A stretch of 64,000 bases of DNA from positions 224,001-288,000 of the forward strand of contig JAHQJS010000004.1 of the NCBI GenBank assembly GCA_019057385.1, in the 5' to 3' direction. Source of the stretch: Candidatus Borrarchaeum weybense. Lineage in GTDB: Archaea; Asgardarchaeota; Sifarchaeia; Borrarchaeales; Borrarchaeaceae. The translations under genes were made by a program, and so were the position numbers. The notes below the pieces were generated by a model that was given only the letters and a program-made list of their open reading frames with translations, did not search any database and was not told where the DNA came from. Shown piece after piece: positions 1-64,000 of the stretch (its first letter is position 1; each line of letters starts with the position of its first letter).

Positions 1-868
1 TTGGTATGACAAAAATGTCACTTGCAGCATAATAACTTGGTAATTCCTCCTCAGAAACGCGACCTGAAAATATTACTCTATCTGTTATATTCAGTCTTTT
101 TGTAATCTTCACAAGGCTTTTTCTTTCCCTTCCGCTCCCCACAATTATTATTTTAATTCTTACATCCTTTCGATCGTTTTTAATTAATTTTACTGCCTTT
201 AAAAGGCAATGCAATCCTTTATGAGCCTCAAGACGACCCACATAGAGTATTACGGTAGCATCTCCTATATTAAGGAGATCTCTAATATGTTTCCCAGATA
301 TATTAGGATTAAATCTATTTAAATCGACTCCATGAGGTACAACTTCACTATTTATACGATAACGCTGCTTAACTTCATCCCTAATATATGAACTATGCGT
401 TACAATTCGATTAAATTGTACAAATGACAGCCAAAATTTGAATATTGCATCATATTTTATAAGTGAAAGTTTGTCTAAACCTCTTTTATAAACAGAAAAT
501 GTAAGACCATGATGATCAAATACACAAGGTTTATTATAAAGGCGTTTAATTAAAAAAACCAATAAAAAATCAATAAACGAGTGTGTTTCTACACAGAACA
601 CATCATACTGACCTAGAAAACGCAATGCTTTTTTAAGATAAGGAGTCAAAGAGATTTCATGAAGAAGAGGTACTTTTGAAAGAATTCGTGGAAAAGAAAA
701 CACTTTATAATCAGATAGAGTTCTGAGCGCCTGAGAATCATACCATGGTCCCGTAACAAATACAGTTACATTATGACCCATTTTCTCTAAACCCAGTACA
801 ATTTTCCTGACATAATCGCCTCTACTATCTGGTGATTTGAAATAGTGCATCAAGAAAGCAATTTTCAT
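1..868 (-). CDS. GT4 (GT-B) glycosyltransferase, 3'-partial
   Basis: Not in the ORF track. Reads MKIAFLMHYF...GHNVTVF...VVPHGVDLNRF...ILYVGRLEAHKG...YAASDIFVIP and stays open to the window edge. Confidence 0.88.
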   Translation of the reverse strand, partial: MKIAFLMHYFKSPDSRGDYVRKIVLGLEKMGHNVTVFVTGPWYDSQALRTLSDYKVFSFPRILSKVPLLHEISLTPYLKKALRFLGQYDVFCVETHSFIDFLLVFLIKRLYNKPCVFDHHGLTFSVYKRGLDKLSLIKYDAIFKFWLSFVQFNRIVTHSSYIRDEVKQRYRINSEVVPHGVDLNRFNPNISGKHIRDLLNIGDATVILYVGRLEAHKGLHCLLKAVKLIKNDRKDVRIKIIIVGSGRERKSLVKITKRLNITDRVIFSGRVSEEELPSYYAASDIFVIP

Positions 869-953
869 TGAAAAGTCCGCTCTCCCGTTTTTAAGTATTT
901 ATAAAACGTAAGATAGATTTTACAAACTGTATTACTCAATTATTCTTCTAAAG

Positions 954-2324
954 TCAATTGTTTTTTATGAGGTTATAGATAAGAATATCAGGTCCATTCT
1001 GAGCTAGATCTCTTATTTTTCCAGGCAGAGCATATTCTTGGATCCCTGCCAAAGGTGATGTGAGGACACCAATAATTTGCGTGAATATACTAAATCCGAG
1101 TAATATGTAAAAGAAAACCCAAAAATACCTATTGGATGAAAACTTTTCTAGAGTTTTTCCTAACGGCAATACAAAACATGGAAGAATATCTGTTAAGAAT
1201 CGAGGACCAAAAGACAGTCCACCATGCCACCATGTATATGTTGAATAGAATAAAAGAATGGCAAAGAATGAAAGGATAAACAACGTTGCCTCTTCTTTAT
1301 TTGATTTAAAGAAATAGAAAAATCCAGGAATTGACAAAATCAAAATTGGCGAATAGATAAATAAACCTCTTCCAGGGCTGAATAGAAGCCCATATAAGCC
1401 AAAGAAAGGGTTTGTCGAAAATACTGAAGAAATCGAAGTATAATCATAAAGAAGATCGTAATAATATCCCATAATAAATGGATTATCAAAACATAGAAAG
1501 TTATAGAAAAGGAGTAATGAAAGGGCAGGAACTGTTCCGATAATAAAAAGAATGAAGGTTTTCACTATTTGTGATTTTAATACAAAATAAATCAAGATAG
1601 GTATACTTATGAGAATATTTGAGAACCTTACAGTAACTGCTATCCCCATAATAATGCCTGCGAAAAAATGTCCATTGGTTTTCTCATATTTTGTATTTAA
1701 TATAACCAGATATACCACAAAGAAATTCAAGAACATAGATAATGATTGGGCATAGAAAGTCTTAGCATATATCCATGAGGTCGTGCCGAAAGCTAGTGTT
1801 ATTGATGTAAAAAGAGCGGAATTATCATTAAATTCCAGTTCAGTTAATAGATTATGAAACAGTACAATGGTTAAAGCAGCGGAGATTGAACTAAGCATCG
1901 CCATTGGAACGTATGTAACTGAAATGTAAGATAAATTTATTCCTAGGGAATTTAATAGTATCCAGATTCCTTTTCCGATTAAAAAGAAGGGAATGGCGAT
2001 AAAAGATTGGCCTGGTGGTAATGTGGAGTAATAATGTCCATTATAATAACCAATGCCCATTCTTGATTCTAATTTCCAAGGTGTGTATATTTCCAGTGCT
2101 TGATCGACATACAAATTCTGGAAATCGGTGATTGATACTGTTAATAACCAATAGCTAGATTCATCAGGAGAATAATAATGTGCGATTGAAACTGAGTATA
2201 TTATAAAAGTAAGAAGAAATAACTTAAATCTAGTTTTGTCATTCCAAATTAAATTTATAATGAAATCTGCGATATCTTTAAATTTATTGCGAATTGAGAA
2301 GATTCTCACTCTTGATAGCACCAT
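954..2324 (-). CDS. GT-C-fold membrane glycosyltransferase (PMT_2/GT39-like)
   Basis: Multi-TM protein with SPDE in the first external loop, YYSTLPPGQS, GLLFSPGRGLFIYSP and WWHGGLSFGPRFL. Start placed at ATG 2324 because the track start (2453) overlaps the divergent gene. Confidence 0.8.
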   Translation of the reverse strand: MVLSRVRIFSIRNKFKDIADFIINLIWNDKTRFKLFLLTFIIYSVSIAHYYSPDESSYWLLTVSITDFQNLYVDQALEIYTPWKLESRMGIGYYNGHYYSTLPPGQSFIAIPFFLIGKGIWILLNSLGINLSYISVTYVPMAMLSSISAALTIVLFHNLLTELEFNDNSALFTSITLAFGTTSWIYAKTFYAQSLSMFLNFFVVYLVILNTKYEKTNGHFFAGIIMGIAVTVRFSNILISIPILIYFVLKSQIVKTFILFIIGTVPALSLLLFYNFLCFDNPFIMGYYYDLLYDYTSISSVFSTNPFFGLYGLLFSPGRGLFIYSPILILSIPGFFYFFKSNKEEATLFILSFFAILLFYSTYTWWHGGLSFGPRFLTDILPCFVLPLGKTLEKFSSNRYFWVFFYILLGFSIFTQIIGVLTSPLAGIQEYALPGKIRDLAQNGPDILIYNLIKNN

Positions 2325-2373
2325 AACTTTCTTATAGCCTTGTTCTTTCCATCTTGGGCAACGAGGTTGTGTA

Positions 2374-4176
2374 ATGTCTAAAATCTGGCGGTCTAACACT
2401 TTTATTTTATTAGTGCTTTTTTGCGTTTCTGTTCTTATTAGGGTTATTCCCATGCAAAAATGGGTTTATGGATTAGATGAAGCTATGCATCTAATTGCAC
2501 CCTCTTTTCTTGCAGGATCTAAAGACCCAGGTACCAAACCAGGCTACGCTTTTATATTGATCATTATTTTTATAATTCTAAATAGTCAGCATCCATTTTT
2601 TGCGCGGTTGTTGACAGTTATCTTTACAAGTTTAATACCTTTTGTTGGTTTTTCTTTTGGCAAAAAACTTGGAGGAGAAAAGACTGGTTTGATTACTGCA
2701 ATTTTCTTAACGTTTCATCATAGGCTTTTTGATCTTTCCTACTGGATTATGACAGATGTTCCATTCACATTTCTCTCATTTCTTAGTACTTATTTCGTCG
2801 TCTGTAATGTTCAAAAGTCTGAGAAATCTGAAACAAATATACATCTCACATTAATTACAGGCATACTTTGTGGGCTCTCATATTTATTTCGACAAATAGG
2901 GATTTATCTTGTCCTCATGGTTATTCTACTGTATTTTGTAACAAAGGGCAACTTGGCAGTCAAGTTTAAGGGTTTTATTGGATTTTTTATGGGAGTAACA
3001 ATCATGTTATTTCCATGGTTTCTTTGGAGTTATATTCAATTTGGTGTTTTAGACCCTGCTACTTCTGTTATTAATATTTCTTCTTTTCCCGTTATCCATG
3101 TCAATTTATTGACCTATATTTTGCTTTTCCTTGTCCTAACCGCTTCTAGTGTAATAATATGTTTGATAATTCATTATAGAAACAAATATTTTGGAATAAA
3201 AAAACAGCTTGGTATTTTTGTTGCATGTAGCATTTCTGCCTTCTATGTTTTTGCATTAATTTATTTTGTATATTTTAAAACAAAAGGTGTCTTTAAACTT
3301 CTACTTTATTATTTCGTACAAATACCTGGGTTGGTATTAGGATTCGATCTAATTAATCAGTATCAGGTAACTCCTTATGCTATCATCATTTCAATCATTA
3401 TCTTCCAAATTTTATTAGTTGGACTTGTGATCGGCTATCGAATGAACAGGCTATTTACGAGGGTTACCCTACTCTCCATTATTATATTGCTTATATTTTT
3501 GGTGAACATTATTTATTATAAATCACGCTATTTTTATCCAATTATTCCTTTGCTAACACCCTTTTTGTGGATTGGGTTGTTTAAAATCAGGGATTCTTCA
3601 ATTTCCGTTTTACGAAAATTTTACTATCGGTATCCTAACTATTTTAGAAAGGGTTTCTTACTCTCATTTCATAGATCATGCAGTCTTATCATAAGCATTA
3701 TGTTTATCACTGTAATTCTATTTCCGAATATTGTAGCAGACGGCTTAGCAAATAATGATTATTTATCAACTGATGACATGGTTGTTACATCTCCATTATG
3801 GAGAGAATATATCGAGGCTGCTCTTTGGTTTAAAGAAACTAGTGATCCGCAAGCTAAAGTGATGGCATTTAAAAACTTTGATTTTGAGTATTATTCGCAA
3901 CGAAAGTGTATCGCACCGTCTCAACGAATATATAATGAATACTTTCGAAACAATAAACAAGCATATGTCACGGAATTAATGACTTATATGAAGGCAAACA
4001 ACATAACCCATATCGTTTTTGGGCCTTTTGGATATTCAGATAATATCCTATTTTGGCTTTCTGATCCAGATACAGCACCTTCTTATGTAGAAGTAATTTA
4101 CTTAAGAAATTCGCCTAAAGTAATCATATATTTGATTCAATGGTCCAAATTTACGCCAGCATCTCCTTTTGATTAA
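2374..4176 (+). CDS. GT-C membrane glycosyltransferase (ArnT/PMT_2-like) with extracytoplasmic C-terminal domain
   Basis: GLDE loop, MTDVPF, RYFYPIIP and C-terminal AALWFKETS...YYSQR; GAGGT upstream of the ATG. Confidence 0.82.
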   Translation: MSKIWRSNTFILLVLFCVSVLIRVIPMQKWVYGLDEAMHLIAPSFLAGSKDPGTKPGYAFILIIIFIILNSQHPFFARLLTVIFTSLIPFVGFSFGKKLGGEKTGLITAIFLTFHHRLFDLSYWIMTDVPFTFLSFLSTYFVVCNVQKSEKSETNIHLTLITGILCGLSYLFRQIGIYLVLMVILLYFVTKGNLAVKFKGFIGFFMGVTIMLFPWFLWSYIQFGVLDPATSVINISSFPVIHVNLLTYILLFLVLTASSVIICLIIHYRNKYFGIKKQLGIFVACSISAFYVFALIYFVYFKTKGVFKLLLYYFVQIPGLVLGFDLINQYQVTPYAIIISIIIFQILLVGLVIGYRMNRLFTRVTLLSIIILLIFLVNIIYYKSRYFYPIIPLLTPFLWIGLFKIRDSSISVLRKFYYRYPNYFRKGFLLSFHRSCSLIISIMFITVILFPNIVADGLANNDYLSTDDMVVTSPLWREYIEAALWFKETSDPQAKVMAFKNFDFEYYSQRKCIAPSQRIYNEYFRNNKQAYVTELMTYMKANNITHIVFGPFGYSDNILFWLSDPDTAPSYVEVIYLRNSPKVIIYLIQWSKFTPASPFD

Positions 4177-4235
4177 CTGGCGATTCTTTGAGAAACAATG
4201 TGCTTTTTCGGCCAGATATTTGAATTTGTGTTAAA

Positions 4236-4468
4236 GATTTTACAAAGTTAGATTAGTGAACTACCATCCAACAAGTGGAATGGCTTCCTGCTTCACAGAC
4301 GACCTGCGGCGTCTCTAACCATACCGTTACCTGGTATCGGCTTAACACAGGCTTTAAATCGGGTAGTCCCTGCCCTAATGTGTCCCCTTCCAGACCCACT
4401 GGGCTTTACGGCATACAGGGTTCAGAAGGGTACTCGCATGCCGACCTCTTGCCTGCAGGTAGACACAT
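4236..4468 (-). ncRNA. Putative stand-alone TnpB-type omegaRNA (reRNA): 5' structured domain, scaffold and flank-derived guide
   Basis: The segment GGGCAGGGACTACCCGATTTAAAGCCTGTG...GAAGCAGGAAGCC...GGTAGTTCAC (4375-4256) matches the typical tnpB 3'/right-end RNA pattern. Its stems contain G-U pairs only on the minus strand. Predicted guide about TAATCTAACTTTGTAAAATC (4255-4236). RNA ends are inferred. Confidence 0.68.
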
Positions 4469-4579
4469 GTCATATGTGTGCGAAAACCTATTTAAAATTT
4501 AGAGTGACATGGGTGAAAGTGAAAATAGTAATGCACTTCATCCCCCCAACACGATGAGGGGTCTTCTTGCGAAGAAATG
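4256..4579 (-). mobile_element. Non-autonomous IS200/IS605-family miniature element (no tnpA or tnpB)
   Basis: Minus strand reads TTTAT|CATTTCTTCGCAAGAAGA-CCCCTCA-TCGTGT-TGGGGGG-ATGAA (left-end hairpin, 4561-4542) ... GAAGCAGGAAG-CCATTCCA-CTTGT-TGGATGG-TAGTTCAC| (right-end hairpin and TTCAC terminus). It is visibly more GC-rich than its flanks. Confidence 0.8.
4489..4497 (-). promoter_or_regulatory. Archaeal TATA box (TTTTAAATA), probably driving the omegaRNA
   Basis: Its 5' end lies about 30 nt upstream of the first paired base of the structured RNA (4468). An ACACAT-N5-ATGTGT inverted repeat overlaps the predicted start site. Confidence 0.5.
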
Positions 4580-4737
4580 ATAAAATAACTTGAGAAAAAA
4601 TGGACGAACTCACATTGAGTAATGAAGATGACATTATGAAAATCGGATAAGATTATGAGTAATCTAGTTAACTTTGATAACAATAAAATTATCTTTACAG
4701 AAACGTGAATAAAATTTAGATTGGAGTTCAGCAATCT

Positions 4738-7098
4738 ATGCGCGGTGTCCTTTTCGGATTAGGTGTTCTTAGTCTATCCCATGTATTGCTAGTTATATGG
4801 CGATATGGAATCATTCCTTTGTCTTTTGTTTGGCCAATTAGTTTAATTTGTATTGGAGTTATCATTCTTGCGATTTCAGAACTAATAGGGAAGGAGGTAA
4901 CTCGATTCCTTGAGTGTATAACTACATCACATAAATATGCTCTTAGTTTTATAATTCTCGTTTCAGTATTAGCGAATCTTTCCTTAATAGGCCCGGGTAA
5001 TATCCATGGAGACGGTATTTTTCATGTATTCAAAGTTTGGTATTTAAGAAAGGCATGGATGAATGGAATTTTCTATCCAATATGGTGTCCTTACTGGTAT
5101 TCAGGGTATCCTTTTTTGGAATTTTATGGTCCACTTTTCTATGTCTTTGCCGCTTTACTTTCCTTAGGCACAGACTGGATGACAGGCTCTAAGTTTGCAA
5201 TTTACTTTGCGTGTATATTATCATCTCTGACTATGTATGGTCTTATTTATGTTATTACTCAAGATAGATTGGGAGGAATAGTAGGAGGGCTAGCATATAC
5301 TCTTACTTACTATAAATTTCCTCTTTTAACCAAGTTTGGGCATCTTGCTAGCAGTTTAGAATGGTTTTTTCTGCCATTATTATTCTTATTCTTGGAATTA
5401 GCTATTAAAAGAGAAAAACACATTTTTGCTGTATATGCAGGTTTTTGTTGGGCGGGAATTTTTCTTACTCATGCAGGAGACGGATATATGATCTCTTTTT
5501 TAGTAATATTCTATCTTATAATCTCAAGTATAATTAAGTTTAATTTAGAAAATATATACTTCATAGGGCGATTAGCCTTGATTTCAGGGACTATAACATT
5601 GGGTTTATCTGCCTTCTTTTTAATACCTTACCTGCTTGATAGTGTTGAAGCAAATACGAGATTATTTGTATACCCTGGAAAGCTAGGAGACCCCATATCC
5701 TTACCTTTAATTCTCACGAGAGATTTTGTACACATCAATCAACCATTTCCTATTTACATAGGGAATTCAATTCTGATAATAGCGTTTTTAGCAATCTTTC
5801 TTCGAAGAAATAGAGCATCGATTGTTTACACTGCTTCTTTACTCTTTTCTTTATTTTTTGTTCTAGGCTCAGCAGTTCCGTTTTATAGCGAAATTCCTCT
5901 TATTACTAGCCTAGATTATTTTCCTTATCGCTTTTTACTATTAGTTAGTTTTGTGGCATCAGTACTATCTGGTCTCACAATCGCCTCACTTAAAGATATA
6001 CAAAAACCATTTTCAGCCTATTTAAAGAAATTTAAATCAAAGCGTAAGCTTCAAAAACACTTAATCGTTGTGTTGATGGTTATCATAGTTATTGATTTGT
6101 GGCCGGGGACATTAATTTCCAAAAATCGCCCCTTATCTTGGATGCTTGATGATAACTGGATAAATACCTATAATTGGCTTAATGAACATCCCGGTTATCA
6201 CAAAATCATCAGATTAGATAGAGGAGGTCCTCCTAATTATGCTTATCATGCCATTATAGGGAATACATTCGATACTGCTGGTGCGTTTGGTCAAGCTGAG
6301 AATCAAGAGTATTCATCTTTTAAAATCAAATTTGAGGGAGACATAAAATCTTTAAAAAATACTCCTAGAAAGGGATTACTAACTCCCTTAAGACTTTTAG
6401 GTGTCAGATATTTGATTATAGATAGTTCTCGTAGTTATGCTAAATACTTGATTGAATCTTCTAAATTGGATATAATGCAGACTAATGGCAACGTAATGAT
6501 TCTAGAATATAACGAATATACTTCGCCTGTTATTATTTCTCAAGCAGCTGCACTTGTTGAAGCAGATAATGAAATCAATGAATATTATTCTTATGTAACA
6601 GATCCAGATTATGATCCTTCAAAAATGATTTTTCTTAAGGCAACAAAATTTGATTACGAATCAAATGTCCCACTTAACTTGCCTGAGGATTTTATAGATG
6701 ATAAAAGTAACTTCAATTCCGATACACTTGAACTAGAGATTAAGGAGAACACGATCTCTGCAAAGGTATATATCTCTGCTCCTTCTTTTGTATATTTCAG
6801 TTTTAGCTACTTTCCTGGCTGGAAAGCCTTGGTTGATGGGACAGAAAGTAATATCTTAATTGCAGAACCAAATTTTATGTGTTTATACATTGATAAGGCT
6901 GGAACACATAACATCTCACTTAAATATAGTTTAAATCCGCCGAAAACTGTCGGAATAGTTATCACATTAAGTACCTTTCTGGTGTCACTTTTTATGATGG
7001 CCTGGCCTTCTCGACAGACATTTAAAGAAACTATAGAACTGATTATATTCAGAAAACGCAAAGGAAAAAAAGTTAATCAAGATCTCAAAAAAAGTTAA
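4738..7098 (+). CDS. GT-C-like membrane protein (PTPS-related membrane domain plus YfhO-like C-terminus), paralog 1
   Basis: HGDGIFH, WCPYWYSGYPFLEFYGPL, FPYRF and a C-terminal YFPGWKALVDG motif. Confidence 0.82.
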   Translation: MRGVLFGLGVLSLSHVLLVIWRYGIIPLSFVWPISLICIGVIILAISELIGKEVTRFLECITTSHKYALSFIILVSVLANLSLIGPGNIHGDGIFHVFKVWYLRKAWMNGIFYPIWCPYWYSGYPFLEFYGPLFYVFAALLSLGTDWMTGSKFAIYFACILSSLTMYGLIYVITQDRLGGIVGGLAYTLTYYKFPLLTKFGHLASSLEWFFLPLLFLFLELAIKREKHIFAVYAGFCWAGIFLTHAGDGYMISFLVIFYLIISSIIKFNLENIYFIGRLALISGTITLGLSAFFLIPYLLDSVEANTRLFVYPGKLGDPISLPLILTRDFVHINQPFPIYIGNSILIIAFLAIFLRRNRASIVYTASLLFSLFFVLGSAVPFYSEIPLITSLDYFPYRFLLLVSFVASVLSGLTIASLKDIQKPFSAYLKKFKSKRKLQKHLIVVLMVIIVIDLWPGTLISKNRPLSWMLDDNWINTYNWLNEHPGYHKIIRLDRGGPPNYAYHAIIGNTFDTAGAFGQAENQEYSSFKIKFEGDIKSLKNTPRKGLLTPLRLLGVRYLIIDSSRSYAKYLIESSKLDIMQTNGNVMILEYNEYTSPVIISQAAALVEADNEINEYYSYVTDPDYDPSKMIFLKATKFDYESNVPLNLPEDFIDDKSNFNSDTLELEIKENTISAKVYISAPSFVYFSFSYFPGWKALVDGTESNILIAEPNFMCLYIDKAGTHNISLKYSLNPPKTVGIVITLSTFLVSLFMMAWPSRQTFKETIELIIFRKRKGKKVNQDLKKS

Positions 7099-7231
7099 AC
7101 TAAGACTTTTTACGCTAGCTTTCATCTCATCTTCAAAAAGAATCATTTAGATATTAACTTAATCGCTGTGTAAGCTGAAGAAAATACTAACTAAATCCTT
7201 GAATGTAAATTTAGAACCGGAGTTCAAAACT

Positions 7232-9568
7232 ATGCGTGGTTCTCTTTCAGGAATTGGAATTCTTAGTCTTTCACAAATTTTATTAGTCCTTTGGCGATAT
7301 GGACTTCTTCCCTTCTCTTTAATTTGGCCTATTCTTTTGAGTTGCTTAGCAGTTATTATACTGGTGGTTTCTGAATTGTTATGGCACGATGTAACAACCT
7401 TCGTTGAATTAATGACTACTTCTCATCGATTTGCACTTGGTTTCATTATTCTAATTGCCGCATTGGCGAATCTCACTTTAATAGGTCCTGGTTATATTCA
7501 TGCTGATGGTATTACTCATGCTTTTAAGGTGTGGTATCTTAGGAAAGCGTGGCTAAATGGAAGCTTTTATCCACTTTGGTGTCCCTATTGGTATTCAGGA
7601 TATCCATTTCTGGAATTTTATGGCCCTCTATTTTATGTTTTTGCTGCTTTACTTTCCTTGGGAACAGATTGGATGCTTGGCTCTAAACTGGCTCTGTATC
7701 TTGCATGTATAATGTCTCCCCTCGCCATGTATGGTCTTGTATATGTCATTACTGAGGATAGACTTGGAGGAATAGTGGGAGGGGTAGCCTATACCCTTAT
7801 CTACTATAAATTTCCTCTATTAACGAAGTATGGACATCTTGCTAGCAGTTTGGTGTTGATTTTTCTTCCTTTATTATTCTTATCTTTTGAATTAGCCATT
7901 AGAAAAGAAAAACAAGTGTATGCGATATTAGCAGGTTTTTGTTGGGCTGGGGTATTCCTTTCTCATCAAGGAGCCGGATATATGGTCTCTCTTTTGGTAT
8001 TTTTTTATCTTCTATTTTCCTGTGCTATTAAGTTCAAATTTGAAAATATCTACTTAATAGGTCGCATATGCTTAATTTCAACAGTCGTAGCGTTAGGTCT
8101 GTCTTCCTTCTTCATTATACCTTACTTTATAGATGGTATTGGAGCAAATACAAGAATCTTTGATTCACATTGGCTAGGATATCCTATATCTCTACCCTTA
8201 ATTCTGACAAGAGATTTTGTAAACGTTTATCAACCGTTTCCTGTATATATTGGGGATTCTATATTGGGAATAGCTTTTGCAGCGATATTTCTGCGTAGAA
8301 CTAGGTCAACCATCGTATATACTGCATTGTTGCTTTTTTCGTTCTTTCTTGTACTCGGATCAGAACTTCCATTCTATACTGCAATTCCTTTTATTGTCAG
8401 TCTTGAATATCCGTATCGATTCCTCATACTAGTTAGTTTTGTGGCATCAGTATTATCTGGCATTGCAATTTCATCAATAAAGAATATACAAAAACCATTT
8501 TCAGGGTATCTTATGAAACTTAAGTCGAATCCAAGAATTCAAAAAAGGGTAATCGTAATATTGATGGTCATTATAATCATTGATCTATGGCCAGGAACCT
8601 TAGTTTCCAAAAACAGACCTTTGGATTGGTTAGTTGATGATGAATGGTTAGGTGCCTATAATTGGCTTGATACACAGACTGGTTACCATAAAATCATGAG
8701 ATTTGGGAATTCTGGACCCAGTTATGTAGTTTCTTCTTCTATTATTGGAAACACATTCGACACCGCAGGCTACTTTAGACAATCTACGAATAAAGATTAT
8801 GGTGAGTTTACCTCCACATTTAAGGGAGAAATAAGATCATTGAATAATGCCCCTAAAAAAGGGCTTCTAACGCCTCTTCAACTTTTAGGTGTTAAATATG
8901 TGCTTTTAGATACTTCTAAAAATTATGCTACACATTTAGCAAAATCATCTGAATTAGAAGTAGTGCATACTTCCGGCAAGGTAACTATTTTGGAATATAG
9001 TGGATATACTTCCCCGATCATAATTTCTCAGTCTGCAGCGCTTGTTGGAGGCGAAAACGAAATCGATACTTTCTATGATTATGTAACAAATCCAGATTAT
9101 GATCCTTCTAAAATGATTTTTCTCAAAGAAGATCAGTATTATAACGACATTGAGACCCCTCTCCAATCTTTTGAGGACTCAATAGAGTATGACGCCAGTT
9201 TTATGTCACAAATTATTGATTTAGAGGTGAGAGAAGACATTATCTTGACAAATATATTTGTTTCTGCATCTTCTTTTGTATTTTTCAGTTTTAATTTCTT
9301 CCCTGGCTGGCATGCTTTAGTTGATGGAAAAGAAAGTAAAATCCTAATAGCGGAACCCTTTTTTATGTGTATATATCTTAACGAAGGCGGAACGCATAAT
9401 GTCTCGCTTAAGTACCAGCTTAATACACCTAAAACAGTAGGATTACTAATTACACTGAGTACATTATTTGTAGCACTCTTTGTTACGTTTTGGTCGTATA
9501 AACAGAAAATCAAAGAGATAATAGAACAGAGCTTATTGAGCAAATACAGAGGATGGAGAACTAAATGA
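7232..9568 (+). CDS. GT-C-like membrane protein (PTPS-related/YfhO-like), tandem paralog 2
   Basis: Colinear with paralog 1. ATG 7232 chosen because MRGSL aligns with MRGVL and both starts follow GGAGTTCA. Confidence 0.82.
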   Translation: MRGSLSGIGILSLSQILLVLWRYGLLPFSLIWPILLSCLAVIILVVSELLWHDVTTFVELMTTSHRFALGFIILIAALANLTLIGPGYIHADGITHAFKVWYLRKAWLNGSFYPLWCPYWYSGYPFLEFYGPLFYVFAALLSLGTDWMLGSKLALYLACIMSPLAMYGLVYVITEDRLGGIVGGVAYTLIYYKFPLLTKYGHLASSLVLIFLPLLFLSFELAIRKEKQVYAILAGFCWAGVFLSHQGAGYMVSLLVFFYLLFSCAIKFKFENIYLIGRICLISTVVALGLSSFFIIPYFIDGIGANTRIFDSHWLGYPISLPLILTRDFVNVYQPFPVYIGDSILGIAFAAIFLRRTRSTIVYTALLLFSFFLVLGSELPFYTAIPFIVSLEYPYRFLILVSFVASVLSGIAISSIKNIQKPFSGYLMKLKSNPRIQKRVIVILMVIIIIDLWPGTLVSKNRPLDWLVDDEWLGAYNWLDTQTGYHKIMRFGNSGPSYVVSSSIIGNTFDTAGYFRQSTNKDYGEFTSTFKGEIRSLNNAPKKGLLTPLQLLGVKYVLLDTSKNYATHLAKSSELEVVHTSGKVTILEYSGYTSPIIISQSAALVGGENEIDTFYDYVTNPDYDPSKMIFLKEDQYYNDIETPLQSFEDSIEYDASFMSQIIDLEVREDIILTNIFVSASSFVFFSFNFFPGWHALVDGKESKILIAEPFFMCIYLNEGGTHNVSLKYQLNTPKTVGLLITLSTLFVALFVTFWSYKQKIKEIIEQSLLSKYRGWRTK

Positions 9569-10644
9569 CCAAAGCACAAAAAAAAGTGTTAAAACTCCTT
9601 ACGCCAGGTTTTATTACACCGCATAAGGGGGTTCATTTAGTCTTTGACGCTATTGATGGGCTCAATGACGTGGAATATATTGTCGCAGGTTCAATTAGAA
9701 CTGATTCACGTGTTCATAAGACATACTTGACAAAAATAAAAGAAAATGCTCCTTGTAATGTGAAAATAATTGAAAAATTCTTTTCGAAAGAGGAGTTTCT
9801 TGAAATAATTGCAGATAGCGATATAGTTATTTTACCTTATTTAGATGTATCTCAAAGTGGCTCTGGAATTCTCCATTTATCATTAGGTCTTGGAAAGCCG
9901 ATTATTGCCTCAAAAATTGGAGAATTCGTAGAATTATTAAGAGGAAACGCTTTATTGGTCGATCCTTACGATAAAATTGCATTAAGAAACGCTATTCTTA
10001 AAATGAAGAATAGCAAATTGAAGAAGTTTTATGAATCTCGTACAAAAGAATTAGCCTCTAAAACATCATGGAGCAACATTGCTAATGAACATCTCAAAAT
10101 ATATCGTAATCTGCTAAAAACATATCATCCTTCACACATAGCGATAGTTAGTACCTTTGGGGAACGTTGTGGCATAGGCGAATATGCATCATTCTTGGCA
10201 AACTCGTTAGAAAATCAACAACTGAAAGTTCTGCGGATTAAACTTAAGAAGAACTGGAGTTTTAGCATCGCTTTGGTGAAAATTATTGATCGGTACCATC
10301 CCCAACTTGTGCATATACAATTTGAATATGGTTTATTCAAATGTTTTCCATTTCTCCAGATAGGCACTTCTATTTTACTCTTCTATTTCCTCTCAAAATT
10401 ATTTAACGTTAAAACAATAACAACAATGCACACTGTTTATAACCCTCATTATCTCTGGAACAAAAAATGGAAGAATATATTATCAAGGGTTGCAGGAACG
10501 TTTTTGCGAGTATTCCTTGTGAAATTAATAACCGTAATGTCAAATCGAATTATAGTACATACAAATGAATCTAAAAAGGCGCTTTCAAACGACAAGAAAA
10601 CGTTTGTAGTGCGTCACGGCACATTGATTAAAAGGCGCAAATAA
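9565..10644 (+). CDS. Circularly permuted GT4 glycosyltransferase
   Basis: Donor-domain motifs (GFITPHKG, ILPY..SQSGSG, GKPIIAS, SWSNIANEH) come before acceptor-domain motifs (IAIVSTFGERCGIGEY, VHIQFEYGLF, TTMHTV, IIVHT, VVRHG). Confidence 0.85.
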   Translation: MTKAQKKVLKLLTPGFITPHKGVHLVFDAIDGLNDVEYIVAGSIRTDSRVHKTYLTKIKENAPCNVKIIEKFFSKEEFLEIIADSDIVILPYLDVSQSGSGILHLSLGLGKPIIASKIGEFVELLRGNALLVDPYDKIALRNAILKMKNSKLKKFYESRTKELASKTSWSNIANEHLKIYRNLLKTYHPSHIAIVSTFGERCGIGEYASFLANSLENQQLKVLRIKLKKNWSFSIALVKIIDRYHPQLVHIQFEYGLFKCFPFLQIGTSILLFYFLSKLFNVKTITTMHTVYNPHYLWNKKWKNILSRVAGTFLRVFLVKLITVMSNRIIVHTNESKKALSNDKKTFVVRHGTLIKRRK

Positions 10645-10657
10645 GGTAGAGCGAGAA

Positions 10658-11542
10658 ATGGATGCTTCTATAGTTATTTCAACTTATGGGAGAGGACAAG
10701 ACGTTGTAGATTGTATTAACAGCCTCCTTAATCTCAACAAACATAATTTTGAGATTATTGTTATTGAGTCATCCCCCAACGTGTTAACAGCGCTTGATTT
10801 AAAAAAAAGATATAAGGATAATTTATTAGTAAGAATAACTCATTCTAAAATTCCCATAGGTCTGTCCAGAGCCAGAAATCTCGGCGTTCTCCTTGCAAAG
10901 AATGATATTGTGGTTTTTATCGATGACGATTGTATAGCCTGTCCTAATTGGCTTCAAAATCTTTTAAATGTATTTAATACTAAAAAAACAGGCATTGTTG
11001 GGGGTCGATCAATCCCGCTTTTCTTAACTGAACGCGTTCCTCGATGGTTAGATGATCGATTGACTCCAGCAATAGGAATTTCACATTTTTCAAATAAAAG
11101 GCAAAAAGTTGAATATGTACTTGGCTGCAATTTTGCAGTCCGAAAGGAATTATTCAATGAAATGAATTTGTTTAGAGAAGATTTAGGTCGTAGAGGAAAA
11201 CTTCTTCTATCAAATGAAGAGGTCGAGTTTTGTAAGAGAGTTAAGGAAGCAGGTTATCTTGTTATTTACACGCCCAAAGCTGTGGTGAGACATAAGGTAT
11301 ACCCTACAAGGTTGGACAGAAGTTACTTTTTCAAACGATTCTTCTATGGAGGTTTGAGTGAGGGGATAATGCATACTTTTGGCATTAGAAAATTGTTTTT
11401 CGTAGCGAAAGAATTGCTGAAAAACATAATATATTTCTTTAGAAATGCCAATATGTTTTCCTTGTGTTTAATTTTTGAAAAGTTAGGTCTATTTGTAAGC
11501 ATTCTCTATATACCTAAAAGCGGAGAATCTTATTCAGTCTAA
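10658..11542 (+). CDS. GT2 glycosyltransferase (AglE/AglG-like)
   Basis: SIVISTYGR, GLSRARNLG, FIDDD, GCNFAVR, LLSNEE. Confidence 0.9.
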   Translation: MDASIVISTYGRGQDVVDCINSLLNLNKHNFEIIVIESSPNVLTALDLKKRYKDNLLVRITHSKIPIGLSRARNLGVLLAKNDIVVFIDDDCIACPNWLQNLLNVFNTKKTGIVGGRSIPLFLTERVPRWLDDRLTPAIGISHFSNKRQKVEYVLGCNFAVRKELFNEMNLFREDLGRRGKLLLSNEEVEFCKRVKEAGYLVIYTPKAVVRHKVYPTRLDRSYFFKRFFYGGLSEGIMHTFGIRKLFFVAKELLKNIIYFFRNANMFSLCLIFEKLGLFVSILYIPKSGESYSV

Positions 11543-11589
11543 TTTCATAATGAACTACAAAAAAGAAGTCATTGGAGTTCAATTGGGTA

Positions 11590-12768
11590 ATGTCAATAAA
11601 AATAGATACAAGTAGAGAACTTGAGGAGATCCATCTTAGTCTAACTCGAATTCTCGACGAAAGGGATAGATTATTCCCAAAACACGATCCCCAAAATACA
11701 AAAGATGTGCGAAAGATCCTCAAGGCATATGCAAATGTTCTTAAAAGTATAGAAGTGCCAAACTGGGAGCCCGATAATAAACTTATAGACTCAGCGAAGA
11801 ATTTGACCCAAAAATGTGTTTTCATCTGTGGTTTCATGAAAAGTGGAACAACATTACTTTTAGAACTCTTGGATAACCATCCTGAACTTATTGTCATGCC
11901 TGGTGACTCAAATCTGATAAATTGGATAAATAATACGCTGAATACACCTTTAGAGGAGCGTCTAACAAATTGGGATGTGCACTGGATCTCTCGCCTTATC
12001 AATCCCACAGGTCAAAAACCATTCTGGATAATGGGTGAAAAAGTTCATCCATATTTGGAATTTCTTTACTATCTAAATTATTGGCTTGAAGATTTACCTT
12101 CTTCTGACACTAGCCCTTTTATTGCAGTTGTCTTAGCTTTTTATTGTGCAAATCCACAGCGTGCAACCGATCCTAAGTTTTGGGTTGAAAAAAACCCTAG
12201 GAATGAATTGAAAGTTGATCAGATCTTAAACTATTTTCCTTCTGCACGTTTCATTCACATTATACGTGATCCTCGCTCGAATATGGCTTCCTTGAAGCGA
12301 CGTTGCAAACTCCATAAATTGAATTGGGATGTAGAAGGTTATTCTTATGCAATCCAGAAATCAAATAAACTCGGATTTTTTTACCAAAAAAGACTTGGAA
12401 AAAGCAGGTATCATATTTTACGATATGAAGATTTAATAAAGAATCCAGAAATTGAGATGAAAACTATCGCTAATTTCTTAGGAATCAAAATTGACAACAA
12501 TCTGCTTTACCCTACAGTGAATGGTCTTCCCGCCAAATCAAATACAATGTTCAAAGATAGACAGATCCAAGGCAAAATTTTTGCCAACTTAAGCGAGAAA
12601 TGGCGAACTGAATTAGACCTTTCTGAGCAAAAGGAAATATATGCTATTTTATATCCTATAGCAAAACGTCTAGGTTATGATTGGAAACTTGGATCTATTA
12701 GTTGGGCTAATTATCTTTACTATTGCCAAGCTAGGATTAGATATCTTGCATCTCGAATGCTTAAATGA
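11590..12768 (+). CDS. PAPS-dependent sulfotransferase (Sulfotransfer_3-like)
   Basis: 5'-PSB motif GFMKSGTT, WVEKNP, 3'-PB motif HIIRDPR and RYEDL. Alternative TTG start at 11572. Confidence 0.88.
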   Translation: MSIKIDTSRELEEIHLSLTRILDERDRLFPKHDPQNTKDVRKILKAYANVLKSIEVPNWEPDNKLIDSAKNLTQKCVFICGFMKSGTTLLLELLDNHPELIVMPGDSNLINWINNTLNTPLEERLTNWDVHWISRLINPTGQKPFWIMGEKVHPYLEFLYYLNYWLEDLPSSDTSPFIAVVLAFYCANPQRATDPKFWVEKNPRNELKVDQILNYFPSARFIHIIRDPRSNMASLKRRCKLHKLNWDVEGYSYAIQKSNKLGFFYQKRLGKSRYHILRYEDLIKNPEIEMKTIANFLGIKIDNNLLYPTVNGLPAKSNTMFKDRQIQGKIFANLSEKWRTELDLSEQKEIYAILYPIAKRLGYDWKLGSISWANYLYYCQARIRYLASRMLK

Positions 12769-13000
12769 TTTAGAAACTAAAAATAACGACTTTGGAAATA
12801 TCTTGAATCACGATTGCTTTAGTTATCGCAAAAAAGCCAAACCAGATTTATAATTAACTTCATAGCCCTTTCCATGTTTCCTGATAAAAGCTTTTTTGGT
12901 CTATTAAGAAAATCATAACGGTCTTAATTTCAAAGCGATAGACATAAATTCATAACTTAATTGAATTTACCCCAAATATCAAAGTTCTTGTGGGCTGATT

Positions 13001-13849
13001 TTGGGCGAAAAAAAGATCGCAATATATGAACCCGATCGTACAGTAAAACAAGGTTATATTACACTCTGGAAAGAAAATTTCCAGGATTTAAAAGAAAACT
13101 TATGGCTAATCCGTCAATTTTTTTTCAGAGAATTTAAAGGGCAGTATAGTCAATCTCTATTGGGTATTATATGGGCTTTTATACTGCCTCTTGTAACACT
13201 AGCAATTTTTATTCTTCTAAGAAGTTCAGGGTTATTTAATGTTGGAGTTATAGAGGTGCCTTATGTAATCTATGCGCTCCTAGGATTATCTTTCTGGCAG
13301 TTATTTGTCACAGGGATTGTACAGAGTACAAATTCTTTGGTTAGTGCGGGATCTATGATTAAAAAGGTTAATTTTCCTCGGGAAACCTTGGTCTTTGCAT
13401 CATTAGGAAATGCACTATTCTCATTTGCTCTTCAGATGGGCATTGTTTTTATCTTGTTTGGTATTTATGGATTTTTTCCTCACTGGAAATTTTTGCTGTT
13501 TCCATTAATGATAATCCCGATATTATTATTAACTTGTGGATTAGGCTTCATTTTTTCGTTAATAAATGGTATAATACGAGATTTAGGAAGAATTCTTGGC
13601 CTTGGATTAACTTTTTTGCTGTTTATCACTCCTATCGCGTATGAACTTCCTGAAATGGGATTTTTGGCAACATTGGCCCGCATCAATCCCTTGTATTATC
13701 TTTCCATAGCACCTAGGGATCTTGCACTAACAGGAACATTAAGCCATCCGCTGGGCTACTTTATTTCTTGTGGTCTTTCTATTTTCGTCTTTTTCTATTG
13801 CTGGATGACGTTTCATTTGACAGAAACCAGAATTCCAGAGAGGCTCTAG
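13001..13849 (+). CDS. wzm: ABC-2 polysaccharide export permease
   Basis: REFKGQYSQSLLGIIWAFILPL, IKKVNFPRE, RDL, TPIAY and INPL motifs; adjacent to the ATPase. Confidence 0.92.
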   Translation: MGEKKIAIYEPDRTVKQGYITLWKENFQDLKENLWLIRQFFFREFKGQYSQSLLGIIWAFILPLVTLAIFILLRSSGLFNVGVIEVPYVIYALLGLSFWQLFVTGIVQSTNSLVSAGSMIKKVNFPRETLVFASLGNALFSFALQMGIVFILFGIYGFFPHWKFLLFPLMIIPILLLTCGLGFIFSLINGIIRDLGRILGLGLTFLLFITPIAYELPEMGFLATLARINPLYYLSIAPRDLALTGTLSHPLGYFISCGLSIFVFFYCWMTFHLTETRIPERL

Positions 13850-13853
13850 TAAT

Positions 13854-15152
13854 ATGTCTTTAAAAAATACAGATGTTAGGTCGTTAAACGATAACGAAGT
13901 CGTTATCAAAGTCGAAAACGTATCAAAAAAATTTTCTAAGTCACTTAGGCGATCTATGGTTTATGGCTTGAAAGATATCCTTAGAAATACTTTTAAAATG
14001 CACTCAAAATCTGACAGACTTAGAAAAAGTGAATTTTGGGCAGTAAAGGACATCTCATTTGAATTAAAAAAAAGCGAATGTCTTGGAATAGTTGGCCCTA
14101 ATGGTTCTGGAAAGACAACACTATTGTCTATGTTAAATGGCATTTACATGCCAGATCAAGGTAAGATTACAGTAAAAGGAAAAGTAGGTGCATTAATAGC
14201 AGTTGGAGCTGGTTTTCATCCTATGTTATCAGGGCGGGAGAACATCTATATTAACGGTGCAGTATTAGGAATGGGCAAAGAAGAAATTAACAAGAAATTT
14301 GATTCTATAGTTGAATTTGCTGATATTGGTGATTTTCTCGATATGCCTGTGAAGCATTATAGTTCTGGCATGTATGTGAGACTTGGATTTGCGGTGGCAA
14401 TTCATTGTGAGCCAGATATACTTCTAGTTGACGAAATCTTGTCAGTAGGAGATATCAAATTTAGAGATAAGTCACAACGAAAATTCATGGAATTGGTTGA
14501 AAATGGTACTTCAGTCGTTCTTGTTTCTCATAATCTTAATACCGTGAGACGAGTTTGTGATAAGGCACTTATGTTAAACAAAGGAGAAGTTATTGATTAT
14601 GGAGAGGTTGAAGATGTTATCAATAATTATAGTCTGCTAATGAACAGAGAGGAACTAAAAACTCTCAAAGAAAAAAGTGATCTCATTCCCCTGCAAAGGA
14701 AAGGGGAAACAGGAAGGATAGAACTTTTTAATTGCAAAGTTTATGAAGAAGGAGGAAATCCGGAATTTAATGAGATCGAATTTGGAAAAAATATTATAAT
14801 TGAGTTTGAGTATAAATGTTATGAGGAACTAAAAAATCCAGAATTTCGTGTAATTATCTCTTCTGCTTTTAATAGAAAATCGATTGCAAAGATAAGTTCT
14901 TATTCTACGTCCAATTTACCATCTTTCTTCAGTGATACCGGGAAAATTAGATTTACAATTACAAATAATAGACTGCATCACGGAGTTTATCTTATTAGTC
15001 TGGCAGTAGTGAGAGGCTCCTTTGGCCATTTATTTACTTTTAACAATTGTCAACAATTTCTCATTAAGAATCCGGATCCTAGAGTATATCGTGTAGAATA
15101 TTCGAATTTATTATTTGTTCTTGATTTTACCGTGGATCATATTAGCGAATGA
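13854..15152 (+). CDS. wzt: ABC polysaccharide export ATPase with C-terminal Wzt_C carbohydrate-binding domain
   Basis: FWAVKDISF, Walker A GPNGSGKTT, YSSGMYVRLGF, LLVDE, VSH and a beta-rich C-terminal extension. Confidence 0.93.
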   Translation: MSLKNTDVRSLNDNEVVIKVENVSKKFSKSLRRSMVYGLKDILRNTFKMHSKSDRLRKSEFWAVKDISFELKKSECLGIVGPNGSGKTTLLSMLNGIYMPDQGKITVKGKVGALIAVGAGFHPMLSGRENIYINGAVLGMGKEEINKKFDSIVEFADIGDFLDMPVKHYSSGMYVRLGFAVAIHCEPDILLVDEILSVGDIKFRDKSQRKFMELVENGTSVVLVSHNLNTVRRVCDKALMLNKGEVIDYGEVEDVINNYSLLMNREELKTLKEKSDLIPLQRKGETGRIELFNCKVYEEGGNPEFNEIEFGKNIIIEFEYKCYEELKNPEFRVIISSAFNRKSIAKISSYSTSNLPSFFSDTGKIRFTITNNRLHHGVYLISLAVVRGSFGHLFTFNNCQQFLIKNPDPRVYRVEYSNLLFVLDFTVDHISE

Positions 15153-15298
15153 ATCAATTTGATAGACATTAACACACTTGAAATCGTATCCGCAAATGTT
15201 CGATAGTGATTAGTATAAGCACATCTAAAATATCAAGTATTGGATAAAATTTATCTTCTGTTAATCTGTGAGCTTAGGACATTATTGGGGTAAATTAG

Positions 15299-16297
15299 AT
15301 GTCAAATATGAAGGATCTCTTACCTAATGTAGTTGTATTAGGTGCCCAGAAATGTGGGACAACTTGGTTATTCAAAAATTTACAAAATCATCCAGACATT
15401 TTAATACCACGAAAAGAGATCCATTACTTCACTAGACATCATTTAAAAGGGATTGAGTGGTATTCGAATTATTACAAAGACGCCTATAATGGGCAGAAAA
15501 TTCTAATGGACATAGCAACAAACTATCTTTATGATCATGATTATTTTAGACGATATATGCTTACTTATCACAGAAATATTGCAAAAGAGATTTACAATAC
15601 ACTAAATGAACCAAAATTGATATTAATGGTCAGAGATCCAATAGATCGAGCATTTTCGCAATATATCAACTTATTACAAGAATCAATTACTTATGGTGCG
15701 ATATATAGTGGTAAAATTAAACCAATTGATTCTCCAAAAGCTAGAAAAATGGGGTTTAAATATCCTAAACACTGGCCGTTAGGTTTTAAATTACAAGACC
15801 GTGATGCTTTTTTTTATGTGCCAGATACGTTTGAGAAAGCAATAATTACTCATCCTTATCTAATTACGCGTGGCTTTTTTGCTACTTATGTGAAAAAATA
15901 TTTAGAGTATTTTACGAAAGATCAATTTTTATTTTTAGAATTTGATATGCTAAAAAAGAATCCAAAAGGGCTTCTAAATTCTGTCTACGATTTTTTGGGA
16001 ATAGATAGGTATTATAATGAGGAATTTCTATACAAGAGAATCAATCCAGCAAGTAAAAGAAAAATTGTTAGAAATTGGAGTTTAGAATCATATATAGTAC
16101 GGATTCTGAGAGAAGAAACTATTCCAAGCACATTTAAAATCCCTTTAAAAATTCTATCGAAATTGAATTTGGCTTTAAGTAAGAAAGAAAAACCTAAACC
16201 AAAAAAAGAAACGATAAAAATACTGTCTAGATGGTTTAAGCCACATAATCTAGAATTGGAAAGAATTACTGGCCTAAATTTAAGTCATTGGAAATGA
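15299..16297 (+). CDS. Sulfotransferase (Sulfotransfer_1; heparan-sulfate-sulfotransferase-like motif pattern)
   Basis: GAQKCGTT, HPDI...KEIHYF, RDPIDRAFSQY, and a C-terminal FKPHNLEL...W. Confidence 0.9.
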   Translation: MSNMKDLLPNVVVLGAQKCGTTWLFKNLQNHPDILIPRKEIHYFTRHHLKGIEWYSNYYKDAYNGQKILMDIATNYLYDHDYFRRYMLTYHRNIAKEIYNTLNEPKLILMVRDPIDRAFSQYINLLQESITYGAIYSGKIKPIDSPKARKMGFKYPKHWPLGFKLQDRDAFFYVPDTFEKAIITHPYLITRGFFATYVKKYLEYFTKDQFLFLEFDMLKKNPKGLLNSVYDFLGIDRYYNEEFLYKRINPASKRKIVRNWSLESYIVRILREETIPSTFKIPLKILSKLNLALSKKEKPKPKKETIKILSRWFKPHNLELERITGLNLSHWK

Positions 16298-16411
16298 AAA
16301 GACCCAATTATTGTTTACTTCATCAGAAAGAAAAGTGAAGAAATGTTCAGTAGCATTCTGGTTATATAGGGCAAATCTTACAGATACTCGATCGAAAAGG
16401 AAAGATAATGA

Positions 16412-17335
16412 ATGTTGCCAAATTTCTTAATCATAGGTGCACAGAGATCTGCTACCACTTTCGTACATAAATGTTTAGAAGATCATCCCGATATTTTTAT
16501 GCCTCCAAAAGAAAAGGCCTTTTTCGAGAATCCATATTTCTTTCAAAAAGATTTTAATGAATTTGAAAAATTATTTGAAAACTTATCTCAAAAAGCAATT
16601 GGAATCAAACGTCCTAACTATTTAGGTAAAATAGAATGCCCAGAAAGAATCTATCGATATATTCCAAATGCTAAACTTATAGTGATACTTCGAAATCCTG
16701 TAGAGAGAGCGATATCCGCTTATTTTCACCAGATGAAATCAGGTTTTATTCCAATAAAGCCTCTGGAAAAAGGATTACTCAATGTAATTAACCGAAAATA
16801 CTACAAATTGTATCCTAGATCCAAAGAAATTATTGAGTTCGGTTTTTATTATAAGCATTTGATGCATTACTTACATTATTTTAAAAAAGATCAATTATTA
16901 GTAATTATCTATCGTGATCTCAAGGCGAATCCACTTAAGACAATTCAACATATTTTCAGGTTTCTTAAAGTTGATGAGAATTTCATTCCAAAAACATTAC
17001 AAAGCAAACAAAATCCAGGTGTGTACTCGCTCACAAGGCTCAGACTACTCAATATCCGTCATCGATTTGTTTCAATTTATAATGAAGACAAAACCGCAAG
17101 ATATGGTAAGAAACAAAAAACAGTCTTAGATAGACTAATTGATAAACTAATTCTTTTAATTGATAGAAAATTACTCTTTCAAATTTGCAAAAACTCGAGG
17201 TTAGAGTTAAGTGCAAAACTTTCTAGAAGCCTATTCAAGATATATGAAGAAGATATCAATGGGCTGGAAGTTTTTTTAGGTAGAAAATTAACATATTGGA
17301 AGTCGTACTCGTTAATGCAAGATGTCAACAAGTGA
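16412..17335 (+). CDS. Sulfotransferase (Sulfotransfer_1)
   Basis: LPNFLIIGAQRSATT, HPDIF..KE, KRPNY, LRNPVERAISAY. Confidence 0.9.
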   Translation: MLPNFLIIGAQRSATTFVHKCLEDHPDIFMPPKEKAFFENPYFFQKDFNEFEKLFENLSQKAIGIKRPNYLGKIECPERIYRYIPNAKLIVILRNPVERAISAYFHQMKSGFIPIKPLEKGLLNVINRKYYKLYPRSKEIIEFGFYYKHLMHYLHYFKKDQLLVIIYRDLKANPLKTIQHIFRFLKVDENFIPKTLQSKQNPGVYSLTRLRLLNIRHRFVSIYNEDKTARYGKKQKTVLDRLIDKLILLIDRKLLFQICKNSRLELSAKLSRSLFKIYEEDINGLEVFLGRKLTYWKSYSLMQDVNK

Positions 17336-17455
17336 CACCTGTATTTTAACAGAATGAAGCAAAGGATTTTATTACATCTTTCAATTGTTATACCGAAGAT
17401 ATTTATGGTGATATAAGGGAACAACTTAGATGTTTAAAGGATTTCTATTTGTTAT

Positions 17456-18331
17456 TTGCGAAATCTAAGTTATTGGAAGAGGAAAATGGAGATCAATAGA
17501 TTTCTTTGTCAGATTAACAAGCATATTGTTAGAACACAAGTTAAGAACAAGAAGTCTAAAAAAATTACAATTGTATTAGACCGACTCACTTCATTTCCTT
17601 GGAAAGGCTTATACACTAAATTGAATCCGGAAAGAAAATTTATTATTAGAGTGGATGATTACCCTCGCTTAGATCACAAATTCGACAATTTTAAAAGATT
17701 TCATTTACTTACAAAGAAATATAAAATAGATTACTTGCTGTGTGTTACTCCATTTGAGAAGTTTTATGGTAGAGAAATTGACTTTCTCAATTCTGAATAT
17801 TTTGATTTTTTATTAAAAGAACACATAGAATTCGGGTTACATGGGTTCACGCATCAGAGAAGAAAAGATAAGAGCGAATTATTACTAATGGGAATTCAGA
17901 AACTGAGAAAAAGAGTTTTAAAAATATTGAACATGTTTTCTGAATATTCTAATTTCAGAAAAGTATTCATTCCGCCCTTTAACCAGATAGATTATGATAC
18001 ATTTATTGAATTATCAAGACATTTTGAAATAGTGACTGGTGGTCCTGAGTCATTATATTTATTTGGCGCTTATCCACCAATGATACTAAATGGTTGCGCT
18101 TATATGCCCTCTTATTACGGTTTTTATGGTCGTTCAGAGCGAATCAATGAATTTCTAAAAAATAGGACATATTTCAATAATCTCATGCCCATCACGTTAC
18201 ATTGGGCATGGGAATGCAAAGATAATTACGAAAACTTGAATAATCTCCTAAAAAACTTTAGTAGGAAAACGAGAACTTGGAAAAACTTCATAGAAACTCT
18301 AACAGACCATAAACATCTTAAGAGGGCGTAG
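17456..18331 (+). CDS. Polysaccharide deacetylase (CE4/NodB-like, DUF2334-type)
   Basis: IIRVDDYP, HGFTH metal ligands, FIPPFN, TLHW. ATG 17486 is an alternative start. Confidence 0.78.
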   Translation: MRNLSYWKRKMEINRFLCQINKHIVRTQVKNKKSKKITIVLDRLTSFPWKGLYTKLNPERKFIIRVDDYPRLDHKFDNFKRFHLLTKKYKIDYLLCVTPFEKFYGREIDFLNSEYFDFLLKEHIEFGLHGFTHQRRKDKSELLLMGIQKLRKRVLKILNMFSEYSNFRKVFIPPFNQIDYDTFIELSRHFEIVTGGPESLYLFGAYPPMILNGCAYMPSYYGFYGRSERINEFLKNRTYFNNLMPITLHWAWECKDNYENLNNLLKNFSRKTRTWKNFIETLTDHKHLKRA

Positions 18332-18484
18332 TCAAAAAATAGCGAAGATAATGCTATATATGAATACATCATTCTTGTCGTCGATTGAGATCATTATTAA
18401 CAGCTAACTGCCGTTTATATTTATGACTAAGATTTACTTGAATCAAGACTAATTAGGTTAGAATGATGAAAGGGGAATATCTTA

Positions 18485-19726
18485 TTGGACAAGATCTCTA
18501 TTAAATCTCTATGCTGGCTGTATCAAATATACTATGGTGGTGTCGAGAATAGAGCTTACAATATGGCAGCCTTTCTATCACGATTTGCGAATGTAGAATT
18601 CCTTTTTGCAAGACCATTTATTTCCGATAATACTTTTCAGAGATTTTTTCCAAAAAAAGTTAAAATTAGAGTACATAAGATAGCTCCGTTTCTATTAAAA
18701 TTTGCTGATATAGAATTTTTGTTTGCAAGACCAATTTATTCCAATACAAGTTATCAGAATAAAGCCAATCTCAGATACAGACCTATACAAATCTATTTTA
18801 ATCCCTATAAGGTTTATAGAAAAGATTTCTGGGAAGACTTCTTTATAAAAAAGGCGACAATGTATCTAAATAGAGAAAAACAAAATATAGATCTAGTAAT
18901 AGGACATGGTTTAAATGCAATCCCTGGCATTAACGTGGGGCTACCTACTGTAACTACAATGCATGGAGTAGATCGCTGGATATCAAATCCGCCAAAACTG
19001 AGAAAAATTCTTTTAAGAAAGTCGAATAAGATAATAGCGATAACAAAAAGGGTACAATCACAGTTGATAGAAAAAGGGGTGGATGAAAAAAAAATATCAG
19101 TCATTTATAATGGCGTTGACTTTAATGATATCGATAATACAAAACTTAAATCAAAAGATTTCTTGGAAAAATATGGTATAAATCCTGATAAAAGAATAAT
19201 TCTTTCAGTCCATAATTTCAATAAAGTAAAAAACACGATGAGAATCATACAGTCTTTCATTAATATAAAAAGAGGTTATGATGACTATCAACTGGTATTT
19301 ATTGGTGACGGCCCTGAAAAGCGGTATTACGTTAACTATATCAAGAGAAAAAAGATTAAAGATGTTTACTTCATAGGAAAACTTTTCAAAACAGATCTCT
19401 ACCCCTTTTATAAGGTTGCCGATGTGTTCCTTATGCCGAGTTTAAGAGAAAGCTGGGGTATCGTTTTTTTTGAAGCAATGGCAGCAAAATGTGCAGTAAT
19501 TCTTAGTAAAAATTGTGGTGTTACAGAAATCATAGAAAATAACAAAGATGGGATAATTGTCGATCCAAATAGCCAGCCAGAGATTGATAATGCATTAAAA
19601 ACTCTGATAGATGATGATGAGTTTAAAAAACAGTTAGGAGAAAATGGATACAAACTTGCTCGGACATTGGACTGGGAGAATCAAGGAAAAATATTATGGA
19701 AGGAATTGCAAGAGTTTTTTAACTAA
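18485..19726 (+). CDS. GT4 glycosyltransferase with internal 39-aa duplication
   Basis: YYGGVE, TTMHG, VIYNGVD, PSLRESWGIVFFEAMA. Confidence 0.92.
   Translation: MDKISIKSLCWLYQIYYGGVENRAYNMAAFLSRFANVEFLFARPFISDNTFQRFFPKKVKIRVHKIAPFLLKFADIEFLFARPIYSNTSYQNKANLRYRPIQIYFNPYKVYRKDFWEDFFIKKATMYLNREKQNIDLVIGHGLNAIPGINVGLPTVTTMHGVDRWISNPPKLRKILLRKSNKIIAITKRVQSQLIEKGVDEKKISVIYNGVDFNDIDNTKLKSKDFLEKYGINPDKRIILSVHNFNKVKNTMRIIQSFINIKRGYDDYQLVFIGDGPEKRYYVNYIKRKKIKDVYFIGKLFKTDLYPFYKVADVFLMPSLRESWGIVFFEAMAAKCAVILSKNCGVTEIIENNKDGIIVDPNSQPEIDNALKTLIDDDEFKKQLGENGYKLARTLDWENQGKILWKELQEFFN
18563..18759 (+). repeat. Diverged in-frame tandem duplication, period 117 bp
   Basis: MAAFLSRFANVEFLFARPFIS (starts 18563) versus IAPFLLKFADIEFLFARPIYS (starts 18680). 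Confidence 0.85.
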
Positions 19727-19821
19727 TTCGAGAAAGTTCACAAACAAATCAATACTTAAATATTTGAAGGAATTGGAGATAGATTGAAGGCTTGTTTACA
19801 AAATGTAGAAGGTAATGGTGA

Positions 19822-20775
19822 TATCCTATTCTCTCAATTATTGTCCCAACATTTAATCGAGCAAAGTATCTGAAGGCCACTCTTGAATCTTTACTTCAGC
19901 AAAAATATAAAGATTTCGAAGTTTTTATCGTCGACAACGGACCTTCAACAGACAAAACGAAGGAAATTGTAGAATACTCTGCTAAGAACGATAATCGTAT
20001 TCACTATCTTTCAATAACTCAGAAAGGGTGTATTTTTGCACGAAATATGGGCATTGAAAATGCAAAAGGAGAAATATTTTTAACTCTTGACGATGACGTT
20101 GAATTCTTAGAGCCAGATACTCTACAAAAACTCGTAAATACTTTTAAGTCAGATAATAAGATCGGAATTGTGGGATCTATTGAACTCAGGGAACCCAACC
20201 AAAGAGTTCCAAAAGGTCCAGATCCGCTTCCTGCTGAGACCGGTCGGATTTCTCAAAATGGTGAGTTCAATACGGCCTTTGGATGGATTGAAGGTCATGG
20301 AATTACTGAAGTAGATCACGTAAGGAGTGCATTCATGGCTATTCGAATGGATCTATTTAAATTAGTTGGCAGCTTTGATGAAATATATGATGCAATGGGG
20401 CTGGGATTTCGTTACGAAACTGACATTTGCATGAAAATTAAGAAAATTGGGTTCAAAGTCGTCGTGAATCCTGAAATTAAGATATGGCACAAAGTAGCAA
20501 AGCGTTCTCACGGATTTGAGAGAGGAAAAGGCTTTAAATACTTTTATTACGCGAATAGAAATCATATTTTTTTCATGAGACGGTTTTTTTGGAAGAAAAA
20601 CTCTTTTGAAAAACTTATAATGGATATTCTTAGAGGCACAAGGAGATGTCCAGGCATAAAACAAGGAATCATCAGAATGAGAAATGATTTCAATTTTATG
20701 TGGCCTATTTACATCCTTGCATCAATATCAGGGAAAATTCTAGGTTATTTGAGGTACTCAAAATATGGCTCTTAG
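19822..20775 (+). CDS. GT2 glycosyltransferase; start non-canonical or frameshifted
   Basis: The frame is open from 19822 and encodes the GT2 N-terminus (ILSIIVPTFNR...IVDNG...ARNMG) that the track ORF (20047) lacks; LDDD motif follows. Confidence 0.85.
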   Translation, partial: YPILSIIVPTFNRAKYLKATLESLLQQKYKDFEVFIVDNGPSTDKTKEIVEYSAKNDNRIHYLSITQKGCIFARNMGIENAKGEIFLTLDDDVEFLEPDTLQKLVNTFKSDNKIGIVGSIELREPNQRVPKGPDPLPAETGRISQNGEFNTAFGWIEGHGITEVDHVRSAFMAIRMDLFKLVGSFDEIYDAMGLGFRYETDICMKIKKIGFKVVVNPEIKIWHKVAKRSHGFERGKGFKYFYYANRNHIFFMRRFFWKKNSFEKLIMDILRGTRRCPGIKQGIIRMRNDFNFMWPIYILASISGKILGYLRYSKYGS

Positions 20776-22117
20776 AAAAATCTTGATTACTTGCGATAAT
20801 TATTACCCCGTCCCAGGCGGAATTCAGCAATATGTCCGAGGACTCGGATTAGAATTAAGTAAACAGGGGTACAAAATTAATATCTTGACAAGTTCGGTTG
20901 AAGGTCAACGCAAAAGAGAAAAAATGCCAGAAGGACATGTCATTAGAACATCACTAATGAACAATGCGATATGGCATCCAGAAATTGTTTTATCAAAATG
21001 GAAACAACTTGCATCGCTAATTAGTTCAATTAAACCAGATATAGTACTTGCTAACAATCATGCATCAGTAGCAATTATCAAAGCGGCGAAATCTTTAGGA
21101 ATTCCAGTTATCCATTGCTGTCGGGGGTGGGGGTTACTTTGTCCTTTAAAGGTTAGGTTGATTAAACCAGAAACTGATGAACTTTGTTTCAATGAACGAT
21201 CATTTGAAAATTGTTCAGTATGTGCTAAGAGAAAAGGGAAGCTTTTTGAGTATAGTGATAAACTAGAACATTCAAAACAGGAGCTTTTCTATGGAAATCA
21301 GATTTCTTTGAAACGAAAATTGAAATTGTTATTAAATTGCGTTTCTCCTATTCCCATTCCTAAACTAAAAGCGATGCTTTCTTTAAAGGCGCTCAAATCC
21401 TTGATAGATCGCTATGACCAGTATCAATTAATTCTAGAATCTGCAGACAGAGTTATATCTCTTTCAAAAATGTATTGTTCCTTTTTTGATTCTAAAAAAG
21501 CAGAAGCAATACCTACAGGCATAGATGAAGAATTTTATCATCCAGTTGATGAAACTTCATTTCTAAATAAACTCAATATAATAGAACCATATGTTCTTGT
21601 TACGAGCCGTATTCATCATAATAAAGGTCAAAAATGGGCTGTTGAGGCGCTGAAATATCTATCTACTGATATAAAACTAGTCCTAGCTGGCAAACTTAAA
21701 AACAATATACACACCAGAGAGATTGTTGAAACAATAAAGCAGTTAGATCTTGAGGACCGGGTTGTTTTTACCGATTTTCTAATGCCGAAAGAGTTGAAAC
21801 AATTATATTCAGGGGCTATCGCAACAATCGTTCCTTCAATATGGGCTGAGCCTTACGGACAAGTTACTATTGAAGCAATGGCTTGTGCTTGCCCAGTGAT
21901 TATTACAGAGAATTCTGGTTCTGCTGAAGCCGTGGATGACGGAGTTGATGGTTATATAGTTCCACGAAAAGATTCAAAGGCAATTGCTTGTGCAATAAAG
22001 ATGATACAGAAGAAACGTGATGAGTTCGGACAGAAAGCACGTGAAAAAATCCTGAAAAAATATGCTTGGCCAATTTTATCAAAAAAAATAATCGGGATTT
22101 TTCGCGAAGTATATTGA
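20765..22117 (+). CDS. GT4 glycosyltransferase with Cys-rich insert
   Basis: YYPVPGG, LCP...C...CSVC, SRIHHNKG, PSIWAEPYGQVTIEAMA. Confidence 0.92.
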   Translation: MALRKILITCDNYYPVPGGIQQYVRGLGLELSKQGYKINILTSSVEGQRKREKMPEGHVIRTSLMNNAIWHPEIVLSKWKQLASLISSIKPDIVLANNHASVAIIKAAKSLGIPVIHCCRGWGLLCPLKVRLIKPETDELCFNERSFENCSVCAKRKGKLFEYSDKLEHSKQELFYGNQISLKRKLKLLLNCVSPIPIPKLKAMLSLKALKSLIDRYDQYQLILESADRVISLSKMYCSFFDSKKAEAIPTGIDEEFYHPVDETSFLNKLNIIEPYVLVTSRIHHNKGQKWAVEALKYLSTDIKLVLAGKLKNNIHTREIVETIKQLDLEDRVVFTDFLMPKELKQLYSGAIATIVPSIWAEPYGQVTIEAMACACPVIITENSGSAEAVDDGVDGYIVPRKDSKAIACAIKMIQKKRDEFGQKAREKILKKYAWPILSKKIIGIFREVY

Positions 22118-22120
22118 AAA

Positions 22121-23533
22121 GTGATCATGATAGCGAAGTATTTTCGTTTAAAAATTTTGAAGAGAAGGAAAGTAAGAATGAGCAAAATCATTAGGGTTTT
22201 TCTAAAAAGAATAGATCGGATTGTACAGACTTTTTGTTTAAAAAGACGCGAACTACATACGATCCTTTTCATAATTACTGTTAATTTCTTGTATTTCCTC
22301 ATTGTGTTTTTAAGTTATTTCTTAATATTAGATGGGAGGTGGGCATTTTACGGAAACCCGCTTGCATGGCTTGCTGAATGGATTGATTATAATACAATTT
22401 TAAGAAAAGCAGTTTCAAATCAGTTTACTTCATTGAGGTTTCCTATCTTAGGTTCATTATATCTATATTTGGTTGGACGCGCTGCTCTTATCAGCAGCAC
22501 CTTGGTTTCTTCAGTTCTTTTACGTCCAATTTTCTATTTATATATGGGTCTATTTAATGTACTTTTTGAGATTATTACCGTTATTTTAACAATGAGGCTT
22601 GTTTCTCGCTATTTTGGACAGATTTATGCCTCTAATATCACATTCATCTTCATTTTATTACCAATAGTATGGTGGACAACGATTTGTCGATGGGATCTGC
22701 TTCCCTTAGCTCTTACAGTTTGTACTATATATTTTGCAGTGGAAAATAAGGCTTGGTATGCGTGGTCCTCGCTTACTATTGCCGTTTTGGCGAAATTATA
22801 TCCAATAATTTTCGCAATTCCCTTATTGTTTTATTACTTCGAAAAAAACGGTGCTAAAAAAACGTTAATTTATGTATCGAGCATGATCATCGTGACAGTG
22901 CTTATTTATATTCCATTTTACTTAATTTACGGATGGAATATTTTTAATGGAGTTTCTCAGAATATAATTGTAAATGCTTCTCGATCTTCAATTTGGTATT
23001 GGATTTCTATCTTATGCGGAGAAAAAGAAAAAGCTTTATTATTTTCAGTCTCAGGTTATATTCAAGCAGCGGTTATTTTCTCATATGTTCTTTTGGATTA
23101 TTTTCATGAAAGAAATCAAGAGAACCCACTAACTGTAGATAAGGCCCTACTAAAAAGGTGCTCAATTGTTATTTTACTTTTTTTGGTGACCTTTAAGTTT
23201 AGTAAACCACAAGGCATAATGTATGGATTGCCATTAGTAATATTTTTCAGTAATAGCTTTAAAAAGTTCTTTTATTTTCTTATATGGCTTATAACTTTGC
23301 ATGTAGTTGCGTATCCGAGAATTATGATTTACGCATATTTGAGGGTTAAACCTTCGCTTACAATATATATTCTTATTGGGATCGCATTCCTTACTCTTTA
23401 TACAGCAGTTGTTGCTCTAATTCTTTTTAACAAAAATCTATTTGAAAATGACATTCAAATTTTGAGTGAAAGAGATTTCATAATAGAGTTACACAATTAT
23501 GTAAAAAAGATTAAGAAATTTCTAATGAAATGA
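22121..23533 (+). CDS. GT-C membrane glycosyltransferase (GT87/DUF2029-like)
   Basis: Multi-TM protein with RWDLLP, AKLYPII and FSKPQ. The exact start is uncertain. Confidence 0.72.
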   Translation: MIMIAKYFRLKILKRRKVRMSKIIRVFLKRIDRIVQTFCLKRRELHTILFIITVNFLYFLIVFLSYFLILDGRWAFYGNPLAWLAEWIDYNTILRKAVSNQFTSLRFPILGSLYLYLVGRAALISSTLVSSVLLRPIFYLYMGLFNVLFEIITVILTMRLVSRYFGQIYASNITFIFILLPIVWWTTICRWDLLPLALTVCTIYFAVENKAWYAWSSLTIAVLAKLYPIIFAIPLLFYYFEKNGAKKTLIYVSSMIIVTVLIYIPFYLIYGWNIFNGVSQNIIVNASRSSIWYWISILCGEKEKALLFSVSGYIQAAVIFSYVLLDYFHERNQENPLTVDKALLKRCSIVILLFLVTFKFSKPQGIMYGLPLVIFFSNSFKKFFYFLIWLITLHVVAYPRIMIYAYLRVKPSLTIYILIGIAFLTLYTAVVALILFNKNLFENDIQILSERDFIIELHNYVKKIKKFLMK

Positions 23534-23548
23534 AGAAGAACCTAAAGG

Positions 23549-25267
23549 ATGTTTATAATGAAGTTAGAGAAATACGATAGAAATATGCTTTTGGTCGTTA
23601 TAATTAGCACGTTTATCAATTTTTTAGCCCATGTTTATGATTATGTCTTCTACAAAGGCAATTTCGTCGTTAATGGTTTTAGTGCTTATTATGATGTTCC
23701 CGAACATTTGCTTTATACGATGGAACTTCTAAGAAGTGAACATCCCTTTCCAAATCCAATGGCTGCTGGCTTCGCGATAAATTACCCGATAGGTCTTCCC
23801 CTTCTGATTGCAATTTTTGTAACAATAACTGGGGCTCCTGTTCTCCAGGTATTTAGAGTTTTTTCCATCATTTTAAATATTTTTATTGGATTAACAAGCT
23901 ACATAATGGTCTCTTCACTTTTTAAAAACAAAAGAATAGGTTGCTATACTACATTTTTCATTCTCTTTTCAGGTGGATTTTTTTGGACCACCTATTTATT
24001 CCCGATCTTGAATTTAGGCCAAAGTGGATTTTTATACGAATTCCTGAGAGTGGAGTACAACTATTATACTTCTTTGATCAGTGTCAACCTTTTTAGACCT
24101 TTGTCAAGAACTTTCGGATTCGGACTATTTTGTTTTTATTTTTATTTTCTAAACATGTTTTTAAAATCAAAGAAAATTAAGTATATGCTTCTTAATGGGC
24201 TCCTATTAGGCATACTGCTTAATACATCGCCTGGCATGATAATTGAACTCTTTATTTTATCAATAATGGCTTTATTGTATTTTAAACCGCCTCTAAATAA
24301 TAGCTTAAGATATTTTTTAACATTACTAATTTCATTATTCCTGTTTTCTATCCCATTATCTTTTGAACTTGTCGCCGGGGCTTTGACAGGTAAAACAATA
24401 GTAGGTGTTGGTAGGTATCTATCTCCCCTGTTCTATTTGCCATTTTTTGGGATCGCTTTTTTTTTAATGATCATTGGTGTGCTATTCTATCCAATGAAGG
24501 AAAAAAAGATCAGAGATTTTTTTCTTTTATGGCTAGCTATTGCGTTAATTCTCGCTAATATTCCCCTCATTGGGACAACATATCAGGCAGCCATAATTGC
24601 TTTATTACTAGCGAATACACATGTTTTTACATTATTACTAAATATTCCCGTCTATATATTTTCTAGTTTAGGTTTAGTCAAAATTCTTGATTTAAAACCA
24701 GTTAGATGGCCAATGAGATGGTTCAGCTTTAAACGTTACGGAATTCTTCTTGTAGTACTAACTTGTTGCTTTTCCACATTACTATTAATTTACATTAGAG
24801 GCTACAAAATACGCGCAGGAAGTATGGCAACCGAAGAAGAATATAATGCGCTAATGTGGGTGCGTAAGAATACCAAAAAAGATGACTTATTCTTGACATT
24901 CCATTATATAAATATGGAACAAACAGAAATTCGAGGAAAACTTGTCAGAGCTGGTAGAGGTCATTCATGGGTTACAATCATTGGCGAAAGGAGAGTTCTT
25001 TTGAATTTGAAGTCAGTATTTCTTTCAAGAGGAATTAATCGTAGTGAACTTGTTGTGATTGCATCTGACATTGATTTCATATATACCTCAACTAATGAAC
25101 AAAAAACCATTCAATTGCTAGAATCATATTCTGTTTCATATATCTATGTAGGACCAGATGAACAGGAACAATATGAAGTTGCTATGAACAAGTTTGGAAA
25201 TCAGAAATATTTTGATAATGTTTATCTGAATGATTTAGTTACGATTTACAAATTAAAAACCACTTGA
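23549..25267 (+). CDS. GT-C-like membrane protein with STT3-like extracytoplasmic tail
   Basis: YDVPEH, P.PNP..G..INYP, ALMWVRKNT, YIYVGPDE. Confidence 0.75.
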   Translation: MFIMKLEKYDRNMLLVVIISTFINFLAHVYDYVFYKGNFVVNGFSAYYDVPEHLLYTMELLRSEHPFPNPMAAGFAINYPIGLPLLIAIFVTITGAPVLQVFRVFSIILNIFIGLTSYIMVSSLFKNKRIGCYTTFFILFSGGFFWTTYLFPILNLGQSGFLYEFLRVEYNYYTSLISVNLFRPLSRTFGFGLFCFYFYFLNMFLKSKKIKYMLLNGLLLGILLNTSPGMIIELFILSIMALLYFKPPLNNSLRYFLTLLISLFLFSIPLSFELVAGALTGKTIVGVGRYLSPLFYLPFFGIAFFLMIIGVLFYPMKEKKIRDFFLLWLAIALILANIPLIGTTYQAAIIALLLANTHVFTLLLNIPVYIFSSLGLVKILDLKPVRWPMRWFSFKRYGILLVVLTCCFSTLLLIYIRGYKIRAGSMATEEEYNALMWVRKNTKKDDLFLTFHYINMEQTEIRGKLVRAGRGHSWVTIIGERRVLLNLKSVFLSRGINRSELVVIASDIDFIYTSTNEQKTIQLLESYSVSYIYVGPDEQEQYEVAMNKFGNQKYFDNVYLNDLVTIYKLKTT

Positions 25268-25289
25268 TTTAATGTAAAGACCCAAAACT
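25196..25289 (+). repeat. Copy 1 of a 94-bp degenerate direct repeat (3' end of the 23549 gene plus tail)
   Basis: Ungapped manual alignment to 27458-27551 gives 71/94 identities. Confidence 0.85.
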
Positions 25290-25580
25290 GTGATATAGGC
25301 CTTTAAAATCTTGTTCTAGCAATAGAAGTCGTGATGAAGACAGCAGTTCATAAAGGAATCATGAAAATAGCCTTAAGTTTTGCTATACAGAATATAGAAA
25401 TCTAATGATTTTTTTTACTACTATAAAAGTGTTCATTTTCTCACCAACTTGAAAATGACATCGCAATTTAAATGAATAGATTTCATGGCGTAATTATATA
25501 ATTTTGTAAAGAGGATTAAATTCTTCATATTAAATAAGGAACTTGCTTCTTAACGTACCAATGTACCCATCCAAAGTGAT

Positions 25581-26231
25581 TTAGTCGGTATTTTGGCATA
25601 CAACAACCATCGCTGGAGCATAATTGCGCAAAAGTTTGGTTGGCAGGTGAAGGTAGTAACCACCAGGAAATAAAAACCTATAAATGCCACGCCACTTTTT
25701 AATCAAAAAATATTTTTCTGCCCAGTATAGCCAAAAGTTTCGTGATTTTTTGTGGACATGAGTTGGATCCTTGTCCATGATTTTAATCAATAGTCCTGTG
25801 GGACCGTCATAAACAGGAACTGAGAATATAAAGTGTCCAGAAGGACTCAAATTTGACTTCACAGCATTAATGACTTTGCTTAAATCCTCAATATGTTCAA
25901 TTACATCAAATGCGGTAATTATATCAAAGGAATGATTAAACGGAATTTTTTCAATGTCAGATTGAACCAGATTGGAGGAGATTTCTGGATTTTTCTGCTT
26001 CGCCTGAGAAATTGCATAATTACTTGTATCAATGCCAAAGCATTTATAGTGTGGGTGTAGTTTGGAAAGAAAGTTACCTAATCCACACCCCACATCTAAC
26101 ACAAATTGATTTCGCGTAGTAACTTCTTCTACTAGTTTGCAATAAAAAGCCATTTTGGTGGGGGGATTTTGTAAATCATAATTTTTATATACACAATGAA
26201 AGTATTCGGCATCAAACCTATGGTTTTTCAT
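25581..26231 (-). CDS. Class I SAM-dependent methyltransferase
   Basis: VLDVGCGLG, GIDTS, FDVIEHI, DPTH. Confidence 0.92.
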   Translation of the reverse strand: MKNHRFDAEYFHCVYKNYDLQNPPTKMAFYCKLVEEVTTRNQFVLDVGCGLGNFLSKLHPHYKCFGIDTSNYAISQAKQKNPEISSNLVQSDIEKIPFNHSFDIITAFDVIEHIEDLSKVINAVKSNLSPSGHFIFSVPVYDGPTGLLIKIMDKDPTHVHKKSRNFWLYWAEKYFLIKKWRGIYRFLFPGGYYLHLPTKLLRNYAPAMVVVCQNTD

Positions 26232-26974
26232 ATTCCCAACCTTCTTTTGATAAGCAAAACCATAGTGTTTTTGATAGTGGCAGGTATATTCATCTTGCTT
26301 TTGCCTTTCTTACTGTCATACCGTAAAATGAGTGGAACCTCTCCAAATGTAATATTGGTTTTCCTAAACTTTAAGAGGATGTCCACCATGCATTGAAATC
26401 CATCCTGATCAATGAAACTTTTCCCGTATCTGTTAATAGCGTTTTTAATGACTTTTGAACTATAAGCCCGATACCCGCATGTATAATCCCTGACACCATT
26501 GATAGGCATTATTAAGCGAAATAACCAAGACGCCCCAAAACTAAGAATCTTTCTGATTAGGGGAACTCCTATGGTTTTTGATCCGGGTTGAAAACGTGAT
26601 GCAATCACTACGCAATATCCCTCTGAAATCATTCTAACCATTCTTATAATAACTTTTGGAGTGTGGGTATCATCGGCATCCATTGTGATAAGGATGTCCC
26701 TGTCAGAAGCCAATTTTGAGGCAGTATAAAGCCCATCACGAATTGTAGCGCCTAGTCCCATGTTTTTATCATGTTTTTCAAAGATTATCGGCATTTTTTT
26801 TGATCGAGAACTAACAATTTTCTCAGTAGAATCATTGCTTCCATCGTCTATCAAAATAATTTCATATGGGGTAAGAGAAAACTTATTCATTGTTTCTTCA
26901 ATTCTGTCCAATAACCGTCCGATGTTTCCTTCTTCATTATAAGTAGGAAGTACTAAGAATACTTTTCTCTTCAT
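26228..26974 (-). CDS. DPM1-like polyprenol/dolichol-phosphate glycosyltransferase (GT2)
   Basis: LPTYNEE, IDDGSND, MDADDTH, IASRF, DYTCGYRAY; overlaps the methyltransferase by 4 bp. Confidence 0.9.
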   Translation of the reverse strand: MKRKVFLVLPTYNEEGNIGRLLDRIEETMNKFSLTPYEIILIDDGSNDSTEKIVSSRSKKMPIIFEKHDKNMGLGATIRDGLYTASKLASDRDILITMDADDTHTPKVIIRMVRMISEGYCVVIASRFQPGSKTIGVPLIRKILSFGASWLFRLIMPINGVRDYTCGYRAYSSKVIKNAINRYGKSFIDQDGFQCMVDILLKFRKTNITFGEVPLILRYDSKKGKSKMNIPATIKNTMVLLIKRRLGI

Positions 26975-27457
26975 TTACATAGCCCCAATTCAAGAGCATT
27001 ATTGATTTTCTAGATTTGTTTAACTATATCATTTATTGAACCCTTCTCATAAACTCCTGGGGCACCTCACCTTTTTACTGAACAATTATTGAAAGAAATA
27101 CTTTTTGGCTATTGAGATAGGTCAACTTAATAATTCTCCATTTAGGTTTTTACGTCTCGATTTTATAGCAGTCTGTAAGCCTATTTAATTAGATCAGATT
27201 TTTCCATAAATTATTTATCTCCTCTTTGAAAAAATGGAGCCTTAATTAGAGAAGACAGATATGGACTATACAAAATATTCTTCGAAGTTTGTGGAACAAT
27301 TTAAAACTTTTAAAACAATGGAAATCAATATACGTATTCAAGGATATTCTATCAAAATTCAAAAAAGAAAGTTGCTGCTCTTACAGACAAAAACGCTCCC
27401 TATCTTGTCTAGAATCGATCCTAATTTAAATTATCATTATACAAGTTTCTTGTTAGA

Positions 27458-27551
27458 GGAAATCAGATGAAATTAGAAAATGTTTATTTAAATGATTTAG
27501 TGAAAAGCTAAAGAATAAAATCTACATGATTTCATGTGAATACTCAAAACT
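27458..27551 (+). pseudogene. Decayed copy of the 3' end of the 23549-25267 gene (repeat copy 2)
   Basis: Translates GNQMKLENVYLNDLVKS*RIKST* versus GNQKYFDNVYLNDLVTIYKLKTT* in the intact gene. Confidence 0.78.
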
Positions 27552-27676
27552 ATTGAAAAGACGTTATGAGATTTATTCGAAAAAAAAGATGTAAAGTTAT
27601 AGACAGTGCAGATAGACACATTAAATGTAGCCAAAAATCCTATTAATCCAAACAGCAAAATCAGAGGATATTAGAT

Positions 27677-28867
27677 ATGCCTACTCGGAAAGTGTTTATT
27701 TTTTCGCCAATTCCTATCTTTCCGGCAATTGCGGCTAACCAAAAAGATATTTTGGGCCATGTCTTGTTATTCAAAGAACTAGGTTACGATATTACTCTTT
27801 TTTGCTACAATAGGGAACGATATCCGACTGATTTTGATCTGAATCGACAAAACGCTCTTAAATATGGCATAAAAATTGAATTCTTGAAAAGAAAGAGAGA
27901 ACAAGACAATATTTATACCTATTGGTATCAGGTAGGACCTCTTGTTAATGTTCATGCAATTCGAACAATACAGTCTCACATTGAGAGCGAAAAACCTGAT
28001 ATACTTCTTTTTGAATATACTCGTTTTGCTTATTTATGTTCGTTATTGAAAAAAGGCGATGCTAAAATAATATTTAGAGTTCATAACTTCGAACTCTTTC
28101 ATAATTATGATAAAGCGAAAATAAATATGGGAGATGGGTTATATAATTGGTTAAAAATGATAAAAAGGGACTGGCGCGTATGGCTAAGCATTTTATTCGG
28201 TGAAAGGCTTATGTTAAAGCTGTCTGACGAAATTCTTTGCATTTCTTGGGGGGATTTTGAATTTTATAAAAGAATATTCCTTACAAATAAGCCAATTTAC
28301 TTCCCTCTATATCTCGGAGAGTTCACAAAAGTTGATGTGAAAGACAAGGAAACTCTTGATGTGATTTACATGGGGGGCAATTTCTCTAACAATGTGAATC
28401 GTAGTGGTGGCGACTATCTTGTAAAAAAAATAATTCCATTAGTCAATAAGAAACATCCAAAAAAGTTTAGATTCCATATAACAGGAAGAGGAGCAAGAGA
28501 AGTCTATGATATGAAACAAACAGAAAATCTTATTGTCCACGATTTTGTTGAAGACATAGAATCTTTGTACAATAAAATGGATATTGCTTGTATTCCCATA
28601 AAAGCAGGGAGGGGTTGCAAGATAAAAATGTTAGAGGCACTTAAGAAAGGTGTTCCTACAATTGGTTTCAGGAGAACTTTCTCAGGAATTCCATATATAG
28701 CAAATTCTTTCATATTTGCTGAAAATGCAAAAGATTACGTAAAAGCATTTGAAAAACTTCTTTCGGTATCTATTCGTCAAGAGCTATCTCGAAATTCACA
28801 AAGAGAAGTTGATATTCTCACGAACAAAGAACGTCTATTGTCTTGTTTACGAGATTTAGGATTTTGA
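27677..28867 (+). CDS. GT4-like glycosyltransferase
   Basis: RVHNFE, YMGGNF, PIKAGRGCKIKMLEAL..GVP. Confidence 0.88.
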   Translation: MPTRKVFIFSPIPIFPAIAANQKDILGHVLLFKELGYDITLFCYNRERYPTDFDLNRQNALKYGIKIEFLKRKREQDNIYTYWYQVGPLVNVHAIRTIQSHIESEKPDILLFEYTRFAYLCSLLKKGDAKIIFRVHNFELFHNYDKAKINMGDGLYNWLKMIKRDWRVWLSILFGERLMLKLSDEILCISWGDFEFYKRIFLTNKPIYFPLYLGEFTKVDVKDKETLDVIYMGGNFSNNVNRSGGDYLVKKIIPLVNKKHPKKFRFHITGRGAREVYDMKQTENLIVHDFVEDIESLYNKMDIACIPIKAGRGCKIKMLEALKKGVPTIGFRRTFSGIPYIANSFIFAENAKDYVKAFEKLLSVSIRQELSRNSQREVDILTNKERLLSCLRDLGF

Positions 28868-29182
28868 TTTATCCACAATATAAACTCCAAAGGAAATATT
28901 TAGTCTTATAAAGCATTCGACAAATGCAGAGTGACTAACAAATTAAGCCACATAATAGAATCATTAATATGAAGATCAACGTTACAGAAACAACAATTTC
29001 AGTTATCTGTAGAGATGCATATCCTTTTGTAAATTCAGGATCTCCAAAATTGTAATCTTTTCATTCAGATTGAAAAAACTAAAACTACAAAATGCTTTAA
29101 TTAGTTAGCATATCCTGATGTGTTAGAAAACTTGAAAATCTATATATAATATGATTTTAGGAAATTTCTTGAGATATCTAAG

Positions 29183-30262
29183 ATGCTGGACATATTAAAC
29201 GAACTGAAAGAAAAACTTCTCTTTTTTTTGAATAAGATGAAGGGGAAAAACGGATTTTACAAATATTCGCTCTCTGGAGATTTATACGATGAAAACGTAC
29301 ATTGGGGGCTTGGAAACTCCGTTTTTGCTTTAAAGATATATTATATGATTGATGCACTCAAACAAATCGACATAGATGCGATTTATGACTTCATTGTTTC
29401 ATTTCAAAAATCAAATGGTTACTTTTACGATGATTATCTACATAGAAGAACACTTTCATGGGGAAGGATTTTTCGCTCATTAAAAAAACTTCGCTTACGA
29501 AATTTACTCAGAGGAAATGAAAAAAGGGCTGAAACTAGACAATCCTTTTCCACACTTTTTATGATTAATAAAAAACCACCTATTCCTTTTCGGAATTTTC
29601 CAAAATCAAAGAAATCTATAGATAAATATCTCTCTTCCTTAAATTGGAATATGCCATGGAACGCAGGCAGTCATTTTAGTCATTTAGTTTTCTTTTTATT
29701 TAATATGAAGAAATTTTACCCGAACCTTTTTGATTATGATGTTGACAAACTGACCAATCATGTCCTAGAATGGTTAAATAGGCGGCTTCAAAGGAATGAT
29801 GGAAGTTGGTATATAGGAAATACGACATTGAGCCAAAAGATTAATGGTGCTATGAAAATAATTACAGGATTAAATATAATGGGCGAGCCAATTAATAATC
29901 CAGAGAAACTCATAGATTTGGCTTTAAATGCGATAAACAATAGACAAGCATGCGATAATTTTAACATCGTCTATGTTCTGTATAACTGCGCAAAAACGCT
30001 CAATTTCTCCTATAGACAGCATGAAATTGAAGAATTTTTCAAGGAAAGGTTAGAAATCTACCGCCAGTATTATTATGAAGATATTGGTGGATTTTCTTTT
30101 TATCCAAATAGATCAGATAGTAGTTATTACGGAGTAAAAATAACAAAAGGATTTAATGAACCTGATATTCATGGAACTGTAATGTTTACATGGGGGATAG
30201 GTTTCATCTTAGAAGCTTTAGGCATAAATAAAGAAATAGGTCTGAAATCATTCGAACCATAA
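29183..30262 (+). CDS. Hypothetical protein, probable alpha/alpha-toroid (prenyltransferase/squalene-cyclase-like) fold
   Basis: QW-like repeats SFQKSNGYF, RLQRNDGSW and DIGGFSFYP; also AETRQ, PWNAGSH, ACDNFN and DIHGT. Function unknown. Confidence 0.55.
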   Translation: MLDILNELKEKLLFFLNKMKGKNGFYKYSLSGDLYDENVHWGLGNSVFALKIYYMIDALKQIDIDAIYDFIVSFQKSNGYFYDDYLHRRTLSWGRIFRSLKKLRLRNLLRGNEKRAETRQSFSTLFMINKKPPIPFRNFPKSKKSIDKYLSSLNWNMPWNAGSHFSHLVFFLFNMKKFYPNLFDYDVDKLTNHVLEWLNRRLQRNDGSWYIGNTTLSQKINGAMKIITGLNIMGEPINNPEKLIDLALNAINNRQACDNFNIVYVLYNCAKTLNFSYRQHEIEEFFKERLEIYRQYYYEDIGGFSFYPNRSDSSYYGVKITKGFNEPDIHGTVMFTWGIGFILEALGINKEIGLKSFEP

Positions 30263-30376
30263 GATTTTTGTTTAAAAATAAGGAATGAATTCTTACTCGA
30301 ATTAAAACTTTACAAATGAACCTGCTGGTTAAAGAAAGCATCCTGACCTGTAAGATATGAGCAATAGTTAACATGA

Positions 30377-32410
30377 GTGAAAGATATGTATAAAGTGTTT
30401 TTAACAGGCGGCGAACCAATTAATTGGGCAACTGATGATGACCTCAATCTCTTACGCAAATGTTTATCACCGTTCTGTGAATTTACCAATCTTCAAAATT
30501 GTGATGTTATTCATTCAGTGAACTGGTATTGGCTAAGAGATATTGATCCTAAATATCTTGCGGAGAAATATGTAATCGCACACATCCCGCATGACGTTAG
30601 ACATATGCTAATGCGTTCAGAATATCATAGGATACTGCCGTTTGTGGACAAATGGATTGTGATGTCCAAAAGGGCTAAGAAAATGCTTAAAGGTATAGGT
30701 TGTGAGGCGAATTATGTACCATATACTGTTGACTTGGAGATATTTCACAAAATAAATGGACGAGACGAAAATTTAGATGAATTTCGAAGGAAATATAGTA
30801 TACCTAATGATAAATATCTCATAGGGAGTTTCCAAAGGGATACTAAAGCTAAAGATCTTAAAACACCTAAATATATGAAAGGACCTGATGTTTTTTTTGA
30901 GATAATCAAAAAACTCTATCAACAGAAAACAGATATTTGTGTAATATTAGCTGGACCGCGAAGGTTTTGGCTTATCAATCAATTTTTAAAATATTCAATT
31001 CCTTTTGTCTATATCGGAGAGAGGCTAAAGGAACTGAAAGATGATATCTTTATTAATAATCTTCCACAAGAAACCATCAATTATCTCTATAATATAATTG
31101 ATCTTTATCTGGTAACCAGTCGCATAGAAGGTGGACCAAAAGCCCTGACAGAATGCGCTGCAACTAAATGCAAGATACTTAGTACAAATGTTGGTCACGC
31201 TGCTGATATTTTGGAAACAGAAACTATCTACTTTGATCCAATAGAAGGAATCGACCTAATAGTCAACGATATTGAAAATAATAGTTTGTTAAAGTTCATT
31301 GAACCTAATTATAGAAAAATATTAGAAGAACACACCCTGGAGAAAGTGAAGGGATATTGGGAGCGCATTTATCGTGAATTGACTAGCAGAAATGTACGAA
31401 CAAAAACTGTTGGTAGACAGAAAGTTGAAGAAACAACTGAAATACCCTTTTTCGATCGTTTACATAATAAGTTTAGAAAACTTGGATTCATCACAATTTT
31501 ACATACTTTTCATAAGCCACCTTGGGGTGGTGGCAATCAATTTCTAATTGCTTTGAAGAAAGCAATGCAAGCTAAGGGATGGAAAATCTCCACCAAACTG
31601 AGAAGCAATAATAAGATTTGTCTATTTAATTCTTTTTTATTTGATATGAACATCTTAAAGGATTCTGGAGTAAATTATAACCGTATCTGCATGATAAATA
31701 GAGTGGATGGACCCACATTTTTAGTGAGGGGTAAGGATAAAGACATAGATGATGCGATATTTAAACTTAATGAGATGGTAGCTGATTTTACTGTATTCCA
31801 ATCTTATTGGAGTTATCAAAAAACTATTGAAATGGGGTATACTCCAAAAAGACCCATAGTCATTCCAAATGCAGTAGATCCAACAATTTTTCACAGTAAA
31901 GGACGAATTCCATTTTCTTCAGACAGAAAGATCCGCTTAATCTCTACAAGCTGGTCACGTAATCCACGCAAAGGATTCGAGGTATATAAATGGATTGAAG
32001 AAAACCTAGATTGGAGTAGATTCGAATATACTTTTGCTGGTAATACTCCCTTTGAATTTGAAAATATTTGTCATATTCGTCCTCAGCCTTCAAAAGCACT
32101 GGGAAGCATATTGCGTAATCATGACATCTACATTACTGCTAGTAAGAATGATCCTTGTTCAAATGCCCTTATTGAAGCTTTAGCATGTGGCTTACCCTCA
32201 CTTTATCTGAATGAAGGAGGTCATCCTGAGATAGTAGGATATGGAGGACTTGGATTTAACAAAAAGGAAGAGATTCTGCCGTTATTAAATCGCTTAGTGA
32301 AGAATTATGAGTTATATCAAAACCTAATTTCAATTCCTACTCTGGATGAAATAACAGAGAAATATCTATCACTTTATAAAGTGTGGAAGACCTTGAAGAA
32401 CGTCAATTAA
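30377..32410 (+). CDS. Tandem double GT4-like glycosyltransferase
   Basis: Module 1: GSFQRD, KGPD, SRIEGGPKALTE. Module 2: PPWGGGNQF, IPNAVD, SKNDPCSNALIEAL. Confidence 0.85.
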   Translation: MKDMYKVFLTGGEPINWATDDDLNLLRKCLSPFCEFTNLQNCDVIHSVNWYWLRDIDPKYLAEKYVIAHIPHDVRHMLMRSEYHRILPFVDKWIVMSKRAKKMLKGIGCEANYVPYTVDLEIFHKINGRDENLDEFRRKYSIPNDKYLIGSFQRDTKAKDLKTPKYMKGPDVFFEIIKKLYQQKTDICVILAGPRRFWLINQFLKYSIPFVYIGERLKELKDDIFINNLPQETINYLYNIIDLYLVTSRIEGGPKALTECAATKCKILSTNVGHAADILETETIYFDPIEGIDLIVNDIENNSLLKFIEPNYRKILEEHTLEKVKGYWERIYRELTSRNVRTKTVGRQKVEETTEIPFFDRLHNKFRKLGFITILHTFHKPPWGGGNQFLIALKKAMQAKGWKISTKLRSNNKICLFNSFLFDMNILKDSGVNYNRICMINRVDGPTFLVRGKDKDIDDAIFKLNEMVADFTVFQSYWSYQKTIEMGYTPKRPIVIPNAVDPTIFHSKGRIPFSSDRKIRLISTSWSRNPRKGFEVYKWIEENLDWSRFEYTFAGNTPFEFENICHIRPQPSKALGSILRNHDIYITASKNDPCSNALIEALACGLPSLYLNEGGHPEIVGYGGLGFNKKEEILPLLNRLVKNYELYQNLISIPTLDEITEKYLSLYKVWKTLKNVN

Positions 32411-32520
32411 CTTTAATGCTAGCTGCAATAAAAGATAATAGCTTTCAGTATTGTTTATTAAAGGCTTTTAAAACTCTTGAGTGAGACTGAAAAGATCAAG
32501 TCCAAAAAGGGAGCAGACAA

Positions 32521-33633
32521 ATGAAGTTATTGATGATTGGATTTGATGGACTGGAGCCTTCCATGATCACCAAATTTCCAACATTTAGAAAATTTCGAAA
32601 GAAAATCCACCTGTTACGTACTGTGCCAAGTACAATGACTGAGGAGGCGTGGGGCGCGATGTATACAGGCAGATCTCCTTCAGAGATCAACGTTATCGCC
32701 CTGTCTCGCGATCCAGATAGAGTTTCAACGTTAAAAGGGATCGGTGCACAGACAATATTTGAGGCTTTAGGAGAAGCAGGATTACAAATTGGATGTATTG
32801 GGATGCCAATGACGTTCCCTGTTAAAAATATCGATGCTTTCATGGTTGCCGGTTTTCCGATTACGGCTCCTCAATATCGGGATGATGATGAGTATTTCTA
32901 CCCGCCTTCTATCAAAGAAATCGTCTTATCAACCTATTGTGCGTACTTATGGGCTAATGAGAAAATACCTCCGCGTAAAGAAGCTGTAACATTTGAAGCG
33001 ATTGAGCATTCAATTGAAAGAGAATTGGAAAAAATAACTTGTATTCGCCAAATATTGAAGGAACTTGATTATTCCGATTTGGATTTCTTAGCAATTGGTT
33101 TTTCTTTTACCGATATTGCGGCTCATTGCCGCAGAATTTTTCCCATTGATCAAACTTATAAAGCAGCAGACAAGGCGCTAAAAGAGATTTTTAAGTTCTT
33201 TGAATTCGATAATTTGCTAATCGTCAGTGATCACGGATTAGCTATGGTGCCTTGGAGAGGAGAACCATTTAGAGAAAACCCTGAAACTACACATCGCCGG
33301 TATGGGACATTGATTTGTGTAGGAAAGGATATTGAACTCGCACTAAAACGAATCAAAAACAGAAGATATCTACAGTTTATCAGGAAAATGCGAAGCCGTC
33401 CAATTTCGTTCATATTAAAACTTATCCGAAAACTAAAGCGTGCATGGAAATTTAGAGAATATGGGATATTGTTTTATCTACTTAATTCTTTCGATATCAC
33501 TGATGTGTATAGTCTTATAACCCACGTCTACGGACTCCCACAGGAATCAAAACTTGTGAAGCAAGAAGGTGAATACACTGAGGATGAACTCCGGTCAATC
33601 AAGAATCAGCTGGAACTCTTGGGATATATGTGA
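32521..33633 (+). CDS. Alkaline phosphatase superfamily protein (nucleotide pyrophosphatase/phosphodiesterase or sulfatase-like)
   Basis: IGFDGL, TVPSTMTEEAWGAMYTG, DIAAH, VSDHG and C-terminal QLELLGYM. Confidence 0.82.
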   Translation: MKLLMIGFDGLEPSMITKFPTFRKFRKKIHLLRTVPSTMTEEAWGAMYTGRSPSEINVIALSRDPDRVSTLKGIGAQTIFEALGEAGLQIGCIGMPMTFPVKNIDAFMVAGFPITAPQYRDDDEYFYPPSIKEIVLSTYCAYLWANEKIPPRKEAVTFEAIEHSIERELEKITCIRQILKELDYSDLDFLAIGFSFTDIAAHCRRIFPIDQTYKAADKALKEIFKFFEFDNLLIVSDHGLAMVPWRGEPFRENPETTHRRYGTLICVGKDIELALKRIKNRRYLQFIRKMRSRPISFILKLIRKLKRAWKFREYGILFYLLNSFDITDVYSLITHVYGLPQESKLVKQEGEYTEDELRSIKNQLELLGYM

Positions 33634-33748
33634 ACTTTGAACAAGCGCACTAGTGATCAATTTTTATTAAAATATCCTCTAATTAAAAGAACGAGCAAAT
33701 TAAATTCTTGAAATGTTATTTAAGTGAGGCTAGATTGATCTGAGTGGT

Positions 33749-34804
33749 TTGATTATGATCAATGAACCGATTATTAGTGTAGTAACGGCAGTTTATAACA
33801 GCGAAAAATATGTTCGTGAAGCTGTAGACAGCATTCTCAATCAGACTTTTAGAAATTTCGAGTTTATTATCATAAATGATGGATCTACCGATAAAACACA
33901 AGAAATTCTTGAGTCTTACAATGACCCACGCATTGTTCTGACTCATCAAAAACATATGGGGCTTACAAAATCATTAAACAAAGGAATCGCTCTAGCAAAG
34001 GGAAAATACATTGCACGACAAGATGCTGATGATATATCACTGCTGGATAGGCTCGAAAAGCAAATCGAATTTTTGGAACTTCACAAGGATATTGCACTCC
34101 TTGGTACTGCAGCTAAAATCATAGATATCAGAGGCTTTTATCTAAAAACAATCAAATACCCAATAGACCACTCTTCTCTAAGGATCGCTATTAAACATTC
34201 TAATCACTTTTGGCATGGTTCGGTGATGTTCAGAAGGCAAAGCTTTTTTGAATTAGGAGGATATCGAGAAATACTCTTTACAGCACAAGATTACGACCTA
34301 TGGTTGAGGTTTGTGGAGAAATTCAAGGTTGCAAATCTATCAGATCCTCTCTACAAATATCGTCTTAACTATCTTTCACTTTCCTTCAAAAAAATTGTTT
34401 ATCAAAGGAGAATGGCAATATTTGCAAGAGAATTGGCTCGTGCAAGAAAAGAAGGGATTGAAGAGAAGTTGATCATCAATGTATTGGAGAATTTCTTGAA
34501 ACTACCCTTGAGCGTAGCTGAAAAGAGAGAACTCATTCAAATTTACAACCCATGGGGTCGATTGTTATTGAGACATAAAAAGAAAAACCAAGCCTTTTTA
34601 TTGATGAATGAGATTTTTGAATATCATCCTTCTAGTCTATTTAAATTACTTTTTAAAATCACAAAAACGTTCAAGTCAGCATTCTTTCTTGAGGTGCTTA
34701 TAAGAATGTGGTTCTTCCTTGAGAAACTTAGAGGATTAAGAAAAACGTCACAATATTTTGAATACACTACTGTCCCTCTACTCCCGCTAGATTTTTCTTA
34801 TTAG
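33749..34804 (+). CDS. GT2 glycosyltransferase
   Basis: ISVVTAVYN, INDGSTD, ARQDADD, QDYDLWLR. Confidence 0.93.
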   Translation: MIMINEPIISVVTAVYNSEKYVREAVDSILNQTFRNFEFIIINDGSTDKTQEILESYNDPRIVLTHQKHMGLTKSLNKGIALAKGKYIARQDADDISLLDRLEKQIEFLELHKDIALLGTAAKIIDIRGFYLKTIKYPIDHSSLRIAIKHSNHFWHGSVMFRRQSFFELGGYREILFTAQDYDLWLRFVEKFKVANLSDPLYKYRLNYLSLSFKKIVYQRRMAIFARELARARKEGIEEKLIINVLENFLKLPLSVAEKRELIQIYNPWGRLLLRHKKKNQAFLLMNEIFEYHPSSLFKLLFKITKTFKSAFFLEVLIRMWFFLEKLRGLRKTSQYFEYTTVPLLPLDFSY

Positions 34805-34833
34805 CATCTGTCAGTTTTAATCTACTTTCCAAA

Positions 34834-37023
34834 TTATCTGAACCATTGCTTTAGTCTTACTATCGCTCTAAACGAGAGATATGCAGCAGCATTCAATAGA
34901 AGAAAGATCGCTGCAAGCGCTATTCCGAAAAAGAGACCTGGAATTGCACTATTTATAAGCGTATAGGGATTCATCTCACCAAGGCGCATTAATCCTCTTG
35001 CTAACACTGGAATCATAATTATATACACAGGCGTGCGTAACCTTCTTGAGAGTTTCCTGGTTATCGTTAATGGAACCACAGAAGCGAAGAAGAGCATTAT
35101 GCCACGTGAGTAATTCCCTAATTCTAAGAACTCAGAGAATGTAAGAAGAAACAGTGATATGTCTGCAGCCAATATTCGAGGGGCTCCGGTTACGGGGCCA
35201 ATGCCCGATGTAACAAAAACCACTGCCAATCCTATAATGAATGGACCAAAATAGGGGGATACCGTAAGTACACCTATCCCTCCTAATAGGCAAACAAAAA
35301 GTGTGAAATCGAGTTTTATGATATTGTTGTTGTGATTAATTAGGATTATTGTAACTATTCCTAAGGCGCTGAATGCAGCACGCAAAAGATTGCCTCCTCC
35401 AAAAGAAGGAAACGGTGGAGGAAGGCTTGGAAGGTATCCAACCAAAGTCATTGGATATCCGTCAACAACTCCTGATGCACCATGAACTGCAGGAAGGACT
35501 GTTAATAACTTGCCTACAGAAAAGAGAGAAATCATACTAAAAGAAAATACCGCGAAAGTTGATAAAATCGCTTGTAAAAACACTTCAGTCATTGATTTTG
35601 TAGATGGAGGTGTCGCGGCTGCAGTTACTACCATTCCAGCAGCATAGAAATGTAACAGGGATAGAAATGCAATAATGGAGCAGGTTTCTATAAATAGTTC
35701 AGAAGATGGTTCATATAACCGATGAAGTTTTTGTCTCTGTTTGTATATACTTCCAACATGTCCATTTACACTGTTCAATGGAATTATCCTTAAATTATCG
35801 CCCCTTCCAGCATTGAATTCTTTAAGTATCGCTGATGCAAGTGGAGTGCCTTGCTGTTCCTCTAATATTATTAATCTTACACCTGATTCAGAAGATACAA
35901 TGATATCATCTACGATATATTGCGCTGGATTTGGATGATATCCTACGATGAAGATATCAATTTGTTTCACATCTCGTAATTGATTTAATCGTTTTTGAAC
36001 TGACCAATAGTGAAATATCTTCGCATGTGGATATTTAACGTGAATATTATCGGATATTTCGTTAAAATTGTCTGCGATGACAACAATTGTTGCATCTGGA
36101 TTGGGTCCTACTGATATTGATAATGAAACCATTAGCATAGTTGTAAATATATAGAACGCAATAGCAAAGCGCATAGGCTGAATCTGACGAATCATGTAAT
36201 TGCATTTTTTATAAATGCCTGATCGGGTGATTTTCCTTATACTTCGTTGGAAATATCTTTGTGTAGTTGATATATACATAAATGGGATGATCAGGAAGGC
36301 TGGAATTGAGAGAAGCGTCGAATAAATCTTCAATCTCTTGGGTTGATAGGCAATATGTAGATAAAGCCCACTGTTCACTCTCACGGTAAGTTCGCGTTCA
36401 GTATATCTGATAGTAGAATCTTCCCTTACTCCCCAGGGAAATCCATACAAAAATTCGGCATCAATTGGCAGTATAAACGACATGTAGTATTGGACATCAT
36501 AGGAAAGATTGTTAATTCTAATAAATCCAATCGTTGATTCCGCATAGTAGATTTTCATATAATTCCGATACATTATCGAAAGTAAGTTTTGTTCTTCGTA
36601 TTCTACAGAGATTTTGGCATAGCCTGTCGTTCTCGGGATATTAAATTCTATCACGTTATGACCCCAAACGTCTTGGCCATACTTATACGAAATGAATGAT
36701 GGATTTCGAATTGCTTTTACTTCTCCAAAGTAGGGAACTGAGAGAACAGGGTTTGTTTCAGGATGTTTTATGATGAATATTTCTGCATCAATGACGGTAG
36801 AGGACGTTGGTTCGCCATATACTGCAAACTGATCGCTTAGATAAAACGTCTGAGTTATAAATGCAGTATTTTTCGTAATATCTGGCACTTGGTTTTTTGA
36901 ATCTGCGGGGACAAGTGTTGTATTATTAACGTGAGAAATAGAAGTCGCGCTGCTATATGACGATAAAACGAATAATGTAGAAATTATAATGACCAATAAT
37001 ATGAAAATTCGCCGTTGTTTCAT
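34834..37023 (-). CDS. Hypothetical membrane protein: signal peptide, two soluble domains and a C-terminal multi-TM region
   Basis: 729-aa ORF with an N-terminal MKQRR plus hydrophobic signal, NxT/S sequons, and a VHG...FGGG..LR loop in the TM region. Confidence 0.7.
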   Translation of the reverse strand: MKQRRIFILLVIIISTLFVLSSYSSATSISHVNNTTLVPADSKNQVPDITKNTAFITQTFYLSDQFAVYGEPTSSTVIDAEIFIIKHPETNPVLSVPYFGEVKAIRNPSFISYKYGQDVWGHNVIEFNIPRTTGYAKISVEYEEQNLLSIMYRNYMKIYYAESTIGFIRINNLSYDVQYYMSFILPIDAEFLYGFPWGVREDSTIRYTERELTVRVNSGLYLHIAYQPKRLKIYSTLLSIPAFLIIPFMYISTTQRYFQRSIRKITRSGIYKKCNYMIRQIQPMRFAIAFYIFTTMLMVSLSISVGPNPDATIVVIADNFNEISDNIHVKYPHAKIFHYWSVQKRLNQLRDVKQIDIFIVGYHPNPAQYIVDDIIVSSESGVRLIILEEQQGTPLASAILKEFNAGRGDNLRIIPLNSVNGHVGSIYKQRQKLHRLYEPSSELFIETCSIIAFLSLLHFYAAGMVVTAAATPPSTKSMTEVFLQAILSTFAVFSFSMISLFSVGKLLTVLPAVHGASGVVDGYPMTLVGYLPSLPPPFPSFGGGNLLRAAFSALGIVTIILINHNNNIIKLDFTLFVCLLGGIGVLTVSPYFGPFIIGLAVVFVTSGIGPVTGAPRILAADISLFLLTFSEFLELGNYSRGIMLFFASVVPLTITRKLSRRLRTPVYIIMIPVLARGLMRLGEMNPYTLINSAIPGLFFGIALAAIFLLLNAAAYLSFRAIVRLKQWFR

Positions 37024-37071
37024 TCTAACGCCTATTAACTTACTTTCATTTTTTTTTAAGTCTTCTGATTA

Positions 37072-38226
37072 TTACTTTAATTCCAAATAAATCTTTTCAA
37101 GTTGTGCTGCTAATTCTTCGTATGTATATTGTCTTGCTTTTTTTCTTCCTGCGTTTCCAAGTGCTTTACTTAATTCTGGGGTAAGAAGAATTTGTTTTAT
37201 TTTAGAGGCTAATTCCCCATAATCTCCATATTTTACTAAAAATCCTTCTTTTTTGTCAGTCACTACATTTGGAATGCTTCCAGCATTTGTAGCAACAATA
37301 GGCTTTCCTTGAGCCATCGCTTCAACTAAAACTTGACCAAATCCTTCGTATCCACTAGGTAAAACAAAAACATCACACGAAGCATAAGCCTGCATTTTTT
37401 CTTTAATATTGTAGATCGGATCAAAGATATGTACATAATCTTCTACATGAAGTTTTTTACTTAGATTTTCAAGAATTTTTTTGTAGTTAACTTGGTCTGG
37501 TCCTATAATAACAAATTTTGCATCTGGTATATCCTTAATAATATTTGGAACTGCTTTTATTAGGACTTGTGGACCTTTCATCGGATGAAGCCTGCCTAAG
37601 TATAATATAATAGGTCCATCAATTCCATATCTCTTCTTGAAAATATCGCCATTATATTCTTCAAGACTTTCTGATCGTATCCCTGAGGGTGTAATCCTTA
37701 TTTGGTCCTTTTTGGCACCCATTTTTAGAATCGGATCTATTAAAAGACTGGTTCGAATTAAAAGCCTGTCATAACGCCTTAAAACCATTCGCGAAAAATA
37801 CTTATCAAAAAGCGCTAATGGAATATACTTAACTGGGCGTCGTGGTACAAGATGATGAATATCATAAATCATTAGGACTGTTCTTATATCTTTTAATAGG
37901 TTTAATAAGGGTACAAGCATCGCATGCGTCGTTATATAGTCGTATACATGGATTACATCGAATTTCTCTCTCAAAATTCGAAATAGAAGTGTTGGCCAAA
38001 ACTTTAGCCGATAACTAATATCAAGTAGGATTGGCAGCCGATGAATGTGTATTCCTTCGAAGATTTCTTCCGAAGGCCCTAATGATTTCCCATCTTTAGC
38101 ATTTACTGTAAAAATGTGAACCTCATGACCTCTTTTGACTAACTCTTTCGAAATATTACGTATATACCACTCTATGCCGCCTATCATTGCAGGATAAAAA
38201 TATACGCTCACTTGCGCGATTTTCAT
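37072..38226 (-). CDS. GT4 glycosyltransferase
   Basis: MKIAQV, YPAMIGGIE, GRLHPMKG, PSGYEGFGQVLVEAMA. Confidence 0.94.
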   Translation of the reverse strand: MKIAQVSVYFYPAMIGGIEWYIRNISKELVKRGHEVHIFTVNAKDGKSLGPSEEIFEGIHIHRLPILLDISYRLKFWPTLLFRILREKFDVIHVYDYITTHAMLVPLLNLLKDIRTVLMIYDIHHLVPRRPVKYIPLALFDKYFSRMVLRRYDRLLIRTSLLIDPILKMGAKKDQIRITPSGIRSESLEEYNGDIFKKRYGIDGPIILYLGRLHPMKGPQVLIKAVPNIIKDIPDAKFVIIGPDQVNYKKILENLSKKLHVEDYVHIFDPIYNIKEKMQAYASCDVFVLPSGYEGFGQVLVEAMAQGKPIVATNAGSIPNVVTDKKEGFLVKYGDYGELASKIKQILLTPELSKALGNAGRKKARQYTYEELAAQLEKIYLELK

Positions 38227-38354
38227 TTTCTATGAGATCCCTCATTAAATAAATTATATAGATTTAGTGGTATTGATGATGAACTATTTATCTTCTTAAG
38301 TGAAATTGATTACTCAATATTGATTATAATTATGTCTCGTAGTGGGATGATCCA

Positions 38355-39377
38355 TTGAATATCACGACATCTGATTCTAGTAATTCGCCTGTAAATGTTT
38401 CTGTGATATTATCATTCTATAATGATGAAAATTATGTTAAGGATTGTCTACAATCTCTAGTGATGCAAGACCTGAGTTCATTTGAAATCATTTGTTTATT
38501 TGACAAGGGAAGCACTGATCGAACTTATAAAGAGTTAAAGAAATTTGAATATGAACCTAGAATAATCATCTGTGAAATTGATCATGTTGATAGATCCACA
38601 GCAAGAAACATTGGGCTTTCGAGATCCAATGGCAGTATAGTAGTATTTTGTGAAACAGACGCGTTATATCGACCTGATTTTCTTTCAACGATATACAAAA
38701 CAATTAGCAAAGGTTATGATATGGTTCATCCGATTGGAGATGGTCTCAATGTAGCTAATAACCTTACTAGTTTGCTAGAGGCAGAGATATGGGCAAGAAA
38801 TAGAAAAATGAAAGAAGGCACAAATACGCCTCAATCTGCGTGGGTCTTTAAAAGGCATATACTTGAGGAAACTGGTGGGTTCAAACAAAGTGTAGAAATA
38901 GCTGAAGATAGAGAATTATGGGCTCGTGCATCTAAACTTGGTTATACAACTGCTATAACACCTCACGAAGTATGGAGTCATCGTCTTACAGATTCTTGGA
39001 TACAGTTTTTAAAACGCTCATTCAGACATGGCAGAGGGCGACAGGCATTCATAGACACTTACGGTTTATCAAAAAGAGACAAGATTCGGTTCTTTTTTAC
39101 ACTTTTTGGCACACTTTTTATTCCCTGCTTGATCTGGCTGCTTCAACGCTTTTTTGTATCATTAATCATTGGATTTACGTTAGCATTTGTACTATTCTAT
39201 TTTCTAATGACAATAAGAGCAAGATATCTTTTCAAAAACAAATTAGACTTGAGAGTTCTTGTTTTGTATCCCCTTTTAATGTTAATTCGCAACCTTTTTT
39301 TTAGTTATGGCTTATTAATTTCCGTTGTATCATTATACTTAACTCGTTTTTGGAGAACTATCAGAAAGATTAATTAG
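38355..39377 (+). CDS. GT2 glycosyltransferase with C-terminal TM helices
   Basis: VSVILSFYN, GSTD, ARNIG, variant DxD (CETD), AEDREL. Confidence 0.85.
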   Translation: MNITTSDSSNSPVNVSVILSFYNDENYVKDCLQSLVMQDLSSFEIICLFDKGSTDRTYKELKKFEYEPRIIICEIDHVDRSTARNIGLSRSNGSIVVFCETDALYRPDFLSTIYKTISKGYDMVHPIGDGLNVANNLTSLLEAEIWARNRKMKEGTNTPQSAWVFKRHILEETGGFKQSVEIAEDRELWARASKLGYTTAITPHEVWSHRLTDSWIQFLKRSFRHGRGRQAFIDTYGLSKRDKIRFFFTLFGTLFIPCLIWLLQRFFVSLIIGFTLAFVLFYFLMTIRARYLFKNKLDLRVLVLYPLLMLIRNLFFSYGLLISVVSLYLTRFWRTIRKIN

Positions 39378-39414
39378 TAAATTTACTATCCTCCAACAAT
39401 TTGAGGGATCTTTC

Positions 39415-40632
39415 TTGCGAGGTAATGATAAAATAGTTTGTCGACTGGTCAGATCCTTTCCACAAAAAGGTCGAATGACTTTTGGGTTAGAACCGGTATT
39501 CTATTTTATTTCCAAAGAGCAGGTCAAACTAGGGGCTGAAGTTCACGTAATTGCTGCAATAGATAAACACACTCCTCAATTAGAATCTCCTGATGGCATT
39601 ATTGTACATAGAGTAAGAAATCCGTATAATTTCTATGCAATTAAAAAACTAAAGGAATTAGATAAATCAAGAGGCATTGATATAGTTCACACACATGCCA
39701 CAGCGAGTCTTCTATACAGCCTAACAAGACGTTTTACTACTGTAAAGAAACCATTATTTAATCATATTCACACTACCACACTTGGGGGTATGGCACAGGA
39801 TATTGCCTCACCTGTACAATATTCATTTTCTGCTGCAATAAGGACAAATTTTTGGAATAAGTTTTCTCTTTTAAGACAAAACGCTATGTGGAAGAGAGCT
39901 GATATTTTAATTGCAGTTAGTAATGCAATAAAAGAGGAATTAGTGCAATATTATGGAATTCCAAGCCAAAAAATCCGTGTTATACATAATGGAGTAGATA
40001 TTGATTTATTTCATAAAGTAAAAGAAGGTTTAAAACTAAAGGAACAACTTGGTTTAAGTGAAAAAAGAGTAGTGCTTTTTGTTGGACATTTTGGTCTAAG
40101 AAAAGGTCTTCCTTACTTATTAAAAGCGATACCAAAGGTTTCCAAACGTATTCCGAATGTATTTTTTCTGGCAGTTGGAGGGACACCGAAATGGCTACGA
40201 ACAGATGTATACTGGAATATACTCAGAGAAAATATCAAAAATCTTAAGATTACTCCTTTTGTAGGATTGATGGATAAGATCCCAAATCAAGAATTACCGA
40301 AATATTATTCGATGGCAGATGTTTTTGTACTTCCAACTCTCTATGATCCATGTCCAAAAGTCATTCTTGAGGCAATGGCATGTGAAACTCCTATAATTGC
40401 ATCGAAGGTTTCAGGAATTCCTGAATTAATCAACGATGAACATGAGGGAATTCTTATTCCCTCAAAAAGCTCAAATCTACTTGCAGATAAGATAATAGAT
40501 CTCTTAGAGCATCAAGATGATGCCAAACTGATGGGAGAAAATGCAAGGTCACGAGTTGAAAACGATTTCACATGGAATTTATGTGCAAAAAAAATATTAC
40601 AACTATACAATGATGAATTAGAAGGTGCTTAA
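39415..40632 (+). CDS. GT4 glycosyltransferase
   Basis: VIHNGVD, VGHFGLRKG, PTLYDPCPKVILEAMA. Confidence 0.93.
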   Translation: MRGNDKIVCRLVRSFPQKGRMTFGLEPVFYFISKEQVKLGAEVHVIAAIDKHTPQLESPDGIIVHRVRNPYNFYAIKKLKELDKSRGIDIVHTHATASLLYSLTRRFTTVKKPLFNHIHTTTLGGMAQDIASPVQYSFSAAIRTNFWNKFSLLRQNAMWKRADILIAVSNAIKEELVQYYGIPSQKIRVIHNGVDIDLFHKVKEGLKLKEQLGLSEKRVVLFVGHFGLRKGLPYLLKAIPKVSKRIPNVFFLAVGGTPKWLRTDVYWNILRENIKNLKITPFVGLMDKIPNQELPKYYSMADVFVLPTLYDPCPKVILEAMACETPIIASKVSGIPELINDEHEGILIPSKSSNLLADKIIDLLEHQDDAKLMGENARSRVENDFTWNLCAKKILQLYNDELEGA

Positions 40633-41589
40633 TTGAGCAGAAACGTATCATCATTGATTTCTGTCATCATTATCACATATAACCGTTGTAGAGAATTAGA
40701 GCGTTGTTTGGATTCGTTAATGGCTCAAAAAAATACAAATTTCGAAATTGTTGTAGTTGATGGTGGTTCAACAGATTGTACTATCGATCTAATTAAGCAG
40801 TATCCTATTAAGTTCGTTAGGGAATCAAAGAGATCTGGAATTTCAGCAGCACGTAATCTAGGTATTTCTAACAGTAAGGGTGGTATAGTTGTTTTTCTTG
40901 ATGATGATGCAATAGCTGAAAAGGACTGGTTAAAAAGCCTTGTTAAACCCTTTGAAGACGAAAGAATTGCTGGAGTAAGCGGAAAGGTAATTCCTATTAC
41001 AAATACTTTGTTCAATCGCGAATTTGCTCCTGATTATGATCAAGGTCCAGATATTAAAGAAACAAAATATTTTGTTGGATGTAACATGGCTTTCAGAAAA
41101 TCTGCTTTAATTGAGGCTGGTTATTTCGATACGAAAATAAAATATGGTCACGATGAAAATGAACTTTGTTCGAGACTTTTGAGTGCAGGTTATCTTTTAG
41201 TCTATACGCCTTATGCAGTAGCGCATCACGACTACGTTCCATCGTTTTCTGCGCTTCTTAGAAAGAAATTTAAGTTGGGAAAAAGTCGGGCATATTTGGA
41301 AAAAAAGTTGGGACATCATTCAGACAGTAAAAAAAGAATAATCTATATCATTCTAATTCCTGTTGCAATAGTTGTTCTCTCGCTGGGTGCTGTTTCGTTT
41401 TATTTAAGTATGTTTAAGCCATATTTTTGGTGTTCAGTATTTTTAACAATCTGTTACGTTGTCTTACTTACAGCCGTGATTAAATATAGATCAAAAAAAT
41501 CAATAATAGGCGCTTTTTTAACAATATTTACAGAATTTGTGAGAGAACTCGGGAAGATTTATGGCAGGTTATTCCCTCTAACAGATTAA
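40633..41589 (+). CDS. GT2 glycosyltransferase with C-terminal TM helices
   Basis: ISVIIITYNR, VDGGSTD, FLDDD, GCNMAFR, DENE. Confidence 0.93.
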   Translation: MSRNVSSLISVIIITYNRCRELERCLDSLMAQKNTNFEIVVVDGGSTDCTIDLIKQYPIKFVRESKRSGISAARNLGISNSKGGIVVFLDDDAIAEKDWLKSLVKPFEDERIAGVSGKVIPITNTLFNREFAPDYDQGPDIKETKYFVGCNMAFRKSALIEAGYFDTKIKYGHDENELCSRLLSAGYLLVYTPYAVAHHDYVPSFSALLRKKFKLGKSRAYLEKKLGHHSDSKKRIIYIILIPVAIVVLSLGAVSFYLSMFKPYFWCSVFLTICYVVLLTAVIKYRSKKSIIGAFLTIFTEFVRELGKIYGRLFPLTD

Positions 41590-41607
41590 ATTAAAGAAGG
41601 CACTATT

Positions 41608-42639
41608 ATGAGCTTCGTATCAATTGTAATTCCTACAAGAAACGAGGAAAAGAATATTGAGACGTGCCTACGAAGTATCCTTAACTTAGATTTTCCCCAA
41701 GAAAGGTATGAAATTCTCGTCATTGATGGAAAGTCCACTGATAGAACAGTTGAAATCGCATCGAAATATCCTGTCCGCATTATCGAAAATCCAAAATATA
41801 AGATAGGACCTGCACATAATATAGGCGTTAAGGAAGCTAAAGGCGATATTATCGCTTTTACTGATGCGGATGTAAGGGTAGATGTTCATTGGCTTACGTT
41901 TTTAGTTGAGCATTTCACTAATCCAGATGTTGGATGCGTAATTGGTGGACAAGCCTGCGTTTTTGGAGACAAATTCATCTCACAGATAAGAGCAGCATTT
42001 CATGACTATTATAACGCAAAGGTGTCCAATGCACTTAATAGAGAGCCACACAAAGTAACTTGGAGAAGTATGTCTACCTATGGGACTGCAATTAGAAAGG
42101 ATGCTCTTATCAAAATAGGGGGATTTGATGAAAGTATTGACTACCCAGACAAGGATATCGGCTATAGACTCTCACAAGATTATCAAATAATTAAGGACAG
42201 GAGAGCAGTAATTCGTCATTACCTTAACAAACCTTTCAAAAAGTATTGCAAACAAATTTATCGGACAAGTATCACAGAAGGGACACTATATAGACGATAT
42301 GGAGTTTTTCTTAATAAAAAATCAATTATCATTTCATTACTGGTCTTAACTTTACTCTTTGGCTATCTATTCTCCCCAATCCTCTTATTTGCATCCGTAA
42401 TATCCTCTATAAGAGCTTTTGGACTGTTATTTCTACCTATTATTGGATTGATAGGTTATTACTTTATCAAGGGGCTCAAAATTAAAATAAAGCAGAGAAT
42501 TGGTATAAAAGGACTTTTAGTCCTACCATTTGTTTCACTACTATTTATTATACTGAAAAGCTTTGGAATGATAAGAGGTCTAATACGACTTGATGTAAAG
42601 GGAATATATCCGCCAAGAGGCATAAAAATAGAAAGTTAA
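41608..42639 (+). CDS. GT2 glycosyltransferase with C-terminal TM helices
   Basis: VSIVIPTRNEE, IDGKSTD, FTDAD, GGFDE. Confidence 0.92.
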   Translation: MSFVSIVIPTRNEEKNIETCLRSILNLDFPQERYEILVIDGKSTDRTVEIASKYPVRIIENPKYKIGPAHNIGVKEAKGDIIAFTDADVRVDVHWLTFLVEHFTNPDVGCVIGGQACVFGDKFISQIRAAFHDYYNAKVSNALNREPHKVTWRSMSTYGTAIRKDALIKIGGFDESIDYPDKDIGYRLSQDYQIIKDRRAVIRHYLNKPFKKYCKQIYRTSITEGTLYRRYGVFLNKKSIIISLLVLTLLFGYLFSPILLFASVISSIRAFGLLFLPIIGLIGYYFIKGLKIKIKQRIGIKGLLVLPFVSLLFIILKSFGMIRGLIRLDVKGIYPPRGIKIES

Positions 42640-42644
42640 ATTCT

Positions 42645-44690
42645 CTAACCATGGTTTATTTGATAAAGTAGGTAACTCCAGCCTTCCAGACTATTGGAAA
42701 TATTCAGTACTAACTCAAAGTGATAGAATTCAATCAAATAGTCCATTAACCTAGGAGTAGATTTTGGTTCATCTATCAGTAAAAACACATTTCTATCATG
42801 CTCTAAAAACCAATTGAGTATTTGTTTTAGTTCTTCTTCCTTTCCTTCTATACTTTGATACCATTGAGGGTGATATGTAATATATATTGTGTACCTTTCA
42901 GCATAAATTCGTAGTGGAGTTGTCAGTGCACCACAAAGGATTACTGAGTCTTCTTGCGTTGTATTTTTTATTTGACAGACTGCGTCAAGTTTACTCTTTG
43001 TGAGCCCCGAACTGCTGGTATTGAGCCATTCTCGATTCGGTAGTAATGGATGGTATCGTACTGTGATCGATAGCACACATAGTATCAAAATCATTGTCGT
43101 TAACCCCTTAGTTAAGTTTTTTTCATATGGAATCCCTTTTATGAATCGATAAATTTCCTGTAAGCCTTTTCCTGAGAATATTGCTAAAATAGGAAAAGCT
43201 GGGAGCATGAATCGTCCCACAGAGTATATATAGAAGGCATAAGGGGCAAAGGTTGCGATAATGCATCCTAGAAGAAATAGCGCTCTCTTCTGATTTTTTT
43301 TGAAAAACACGTAGAACCCAATAAAAGCTATTGGTATAAACACTCCAAAATTCCATACGATCTCTTGTGCATATATGATAATCTGTTGGACTAATCTCTG
43401 TAGAGCAAACTCATAATATATCGAAAGAATCCAACTTTGACTTTTTAGAGGAGTACCGAAAAGTAAATTGTTGTATATAAGTGCAGGGCTTGCTACAGTG
43501 ACTATAGTTCCAAAATAAATATACAGTCTAGCATCAGTAATGATTTGCGGTTTTTCTACAACTATTAATAATATTACGGGAATAACTATAAGGATGTTTG
43601 TTGGACGCGTTAGAATAGCATATCCAAAACTAGCGCCAGAAAAAAGGAAAAAACGTATACCATTATTCTTCTTTTGTTTTAGAAGACAAAAAATTGACAA
43701 GATTATACAAAATTCAGAAATTATATCGCTTAAAGTAAAGCCACAAAGAATTAGATGTATAGGATTAAAGGCGAGAGCCGAGACAGAGATTGCTGCTATC
43801 TGATTTCGCTTTATATCATTTTTAAAGATTTCTTTTGCACAAAAGTATGTTACAAGATTAGTCAAAAATCCAAAAACCACATTCACATAAAGTGCTGCGT
43901 TTTTTCCAAATAATATAATACTTAATGCAAAAACTAGCGGTGCTCCAATGGATTTGTCAGCATATACCTTTCCTGTTGTTCGATCATATACATAAGTATT
44001 CGGGATTGTTAAGAAGTTTAGATCGGACTTTCCATTCAATAATTCATTCATCAAAGGTATGAGCGGATCCTCATAGTAAAATGACGAGAGTGTGGGATTT
44101 TCTGAAAATCGTACTGCCATAAAATAGAACGTTGCGGCGTCTGCCCCGCTTACACCAGCTGGAACTATCAAAATATACTCCAAAGCACTTGTTAACAGGA
44201 TTATTATAACAAAAAGCATGGGTAGCTTTGATTCTATTTTCTCTTTTTTACAAAATAAGCCACTAAGTTGAATACTGCAAAATAGCGTCCATAAGGAAAT
44301 CAAGAAGAGAATAGATAATGTTGTACGAATGAAATTGCCTAAAAGTAGATAGAAGATTATTGAAAGTGGTAGCAATACAACAGGTAAAGATGCAAAGATG
44401 AATATCCGAAATCTGTGCGTAACTATTTGTATCCTACTTTTTTGAGCAATAATCCATGTTACAAAAGCGAAGCCAAAAGAAATCATTATTGGGATCAATG
44501 ATAGAAGTCCAAATATGTTAACAAGGTGAATCTCTGCTACAAAGAGATAAAAAAACAGATAGGTTAATAATATGATACTAATTTCTAATACGGCGATTTT
44601 TGCAAACTCACCTGGTTTTTCTTCTGTTAATGAGTCATATGATTTCTTATCAAGCAAGAAAACGCCAATTATGGTGTCTATTAGACCCAT
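42645..44690 (-). CDS. GT-C (PMT_2-like) glycosyltransferase with extra N-terminal membrane domain (Yip1-like)
   Basis: GADAATF loop, LSDI, TRP, RFMLP and an STT3-like tail. About 155 extra N-terminal residues. ATG 44690 follows GGTG; the track start is 44717. Confidence 0.75.
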   Translation of the reverse strand: MGLIDTIIGVFLLDKKSYDSLTEEKPGEFAKIAVLEISIILLTYLFFYLFVAEIHLVNIFGLLSLIPIMISFGFAFVTWIIAQKSRIQIVTHRFRIFIFASLPVVLLPLSIIFYLLLGNFIRTTLSILFLISLWTLFCSIQLSGLFCKKEKIESKLPMLFVIIILLTSALEYILIVPAGVSGADAATFYFMAVRFSENPTLSSFYYEDPLIPLMNELLNGKSDLNFLTIPNTYVYDRTTGKVYADKSIGAPLVFALSIILFGKNAALYVNVVFGFLTNLVTYFCAKEIFKNDIKRNQIAAISVSALAFNPIHLILCGFTLSDIISEFCIILSIFCLLKQKKNNGIRFFLFSGASFGYAILTRPTNILIVIPVILLIVVEKPQIITDARLYIYFGTIVTVASPALIYNNLLFGTPLKSQSWILSIYYEFALQRLVQQIIIYAQEIVWNFGVFIPIAFIGFYVFFKKNQKRALFLLGCIIATFAPYAFYIYSVGRFMLPAFPILAIFSGKGLQEIYRFIKGIPYEKNLTKGLTTMILILCVLSITVRYHPLLPNREWLNTSSSGLTKSKLDAVCQIKNTTQEDSVILCGALTTPLRIYAERYTIYITYHPQWYQSIEGKEEELKQILNWFLEHDRNVFLLIDEPKSTPRLMDYLIEFYHFELVLNISNSLEGWSYLLYQINHG

Positions 44691-44755
44691 TCGTCTTACA
44701 CCGTTAATTCGCTGCAATAATAATACTGTAATTTGTGTTAATCTTCTTCTAAAAA

Positions 44756-45925
44756 CTACATGATTTGGGAATACACTTTTTCATAAGCGCTGGCTATTAC
44801 TTCCCAATCGTATTCTTTCTCAATTCTATGTCTTGCATTGAATCCTAATTCTTCGGCCAAATTATGATCGGTGAGTAACGCTATCATTCGTGCCGCTAAT
44901 TGCCTAATGTCCCCAGGTTGAACTAAATATCCTGTTCTTTCATCAATTATTAAGTCCTTTGGCCCACCTATATTTGTAGCTATTGCTGGTTTTCCACATG
45001 CCAAGGCTTCTACCAACGCCCGACCAAAAGGTTCTCTCAGACTCGGAAGGACGAAAATATCGCAACTGCTATAAACGGTGATCATTTTATTATTTGGAAT
45101 TGGGTCAGTATGAAATTTTATGGAATCTTCTATCCCCAAATGACTTGCTAAGTTTTTTAAAGGCAGATGTAGCGATCCTTTTCCCAAAATTACCAGTTTT
45201 GCTGAGGGTACCTTCTTTGTTACATACTTCATTGCCTTTATCAAATTTGGTAATCCTTTATTTGGGTGAAGCCGAGCAACTGTCAAAATAAGTGGTGAAT
45301 TTTCATACCCTAAAGTTTGCTTGAATGTGGTATCATCTTTTGGATAAAACTCTTTAATATCAACACCCGCTGGTATAACTTTAATTTTTTCAGCCAGCGC
45401 TTTATTTGTTACTAAGAATTCTTTGGCAGCTGTAGATCTAGCAACTATAGCATCAGCACTCCTCTGAACTATTTTGCATATACTTTTTTCGTAAAGTTGA
45501 TAAACTTGTTTCCAAGGAGATCTCGGGTAGTAGTAGCGTTCCTGTGTATACATAAATGGGATTCCTTTAACTTTACAACTTAGCATTGCAAACAATGTGA
45601 CCGGTTGAAAGTCTTCATGAGCATGCACTAAATCATAATCAGATTCAAGGATCTCGGGAATAATGGTTGGAACAAAGGGCTGTTCTGGGAAATCAGATAG
45701 TGTAGGTAAATAGATTACTTTAAAACCATCAACGGTTTGTTCCTTTCTTGTTCCAAGCCCAAAATACTTCTCTTTGCTAAAGAACTTCCTCATTCGTCTA
45801 TTAGAAGTCAAAATGGTAACTTGGTGTCTTTTTGAGAGGGTTTCGGCTAAACCGTACTCATGTTGCTTAAAAAAGGTCGTGAAGTAAGGACTAATTACGG
45901 CAATTTTCAATATAGTCTCACTCAA
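44756..45925 (-). CDS. GT4 glycosyltransferase
   Basis: IPAGVD, ARLHPNKG, PSLREPFGRALVEAL. Confidence 0.93.
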   Translation of the reverse strand: MSETILKIAVISPYFTTFFKQHEYGLAETLSKRHQVTILTSNRRMRKFFSKEKYFGLGTRKEQTVDGFKVIYLPTLSDFPEQPFVPTIIPEILESDYDLVHAHEDFQPVTLFAMLSCKVKGIPFMYTQERYYYPRSPWKQVYQLYEKSICKIVQRSADAIVARSTAAKEFLVTNKALAEKIKVIPAGVDIKEFYPKDDTTFKQTLGYENSPLILTVARLHPNKGLPNLIKAMKYVTKKVPSAKLVILGKGSLHLPLKNLASHLGIEDSIKFHTDPIPNNKMITVYSSCDIFVLPSLREPFGRALVEALACGKPAIATNIGGPKDLIIDERTGYLVQPGDIRQLAARMIALLTDHNLAEELGFNARHRIEKEYDWEVIASAYEKVYSQIM

Positions 45926-45995
45926 TTGAGTTTCTAAGATTTTATGATTGGTTGAATATGGTTTTCTTTTTAAAAATATTATTTCCTAAAATGAG

Positions 45996-47240
45996 TTATA
46001 TAATCAAAGCGCTTCTTAATATCAGTTCGATCTTTTTTGTAACGCCTTTCCATGTATATTTCTTTTCAACTTCTTTTCTGGCATTAATTCCTATTTTTTT
46101 AGATAGTTTACGGTTTTCCAAAAGGAAAAGTATTGCATTGGCTAAATCTTCTATGTTTCCTGGCTCAAATAAACATCCAGTTGCTTTATCCCTAATAATT
46201 GTAGGGATACTTCCACACGAAGATGTGACTATGGGTTTCCCACATGCCATATATTCGAAGAGCTTGATTGGTGAATAGAAAAAGCCAAATTTTCGTGTTT
46301 CTGCATAAGCTGATGGATTGTACGGAGCAGCCAGTATATCACATGCATTTAAATAACTAGGAACCTCGTTATATGGAATTAAGTCAGTAAAAATAAAGTA
46401 GTTCTCTAAATTCATTTTATGTACCATAGGTAAAACTCTTTCAGATGAATTAGGTCCTATCATCAAAAATCTAACTTGATCAGTTTTTGAAATTACCTTT
46501 TTGCTTGCTTTTACTAAGTCCAGGACACCATGCCATTCCGCAAAGCAGCCTGCATAACCTACTATTGAAAGGTTCTCAAGGCCATATTTTCTTCGAATTC
46601 TTGTTCCATCTATTTCTGGAGTGAACATCTCAATATTTGCAGCAGCGGTGACAAGTTCTGTCTTATTAAGATATTTCTTTGGAAGGATATCATAAGAGTA
46701 CGCAATAATTTTCCTTGCTATTTTTAAGGAAATTTCTTTAAAATTTGTCCCTATTATTTCTGATACCATTGCGCGGCTGCTAAAAACACTTGCGATCGTT
46801 CCTGCACCTAAGGAAGACCCACGTTCAAGAATAACATCAATTTTATATTTTTTAGCAATTTTAGCAATGATAATTGCAAAGTAAAGAGGAAACACATACT
46901 TTAAATATAGCATATAGAGTTTTATGAGGATTGAGCGGAATACTGATTGTTTTTGAACGATTTTCTCTACCATCATATCTTCAAAATCTGAACGTGGCTT
47001 AATGGGGAACACAATGCCTCTGTAATATCTATGAACGAATAGATTACCTATTTTTGCAAATTTTCTCTCTGTCTTTGAGAGCCGTCGGCATATTACATGA
47101 ACTTCATTTCCCAAATTGACTAAATTTTTGGCTATTTCTATCGTATGTGTGCTAGATCCTCTAAAAAGCTGAGGCGCAACATCAAGAGCAACATACGCTA
47201 TTTTCATAGATTTCTTCTTTTCTATAGCCACTGAAGACAC
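45996..47240 (-). CDS. GT4 glycosyltransferase
   Basis: MKIAYV (alternative ATG 47207), GCFAEWHG, SPIKLFEYMACGKP. Confidence 0.93.
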   Translation of the reverse strand: MSSVAIEKKKSMKIAYVALDVAPQLFRGSSTHTIEIAKNLVNLGNEVHVICRRLSKTERKFAKIGNLFVHRYYRGIVFPIKPRSDFEDMMVEKIVQKQSVFRSILIKLYMLYLKYVFPLYFAIIIAKIAKKYKIDVILERGSSLGAGTIASVFSSRAMVSEIIGTNFKEISLKIARKIIAYSYDILPKKYLNKTELVTAAANIEMFTPEIDGTRIRRKYGLENLSIVGYAGCFAEWHGVLDLVKASKKVISKTDQVRFLMIGPNSSERVLPMVHKMNLENYFIFTDLIPYNEVPSYLNACDILAAPYNPSAYAETRKFGFFYSPIKLFEYMACGKPIVTSSCGSIPTIIRDKATGCLFEPGNIEDLANAILFLLENRKLSKKIGINARKEVEKKYTWKGVTKKIELILRSALII

Positions 47241-47372
47241 CCAAGATTGGAATCATATGATGCAATCGTGGTTATGATTTTAAAGGTTCATGCGATACTA
47301 TGCTGGACAAAGTTAGAAAGTATGAAATTTATTTCAATTTGATAAGTATCTTTTTATGGATGCGAGTAAACG

Positions 47373-49394
47373 TTGAGAAATGAGTTTTCAGTAGCAAAAT
47401 CCCTTATTATGAAAGCGTGGGATACTGAAAGATACCTTTTTTTGGCGGTAATTCTTACTAATCTCTTCATTCTTTTTCCAGATTTTGTTCGCATTCCTTC
47501 TTACTTATTCTTGTTTAACATTGTACCGGGTTGGATATTTCTCAAATTTTACTTACGTATTAAAATTGACAATATTCGAATGGCAATTCTTTCCTTTTCA
47601 TTAAGTATTATAATTGGCTCACTTCTTTTTCTTATCCAAGCTATAATACTCGGCTACCTCTCTCCTCTCTTTAGTTTATTCTTCTTTGATATATTTCTTC
47701 TATTAGGAATATTTTTATCACAATATCGAGAAAATTATGCCTACAAAGGACTTCCTATTTCTAAGCATTCTTTATTGTTTTTACTCGCCCTAAGTGCTTT
47801 TAATTTGATCGCACACAGCGTATATTTGCTCACGATCATAGTTTTCTTTCCAGATAGTATCATTTTCGTTAGTAATCCCAGCGATTATTTCATGTATATT
47901 AGTTTCATCGAAGAATCACGAAAAGCTATGCCTCCCCAATGGCCAGAGTATTCTGGTACTCCACTCACCTATCCATGGCTTTTCATCATATTTTATTCTG
48001 GTATTTGCGAGTTAACAACATTAAATTCGTTTTTTCTCGCGATTATAATGAATGGGATCTTGAGTACAGCACTAGGTTTGTTGATTTTTATCTTCTGCAA
48101 TGATAATTTCAAAAATGAGCTTATCGGTGTGATTTCAGCATTTTTCTTTTCTTTTGGTACAGAAGCTACGTGGCTTCTTCAGTTGATGCGGGGCACTCCT
48201 CCACTTTGGAACTATTTACCTCCACAAATTCCAAGTCCAGGAATTGCTTTTTGTTCGTCATTAGGAATAGATCAGTTTATGAAGGGGTTCATGCACACAC
48301 CAGCTTATATAATTGCGATACTTTCGTTGTTTTTCTTAAACAAGTTTGTTGAGGAACGAAAGAGGAGGTTTCTCGGCACTTCAATTCTTCTATTTGTGAT
48401 GTTCCCCTTCTATCATACGCTCATCTATGCTGTTATCCTCATTGTACTCTTAATGTTCGGAATTTTTCTTCTTTTATGGCGTGATTGGAGAAACGCAGTT
48501 CTGGTATTTTCAATTAGTATAGTGTCCGCCCTCCCACTTTATCTTTATTGGCAGTTCTTCGCACCTTATTTAATTGAAATTGGCACTTCAAAGCCCGGAA
48601 GATTCATAGGACTTAAATTTCTTTATGGAGCCTTCGTCCCTGTGCAATCACTCGCTGCTCTCCTTTCGTATATCGGTTTTGCGATTATTCTCACTATCAT
48701 TGGCTTTGTGTTTTCAATAAAGAGTACTCGCTTCTTGGATCGTTTTCTAGGGTTATGGCTAATTGTAATTACTTTCCTAATTTTTTTCACCGACTTCAGG
48801 GTCGGCAATTTCTATTACTACTGGACGTTTTCAATTCCTGCCATTTTTTATGCCGGAAAGGGTTTAACGAAGATATTTTCGTATAAACTATTTACAGATA
48901 AATGGAAGAAGTATGGGATTCTTCTATTTTTCTTCATGGTTTGCATAATCCCAACAATCCAATTGTTCAGCGCAGCTGTTAATTCTCCCGTATACATGAC
49001 ACTCCAACAAGATGAACTTGAGGCATATAGCTGGATTAGAGAGAACACACCAGAAGAATCAGTATTTCTTGTCGCTCCCTCTAACGGAAGTTATCCTCCC
49101 AGTCCTATAACCTCTTTTAGTGGACGAAGGATTGTTTTAGGGAATGAGTTTCATGTTGAACCGTATAAATTAAATTATGAACGGCGATACCAAGATGTTC
49201 GTGTTATGTACACTTCCCCAGATATTAGTGAAGCAATAAATCTAATGAATGACTTTGATGTGGATTATATCTTCGTTTCAATAAGGGAATATGAAAGTTT
49301 TGGAAAAGAGAATTTAATAAAATTCGCAGAGTATCCCCAATATTTTACACCAGTCTTTAATAATGGTTATTGCGACATATATTCATTATCTTAG
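47373..49394 (+). CDS. GT-C-like membrane protein (DUF1616-like N-terminus, STT3-like tail)
   Basis: VPGW..., SDY, PPQWPEYSG.PLTYPW, AYSWIRENT, SGRR, DYIFV. Confidence 0.75.
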   Translation: MRNEFSVAKSLIMKAWDTERYLFLAVILTNLFILFPDFVRIPSYLFLFNIVPGWIFLKFYLRIKIDNIRMAILSFSLSIIIGSLLFLIQAIILGYLSPLFSLFFFDIFLLLGIFLSQYRENYAYKGLPISKHSLLFLLALSAFNLIAHSVYLLTIIVFFPDSIIFVSNPSDYFMYISFIEESRKAMPPQWPEYSGTPLTYPWLFIIFYSGICELTTLNSFFLAIIMNGILSTALGLLIFIFCNDNFKNELIGVISAFFFSFGTEATWLLQLMRGTPPLWNYLPPQIPSPGIAFCSSLGIDQFMKGFMHTPAYIIAILSLFFLNKFVEERKRRFLGTSILLFVMFPFYHTLIYAVILIVLLMFGIFLLLWRDWRNAVLVFSISIVSALPLYLYWQFFAPYLIEIGTSKPGRFIGLKFLYGAFVPVQSLAALLSYIGFAIILTIIGFVFSIKSTRFLDRFLGLWLIVITFLIFFTDFRVGNFYYYWTFSIPAIFYAGKGLTKIFSYKLFTDKWKKYGILLFFFMVCIIPTIQLFSAAVNSPVYMTLQQDELEAYSWIRENTPEESVFLVAPSNGSYPPSPITSFSGRRIVLGNEFHVEPYKLNYERRYQDVRVMYTSPDISEAINLMNDFDVDYIFVSIREYESFGKENLIKFAEYPQYFTPVFNNGYCDIYSLS

Positions 49395-49492
49395 CTCTTT
49401 TAATGCAGAAGTTTTGGTATGGAGATAAAAAAATTAAAATGTCAACTTTTCAGCTTTTTGCACGATTTCGACGAATTTGATACTTAAAACAG

Positions 49493-51868
49493 CTAAATCA
49501 TTCTCAGACTATAAACTGTAAATCTATCATTTTTATACCCAAGACTAAGCATTGGATCTGCTTCAAGTCTTGCTTCACACCCAGAGTATAATCCTCTTTC
49601 ATAAGGACCTACGACAACATAACTTCCCTTTCCTTTCTGAAGCAATTCAAGTCGTAAAGTTGTGTTCTGCGTATTGTAAATTGCTCTTGCATCTTGATTC
49701 TTTAATATTGCATGTGCTCTTCCTGAGACTAATGATATTCGTAGATAGACATAGTAATCTTGATCAAGAAGCCAAGTTCCACTAACGGTAGTTAACTCTG
49801 TATAAAAGACAAATCGGCTCGTTATTGGCGTGTTTTCGCGAAACCAATTACCAACCGCTGCTTCTTCTGGGCTTAGATATGTCCATTGGGTATGTCCTAC
49901 AGTAGGCCAAAAACCGTCATGTGCCCATAAAAACCTTGGATACCAGTGTTGTGAGAGATGTTTCTCATAACTATCAAACCGTGTTCTAACATTAGGTACA
50001 AATGGATTTGGCATTATAATGAATAAAATGAAAAGAAAAATAGCTACATGCATTTTTTTAATGTTGAATCTGGACAAATAGCTGAAAATGGGCTGAAAGA
50101 TGTTTATATCATCCAACCTTCTATAGACTTCAAGAATGAATTCAGCAGATAGAAAGCAGAGAAATACAGGTAAAAAATATTCATAGGATTTTGCAATTAG
50201 GTTTCGATATAGTGGAGGCAATAGCGCATCCCAATCAGCATGTAAACGTAGTGCAGTAAAGATTAGGGATTGCGGAATAATTACTGGTAGCATCTGTGTT
50301 ATAAAAACCACAGGCAAGATCGTTAGAACTAATATGCGATAAAAATTCATTTTTTCAGAAAAAAAGGACACGATTATTATGACGAAGGCAAAAGCCTCCA
50401 AAAAAACGTATGTATTTAGTACATACAGAAGATCTCCGGTGTAAAATGGTTCAATAAATGGTGTTGCCAGTATTCTTAAGATAATAATTATGAGATAGAT
50501 CCCAATCAGTATACTCGCAGGATATCTATACTTCTTCAGTTGATCAAGCGGTTTTTTAATTTCAGCAAGATGTCCGATGAGCACTAAACCTAAGAAAATT
50601 AGAACAGTTAAAAAAACTACTGCGATGGGTAACACTAAACTTCCTTTGTGAGTACTGGTTCCTAGGATAAACATCCAAATAAGATAAGGAAGCGCAAATA
50701 TCCACCCAATGACTAGGCACCATGATGTTATCTTCATATAACGGTAACTTTTCGTGATAAATGCAAATATGTAAACCCCAAGTAGAAGGATTAATGATAG
50801 AATACCAGTTGTTAAATGAGTAATAATGATTGCACCAAGCGATATGCCGCCTAAAACTAGAAACATCTTATTATTATTTTTATTTCGCTCATAAGCAACG
50901 ATTGCAATTAATAAACTCATTACAAAGATATAAACAAAGCAAGTAGATCGTGCATCCATTATTCTATTATTTACTTGTGTGAAGAGAAAAAACGCGGATG
51001 CTATCATTCCGGTTTTTGTATTCCTAAGCTTCCTGCCAGCGGTAAAAACCGTTAATGGGATAAAAAATGATAATATTATACCAGATACACCTGCAACCTC
51101 AACACAAAGTACGTTTGTAAAGAATGTCGCTACAATTATCGTTACCATAGCAAGAACAGCAACTCCTAAAGGGAAGACAGATGTATTATTCAAAAACCCT
51201 GATGGAGCCGCGTCAAGTGGAGAGTAAAAGCCACTTACAACTAATCTTTCAGCAGGTTCGATAAGAAATAAGAAATGATCATCATTCATTGCCCAAGGAT
51301 TTGTCAAATGTAATATTAGACTAGGGATCAAATTCAAGATTAGAATAACGACTAAGAGACCATAGACTAACTGATTACTCCAGATTTCTGACATGAATGC
51401 TTTCCATTCTCTAATTAAAATAGAATATCGCTTCTTAACGAATAGTACTATAGTCCAGAATAATGCAAATGCCCAGATTAAAGGAGCAATTATGATACTA
51501 AACGGACCAAGGGCTACCATTAGATATGTTAAGAGCATTGATCCAATCAGAACAGCATATATCAGTCTCTCTAAAAAGAATTTAGCCTCTCTAATAATGA
51601 AAGTAGAAATTACAAAACCTGGAATAATGAGTAACAGTAGATATGCCACAAATGATAATACTAACAGGCCAATTTGACGTGGTGCCCAAATTAGCAAGTT
51701 ATTAAAGATTACAATACTAACTTCAGCATAGTTTTCAATTTTCACTCTTGCGAAAGAGAGTATAAAGAGAATTAAAAGTGAAATGCTTGTCCACATAAAG
51801 ATATTTCGAAAAAAACTAACTCTTTCTTTTGTAAAGAACTCTATCACATCCTTGCAACTCTTCAACAT
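49493..51868 (-). CDS. GT-C-like membrane protein (DUF1616-like N-terminus, STT3-like tail)
   Basis: IIPGF...ERL, NDDH, THL, WFRENT, YVVVGPYE. Confidence 0.72.
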   Translation of the reverse strand: MLKSCKDVIEFFTKERVSFFRNIFMWTSISLLILFILSFARVKIENYAEVSIVIFNNLLIWAPRQIGLLVLSFVAYLLLLIIPGFVISTFIIREAKFFLERLIYAVLIGSMLLTYLMVALGPFSIIIAPLIWAFALFWTIVLFVKKRYSILIREWKAFMSEIWSNQLVYGLLVVILILNLIPSLILHLTNPWAMNDDHFLFLIEPAERLVVSGFYSPLDAAPSGFLNNTSVFPLGVAVLAMVTIIVATFFTNVLCVEVAGVSGIILSFFIPLTVFTAGRKLRNTKTGMIASAFFLFTQVNNRIMDARSTCFVYIFVMSLLIAIVAYERNKNNNKMFLVLGGISLGAIIITHLTTGILSLILLLGVYIFAFITKSYRYMKITSWCLVIGWIFALPYLIWMFILGTSTHKGSLVLPIAVVFLTVLIFLGLVLIGHLAEIKKPLDQLKKYRYPASILIGIYLIIIILRILATPFIEPFYTGDLLYVLNTYVFLEAFAFVIIIVSFFSEKMNFYRILVLTILPVVFITQMLPVIIPQSLIFTALRLHADWDALLPPLYRNLIAKSYEYFLPVFLCFLSAEFILEVYRRLDDINIFQPIFSYLSRFNIKKMHVAIFLFILFIIMPNPFVPNVRTRFDSYEKHLSQHWYPRFLWAHDGFWPTVGHTQWTYLSPEEAAVGNWFRENTPITSRFVFYTELTTVSGTWLLDQDYYVYLRISLVSGRAHAILKNQDARAIYNTQNTTLRLELLQKGKGSYVVVGPYERGLYSGCEARLEADPMLSLGYKNDRFTVYSLRMI

Positions 51869-51997
51869 GTATTATACTCTGATTAATATGTGAAAACATA
51901 TTTTCTGCAAGGTAATGTGACTTCAACACTGCATTAACTTTATATTTTTTCCGTCGTTGCTGTGATGATATTGATAACCAATGAGTGAGATTGTTTC

Positions 51998-53476
51998 TTG
52001 AAAGTTAGTGAGAGTATGATCTACAACAAAATTATCTCTAGGCTTATCAGTCCTGAAAAACTAATTCTTTACGTCATCCTAATTCTTGCTGTGATTCTTA
52101 GGATCAGCCAAGTCGGGTGGTATGACAAAGACGCTGTAATATATGCGCTAATATCCCGTCGAATCGTAATTGAAGGATTTAGCAGTTTTTTCGAGAGAAA
52201 TGGCTATTGGACATCAATTGATTATAGATTCGGTGATCATCCACCGCTCTTTTTTCTGCTTGTATCATTCTCATTTTTGGTTCTTGGAATGGATTATATT
52301 AATGGATGCATCGTTTCATTAATAGCAGGAATCTTTGCTGTTTTACTTGTTTATGTTCTAGCAGTAGAATTATATGATAAAAAAGTAGGTCTTCTTAGTT
52401 CCTTTCTTACTGCAATTTTGCCTTGGCATGTATTCTTCAGTTCAATTATTCTTGTTGATATGTTAGGATCAACATTGATTCTTCTGACTATGCTGCTTTT
52501 CTTCTACGCCTACAAAAGAGGAAGTTTATCAGTATATATTCTTATGGGTGTTTCTCTTGGAATAAGCCTTCTTACAAAATATTATGCTATAATGGTTCCT
52601 CTAATTATCGTATCTTTTCTGTTTTTATCAAATAGAGAGTTATTATTGAATAAACATTTATGGTTGGCTTTTGGCATCGCGGGAGTTATTTTTGCTCCTT
52701 GGTTATTCTTTGTTGGATTATATCCACTTCGGCATTATGCTTTTACGATAACTCTTAGAGAAAAGGTACCTAATCCTAACCCATTCTTTGTACTAACGTT
52801 TCTATTTGCAGAGTTGACCTTTCCTCTATTCATGTTCTTTGTAATGGGGTTTCTTATGGCACTTTTTAGATCATACAGATTAAAAGGAAAACTTAAAGCA
52901 GATCTTCTCTTGCTAATATGGATTATTGTACCTGCCCTCGTATATACTTATGGAGCAATAGTTAATGATCTGTTGCATCCCTATTGGAATATTTCTGGAT
53001 ATTTATTGCTTACAGTTCCTGCAATTGCAATATTAGCAAGCAATAGTTTTTTTGATGTGTATTCTCATTTGAGAACTTCAATTTCAAAAATGAAAGCTAA
53101 AATTGTAACAATTAATTTTATCCTGCTTATTATAATATCTCTATCGATTTTAATGTGGGGGCGTACAACTGTGGGTGCATTTCGTTTTAACGGATTTTTT
53201 CCTTTTTATGATTATCACGATACAATAGGCGAGGTGACTGTATATATCGAAGAAAACATTTCTGAAGGTGTAACTCTTACTTCCCCTCTCTCGTCAGATT
53301 TGTTTCTGATAAGATTCTACTTAGGTTCAAGCTACAACATTATAAAGTCTGAAGATATATCTCAAAATGAGAGTTATTACTTAATCGCCCGTTTTACGAC
53401 AGATGGGCATCTCCTCAAAGTATTTGAAAGCAAAACACATCCCAACTTTGCTTTCTATTTGTATTATATCTCTTAA
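51998..53476 (+). CDS. GT-C glycosyltransferase (ArnT/PMT_2-like)
   Basis: DKDAVIY, DHPPLF, LVD, LLTKY, APW. Confidence 0.86.
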   Translation: MKVSESMIYNKIISRLISPEKLILYVILILAVILRISQVGWYDKDAVIYALISRRIVIEGFSSFFERNGYWTSIDYRFGDHPPLFFLLVSFSFLVLGMDYINGCIVSLIAGIFAVLLVYVLAVELYDKKVGLLSSFLTAILPWHVFFSSIILVDMLGSTLILLTMLLFFYAYKRGSLSVYILMGVSLGISLLTKYYAIMVPLIIVSFLFLSNRELLLNKHLWLAFGIAGVIFAPWLFFVGLYPLRHYAFTITLREKVPNPNPFFVLTFLFAELTFPLFMFFVMGFLMALFRSYRLKGKLKADLLLLIWIIVPALVYTYGAIVNDLLHPYWNISGYLLLTVPAIAILASNSFFDVYSHLRTSISKMKAKIVTINFILLIIISLSILMWGRTTVGAFRFNGFFPFYDYHDTIGEVTVYIEENISEGVTLTSPLSSDLFLIRFYLGSSYNIIKSEDISQNESYYLIARFTTDGHLLKVFESKTHPNFAFYLYYIS

Positions 53477-53493
53477 ATGGAGGATTACTCTCT

Positions 53494-55446
53494 TTGGATT
53501 CAATTGAAAGAGTCAAAAGTTGGAAATTTATTTTTCAAGACGATAGTAAATTTTTATCCTTAATATCGTTTCTAATATTTGTCCCAATTACTGTATTTGC
53601 ATTGTTTGTAATGACTTACTACTCTGCAAGGTTTGTAGTGGTGAATCAACTCATATTGATTATCATCGCCTTGATTATTTCTCTTTTCTTCCTTCTTTTA
53701 ATTGTTCAAAAACCAAGAATAGGTTCTCATGCCTTAATTCTTGTCTCTCTTATATATACAATCATGCTGTTCTCCTCTCCAGTTTTTTTTAATAACCAAT
53801 GGCTTCCTTATGATGATTCAAGGTACATACTTTCAGTTATCCATTCATATCTCGATCCTTCTGCTTTTGAAAGAGATCCTAGTATTGTTTATCTAAAAGA
53901 AATTCATCCACCTGGACTTCCCTTTTTAGTTATTTGCCTCTCACTAATTTCTGGGTTGGATCTCATTTTTATCTTGAAAATAATTATTTTATCTCTTGGT
54001 TATCTCACGCCTCTACTTTACTACAAAATATCAATAAATTTAACAAAAAACAAGCAATTAGGTCTTGCAACAGCATTTTTGTCCATAACCGTACCTGCAT
54101 CAATAAATATTTTTGCAATCGGTAGCTATTCTTCAATAGGGGCTTTTTTATTCTTACTAATCCTTTATTTTATGACCTTACCTTTAAAGAACTTAAAATG
54201 GCTTATTCTCATTGGAATTTCTGTAGGTATAAGTATCATATTTCATCCCTTTTCTGCACTTGCAACTGCTGTAGGAATATTTGGTCTAAGTATCCTGACC
54301 GCGATTAGGAAGCGTTCTTTTCGCCCTATAGTAGACCTCTTTGTAATAGGGATTGTAATGGTTCTTTCGAGTGCACTTTATTTAATTCAAGCACTTGGTC
54401 GAGATGCAGGTTCTTTGGTAACTCCTACATTCTTAGTGACAACAGGTGTTGGTTTAACTGGAGGAAGGGCTGAAGGATCATTAATTCAACCAGTTACCTA
54501 TCTAGTTTATCTAGCGACTGGAGGTCTATTAGATCTAAGGAACCCATTTTCTGTAGGTTTGGAAGAATTTGTCTGGATGTACCATTTTACGGTCATCCAT
54601 ATGATAGGTTTAATTGGTTCTGTTTTATTTGTCATAGGTTTTATTTGTGCCTTGAAAAGTAGAAGAGATTTGTTTTGGAAACCTTTTCCTCTCATGCTAT
54701 CGATCCTACTTCTTATTGTGTTGCTTCTCTTTTCGACACAAATTTTTGGTGTTCTTGTAACGTTAAGACCTCCAAGATATCTTCCATTCATCATTGCAGT
54801 AACTCCAATTTATTCGGGCATCGGATTCGTAAAGATACTTGATAAAGTCCAAAGAATCGAACTAAAAATATCCGCTAACTATATTAAAGCTGCATTTATC
54901 GCGTTTATATCGATCTTTGGAATACTTGAGGCGACCCTGTATCCTCCTAATTTCTATACCCCTTCAGAGCTTTACGATGCCTGTCTTTGGTTAAGAACTT
55001 ATACAGAATCCGATAATGTTGTTTCAGCTTTGCCTAGATATGCTGATTCGGTCAGAATGTATGCTAAAAGACCAACTATTTCAAGTCACGAATTAGGAGG
55101 CTTCTCTTGGATTTACCAAAATGCCTATTTCATTTGGAAAGAAACTGCAATAGACACATACAAAGCACACTTTACTCAAGAGGAAGCACAACTCATTGAA
55201 TATATTCAAAAATACTCCATCAATTTCTTTTTCATTGATAGTGAATCTTATGGAGAAAATCAAGTGGAAAGGAATCTCTATTATGATTTAAGCCCTGAAA
55301 TACTTCCATATTTGAAAAACGACAATCCTTTGTTAAATGAAATTGGTTCAAATGATATGGAGTTACATTTCTTAGAGGTCGTCTACATGAATGGAAATCT
55401 CATTATAATACATGTTTTAAACCATCGAATCGCTACATATTTCTGA
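53494..55446 (+). CDS. GT-C-like membrane protein with extracytoplasmic tail
   Basis: YDDSRY, HPPG, FHP, PRY, CLWLRTYT. Confidence 0.72.
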   Translation: MDSIERVKSWKFIFQDDSKFLSLISFLIFVPITVFALFVMTYYSARFVVVNQLILIIIALIISLFFLLLIVQKPRIGSHALILVSLIYTIMLFSSPVFFNNQWLPYDDSRYILSVIHSYLDPSAFERDPSIVYLKEIHPPGLPFLVICLSLISGLDLIFILKIIILSLGYLTPLLYYKISINLTKNKQLGLATAFLSITVPASINIFAIGSYSSIGAFLFLLILYFMTLPLKNLKWLILIGISVGISIIFHPFSALATAVGIFGLSILTAIRKRSFRPIVDLFVIGIVMVLSSALYLIQALGRDAGSLVTPTFLVTTGVGLTGGRAEGSLIQPVTYLVYLATGGLLDLRNPFSVGLEEFVWMYHFTVIHMIGLIGSVLFVIGFICALKSRRDLFWKPFPLMLSILLLIVLLLFSTQIFGVLVTLRPPRYLPFIIAVTPIYSGIGFVKILDKVQRIELKISANYIKAAFIAFISIFGILEATLYPPNFYTPSELYDACLWLRTYTESDNVVSALPRYADSVRMYAKRPTISSHELGGFSWIYQNAYFIWKETAIDTYKAHFTQEEAQLIEYIQKYSINFFFIDSESYGENQVERNLYYDLSPEILPYLKNDNPLLNEIGSNDMELHFLEVVYMNGNLIIIHVLNHRIATYF

Positions 55447-55561
55447 AATGATTTCTTCCTTCATTAAGTTAAATGCGGTATAAGATAACTTAAAAAGGCA
55501 CACAATTTAACAAACGAAACCCTCCATTAATTATTTCACAAATAAACGATTTGGTTACAAT

Positions 55562-57136
55562 TTGGATGGACAAGTAATGAGCGAATCAAAAACTCAGAGC
55601 ACCACAAAGAAAGTAATGACAGGAATCTACTGGAACTTAATTGGAAAAGTTCTGACGATGATAGTTACCTTACTCGTTTCAGTTGTGATTGTGAGAAGTT
55701 TAGGTGTAAGGAATTATGGTACCTATGCTTTTGTCTTTACTTTATTTTACCTGGTTGCGCCAATCTGGAAATTGGGAATTGAAGACACACTAAACAAATT
55801 TGTTCCCGAGTTTTTAGCGCTAGGCGACTCTAGTTTGGCAAAAGCCATCATAAAATATGGTGTTCTCATTCAATTAACTGTAGCGGGACTCTTTAGTATA
55901 ACAGTTTACTTTTGGATTGAGAGTCTAACAGCGACGCTAGGTTCTATAGGGTTATTTCCAAACGATCCGGAGTTAATACCCTATTTGCGATTGATTAGTC
56001 TTTGGATCGTTCCTAATTCATTTTCTGCCTTAACAGGTGTTATTTTAGTAAGCATATTTGATCAAAAATTTCTGAATATAGTTGTAGCACTGAAAAATCT
56101 CTCGACTTCTTGTTTTGTAATAGCTGTTCTATTAACTGGATTTGGAATATCTGAGATTATCATAGTAACGATTTTAGTCGAAACTTTTTTTGCGTTAGTA
56201 AAGTTCATTCGCACAGTCTTTAAATTTAGAATTCCTTCAGAATCTGCTAATACAGCTGTAGTAAGTAAAAATGTTAGAAAACGTCTAATCAGATACGCTG
56301 CAATAATGATTGCCATTCCTCTAGTCAATTTTATCATTTGGAAACGATCTGAAAATTATCTGATCGGTTTGTTTAGATCTTTGGAAGAAGTAGGTTTTTA
56401 CAATTTGGCATATTCTTCATCTCAAAACATGCTTGAGAAAACAAATCAATTAATTGGAGAAATGGGCATTGCAGCGTACGCTGAAGTACAAGTACAAGGA
56501 TTCTCAGGATTAAATAAGTCGTGTAAAATGCACGCCAAATTTCTCTACCTCTATGCAGTGCCAGTTGCCTTTGGCGCTTTAACTTTAGCTGAACAATTCA
56601 TCATAATTTTTTACACCGAGGCGATGCGTCCTTCAATATTTCCATTTCAAATACTCCTTATCGCTTTTTGTGTAGGCTTACTGGGGGCACCTATGCATAC
56701 TGCCCTCAATGTGCTTGAGAAGAATGACCTCATATTAAAAATAAATGCAGTATCAGCAGTTGCATTAGTTGCTACTCAAATATTCCTTATTACACAATTT
56801 GGCATACTGGGGGCCGTATTTGGTGTTTTAATATTTCAAATAGCAAACAATGGCTTTTTCTTATACATTACTCGCAAATATGTTGGTGGTAACTTTTTGC
56901 CAATTAAGAATCTAGCAAAGTATATTCTTTCAGGAGCATTAATGGTCTTGATTCTATTAGTTGGGAAGTTCTTTGTTATAACCGAATTATTTACTTTCAT
57001 AGCTTTCGTTTTAATAGGTGCGGGAGTTTATCTGCTTGGATTGAAATTAGTAAAGGCGTTCGATTCGGAAGATCTGCATATTATTCGCCAATCTGATTTT
57101 CCGCTAAAAAAATTTATTCTCAAGTTCTATGGCTAG
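55562..57136 (+). CDS. Oligosaccharide flippase (Wzx/MOP family)
   Basis: Highly hydrophobic; RSLGVRNYG, LIG....EEVGFYNLA, FGILGA. Likely start is ATG 55577. Confidence 0.9.
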   Translation: MDGQVMSESKTQSTTKKVMTGIYWNLIGKVLTMIVTLLVSVVIVRSLGVRNYGTYAFVFTLFYLVAPIWKLGIEDTLNKFVPEFLALGDSSLAKAIIKYGVLIQLTVAGLFSITVYFWIESLTATLGSIGLFPNDPELIPYLRLISLWIVPNSFSALTGVILVSIFDQKFLNIVVALKNLSTSCFVIAVLLTGFGISEIIIVTILVETFFALVKFIRTVFKFRIPSESANTAVVSKNVRKRLIRYAAIMIAIPLVNFIIWKRSENYLIGLFRSLEEVGFYNLAYSSSQNMLEKTNQLIGEMGIAAYAEVQVQGFSGLNKSCKMHAKFLYLYAVPVAFGALTLAEQFIIIFYTEAMRPSIFPFQILLIAFCVGLLGAPMHTALNVLEKNDLILKINAVSAVALVATQIFLITQFGILGAVFGVLIFQIANNGFFLYITRKYVGGNFLPIKNLAKYILSGALMVLILLVGKFFVITELFTFIAFVLIGAGVYLLGLKLVKAFDSEDLHIIRQSDFPLKKFILKFYG

Positions 57137-57146
57137 TTGAATAATA

Positions 57147-58817
57147 ATGTGGTCAATCAATAAAAATAAGATGATTCTCATCGGAATTTTGATCCTAGCT
57201 TTCCTTTTAAGGTTTCATAACCTTGGTTACGCCGAATTTACCGGTGATGAAGCCATTGTAGTGGCTAAATCCTTAGGAATTGTAAGAGCCGGAAGTTATT
57301 TCCGTAAGACTCCATTTCTTGATAAGGAAGTTAATTTTTGGACGCTTAATATCATTTTAAAGCATCATCATCCGCCAATGGAAATTACAGCACATATTCC
57401 GCTTCTAGTGTTTTTTGGAGTGACAGAATTTGTGGCGAGAATTCCTTATCTTTTTTCAGGTGTAATTTCAGTACTGCTTTTCTATAAAATTGCCGAGGAA
57501 TTGTATGGAACAACAACCGCTCATCTTGCCGCTACCTTTGCTTCAATCAATGGATATTTTATCGCATTTTCTCGCCATGTTCAGTTCATGAGTTTGTTTT
57601 TACTTTTTAGTTTATTAACAGCGTATTATTCAGTTAAATATTATAAAAGCAATGATCTAAAAGATTCTGGCCTTGCCGCATTTTTTTTGGGCTTAACTCT
57701 CTTATCACATCATTTCGGTATATTTATGGTGATTCCTTTACTTTATATAATAGTAAAAAAATGGTATGAGAACTCATTAGAAACCAAAAATCTAGTTGTC
57801 TCATTGACCATTCTAGCAATTCTTATTCTACCCTTTTTTATTCCTTGGATGTTTGCTTCATATTTTTTCCCCGAATTAATTCCTCCTGGTACTGGCTATG
57901 CTTCTACATCGCGAAGAGCCTCACCATCTCTCTATTTCAACTTCTTTATATTTCGAATATGGTTAAGATATAATCCTCTTTTTTTCTCTGTGATTTTAAT
58001 CTGCGGCACTCTGATATCTCTTTGGTTCAGAAATTGGAAACTTTATTTCTTTGTAACGTGGTTCTTAGCGTATTTTATTCCTTTAATATTCTTATTACTT
58101 CCATCGCCCACTTACACATATGTTCTTCTTGCTCCTTTGATACTTTTAGCGAGTTTCGGAATTCATAAATCATATTTTATGGTAACTGATAGAATTAGGA
58201 AAGTAAGAATAAAAACTGTGAATGTTTTTGTAATTCTTGCTGGGTTATGTTTTCTCTCTTTGTCTGTATGGAATAGTTACATCACTTTTCTTCAATATGA
58301 CATTTATCCCGCCAGCGCACCATTATTTTATAATTCTAGAAGTTATAAAACTGAACAGGATGCTCCATATGGCGCAAATTACGGAAGAAAAATCGGTTAT
58401 AAAGCAGCAGGATGGTTTATAAGGCATAATTCCAATGAAAATGATATTATTTTAGGTGATGACCCAGCTAAGGCTGCATATTATTGTGATCGTTTAATTA
58501 AAGGAGATATTAAACATCCTGAGGATTTTGAAACAATTAAAAGAGAATTACCTAAGAACCTTTTTATACTATTTCCAGCCCATCTAATAGATCAATATAC
58601 TGAAATATGGACTTTTACAGGAGAGAACTATAATTTAGTGGCAGTTGTTTCATATGACGGCCAATCAACGATGTTTATATTCGCCCCTTCACCTTCAAGT
58701 GAGGTAACTGAACTTAGTATAGAAAAGTATGAAAAATTATTCGATGAAGAGTTTGGTAGTGTTGAAAATAGCTTGTATAAGTATTTTGGCGGCTCTTATC
58801 CAATTACAATGGTCTGA
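57147..58817 (+). CDS. GT-C glycosyltransferase (PMT_2/GT39-like)
   Basis: LRFHNLG...FTGDEA, HPP, EFVARIP, FSR, LSH. Confidence 0.86.
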   Translation: MWSINKNKMILIGILILAFLLRFHNLGYAEFTGDEAIVVAKSLGIVRAGSYFRKTPFLDKEVNFWTLNIILKHHHPPMEITAHIPLLVFFGVTEFVARIPYLFSGVISVLLFYKIAEELYGTTTAHLAATFASINGYFIAFSRHVQFMSLFLLFSLLTAYYSVKYYKSNDLKDSGLAAFFLGLTLLSHHFGIFMVIPLLYIIVKKWYENSLETKNLVVSLTILAILILPFFIPWMFASYFFPELIPPGTGYASTSRRASPSLYFNFFIFRIWLRYNPLFFSVILICGTLISLWFRNWKLYFFVTWFLAYFIPLIFLLLPSPTYTYVLLAPLILLASFGIHKSYFMVTDRIRKVRIKTVNVFVILAGLCFLSLSVWNSYITFLQYDIYPASAPLFYNSRSYKTEQDAPYGANYGRKIGYKAAGWFIRHNSNENDIILGDDPAKAAYYCDRLIKGDIKHPEDFETIKRELPKNLFILFPAHLIDQYTEIWTFTGENYNLVAVVSYDGQSTMFIFAPSPSSEVTELSIEKYEKLFDEEFGSVENSLYKYFGGSYPITMV

Positions 58818-58860
58818 ACATGTTTTAAATCAACTAAAAACTAAAACTGCTGTTTCTTAT

Positions 58861-60039
58861 TTAATATGAAGAGAAAACCTGCTTATAAATGTCCTCTGTT
58901 CTTTCTGCGACCGTTTTAATATCGTATTCTGTCCGCACTACATTACGTCCATGCATACCCATTTTTTTAGCCATTTTCTTATCTGATAAAAGTAGATTCA
59001 ATTTTTCAGAAAGTCTGGTGATATCTGAAAAATTATATCCGAATCCACACTTTTTTTGTTCTAATTCGAATGTGCCGCCAGTATATGCCCCAACAAATGG
59101 TGTTTCGCATGCCATTGCTTCAAGAAGCACCAATCCAAAATTTTCCCATCGACTTGGCATTGCAAGAACATTTGCACCTCTATAGCCACTTAATAGGAGG
59201 TCACGGTCGGTAAAACTGATCGGACCTGTAAATATGATGTTCTCATCAACCTGTAATTTTTTGGCCAAGTCATGACAGAGTTGCATATATCCCTTTTTTC
59301 CTTCCCAGCCAACGAACACAAACTTTGTATCGGGATTCTCACTTAACACACTGGGGATTGCTTTTATGAGATAATCTGGTGCTTTATTGCCAAAAAAATT
59401 TCCAACGAATAATACCATGTTTTCACTATTGATTTCAAATCTCTCTTTAAATAACTCTGGAGAGGGTAACTGTTCATATTTTCCGAAATCTATGCCTGGA
59501 GGAATATGGGAGACCTTTTCCTTTTCTATATTATATAGCTTCAAAATTGTAATTTGTTCATATTTCGTCCAGGCAATAACTGTGTCAGCTGCTTTCAGCA
59601 TCAAAGGAATACAAAATCTATAATAAAGCCTATTAACCCACCAACCCGATTTGTGAAGATGAGAAAAGCCAATAGGGGAGAAAATAACTGGCGTTTGGAG
59701 TAGTTTCAGCTTTTTAAATGGCAATGCAGAATCTGTAGTCCAGACATATTGCATCTGAAAGTTAATCAGATCAAATTCTTTAGCATGTCGAAGAACTGCA
59801 AGAGGATAATAGGGCTGCACACGATGATGTGGAATGCCATAAGGCTTCCATGGGATGACACCAAATCTTCTTACATTAACTCCTTCGATTATTTCTCTTT
59901 TTGGAGTTCCTGGGAGTTTATGTGTAAAAACGGTGACAGTATGGCCTTTTTCAATCAAGATTTTTGACAAATTGTGCACATAGATTTGTGCACCACCAAC
60001 TTGAGGCCAATAGGTATGGATAGTCTGAAGAATGCGCAC
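58861..60039 (-). CDS. GT4 glycosyltransferase
   Basis: YWPQVGGA, IPPGID, PSRWENFGLVLLEAMA; GAGGT before the GTG start. Confidence 0.94.
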   Translation of the reverse strand: MRILQTIHTYWPQVGGAQIYVHNLSKILIEKGHTVTVFTHKLPGTPKREIIEGVNVRRFGVIPWKPYGIPHHRVQPYYPLAVLRHAKEFDLINFQMQYVWTTDSALPFKKLKLLQTPVIFSPIGFSHLHKSGWWVNRLYYRFCIPLMLKAADTVIAWTKYEQITILKLYNIEKEKVSHIPPGIDFGKYEQLPSPELFKERFEINSENMVLFVGNFFGNKAPDYLIKAIPSVLSENPDTKFVFVGWEGKKGYMQLCHDLAKKLQVDENIIFTGPISFTDRDLLLSGYRGANVLAMPSRWENFGLVLLEAMACETPFVGAYTGGTFELEQKKCGFGYNFSDITRLSEKLNLLLSDKKMAKKMGMHGRNVVRTEYDIKTVAERTEDIYKQVFSSY

Positions 60040-60202
60040 TAGTTATACCTCATTTGTAGAGAATATTTGAAAAGATAGAAGTCGGTTGATCAAAAGAGTT
60101 CATATTTGTTTCTAAGATAATGGAATTTGTTCATAAATATCCTTCAGTTTGCAGTTTGTTCTTTAGAAAGAAGTATGAATAGAGGTTTAGTGAAAAGAAA
60201 CT

Positions 60203-61327
60203 TTACAAGACACTTAAATATGCCTCTTCTGTCTTGTCAAAGACGTTTGACCAATCATAATTTGCTAAAACAGAATTTCTATAATCTCTTGCATTTTCTG
60301 AAAAACGGTCATCTTTTATAACTCTAATAATTTTTTTTGCTAAATCATCTGGATCGCTATGATTGCAAAAGAAACCTGTATCATCTTCTTTTATTATGTC
60401 AAAAGCGACTCCAACTGGTGTTGACACAATTGGCTTTCCACAGGCGGCAGCTTCTACCAGAGTAATCCCAAATGATTCGTGTAATGATGGAAGAACGAAT
60501 ACATCAGCAAGAGCATATGCTTCAAGTAATGTTTTAGAATCTACACGACCCATGAAAATTACAGTATCTTGCATCCCTAAACGTTTTGCTAAGTTTTTAT
60601 ATTCGAAAATACGCTCGCCACCGCCAATTAACAAACATTTGACATCCGTTTTAAATTGATGGCGTAACTTACTTATAGCCTTAATTAGAGTATCTGTTCC
60701 TTTGTGGCCAGCCAGTTTTCCGACTGACAAGATTACTTTTTCATTCTGTAAATCAAACTTTTCTTTCAAATTGTGTTCAGGTAAATTTTGAAATCGCGAT
60801 GAATCAATTCCCGTAGGAATTTTTTGTATCTTAGATTCTTTTATATAGCGTGATAAGGTTTTAAACTCGCTTTCACATTGTGCAATAATTTTATTTGCGG
60901 ATTTGATGACTTTAATTCCAGCAGTGTTCGCGTAGATTGTTCCCCATGGATGATATTGAGGTGTAAGAAGGCATGGAGTGTTTCGTAATTTTCCACTTGT
61001 AACTGCTAAAAGTGATTGAAATGTGCAATAACCAAAACCGTGAATTATGTCAACATCTTGCACATCGGATGAAAGCAGATATGGAAACATTTGGGGCGTT
61101 ATATATCTTGGATGTTTTAGAAATCGTGACAAAAAGTGTGGTTTAAGTTTGAATCTTCTTATAATAGTACCTTCTCTAACTTCAAAATCAGGCTGATTTG
61201 GATATGCAGAAGTATAAACCGTTACGAAATGTCCTTTTTTTCTAAATCCTTGTACAATATTGTAGGCAAGGATTTGAGTACCACCAATTGATGGTGGATA
61301 TCTATGAACCATAAATAAAATCTTCAT
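60203..61327 (-). CDS. GT4 glycosyltransferase
   Basis: YPPSIGG, GKLAGHKG, PSLHESFGITLVEA; AGGTGA ribosome-binding site. Confidence 0.94.
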   Translation of the reverse strand: MKILFMVHRYPPSIGGTQILAYNIVQGFRKKGHFVTVYTSAYPNQPDFEVREGTIIRRFKLKPHFLSRFLKHPRYITPQMFPYLLSSDVQDVDIIHGFGYCTFQSLLAVTSGKLRNTPCLLTPQYHPWGTIYANTAGIKVIKSANKIIAQCESEFKTLSRYIKESKIQKIPTGIDSSRFQNLPEHNLKEKFDLQNEKVILSVGKLAGHKGTDTLIKAISKLRHQFKTDVKCLLIGGGERIFEYKNLAKRLGMQDTVIFMGRVDSKTLLEAYALADVFVLPSLHESFGITLVEAAACGKPIVSTPVGVAFDIIKEDDTGFFCNHSDPDDLAKKIIRVIKDDRFSENARDYRNSVLANYDWSNVFDKTEEAYLSVL

Positions 61328-61369
61328 TGAATCCTCACCTAACCAGTAATAAAGGACGTTCTTAAGTAA

Positions 61370-62314
61370 CTAAGGACTTTCTTTGCAATTTAAATTTCGC
61401 AATAAACGATATGGACATGTTAAAAAGGCTAGTAAAGCACCTTCTATCAACCCTACCAAATAATAAATAGAAGCTAAAAAGGAGAGTCTTTCTCGTGCAC
61501 GACTCAGAATCATATTTCCATTGTTTTTTAGAAATCCAATGAAATGTAGAATCCGAGATGCAAATATGTTTTTGAAATAGAAGTACGAATGGTTTCTTGC
61601 CCTCCAATAATCTAATTTGATATTTCTTCTAATAGCATGAGATGTTTTTGGACCAATGCGTTTATGGAACACTTTTGCTTTAGGGGCATATATAATAAGG
61701 TAATTTCTCTTTTTAAGCCTCATACATACGTCTGTTTCCTCTCGATATGCTCTACCCCCATATAAATTATCAAATCCATCCATTTCAATCAAATGTTTTT
61801 TTAAAAAACTCATATTCGTTCCTTTGATATGATCAACTTCGATTCGTTCTTCTCCTAGATCAAAATTACTAATCAATTCTCCTGATTTATCTATTTTTCC
61901 GATTATAACTTGCTTTTTCTTTTTTATTCTAACAGGTCGGTCCTCAATGATTTTTCCTCCAACTCCTCCGATTTTTGGTTTATTATAGTTCTTCAGGATT
62001 TGTTTTATCCAGTTTTCATCAGCTATCGCATCATCGTCAAGAAACGCGACGATTTCACCCCTTGATTTACAAATCCCGATATTTCTCGCTAGAGTCATGC
62101 CTTTATATTTTGTATGGATGTATTTAACAGGGTAGTTTTGTACAAGCATCGTGGTTTCATTTTTATGAGTAGTAGAACTGTCAACAACCAGCACTTCATA
62201 AGAGTTTCTGGGGAGATTCTGGCTTTTTAAGGATTCAAGGCACTCTTTTAAATCCTCTGGGCGGTTATACGTCACAACGACCACTGATATAAATAAATCA
62301 CGAGATTGTGACAA
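61370..62314 (-). CDS. GT2 glycosyltransferase
   Basis: ISVVVVTYNR, ARNIG, FLDDD, GTNMSF, REETD. Confidence 0.93.
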   Translation of the reverse strand: MSQSRDLFISVVVVTYNRPEDLKECLESLKSQNLPRNSYEVLVVDSSTTHKNETTMLVQNYPVKYIHTKYKGMTLARNIGICKSRGEIVAFLDDDAIADENWIKQILKNYNKPKIGGVGGKIIEDRPVRIKKKKQVIIGKIDKSGELISNFDLGEERIEVDHIKGTNMSFLKKHLIEMDGFDNLYGGRAYREETDVCMRLKKRNYLIIYAPKAKVFHKRIGPKTSHAIRRNIKLDYWRARNHSYFYFKNIFASRILHFIGFLKNNGNMILSRARERLSFLASIYYLVGLIEGALLAFLTCPYRLLRNLNCKESP

Positions 62315-62378
62315 CTGTGTTTCATTTCCATTTATTTTTCAAGATTAAGTGATATTGTATTGAGCCTTAAGTTCAGAC

Positions 62379-62858
62379 TTAATTGGGTGAACTTTTGGAG
62401 CGGATCTTTCCAATAGCCTCTAGAATAACTGTTCCAATATGTTTGACTAAGACTAACAGCGTTAACAACAGCAATGCGATTATTGCTAATTCTTCGTTCC
62501 ACTTAGCATGTGGTATCAACGAAACATGTCCAACTTCAAAGAAAATGAAAAGCGGAATCATGGCTACACTAATGGCGAAACTCATAGCCAAAATCTCTAG
62601 TTTGTTCTTGTTCTCATAAAAGGAGAGTTGTGTGATTGCATATCCTGGGATAAAAAAAAGCAGCGGAAACGTAACGATTATCTGTATGTCATCACTTGTA
62701 TTCTTAATATTCAAGAAATTTATGGCTATGCTTCCATAAACCAGTAACCCTATATTAAAAAGAGCTTCAGCAGTAAGAAGGTCGTTTTGCCTCAAGAAAG
62801 TGATGAAAGGCAGCATTTTGTCCTTTATTATTGTAAATTTTTTTCGTATTTCAACCAT
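62379..62858 (-). CDS. DUF1616-like small membrane protein
   Basis: LLFFIPGYA...LE.LAMSFAISVA pattern and about four TM helices. Confidence 0.72.
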   Translation of the reverse strand: MVEIRKKFTIIKDKMLPFITFLRQNDLLTAEALFNIGLLVYGSIAINFLNIKNTSDDIQIIVTFPLLFFIPGYAITQLSFYENKNKLEILAMSFAISVAMIPLFIFFEVGHVSLIPHAKWNEELAIIALLLLTLLVLVKHIGTVILEAIGKIRSKSSPN

Positions 62859-62876
62859 ATAGGGTCCTTCTATAAA

Positions 62877-64000
62877 CTACGTTAGGCGGCTCCTGACTAA
62901 ATGAAACAATGAAATATCATTAGAATAGAAGACCAACTCTAAATAGACCACGTAGAAGTATTCATCATATTCGTCAATGGTTAATGGTCTATAAAGCTGA
63001 TGGTCAAATAAAAGTCCATAATCTAACATCGTTGAATCGATAAGAATGTACAACTCATGCCATTCTCCATCGAAATGTAACTGTCGAACAAAATCCTTTG
63101 CGATTTTCTGAGATGTTATGTTATAATAGAGGTGTAATTCATCACTTTCAATCGTTATATGTGAGTTTTCAGGAAGCCTAGATGTCAATGCAAAATCATA
63201 GCGTTTGTCTGCTAATACAACTGAGTAGTTGTTAATTTTTCCCCCCATCCATTCCAATGCAGCATAATCACGTGCATCGAGCCAATTTTGTGTAAGTGCT
63301 CCTTGTTCTGGAGTCATAAATGCACTTGACGCTCCTATTGGTATCATAAAACCAATAATTACGATATATACAACTGCAACAGCCTTTTGGAACGATAAAT
63401 TACTCAATTTGAAGCTATAATAAATTCCAATTGCTGCACAAATACAAAGTGGAAAATACATATACGCCATGAATCGAAAGATATCATAACCTGCGCCTCC
63501 TAATGGTAGAAATAAAAGAACTCCAAATGCTATCAGAAAAATTATTATCCAAACTACCAAGAAAACTGATTGCCACGTACGGAAATATTTGAAAAGAAAT
63601 AAGATCCCAAGAAAAGAACAAAGGAATATAAAGACTTTTGGAATGAGTTTAAAAATCAGCTGAGTTTGATTAACGGTGCCAAAATAGTGGGTACCACTTG
63701 GCGAGGCTATTACTTCGCTTATTAAGAAAACAAGAAGAGCTATACTTAAAGCCCAAAGAACAAAAATTCTTGTATCTGGTTCGATTTCTTCAAACGAGTA
63801 GAAAACTTCTTGATTTCTAACCAATAGGAATAAACCAACCAAGATCACTACGCTGATAAGTACAAGTGCAACTACCATCAGAGGTAATGCAGGGAATATT
63901 GCTGTGACTCTTGAAATACGGCTAATCATTCTTTCTATAAGACTAGAAAACTCTGAGTCAACATTTGTAATCCATAGATACCATGAACCGACACAGAAAA
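62877..64000 (-). CDS. GT-C-like membrane protein, 5'-partial
   Basis: The frame stays open from 63929 to the window end (FCVGSWYLW...). FRFMAY, ALEWM and VLADKR tail resemble the other GT-C-like proteins. Confidence 0.68.
   Translation of the reverse strand, partial: FCVGSWYLWITNVDSEFSSLIERMISRISRVTAIFPALPLMVVALVLISVVILVGLFLLVRNQEVFYSFEEIEPDTRIFVLWALSIALLVFLISEVIASPSGTHYFGTVNQTQLIFKLIPKVFIFLCSFLGILFLFKYFRTWQSVFLVVWIIIFLIAFGVLLFLPLGGAGYDIFRFMAYMYFPLCICAAIGIYYSFKLSNLSFQKAVAVVYIVIIGFMIPIGASSAFMTPEQGALTQNWLDARDYAALEWMGGKINNYSVVLADKRYDFALTSRLPENSHITIESDELHLYYNITSQKIAKDFVRQLHFDGEWHELYILIDSTMLDYGLLFDHQLYRPLTIDEYDEYFYVVYLELVFYSNDISLFHLVRSRLT

What the first reader, a model, noticed from the sequence alone, without database searches (positions are those of the whole stretch)
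4236..4584. Protein-free IS200/IS605 mini-element carrying an apparently self-transcribed TnpB omegaRNA
Seen: within 324 bp on the minus strand are TTTAT, a left-end hairpin, a TATA box, a GC-rich structured RNA, a TnpB-type scaffold and a right-end hairpin ending in TTCAC. There is no tnpA or tnpB coding remnant: no RDxNAA motif, and an in-frame stop lies just upstream of the GQGLP-reading segment. Known: in IS200/IS605 elements the right-end RNA plus flanking DNA guides TnpB, and the target-adjacent motif equals the insertion motif. Inference: this is an RNA-only mobile guide cassette, moved by TnpA and loaded by TnpB (or a nuclease-dead derivative) encoded elsewhere. Each insertion would create a new guide, here about TAATCTAACTTTGTAAAATC. 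It could act on the empty allele of this glycan locus or serve as a programmable regulator.
Basis: partly seen in the sequence, partly recalled or inferred. Interest (0 to 1): 0.82.

Follow-up and report, generated by a model that had tools for sequence, protein, structure and literature searches.

The report
Protein-free transposon carrying a guide RNA
This is an intact, gene-less miniature IS200/IS605 transposon in an Asgard archaeon that has kept only its two ends, a promoter and a TnpB-type guide-RNA scaffold; such stand-alone guide RNAs are already known, but this family carries an extra RNA domain and occurs in three archaeal phyla.

Summary
Window 4256-4579 (minus strand) is a 324-bp element with no ORF. 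It follows TTTAT, has a left-end hairpin and a TATA-like box, contains about 210 nt of structured RNA, and ends in a right-end hairpin plus TTCAC.

The genome belongs to the genus of Ca. Borrarchaeum. It holds 4 copies of this type, at least 12 shorter minis and at least 12 full tnpB-only ISs, all with the same ends.

A covariance model built only from protein-free copies hits 88 sites in the genome. Of these, 33 lie at the 3' ends of 33 of the 41 tnpB loci and 55 are orphans. The 3' 110 nt is homologous to the tnpB tail plus right end, which is the omegaRNA core. The 5' 95 nt is a separate, covarying domain found only in protein-free copies.

The same family, with the same layout, occurs in Sifarchaeum, Wukongarchaeum, Methanococcoides, Methanosarcina and Micrarchaeota.

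The resident TnpB is ISDra2-like with apparently intact catalytic motifs. Only one tnpA exists in the genome. Evidence for expression is weak: contigs in two metatranscriptomes. The guide matches only its own flank.

Other first-stage readers of this scan noted similar elements elsewhere in this genome. I class it as a new variant of a known kind, of moderate interest.

The parts
4580..4584 (-). Transposon-adjacent motif TTTAT, immediately 5' of the left end
   Evidence: TTTAT or TTAT lies about 9 nt upstream of the left-end anchor in most of 52 left ends in the genome.
4498..4579 (-). Left end. It contains the subterminal hairpin (stem CCCC/GGGGGG, 4561-4542) followed by ATGAA, and is shared with full tnpB ISs and with the shorter minis.
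   Evidence: About 50 left-end matches at 71-89% identity in the genome. Alignment with full-length and mini elements.
4489..4497 (-). TATA-like box TTTTAAATA. In full elements it lies about 40 nt upstream of the tnpB start codon. Here it lies about 25 nt upstream of the first conserved RNA helix.
   Evidence: TTTAAATAG is conserved at the same place in full, short and long elements. It is also present in Methanococcoides copies. Its function as a promoter is inferred.
4370..4467 (-). 5' RNA domain, closed by the helix GUGUC/GACAC. It contains an invariant CCUGCAGG-like motif, a covarying long stem and an invariant GUAAAGCC. It was found only in protein-free copies.
   Evidence: Alignments A1 and A2. 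Helices 1-4 carry compensatory changes. This domain aligns poorly to tnpB-linked RNAs.
4256..4367 (-). omegaRNA core, homologous to the tnpB 3' end plus right end. In order: the UAGGGCAGGGAC hairpin, AAGCCUGUG, a lineage-specific inserted hairpin (about 4335-4306), the GAGAC/GUC hairpin, UGAAGCAGGAAGCC, the right-end hairpin (4283-4264) and the terminal GGUAGUUCAC.
   Evidence: Model R1 matches the 3' ends of 33 of 41 tnpB loci. Residue-level alignments. Weak blastx match to TnpB C-termini.
4236..4255 (-). Flanking host DNA that would form the 16-20 nt guide of a read-through transcript
   Evidence: This follows from its position directly 3' of TTCAC and from the established omegaRNA layout (PMC10705468). 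It is unique in the genome.

Best explanation
Window 4256-4579 (minus strand) is a non-autonomous, protein-free member of an IS200/IS605 family (IS1341-like, tnpB-only), comparable to a PATE.

It arose from a tnpB-bearing element by loss of almost the whole tnpB ORF. What remains:
- the left end;
- the tnpB promoter box;
- the last ~110 nt of the element, that is the tnpB tail plus right end, which is the omegaRNA core;
- a ~95-nt structured 5' domain that sits where tnpB used to be.

Inferred mechanism:
1. The TATA-like box drives a transcript of about 230 nt that starts near 4467 and runs through the right end into the flank. This yields a scaffold plus a guide equal to the 3' flank.
2. A resident ISDra2-like TnpB binds this RNA in trans. 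About a dozen TnpB genes share this element's ends.
3. If the element is excised, the complex cuts the empty site (TTTAT followed by the guide sequence), and homologous recombination restores the element. This is the published homing model.
4. Transposition would need a Y1 TnpA supplied in trans.

Shown here: the element's anatomy, its copies, its homology to tnpB-linked RNAs, selection on RNA structure, and the presence of the protein partners in the genome.
Inferred: transcription, TnpB loading, cleavage and mobilisation.
For: 1. Repeat family.
- 4 long copies at 86-89% identity, at least 12 minis of about 260 bp, and at least 12 tnpB ISs of about 1.38 kb, all sharing the left and right ends.
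- Flanks differ at each copy, and the junctions fall exactly at TTTAT and TTCAC.

2. Homology to tnpB-linked RNA.
- Model R1, built only from 24 protein-free copies, gives 88 hits in the genome.
- 33 of them end 127-212 nt downstream of a TnpB Zn-ribbon on the same strand. 55 are orphans.
- Alignments show that model positions ~85-182 match tnpB 3' ends with high posterior probability.
- The GQGLP reading matches TnpB tails.

3. Selection on RNA structure.
- 40 predicted pairs, 95.7% of cells paired, against 33-49% when partners are slid.
- 18 pairs carry compensatory changes, against 4-8 when slid. 0 of 500 shuffles reach the observed values on four of the five measures; 8 of 500 reach the count of further pair types.
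- The ghost reading frame is not kept in Methanococcoides copies (alignment).

4. Partners present in the genome.
- The full-element TnpB matches ISDra2 TnpB over its full length (E 2.8e-55). The RuvC motifs GVDVG, YEQL and RDHNSA were read by eye from the alignment and appear intact.
- One Y1 tnpA is present, in an element with the same right-end ending and a similar left-end hairpin.

5. Promoter box. It is conserved in all element types, and the conserved RNA begins about 25 nt downstream of it.

6. RNA libraries. Contigs in two metatranscriptomes from different studies cover 4251-4491 and 4263-4452, while the flanking genes have no cover. This is a weak hint only.

7. The concept is established. 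Stand-alone omegaRNAs work in trans (PMC10691335), and PATEs encode omegaRNAs (10.1101/2023.03.14.532601).
Against: - No Rfam family matches, even at E up to 10.
- The RNA evidence comes from assembled contigs only. They cannot show a start, an end or a strand. One contig begins inside the TATA box and continues into a different flank, so it comes from another copy and could be DNA carry-over.
- The single-sequence folding energy is unremarkable: z-score -0.66.
- The 5' domain has no counterpart in any tnpB-linked RNA examined, so compatibility with the resident TnpB is not assured.
- The only tnpA belongs to an element with TAM TTTAA, not TTTAT.
- The copies in the genome differ by 11-14%, so there is no sign of very recent transposition.
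- The orthologous site in Ca. Borrarchaeum yapensis carries a ~50-nt left/right-end hybrid remnant rather than an empty site. No clean excision or insertion event was therefore observed.
Confidence: 0.75

Rival explanations
1. It is an inert deletion derivative: a decaying MITE-like relic whose interior has no RNA function. It persists only because its ends can still be mobilised, or simply because it has not been deleted.
For: - The copies within the genome are 11-14% diverged.
- One copy lacks its left end.
- The orthologous site in a sister species has collapsed to a ~50-nt remnant.
- No direct proof of transcription was obtained.
Against: - Mobilisation needs only the end hairpins. Yet the ~210-nt interior is conserved with compensatory base changes across Asgard, Methanosarcinales and Micrarchaeota copies.
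- The promoter box is retained.
- The window copy scores as high as the best family members: 187.7 bits.
Confidence: 0.1
2. The 5' domain is an independent cargo RNA, for example a stabilising, processing or regulatory module. It has a function unrelated to TnpB and hitch-hikes on an omegaRNA mini-element.
For: - The 5' domain is a self-contained fold closed by its own helix. It has invariant motifs and was found only in protein-free copies.
- The shorter minis do without it.
- In all five genomes checked, every hit above 120 bits is protein-free.
Against: - It was never found apart from the omegaRNA core and right end in the genomes searched.
- No Rfam family matches it.
- It sits where the dispensable 5' part of tnpB-embedded omegaRNAs lies, so a role within the same RNP is simpler.
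Confidence: 0.1
3. It is a domesticated guide for transcriptional regulation by a nuclease-dead TnpB (TldR-like) acting on the neighbouring glycosylation genes or elsewhere.
For: - TnpB-derived RNA-guided regulators exist (PMC10705468).
- The element lies between two glycosyltransferase-type membrane protein genes.
- The 36 nt of flank next to the right end, together with the first 11 nt of the element (47 nt in all), are identical in Ca. Borrarchaeum yapensis, although the surrounding DNA is only about 82% identical.
Against: - The guide has no second match with a TAM in the genome. The nearest has 2 mismatches in 20 nt and no TAM.
- The 37 exact 16-mer matches in IMG/VR all lack the TAM and do not extend. 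I judge that number to be about what chance would give; the expectation was estimated, not computed by a tool.
- TnpBs that share the element's ends keep the D/E/D motifs.
- The element is multicopy and mobile-looking, not fixed beside one conserved gene.
Confidence: 0.04

Closest known systems
Stand-alone (effector-less) omegaRNAs of OMEGA systems, as summarised in PMC10691335 citing Altae-Tran et al. 2021
   Same: It is a mobilised copy of a transposon-end RNA scaffold with no effector or transposase gene. It sits in a genome that also holds effector-bearing loci, and its guide is set by the flank.
   Different: - It is in an archaeon (Asgard) and retains an archaeal-type TATA box from the tnpB promoter.
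- It carries an extra conserved 5' domain of about 95 nt that is absent from tnpB-linked RNAs.
- Activity in trans has not been tested.
PATEs (palindrome-associated transposable elements) of IS200/IS605, first described in haloarchaea and later noted in Geobacillus stearothermophilus (10.1101/2023.03.14.532601)
   Same: It is a protein-free mini-element bounded by the left and right end hairpins of a resident IS200/IS605 family, and it is inserted 3' of a short motif without target duplication.
   Different: At 324 bp it is larger than minimal PATEs. Its interior is a conserved structured RNA shared across three archaeal phyla, not merely two ends.
ISDra2 TnpB and its omegaRNA/reRNA (PDB 8BF8, 8EXA, 8H1J)
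   Same: - The resident TnpB is a full-length homologue (E 2.8e-55).
- The RNA scaffold spans the tnpB 3' end and the right end, with the guide 3' of the element.
- The TAM has five letters and is T-rich.
   Different: - Here the RNA is detached from tnpB.
- The TAM is TTTAT rather than TTGAT (the ISDra2 TAM is from my own knowledge).
- The RNA sequence is not alignable to any Rfam family.
The shorter (~260 bp) mini-elements of the same genome
   Same: They have the same left end, TAM and TATA box. Their last ~100 nt is near-identical to that of the full tnpB ISs.
   Different: They carry a short, different 5' segment instead of the 95-nt domain. They also lack the inserted hairpin at about 4335-4306.

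Membership tests
IS200/IS605 non-autonomous mini-element (PATE-like) | Left and right subterminal hairpin ends shared with transposase- or TnpB-bearing elements of the same genome | tested here: met
   The left end matches about 50 sites at 71-89% identity. The right end matches at 83-97% identity and is paired with tnpB ISs.
IS200/IS605 non-autonomous mini-element (PATE-like) | Insertion 3' of a short conserved motif, with no target-site duplication | tested here: met
   TTTAT precedes the left end in most of 52 left ends. The two flanks of each copy show no duplication.
IS200/IS605 non-autonomous mini-element (PATE-like) | Several copies at unrelated sites, and no protein-coding gene inside | tested here: met
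   4 copies in the genome, plus copies in 4 related genomes. Only short chance ORFs lie inside.
IS200/IS605 non-autonomous mini-element (PATE-like) | A compatible Y1 TnpA in the genome that can mobilise it | tested here: inconclusive
   One Y1 tnpA is present. Its element has the same right-end ending and a similar left-end hairpin, but its TAM is TTTAA. No empty site or fresh insertion was found.
TnpB omegaRNA (reRNA) | The scaffold is homologous to the RNA that spans the tnpB 3' end and the right end | tested here: met
   Model R1, built from protein-free copies, hits 33 of 41 tnpB 3' ends.
TnpB omegaRNA (reRNA) | Conserved secondary structure supported by covariation | tested here: met
   18 of 40 pairs carry compensatory changes. 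Both controls fall far below the observed values.
TnpB omegaRNA (reRNA) | Match to a curated omegaRNA or IS605-orfB RNA family | tested here: not met
   No Rfam 15 family matches at gathering score, or at E up to 10. This shows only that no curated model covers this lineage.
TnpB omegaRNA (reRNA) | Transcribed as a discrete RNA that extends into the flank | tested here: inconclusive
   Two metatranscriptome contigs cover the scaffold. Contigs cannot give RNA ends or strand, and DNA carry-over is not excluded.
TnpB omegaRNA (reRNA) | Binds TnpB and directs TAM-dependent DNA cleavage | not testable with these tools
   This needs biochemistry or an interference assay. TnpB genes with apparently intact D/E/D motifs are present.
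Archaeal SRP RNA (a reading given by another first-stage note to a look-alike stretch) | Match to the Archaea_SRP covariance model | tested here: not met
   No SRP hit in 4100-4800. The genome's real SRP RNA is at contig C3:11011-11326, at 168.6 bits.

The most novel reading that the evidence does not exclude
The long type is a distinct lineage of RNA-only mobile elements. It has replaced tnpB by its own conserved 5' RNA domain and spreads horizontally among sediment archaea of three phyla (Asgardarchaeota, Halobacteriota/Methanosarcinales, Micrarchaeota). It would act as a hyperparasite of resident TnpB and TnpA. The 5' domain would give it an advantage that ordinary tnpB-embedded omegaRNAs lack, for example stability, self-contained processing or competitive loading onto TnpB.
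Probability: 0.3. Interest if true: 0.65.

Novelty: new variant of a known kind. Interest (0 to 1): 0.45.

Why it matters
Stand-alone omegaRNAs are known, but their biology is open: PMC10691335 states that their role is unknown.

This genome offers an unusually rich natural case:
- 55 orphan scaffolds against 33 tnpB-linked ones, in several families.
- Roughly forty tnpB loci (41 Zn-ribbon matches, some fragmentary) and only one tnpA.
- An Asgard archaeon as host.

The long type adds two things.
- It shows that an omegaRNA can outlive its nuclease gene as an independently promoted RNA gene and acquire a new structured domain.
- It shows that such an RNA-only element can be shared between archaeal phyla.

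The family also provides a ready covariance model for annotating these RNAs, which Rfam currently misses. It gives a compact candidate scaffold for testing which omegaRNA parts TnpB really needs.

Tried and rejected
- **Rfam.** Scans at gathering score (whole window) and at E up to 10 (4100-4800) gave only chance-level hits: snoRNA, c-di-GMP and CRISPR-DR fragments.
- **SRP RNA.** This reading of a look-alike stretch, made in another note, is rejected.
- **Empty site.**
  - The sister species G004 carries a ~50-nt left/right-end hybrid remnant at the same junctions, not an empty site.
  - G001 and G003 have a different gene in the interval, and their intergenic DNA cannot be aligned.
  - The G002 contig ends at the element.
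- **Second guide targets in the genome.** None has a TAM. The best has 2 mismatches in 20 nt.
- **Viral targets.** There are 37 exact 16-mer matches in IMG/VR. None has the TAM and none extends to 20 nt. By my own rough estimate that count is about chance level.
- **A tnpB ORF upstream of the long-type RNA.** None was found in 17 archaeal hits from 185,579 species genomes. None lies near any hit above 120 bits in four further genomes.
- **blastx of the element against resident TnpBs.** Only a weak match to the C-terminal tail (E about 0.09), and no RuvC or Zn-ribbon remnant.
- **Single-sequence folding.** The z-score is not informative.
- **Read laying.** Parts of the RNA runs without cover are not counted as evidence. 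The contigs cannot define a transcript start.

Full report
**Where the window lies**

The window is contig C4:224001-288000 of a 4.18-Mb, 8-contig genome with 36-39% GC.
- A sister genome, G004, carries a copy with the same flank as a record titled Ca. Borrarchaeum yapensis. G018 is Ca. Wukongarchaeum yapensis. G005 corresponds to Ca. Sifarchaeum subterraneum.
- The host is therefore an Asgard archaeon of the Borrarchaeum genus.
- The element lies between a PMT_2-type gene (2374-4176, + strand) and a YfhO-like membrane protein gene (4738-7098, + strand), inside a glycosyltransferase-rich stretch.

**Checking the observation**

Reading the minus strand gives these features:

| Feature | Window position |
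|---|---|
| TAM TTTAT | 4584-4580 |
| Left end starts | 4579 |
| Left-end hairpin | 4561-4542 |
| TATA-like TTTTAAATA | 4497-4489 |
| GC-rich structured stretch | 4467-4256 |
| Right-end hairpin | 4283-4264 |
| Terminal TTCAC ends | 4256 |
| Flank that would form the guide | 4255-4236 |

The boundaries have independent support.
- The four long copies in the genome are alignable exactly between these two junctions and unrelated outside them.
- Contigs from DNA runs of other studies leave the window sequence at 4256 and at 4579. Depth inside the element is several-fold higher than in the flanks.
- Across 52 left ends of this kind in the genome, TTTAT or TTAT sits about 9 nt before the conserved anchor in most cases.

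**The repeat family**

BLAST of the element against its own genome gives 82 matches. They sort into three types:
- Four long copies of about 335 bp, one of them truncated at its 5' end.
- At least a dozen short minis of about 260 bp.
- At least a dozen elements of 1.34-1.39 kb, each carrying only a tnpB gene of about 385-400 codons.

All three types share the left end, the TTTAAATAG box about 100 nt into the element, and the right end ...CAGGAAGCC-hairpin-GGTAGTTCAC.

In the full elements:
- the box lies about 40 nt before the tnpB start;
- tnpB stops 61 nt before the element's end;
- the last codons (...SSSGQELPVEPG) overlap a hairpin, GGGCAG/CTGCCC.

The short minis keep the last ~100 nt almost unchanged. 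The long type, to which the window copy belongs, has a diverged version of that part plus ~95 nt that match nothing else in the genome at the DNA level.

**Is the interior an omegaRNA?**

No Rfam family matches. I therefore ran the test in the opposite direction.

An exact-pattern scan for two invariant motifs of the long type, across one genome for each of 185,579 species, returned 17 archaeal hits. The remaining hits were chance matches inside bacterial ORFs. The archaeal hits came from:
- Borrarchaeum, Sifarchaeum and Wukongarchaeum;
- Methanococcoides alaskense and Methanococcoides MAGs;
- Methanosarcina;
- two Micrarchaeota MAGs;
- one contig binned as Actinomycetota.

None has a tnpB-like ORF upstream, and all end in GTTCAC.

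Twenty-four sequences were aligned (A1, A2).
- RNAalifold predicts 40 pairs, 18 of them with compensatory changes.
- On the named structure, 95.7% of cells pair, against 33-49% when partners are slid by 1-3 columns.
- The covariation score is 0.357, against 0.056-0.097 when slid. 0 of 500 shuffles reach the observed values on four of the five measures; 8 of 500 reach the count of further pair types.

The covariance model R1 was built from these protein-free copies only. It finds 88 sites in the window's genome.
- 33 sites end 127-212 nt downstream of a TnpB Zn-ribbon match on the same strand. That covers 33 of the 41 tnpB loci, from at least three TnpB subfamilies.
- 55 sites have no tnpB nearby.

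Residue-level alignments show what is shared. Model positions ~85-182 align to tnpB 3' ends with high posterior probability, whereas positions 1-85 do not. The shared part runs from UAGGGCAGGGAC to GUUCAC.

In Wukongarchaeum the homologous DNA still codes for the TnpB tail ...LGQGLSEFTP.... A weak blastx match links the window's GQGLP frame to the tail of a second resident TnpB subfamily.

So:
- The 3' ~110 nt (4367-4256) is the omegaRNA core, derived from the tnpB tail plus the right end.
- The 5' ~95 nt (4467-4370) is a separate domain, closed by the helix GUGUC/GACAC. I found it only in protein-free copies.
- In the five genomes examined in detail, every hit above 120 bits is protein-free. 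tnpB-linked hits score 74 bits or less.
- The ghost frame is interrupted in Methanococcoides copies, while the helices are kept. Selection therefore acts on the RNA, not on a peptide.

**Partners**
- A representative TnpB of the full elements (P0001, 388 aa) has the HTH_OrfB, OrfB_IS605 and Zn-ribbon domains.
- It aligns over its full length to ISDra2 TnpB (8BF8, 8EXA, 8H1J; E 2.8e-55). Read by eye from the alignment, it keeps the RuvC motifs GVDVG, YEQL and RDHNSA, so an active nuclease is plausible.
- The genome has a single Y1 transposase gene. Its element ends in the same GCAGGAAGCC-hairpin-GGTAGTTCAC and has a similar left-end hairpin, but it follows TTTAA rather than TTTAT.
- Mobilisation of the TTTAT family by this TnpA is possible but not shown.

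**Expression**

The TATA-like box is conserved in all element types, and in Methanococcoides copies as well. The conserved RNA begins about 25 nt downstream of it, which fits an archaeal promoter. This is inference.

Two metatranscriptome libraries from different studies contain relevant contigs:
- one of 301 nt that covers 4251-4491 and runs on into a different flank;
- one of 190 nt that lies wholly within 4263-4452.

The neighbouring genes have no cover in those runs. But contigs cannot show ends or strand, the first contig starts inside the TATA box, and DNA carry-over cannot be excluded. I treat this as a weak hint only.

**Guide and targets**
- The 20 nt after TTCAC are unique in the genome. 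The nearest other match has 2 mismatches and no TAM.
- Of 37 exact 16-mer matches in IMG/VR, none has the TAM and none extends. By my own rough estimate that count is about what chance would give.
- This fits the homing logic, in which the guide matches the element's own empty site. It gives no support to a regulatory or antiviral role.

**History of this copy**
- In Ca. Borrarchaeum yapensis the orthologous intergenic site carries, at the same two junctions, a ~50-nt hybrid. The hybrid joins the first ~30 nt of a left end to the last ~20 nt of a right end through the hairpin core that both ends share.
- This is not a TnpA excision product, which would be scarless. It looks like a deletion between the two similar hairpins.
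- The site was therefore already occupied before the two species split, or it was hit twice.
- A similar solo remnant exists in the window's genome at contig C7:843378-843411.

**Distribution**
- Within Asgardarchaeota, the long type was found in 5 of 151 genomes searched (3 of 52 genera). The other genomes had no match at E 1e-25.
- With the Methanosarcinales and Micrarchaeota copies, which have the same TTTAT, hairpin, TATA box, RNA and GTTCAC layout, this patchiness suggests horizontal spread. No tree test was done.

**Comparison with what is known**
- PMC10691335 states that stand-alone omegaRNAs lacking effector and transposase occur in genomes with effector-bearing loci, that they function in trans, and that their biological role is unknown.
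- Meers et al. note PATE-like elements that often encode omegaRNAs which must be used in trans by TnpB.
- The kind is therefore known.
- I found no description of three points in the papers searched: the Asgard setting, the retained archaeal promoter box, and above all the conserved extra 5' domain restricted to protein-free copies and shared across phyla.
- Other first-stage notes of this scan reported similar protein-free cassettes elsewhere in this genome. They also reported the 5' module itself.
- One note on another genome read a look-alike stretch as SRP RNA. That is not supported here.

**Verdict**

The feature is real and well defined. The proposed activities remain inferred. I class it as a new variant of a known kind, of moderate interest.

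Noticed in passing
L090 about 2306-2360 (G004 contig C124, about 11826-11870), orthologous to window 4256-4579: At the same two junctions, the sister species carries only a ~50-nt hybrid of left-end start and right-end tail, joined through the shared hairpin core (CAACTTGTTGG). This is not an empty site. A similar solo remnant lies in the own genome at contig C7:843378-843411.
   Followed up: partly
window 4220-4266: 47 consecutive bases are identical between this genome and Ca. Borrarchaeum yapensis: the 36 nt of flank next to the right end plus the first 11 nt of the element. The surrounding flank is about 82% identical. The reason is unknown. It could be the 3' region of the upstream PMT_2 gene.
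   Followed up: no
own genome, e.g. contigs C6:27475-27594, C4:611696-611817, C8:162205-162325, C4:762436-762603, C7:326766-326933: There are further protein-free families with their own left-end hairpin (AAGCACCAC.../GTGGTGATGAA), a TTTATATAG box and scaffolds of ~120 or ~170 nt ending in GGTAGCTCAC. In all, 55 orphan scaffold hits stand against 33 tnpB-linked ones.
   Followed up: partly
own genome, contig C7:194221-195886 (L101): This is the only Y1 tnpA of the genome. It sits in an IS605-type element with a 427-aa TnpB. The TAM is TTTAA, and the right end again ends in GGTAGTTCAC.
   Followed up: partly
own genome, contigs C4:1265105-1266763 and C6:738268-739944: Two TnpB-like ORFs of about 545 aa have a Zn-ribbon match but no match to the omegaRNA model downstream. 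Six other tnpB loci also lack a model hit.
   Followed up: no
L067 (CAYYBB010000016.1, 19-kb contig binned as Actinomycetota): A complete long-type RNA ending in GGTAGTTCAC sits on a contig assigned to a bacterial MAG. This is either mis-binning of an archaeal contig or a transfer.
   Followed up: no
window 954-10644: This is a run of membrane glycosylation-type genes: two PMT_2-like, one YfhO-like, one PTPS_related membrane protein and one GT1/GT4 glycosyltransferase. The element sits in one of the intergenic gaps.
   Followed up: partly
own genome, contigs C5:308911-309170 and C8:152632-152876: Two short minis carry the right-end hairpin variant of the long type (CCATTCAACTTGTTGGATGG) on a short-type scaffold. 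This suggests exchange of ends between subfamilies.
   Followed up: no

Follow-up and report, generated by a model that had tools for sequence, protein, structure and literature searches.

A gene cluster of the Borrarchaeum lineage probably directs the ABC transporter-dependent synthesis of a glycan, secreted or on the cell surface, that is sulfated and in part de-N-acetylated, and its modifying genes apparently came from bacteria. In the window (the whole 64,000-nt stretch of the Candidatus Borrarchaeum weybense contig that we analyzed), the cluster occupies positions 11572-20775 in the order ST1, wzm, wzt, ST2, ST3, DUF2334, GT4, and GT2, all on the + strand, as judged by open reading frames (ORFs) and Pfam. 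This bears out the gene content and the co-orientation given in the first-pass annotation of the same DNA; the run is, however, longer than the 11590-20775 described there and extends over 7199-25267. The cluster is part of a 60-kb glycosylation island, which takes up most of the window and contains GT2, GT4, and GT-C genes; an RNA gene search of the window detected no tRNA and no Rfam family. The genes discussed below are as follows.

9565-10644, + strand: GT4-type glycosyltransferase with domains in swapped order, flanking the cluster in the same co-oriented run (Pfam; 97% identity to the B. yapensis ortholog)
10658-11542, + strand: GT2a, a GT2 glycosyltransferase (Glycos_transf_2, 80.8 bits; 95% identity to the B. 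yapensis ortholog)
11572-12768, + strand: ST1, predicted TPST/CurM-like PAPS sulfotransferase (Sulfotransfer_3, 97.7 bits)
13001-13849, + strand: Wzm, ABC-2 permease of the glycan exporter (ABC2_membrane, PF01061, 48 bits; Wzm/RfbD-like by NCBIfam)
13854-15152, + strand: Wzt, ATPase with C-terminal carbohydrate-binding Wzt_C domain (ABC_tran, PF00005, 81 bits; Wzt_C)
15299-16297, + strand: ST2, predicted Glu-base PAPS sulfotransferase of the heparan-sulfotransferase fold, with a 60-aa insert (Sulfotransfer_1, 70 bits)
16412-17335, + strand: ST3, predicted Glu-base PAPS sulfotransferase whose gene immediately precedes that of the deacetylase (Sulfotransfer_1 and Sulfotransfer_3)
17456-18331, + strand: DUF2334, predicted cytoplasmic metal-dependent deacetylase of the CE4 fold (PF10096, 34 bits)
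18485-19726, + strand: GT4, retaining glycosyltransferase, BshA/PglJ-like (Pfam; best NCBIfam match BshA, 136.6 bits, under the cut-off)
19828-20775, + strand: GT2b, a GT2 glycosyltransferase, full length by homology (tblastn, ortholog residues 4-318 in one frame)
20765-22117, + strand: GT4b, a GT4 glycosyltransferase (Pfam; 75% identity to the ortholog)
22121-23533, + strand: 470-aa multi-pass membrane protein of no recognized family (hydrophobic sequence)
23549-25267, + strand: large membrane protein whose C-terminal domain is chlor_Arch_YYY (TIGR03662, 53.9 bits; 57% identity to the ortholog)

Host, PAPS supply, and proposed pathway

The archaeal rRNA and two eukaryote-like actins in the genome identify the host as an Asgard archaeon, as the first-pass annotation had contemplated. 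Candidatus Borrarchaeum yapensis belongs to the same genus and has a syntenic cluster with 57 to 97% identity. A PAPS operon, the presence of which had been named as a check on the original proposal, is located on contig C6 in the order sat, DHH phosphoesterase, short sulfotransferase, and cysC, with scores of 302 bits for ATP sulfurylase and 201 bits for APS kinase.

We propose that the GT2 and GT4 enzymes would assemble, on the cytoplasmic side of the membrane, a lipid carrier-bound chain that contains HexNAc; the GT4 enzyme of 18485-19726 is possibly HexNAc transferring, judging by its likeness to BshA and PglJ. The soluble DUF2334/CE4-type metal hydrolase would strip acyl groups, most likely N-acetyl, and the three soluble PAPS-dependent sulfotransferases would sulfate the chain in the cytoplasm with PAPS from the sat-cysC operon. 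ST1, whose gene forms a unit with wzm-wzt, may contribute a sulfate that is terminal or linked to export, and Wzm/Wzt, with its sugar-binding domain, would export the completed chain. In this scheme, the sequence of the steps, the sugars that serve as acceptors, and the sulfated positions are our inference. On reading of their sequences, all four modifying enzymes lack a hydrophobic N terminus.

The exporter consists of an ABC-2 permease and an ATPase, the latter carrying the C-terminal carbohydrate-binding domain of Wzt (Wzt_C, PF14524, residues 285-392, 41.4 bits versus a cut-off of 30.4). NCBIfam describes the ATPase as TagH/Wzt-like, and both exporter genes score below the NCBIfam equivalog cut-offs. 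The cluster thereby resembles bacterial ABC-dependent glycan assembly, with a wzm-wzt pair containing Wzt_C and cytoplasmic GT2 and GT4 enzymes, but no initiating transferase or ligase was identified in the island: a phosphoglycosyl transferase and AglB are both encoded elsewhere, on C5, C6, and C8, which counts against our explanation, as do intergenic gaps of 110 to 230 nt with respect to co-transcription. An example of such bacterial assembly is E. coli O9a, whose terminator is WbdD. ST1 is a soluble modifier beside the exporter and is duplicated with it, in a paralogous ST1-wzm-wzt trio at C6:81123-85179, as terminators adjoin wzt. Here, however, the host is archaeal, the gene beside the exporter encodes a sulfotransferase rather than a kinase/methyltransferase, and capping by an ST1 sulfate is putative.

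Some gene ends warrant comment. The ORF of GT2b was listed as 20047-20775, and homology to its 318-aa ortholog begins at 19828; no in-frame canonical start was found before 20047, and the GTG of the ortholog is one base out of frame here. This feature, which also counts against our explanation, could be an assembly indel or could mean that the strain has an impaired pathway. The true start of DUF2334 is likely an ATG about 10 codons downstream of the ORF start, matching the 281-aa database form. Beyond GT4b, the 470-aa membrane protein had no match in Pfam or NCBIfam and no counterpart in the B. yapensis locus, and the product of 23549-25267 is a candidate outer-face glycan-handling enzyme.

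The DUF2334 protein is a predicted CE4-type deacetylase

The proposal that this gene encodes a CE4-like deacetylase is supported by a full CE4/NDST-type catalytic set and by a CE4 fold in the structural model. D67, D68, H129, H133, and H249 (the DD, HxxxH, and H elements) are invariant across 25 homologs, and their NDST1 equivalents are D319, D320, H389, H393, and H529 (PMC10864358). The model (pLDDT 82.8) displays the (beta/alpha) barrel, metal triad, and acid/base residues of the CE4/NodB fold, and its 26 Foldseek matches at E<=1e-3 are almost all of the CE4 type. Structural Z scores (VIA) were 17.9 for M. smegmatis 3rxz, 17.4 for H. pylori HP0310/PgdA (3qbu), 16.0 for 1z7a, and 15.4 for Salmonella ArnD (8t0j), and lower for NDST1 (9f6z, 12.9) and Agd3 (CE18, 12.8). 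The similarity to 3rxz, 3qbu, and 8t0j covers 209 to 216 residues and includes the same metal and acid/base residues, while identity is only 11 to 13%, the Pfam family is DUF2334 as opposed to Polysacc_deac_1, and the substrates of these solved CE4-like enzymes are different (peptidoglycan and lipid-linked Ara4FN). Since O-acetyl esterases and a deformylase (ArnD itself) adopt the CE4 fold as well, N-acetyl stays a predicted target.

A specific kinship to animal NDST is not borne out. Searched against Pfam with hmmscan (E<=0.01), the protein matched PF10096 alone, with no hit to HSNSD (PF12062) or to Polysacc_deac_1 (PF01522), and its modeled fold matches bacterial CE4-like enzymes better than it matches either NDST1 or Agd3. 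Its nearest relatives are bacterial, namely proteins of Elusimicrobiota and Clostridium (33 to 36% identity), and in bacteria, GT4 genes often neighbor DUF2334. The distant DUF2334 homologs and the ST3 homologs were all found in polysaccharide clusters.

The sulfotransferases resemble prokaryotic proteins

ST1, ST2, and ST3 all exceed their Pfam cut-offs, and sequence reading together with alignment to HS3ST3A1 and 3rnl revealed the 5'-PSB loop, the 3'-PB Arg/Ser motif, and the catalytic base of PAPS sulfotransferases. The motifs GxxKxGTT, KExxF, and RxPxxRAxSxY that had been ascribed to these enzymes can be read in ST2 (GAQKCGTT, KEIHYF, and RDPIDRAFSQY) and only in part in ST1 (GFMKSGTT and RDPRSNMAS) and ST3 (GAQRSATT, in which Arg replaces Lys, KEKAFF, and RNPVERAISAY). 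TPSTs likewise carry Arg at the PSB Lys position. ST1 has an additional N-terminal stretch of ~80 aa, finds its best PDB matches in TPST1/2 and the CurM sulfotransferase, and is only 64% identical to its B. yapensis ortholog. ST2 and ST3, by PDB matches and alignments, are indeed members of the Glu-base HS3ST/NST fold group, as suggested earlier: phmmer searches of PDB chains matched ST2 to HS3ST3A1 (5.5e-18) and the NDST1 NST domain (1.2e-10), and ST3 to 3rnl (1e-23), HS3ST3A1 (5e-15), and NST (1e-13).

The nearest relatives of ST2 and ST3 are prokaryotic, with identities of up to 61%. A representative search with ST3 returned 424 clusters at E<1e-30; proteins of Desulfosudaceae, Phycisphaeraceae, and Anaerolineae are 50 to 57% identical to it, and phyla are intermixed in the family tree. 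The relation to animal NDST and HS3ST was gauged by comparing the phmmer E values on PDB chains with this representative search. The modifying genes appear to be bacterial acquisitions, without specific kinship to animal NDST; because they look bacterial, they lend no support to a vertical Asgard-eukaryote link in glycosaminoglycan synthesis. An Asgard origin of NDST was rejected as unsupported, given the bacterial affinity of the closest homologs and the patchy spread within the phylum.

Weighing an NDST-like division of labor

In principle, as the first-pass annotation inferred, DUF2334 could de-N-acetylate HexNAc in the growing chain, the adjacent ST3 (or ST2) could N-sulfate the exposed amine, and the other sulfotransferases could O-sulfate, yielding GlcNS in a glycosaminoglycan-like polymer. 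We regard this reading as unlikely. Animal NDST, in which HSNSD (PF12062) is fused to the Sulfotransfer_1 NST domain (8ccy and 9f6z), does share with the cluster a (beta/alpha)7-type metal-dependent deacetylase with the DD/HxxxH/H set, a set common to DUF2334 and NDST1 (PMC10864358), adjoining a Glu-base PAPS sulfotransferase with 5'-PSB and 3'-PB motifs, a fold that ST2, ST3, and NST have in common. However, in the window ST3 and DUF2334 are not fused as in NDST but form separate ORFs 120 nt apart; the deacetylase has no HSNSD match, and its Z of 12.9 to NDST1 (and 12.8 to Agd3) is no closer than that to many other CE4 enzymes (15 to 18 for the bacterial CE4-like ones); for the sulfotransferases, prokaryotic proteins are by far the closer relatives (up to 61% identity, against an E value of 1e-13 for NST); and NDST is Golgi luminal, whereas the Borrarchaeum enzymes are predicted to be cytoplasmic and their N-sulfation is putative. 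Moreover, no sequence feature tells N- from O-sulfotransferases within the Glu-base fold group.

The pairing itself, the conservation of which had been proposed as a test, held within the lineage and not outside it. ST3 and DUF2334 are immediate neighbors on six contigs, the window and five more (the B. yapensis locus and four others of the lineage), which favors a joint function of the kind seen in NDST. Elsewhere, none of 12 bacterial DUF2334 loci had ST3 beside it, and the adjacency was missing at about 50 informative ST3-family loci overall. Of 18 ST3-family loci (15 in reference genomes and 3 on other contigs), 17 lacked it, the exception being a fusion protein, P0127. In a metagenome set of 36 loci, each 8 kb or longer, the adjacency was confined to the two Borrarchaeum-like contigs; contigs of this kind occur in sediments of the sulfate-methane transition zone (SMTZ1_10004110). 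Across 151 genomes of the phylum, 54 of which carry Sulfotransfer_1 genes, the DUF2334 and ST3 families occurred within 5 kb of each other in the genus Borrarchaeum only.

One bacterial protein, P0127, lends support to such a coupling: an intact NodB/CE4 domain of the GlcNAc-deacetylase type at the N terminus is joined to an ST3-like domain (46 to 47% identity to ST3) at the C terminus, in the domain order of NDST, whereas the window has the sulfotransferase gene first. In the tree, however, ST3 and the sulfotransferase domain of P0127 are not sisters, and the reference genomes contained no close relatives of P0127. At the level of domain architecture, ST3-family fusions to GT2, GT4, methyltransferase, and CE4 domains show that the family acts on glycans; because the partners are this varied, a fusion partner does not define the chemistry. 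A "longer" search for fused ST3 relatives returned methyltransferase, TPR, hexapeptide, and oxidoreductase fusions and no deacetylase.

A lead came from a protein atlas, which lists cyanobacterial clusters with Polysacc_deac_1 and Sulfotransfer_1. Nostoc NIES-4103 and Leptolyngbya Heron Island J had no co-located deacetylase and sulfotransferase matches, and when P0127 was searched against 201 cyanobacterial genomes, its domains were matched only separately. Pfam inspection of long cyanobacterial open frames identified one GH18-CE4-GT2 fusion and two TPR-sulfotransferase fusions, and two long-frame CE4 matches (G286 and G276) had no sulfotransferase by phmmer. In favor of the NDST-like reading, chemical analysis has detected exopolymers with N-sulfated hexosamine in bacteria, to which no enzyme has been assigned (PMC7356697).

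Polymer or protein-linked oligosaccharide

Alternatively, the cluster might decorate an N-linked or other protein-linked oligosaccharide, like the sulfated tetrasaccharide of Halobacterium salinarum, instead of a long exported polymer, with Wzm/Wzt acting as a lipid-linked oligosaccharide flippase. The only proven archaeal glycan sulfotransferases so far use a dolichol-linked N-glycan (PMC11980604), the genome encodes AglB, and GT-C-type membrane enzymes (PMT_2, YfhO, PTPS_related, and YYY), which use lipid-linked donors outside the cell, abound in the island. Yet the characterized bacterial Wzt proteins with a Wzt_C domain export capped polymers, the AglB and AglH-like genes sit on other contigs, and the island has a separate Wzx-like flippase gene (55562-57136); we consider this alternative improbable.

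The Halobacterium salinarum proteins VNG1056C and VNG1057C (PMC11980604), set beside ours by description, resemble them as archaeal PAPS-type sulfotransferases in a glycosylation cluster, several for distinct positions. They differ in that they O-sulfate uronic acids in an N-glycan pathway anchored by AglB (PMC11980604), in a cluster with neither Wzm/Wzt nor a deacetylase. An exported, ABC-transporter-dependent glycan is the reading that we prefer.

Implications

It is a long shot that DUF2334 and ST3 act together as a prokaryotic, split equivalent of NDST and introduce N-sulfoglucosamine into a polymer that the archaeon exports. If they do, they would, with P0127, represent the first natural N-deacetylase/N-sulfotransferase pair outside animals and would account for the N-sulfated exopolymers of bacteria, for which the enzymes are missing. 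Microbial heparin production is limited by poor expression of NDST in bacteria (PMC13353177), and the cluster is of practical value in offering candidate prokaryotic deacetylases and sulfotransferases that are soluble and cytoplasmic; the natural fusion in P0127 is the best single candidate for N-sulfation. Hardly any work exists on the surface glycans of Asgard archaea, and a full-text literature search on Asgard sulfotransferases retrieved no relevant paper. The Borrarchaeum cluster, with its glycosyltransferases, deacetylase, three sulfotransferases, exporter, and PAPS operon, provides a concrete, clonable example.

Organization and conservation of the cluster

The first-pass annotation had described a co-oriented run of sulfotransferase, wzm, wzt, two further sulfotransferase, deacetylase, GT4 and GT2 genes. 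Open reading frames and domain matches bear this out, and the true extent of the run on the plus strand is 7199-25267. Its core comprises three PAPS sulfotransferases (ST1 to ST3), an ABC exporter, a CE4-fold deacetylase (DUF2334, PF10096) and glycosyltransferases:

11572-12768, plus strand, ST1 (Sulfotransfer_3)
13001-13849, plus strand, wzm (ABC2_membrane)
13854-15152, plus strand, wzt (ABC_tran and Wzt_C, 41.4 bits against a cut-off of 30.4)
15299-16297, plus strand, ST2 (Sulfotransfer_1)
16412-17335, plus strand, ST3 (Sulfotransfer_1)
17456-18331, plus strand, DUF2334 protein
18485-19726, plus strand, GT4 (GT4a)
listed from 20047, plus strand, GT2 (GT2b)

GT2, GT4 and GT-C genes and a Wzx-like flippase form an island occupying most of the 64 kb. 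Homology of GT2b to its 318-aa Ca. Borrarchaeum yapensis ortholog begins at 19828; no in-frame ATG, GTG or TTG was found before 20047, and the GTG start of the ortholog lies one base out of frame in the window (19817-19830). As read from these alignments, GT2b holds a 1-nt indel, which could reflect a frameshift at its 5' end, an error in the assembly or use of an unusual start codon.

At the B. yapensis locus, gene order is identical from the permuted GT4 through the YYY protein, a membrane protein with a chlor_Arch_YYY domain, with proteins 57 to 97% identical. The most diverged are ST1 (64%), GT4a (57%) and the YYY protein (23549-25267, 57%), their neighbors being 82 to 97% identical; these three appear to be parts of the pathway that are diversifying between species. 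A 470-aa multi-pass membrane protein without a family match (22121-23533), between the second GT4 gene and the YYY gene, has no counterpart at the B. yapensis locus.

Host and sulfate donor

The cluster had been thought to matter especially if the host were an Asgard archaeon, and it is one: the genome (G000; 4.18 Mb, 8 contigs, the window being C4:224001-288000) carries an archaeal SSU-LSU rRNA operon and two actin genes that score 455 bits with the Pfam Actin profile, one of them on C4; the genome search placed B. yapensis, which the DUF2334 protein matches at 82% identity, in the same genus; and NCBI taxonomy assigns Borrarchaeum to the kingdom Promethearchaeati, that is, Asgard. The archaeal SSU rRNA match (G000:C5:332567-335232) extends over 2666 bases where the model has 1478 positions, and the 16S gene therefore holds about 1.2 kb of inserted sequence, as one or more introns or insertions.

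Lack of PAPS synthesis would have spoken against sulfation, and sat and cysC were found together, on one strand of contig C6 (G000:C6:347461-350826), in an operon of sat (PUA_2 and ATP-sulfurylase, about 300 bits), a DHH-family phosphoesterase, a 195-aa sulfotransferase and cysC (201 bits). Since pAp hydrolysis is within reach of DHH/NrnA-type enzymes, this operon looks like a dedicated sulfation module, in which the DHH gene may encode a pAp phosphatase recycling the sulfotransferase by-product.

Sulfotransferases

The PAPS-binding and catalytic motifs claimed for these proteins are present in ST2, but in ST3 an Arg replaces the PSB Lys, and in ST1 the 3'-PB motif is looser. ST3 E34 aligns with the catalytic Glu and R94..S102 with the 3'-PB motif. 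ST2 and ST3 matched HS3ST3A1 (5e-18 and 5e-15), the bacterial structural-genomics sulfotransferase 3rnl (1e-17 and 1e-23) and the sulfotransferase (NST) domain of NDST1 (1e-10 and 1e-13), while structure-database sequence matches identify ST1 as TPST/CurM-like.

The ST3 family is very large: the search of representative sequences gave 424 clusters at E<1e-30, rising to 14,059 at E<1e-10, and each of the 150 matches listed lies nearer to ST3 than do the animal enzymes. Relatives with a named source (42 to 57% identity) belong to many different bacterial phyla, apart from one protein of Thorarchaeota, and the maximum-likelihood tree mixes phyla freely, a pattern that fits horizontal spread and does not fit an Asgard-to-eukaryote lineage. 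ST3 itself falls in a weakly supported group with a MAG, Thorarchaeota, Anaerolineae and metagenome sequences.

A paralogous ST1-wzm-wzt trio on the minus strand of C6 (G000:C6:81123-85179; ST1 61% and wzm 75% identical, wzt E 1e-123) lies beside GT4 genes and lacks ST2, ST3 and DUF2334; it is a second sulfotransferase-linked ABC exporter locus in the genome. A further sulfotransferase lies nearby (C6:88336-89253). Recurrence of the trio, together with one distant Asgard ST1-like gene that adjoins wzt, suggests that ST1 is a functional partner of the exporter, in which case ST2, ST3 and DUF2334 would be the cluster-specific modifiers. In bacteria the Wzt_C domain recognizes the capped chain end; ST1 may have a capping role.

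Deacetylase and the N-sulfation reading

Alignment of 25 homologs of the DUF2334 protein revealed invariant R65-V-D67-D68, H129-G-x-T-H133, E141 and T247-L-H249-W, the CE4 Asp-Asp/His-x3-His/His pattern. The Asp/His set corresponds to NDST1 D319, D320, H389, H393 and H529, whose roles were shown by mutagenesis (PMC10864358). With a confident AlphaFold model (pLDDT 82.8, pTM 0.83), Foldseek returned almost exclusively CE4 deacetylases, and an exhaustive structural aligner ranked Mycobacterium smegmatis 3rxz (Z 17.9) and Helicobacter pylori HP0310 (17.4) first, then 1z7a (16.0) and ArnD (15.4); NDST1 ranked only 23rd (12.9), and Agd3 scored 12.8. Pfam profiles detected no HSNSD (NDST deacetylase) domain, and the sequence has no hydrophobic N terminus. 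The protein is therefore a cytoplasmic hydrolase of the CE4 fold, probably active, that bears no particular resemblance to NDST. Its nearest relatives outside the lineage are from Elusimicrobiota and Clostridium; no protein-level relative was detectable in 36 other Asgard genomes.

The first-pass annotation had read the deacetylase and the sulfotransferases as a split N-deacetylase/N-sulfotransferase route. Adjacency of DUF2334 and ST3 is kept within the lineage, in B. yapensis, a JGI contig (P0003, 73%; ST-DUF2334-GT4-GT2) and two metagenome contigs (ST3 87% identical), but not beyond it. None of 12 bacterial DUF2334 loci, set in EPS clusters often with GT4 and methyltransferase genes nearby, has a sulfotransferase within 10 kb. 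Only 1 of 18 ST3-family loci has a CE4 or DUF2334 gene, and DUF2334 occurs at 2 of 36 metagenome ST3-family loci of at least 8 kb, both Borrarchaeum-like; at a third, a CE4 gene lies roughly 9 kb from the ST3 relative. Among 151 genomes of the phylum, 54 encode Sulfotransfer_1 and 61 DUF2334, and the two lie within 5 kb only in the window's genome and B. yapensis (11 to 20 kb apart in three more).

The one CE4-positive locus of the 18 speaks in favor of coupling: it encodes P0127 (L023:10001-11557, Logan SRR23882333 contig), a 518-aa natural fusion of intact CE4/NodB and heparan-sulfotransferase-fold domains in the same order as NDST, lacking a signal peptide, within a bacterial polysaccharide (EPS) cluster with Bac_transf, Wzy_C, a flippase, DegT and glycosyltransferases. 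The TFDD, HTYAH, RPPY and LFHD motifs are all preserved in the N-terminal Polysacc_deac_1 domain, whose best PDB match is the pneumococcal peptidoglycan GlcNAc deacetylase (2e-26); the C-terminal sulfotransferase domain is 46 to 47% identical to ST3. Among prokaryotic proteins P0127 is the best N-deacetylase/N-sulfotransferase candidate, yet it is represented by one sequence from one contig, its sulfotransferase domain does not fall as sister to ST3 in the tree, and the family is also fused to methyltransferase, GT2 and GT4 domains. With distribution, phylogeny and structure all failing to support it, we regard NDST-like N-sulfation by the archaeal pair as unlikely. Larger cyanobacterial groups with both domains, a protein atlas lead, were not confirmed in cyanobacterial genome searches; one such genome (L064, G324:C6:18579-23145) encodes two adjacent long TPR-repeat-sulfotransferase fusions of 628 and 860 aa.

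Archaea are known to make sulfated glycans, and the first of the sulfotransferases responsible were identified in 2025, in Halobacterium (PMC11980604). Exopolymers with N-sulfated hexosamine have been measured in Pontiella, with no enzyme assigned to them (PMC7356697), and engineered or artificial NDSTs are in use for microbial heparin work (PMC13353177). Our literature search found no paper linking Asgard archaea with sulfotransferases. We take the locus to be a genuine sulfated-glycan cluster of an Asgard archaeon, conserved within its lineage, apparently complete and assembled from bacterial-type parts.
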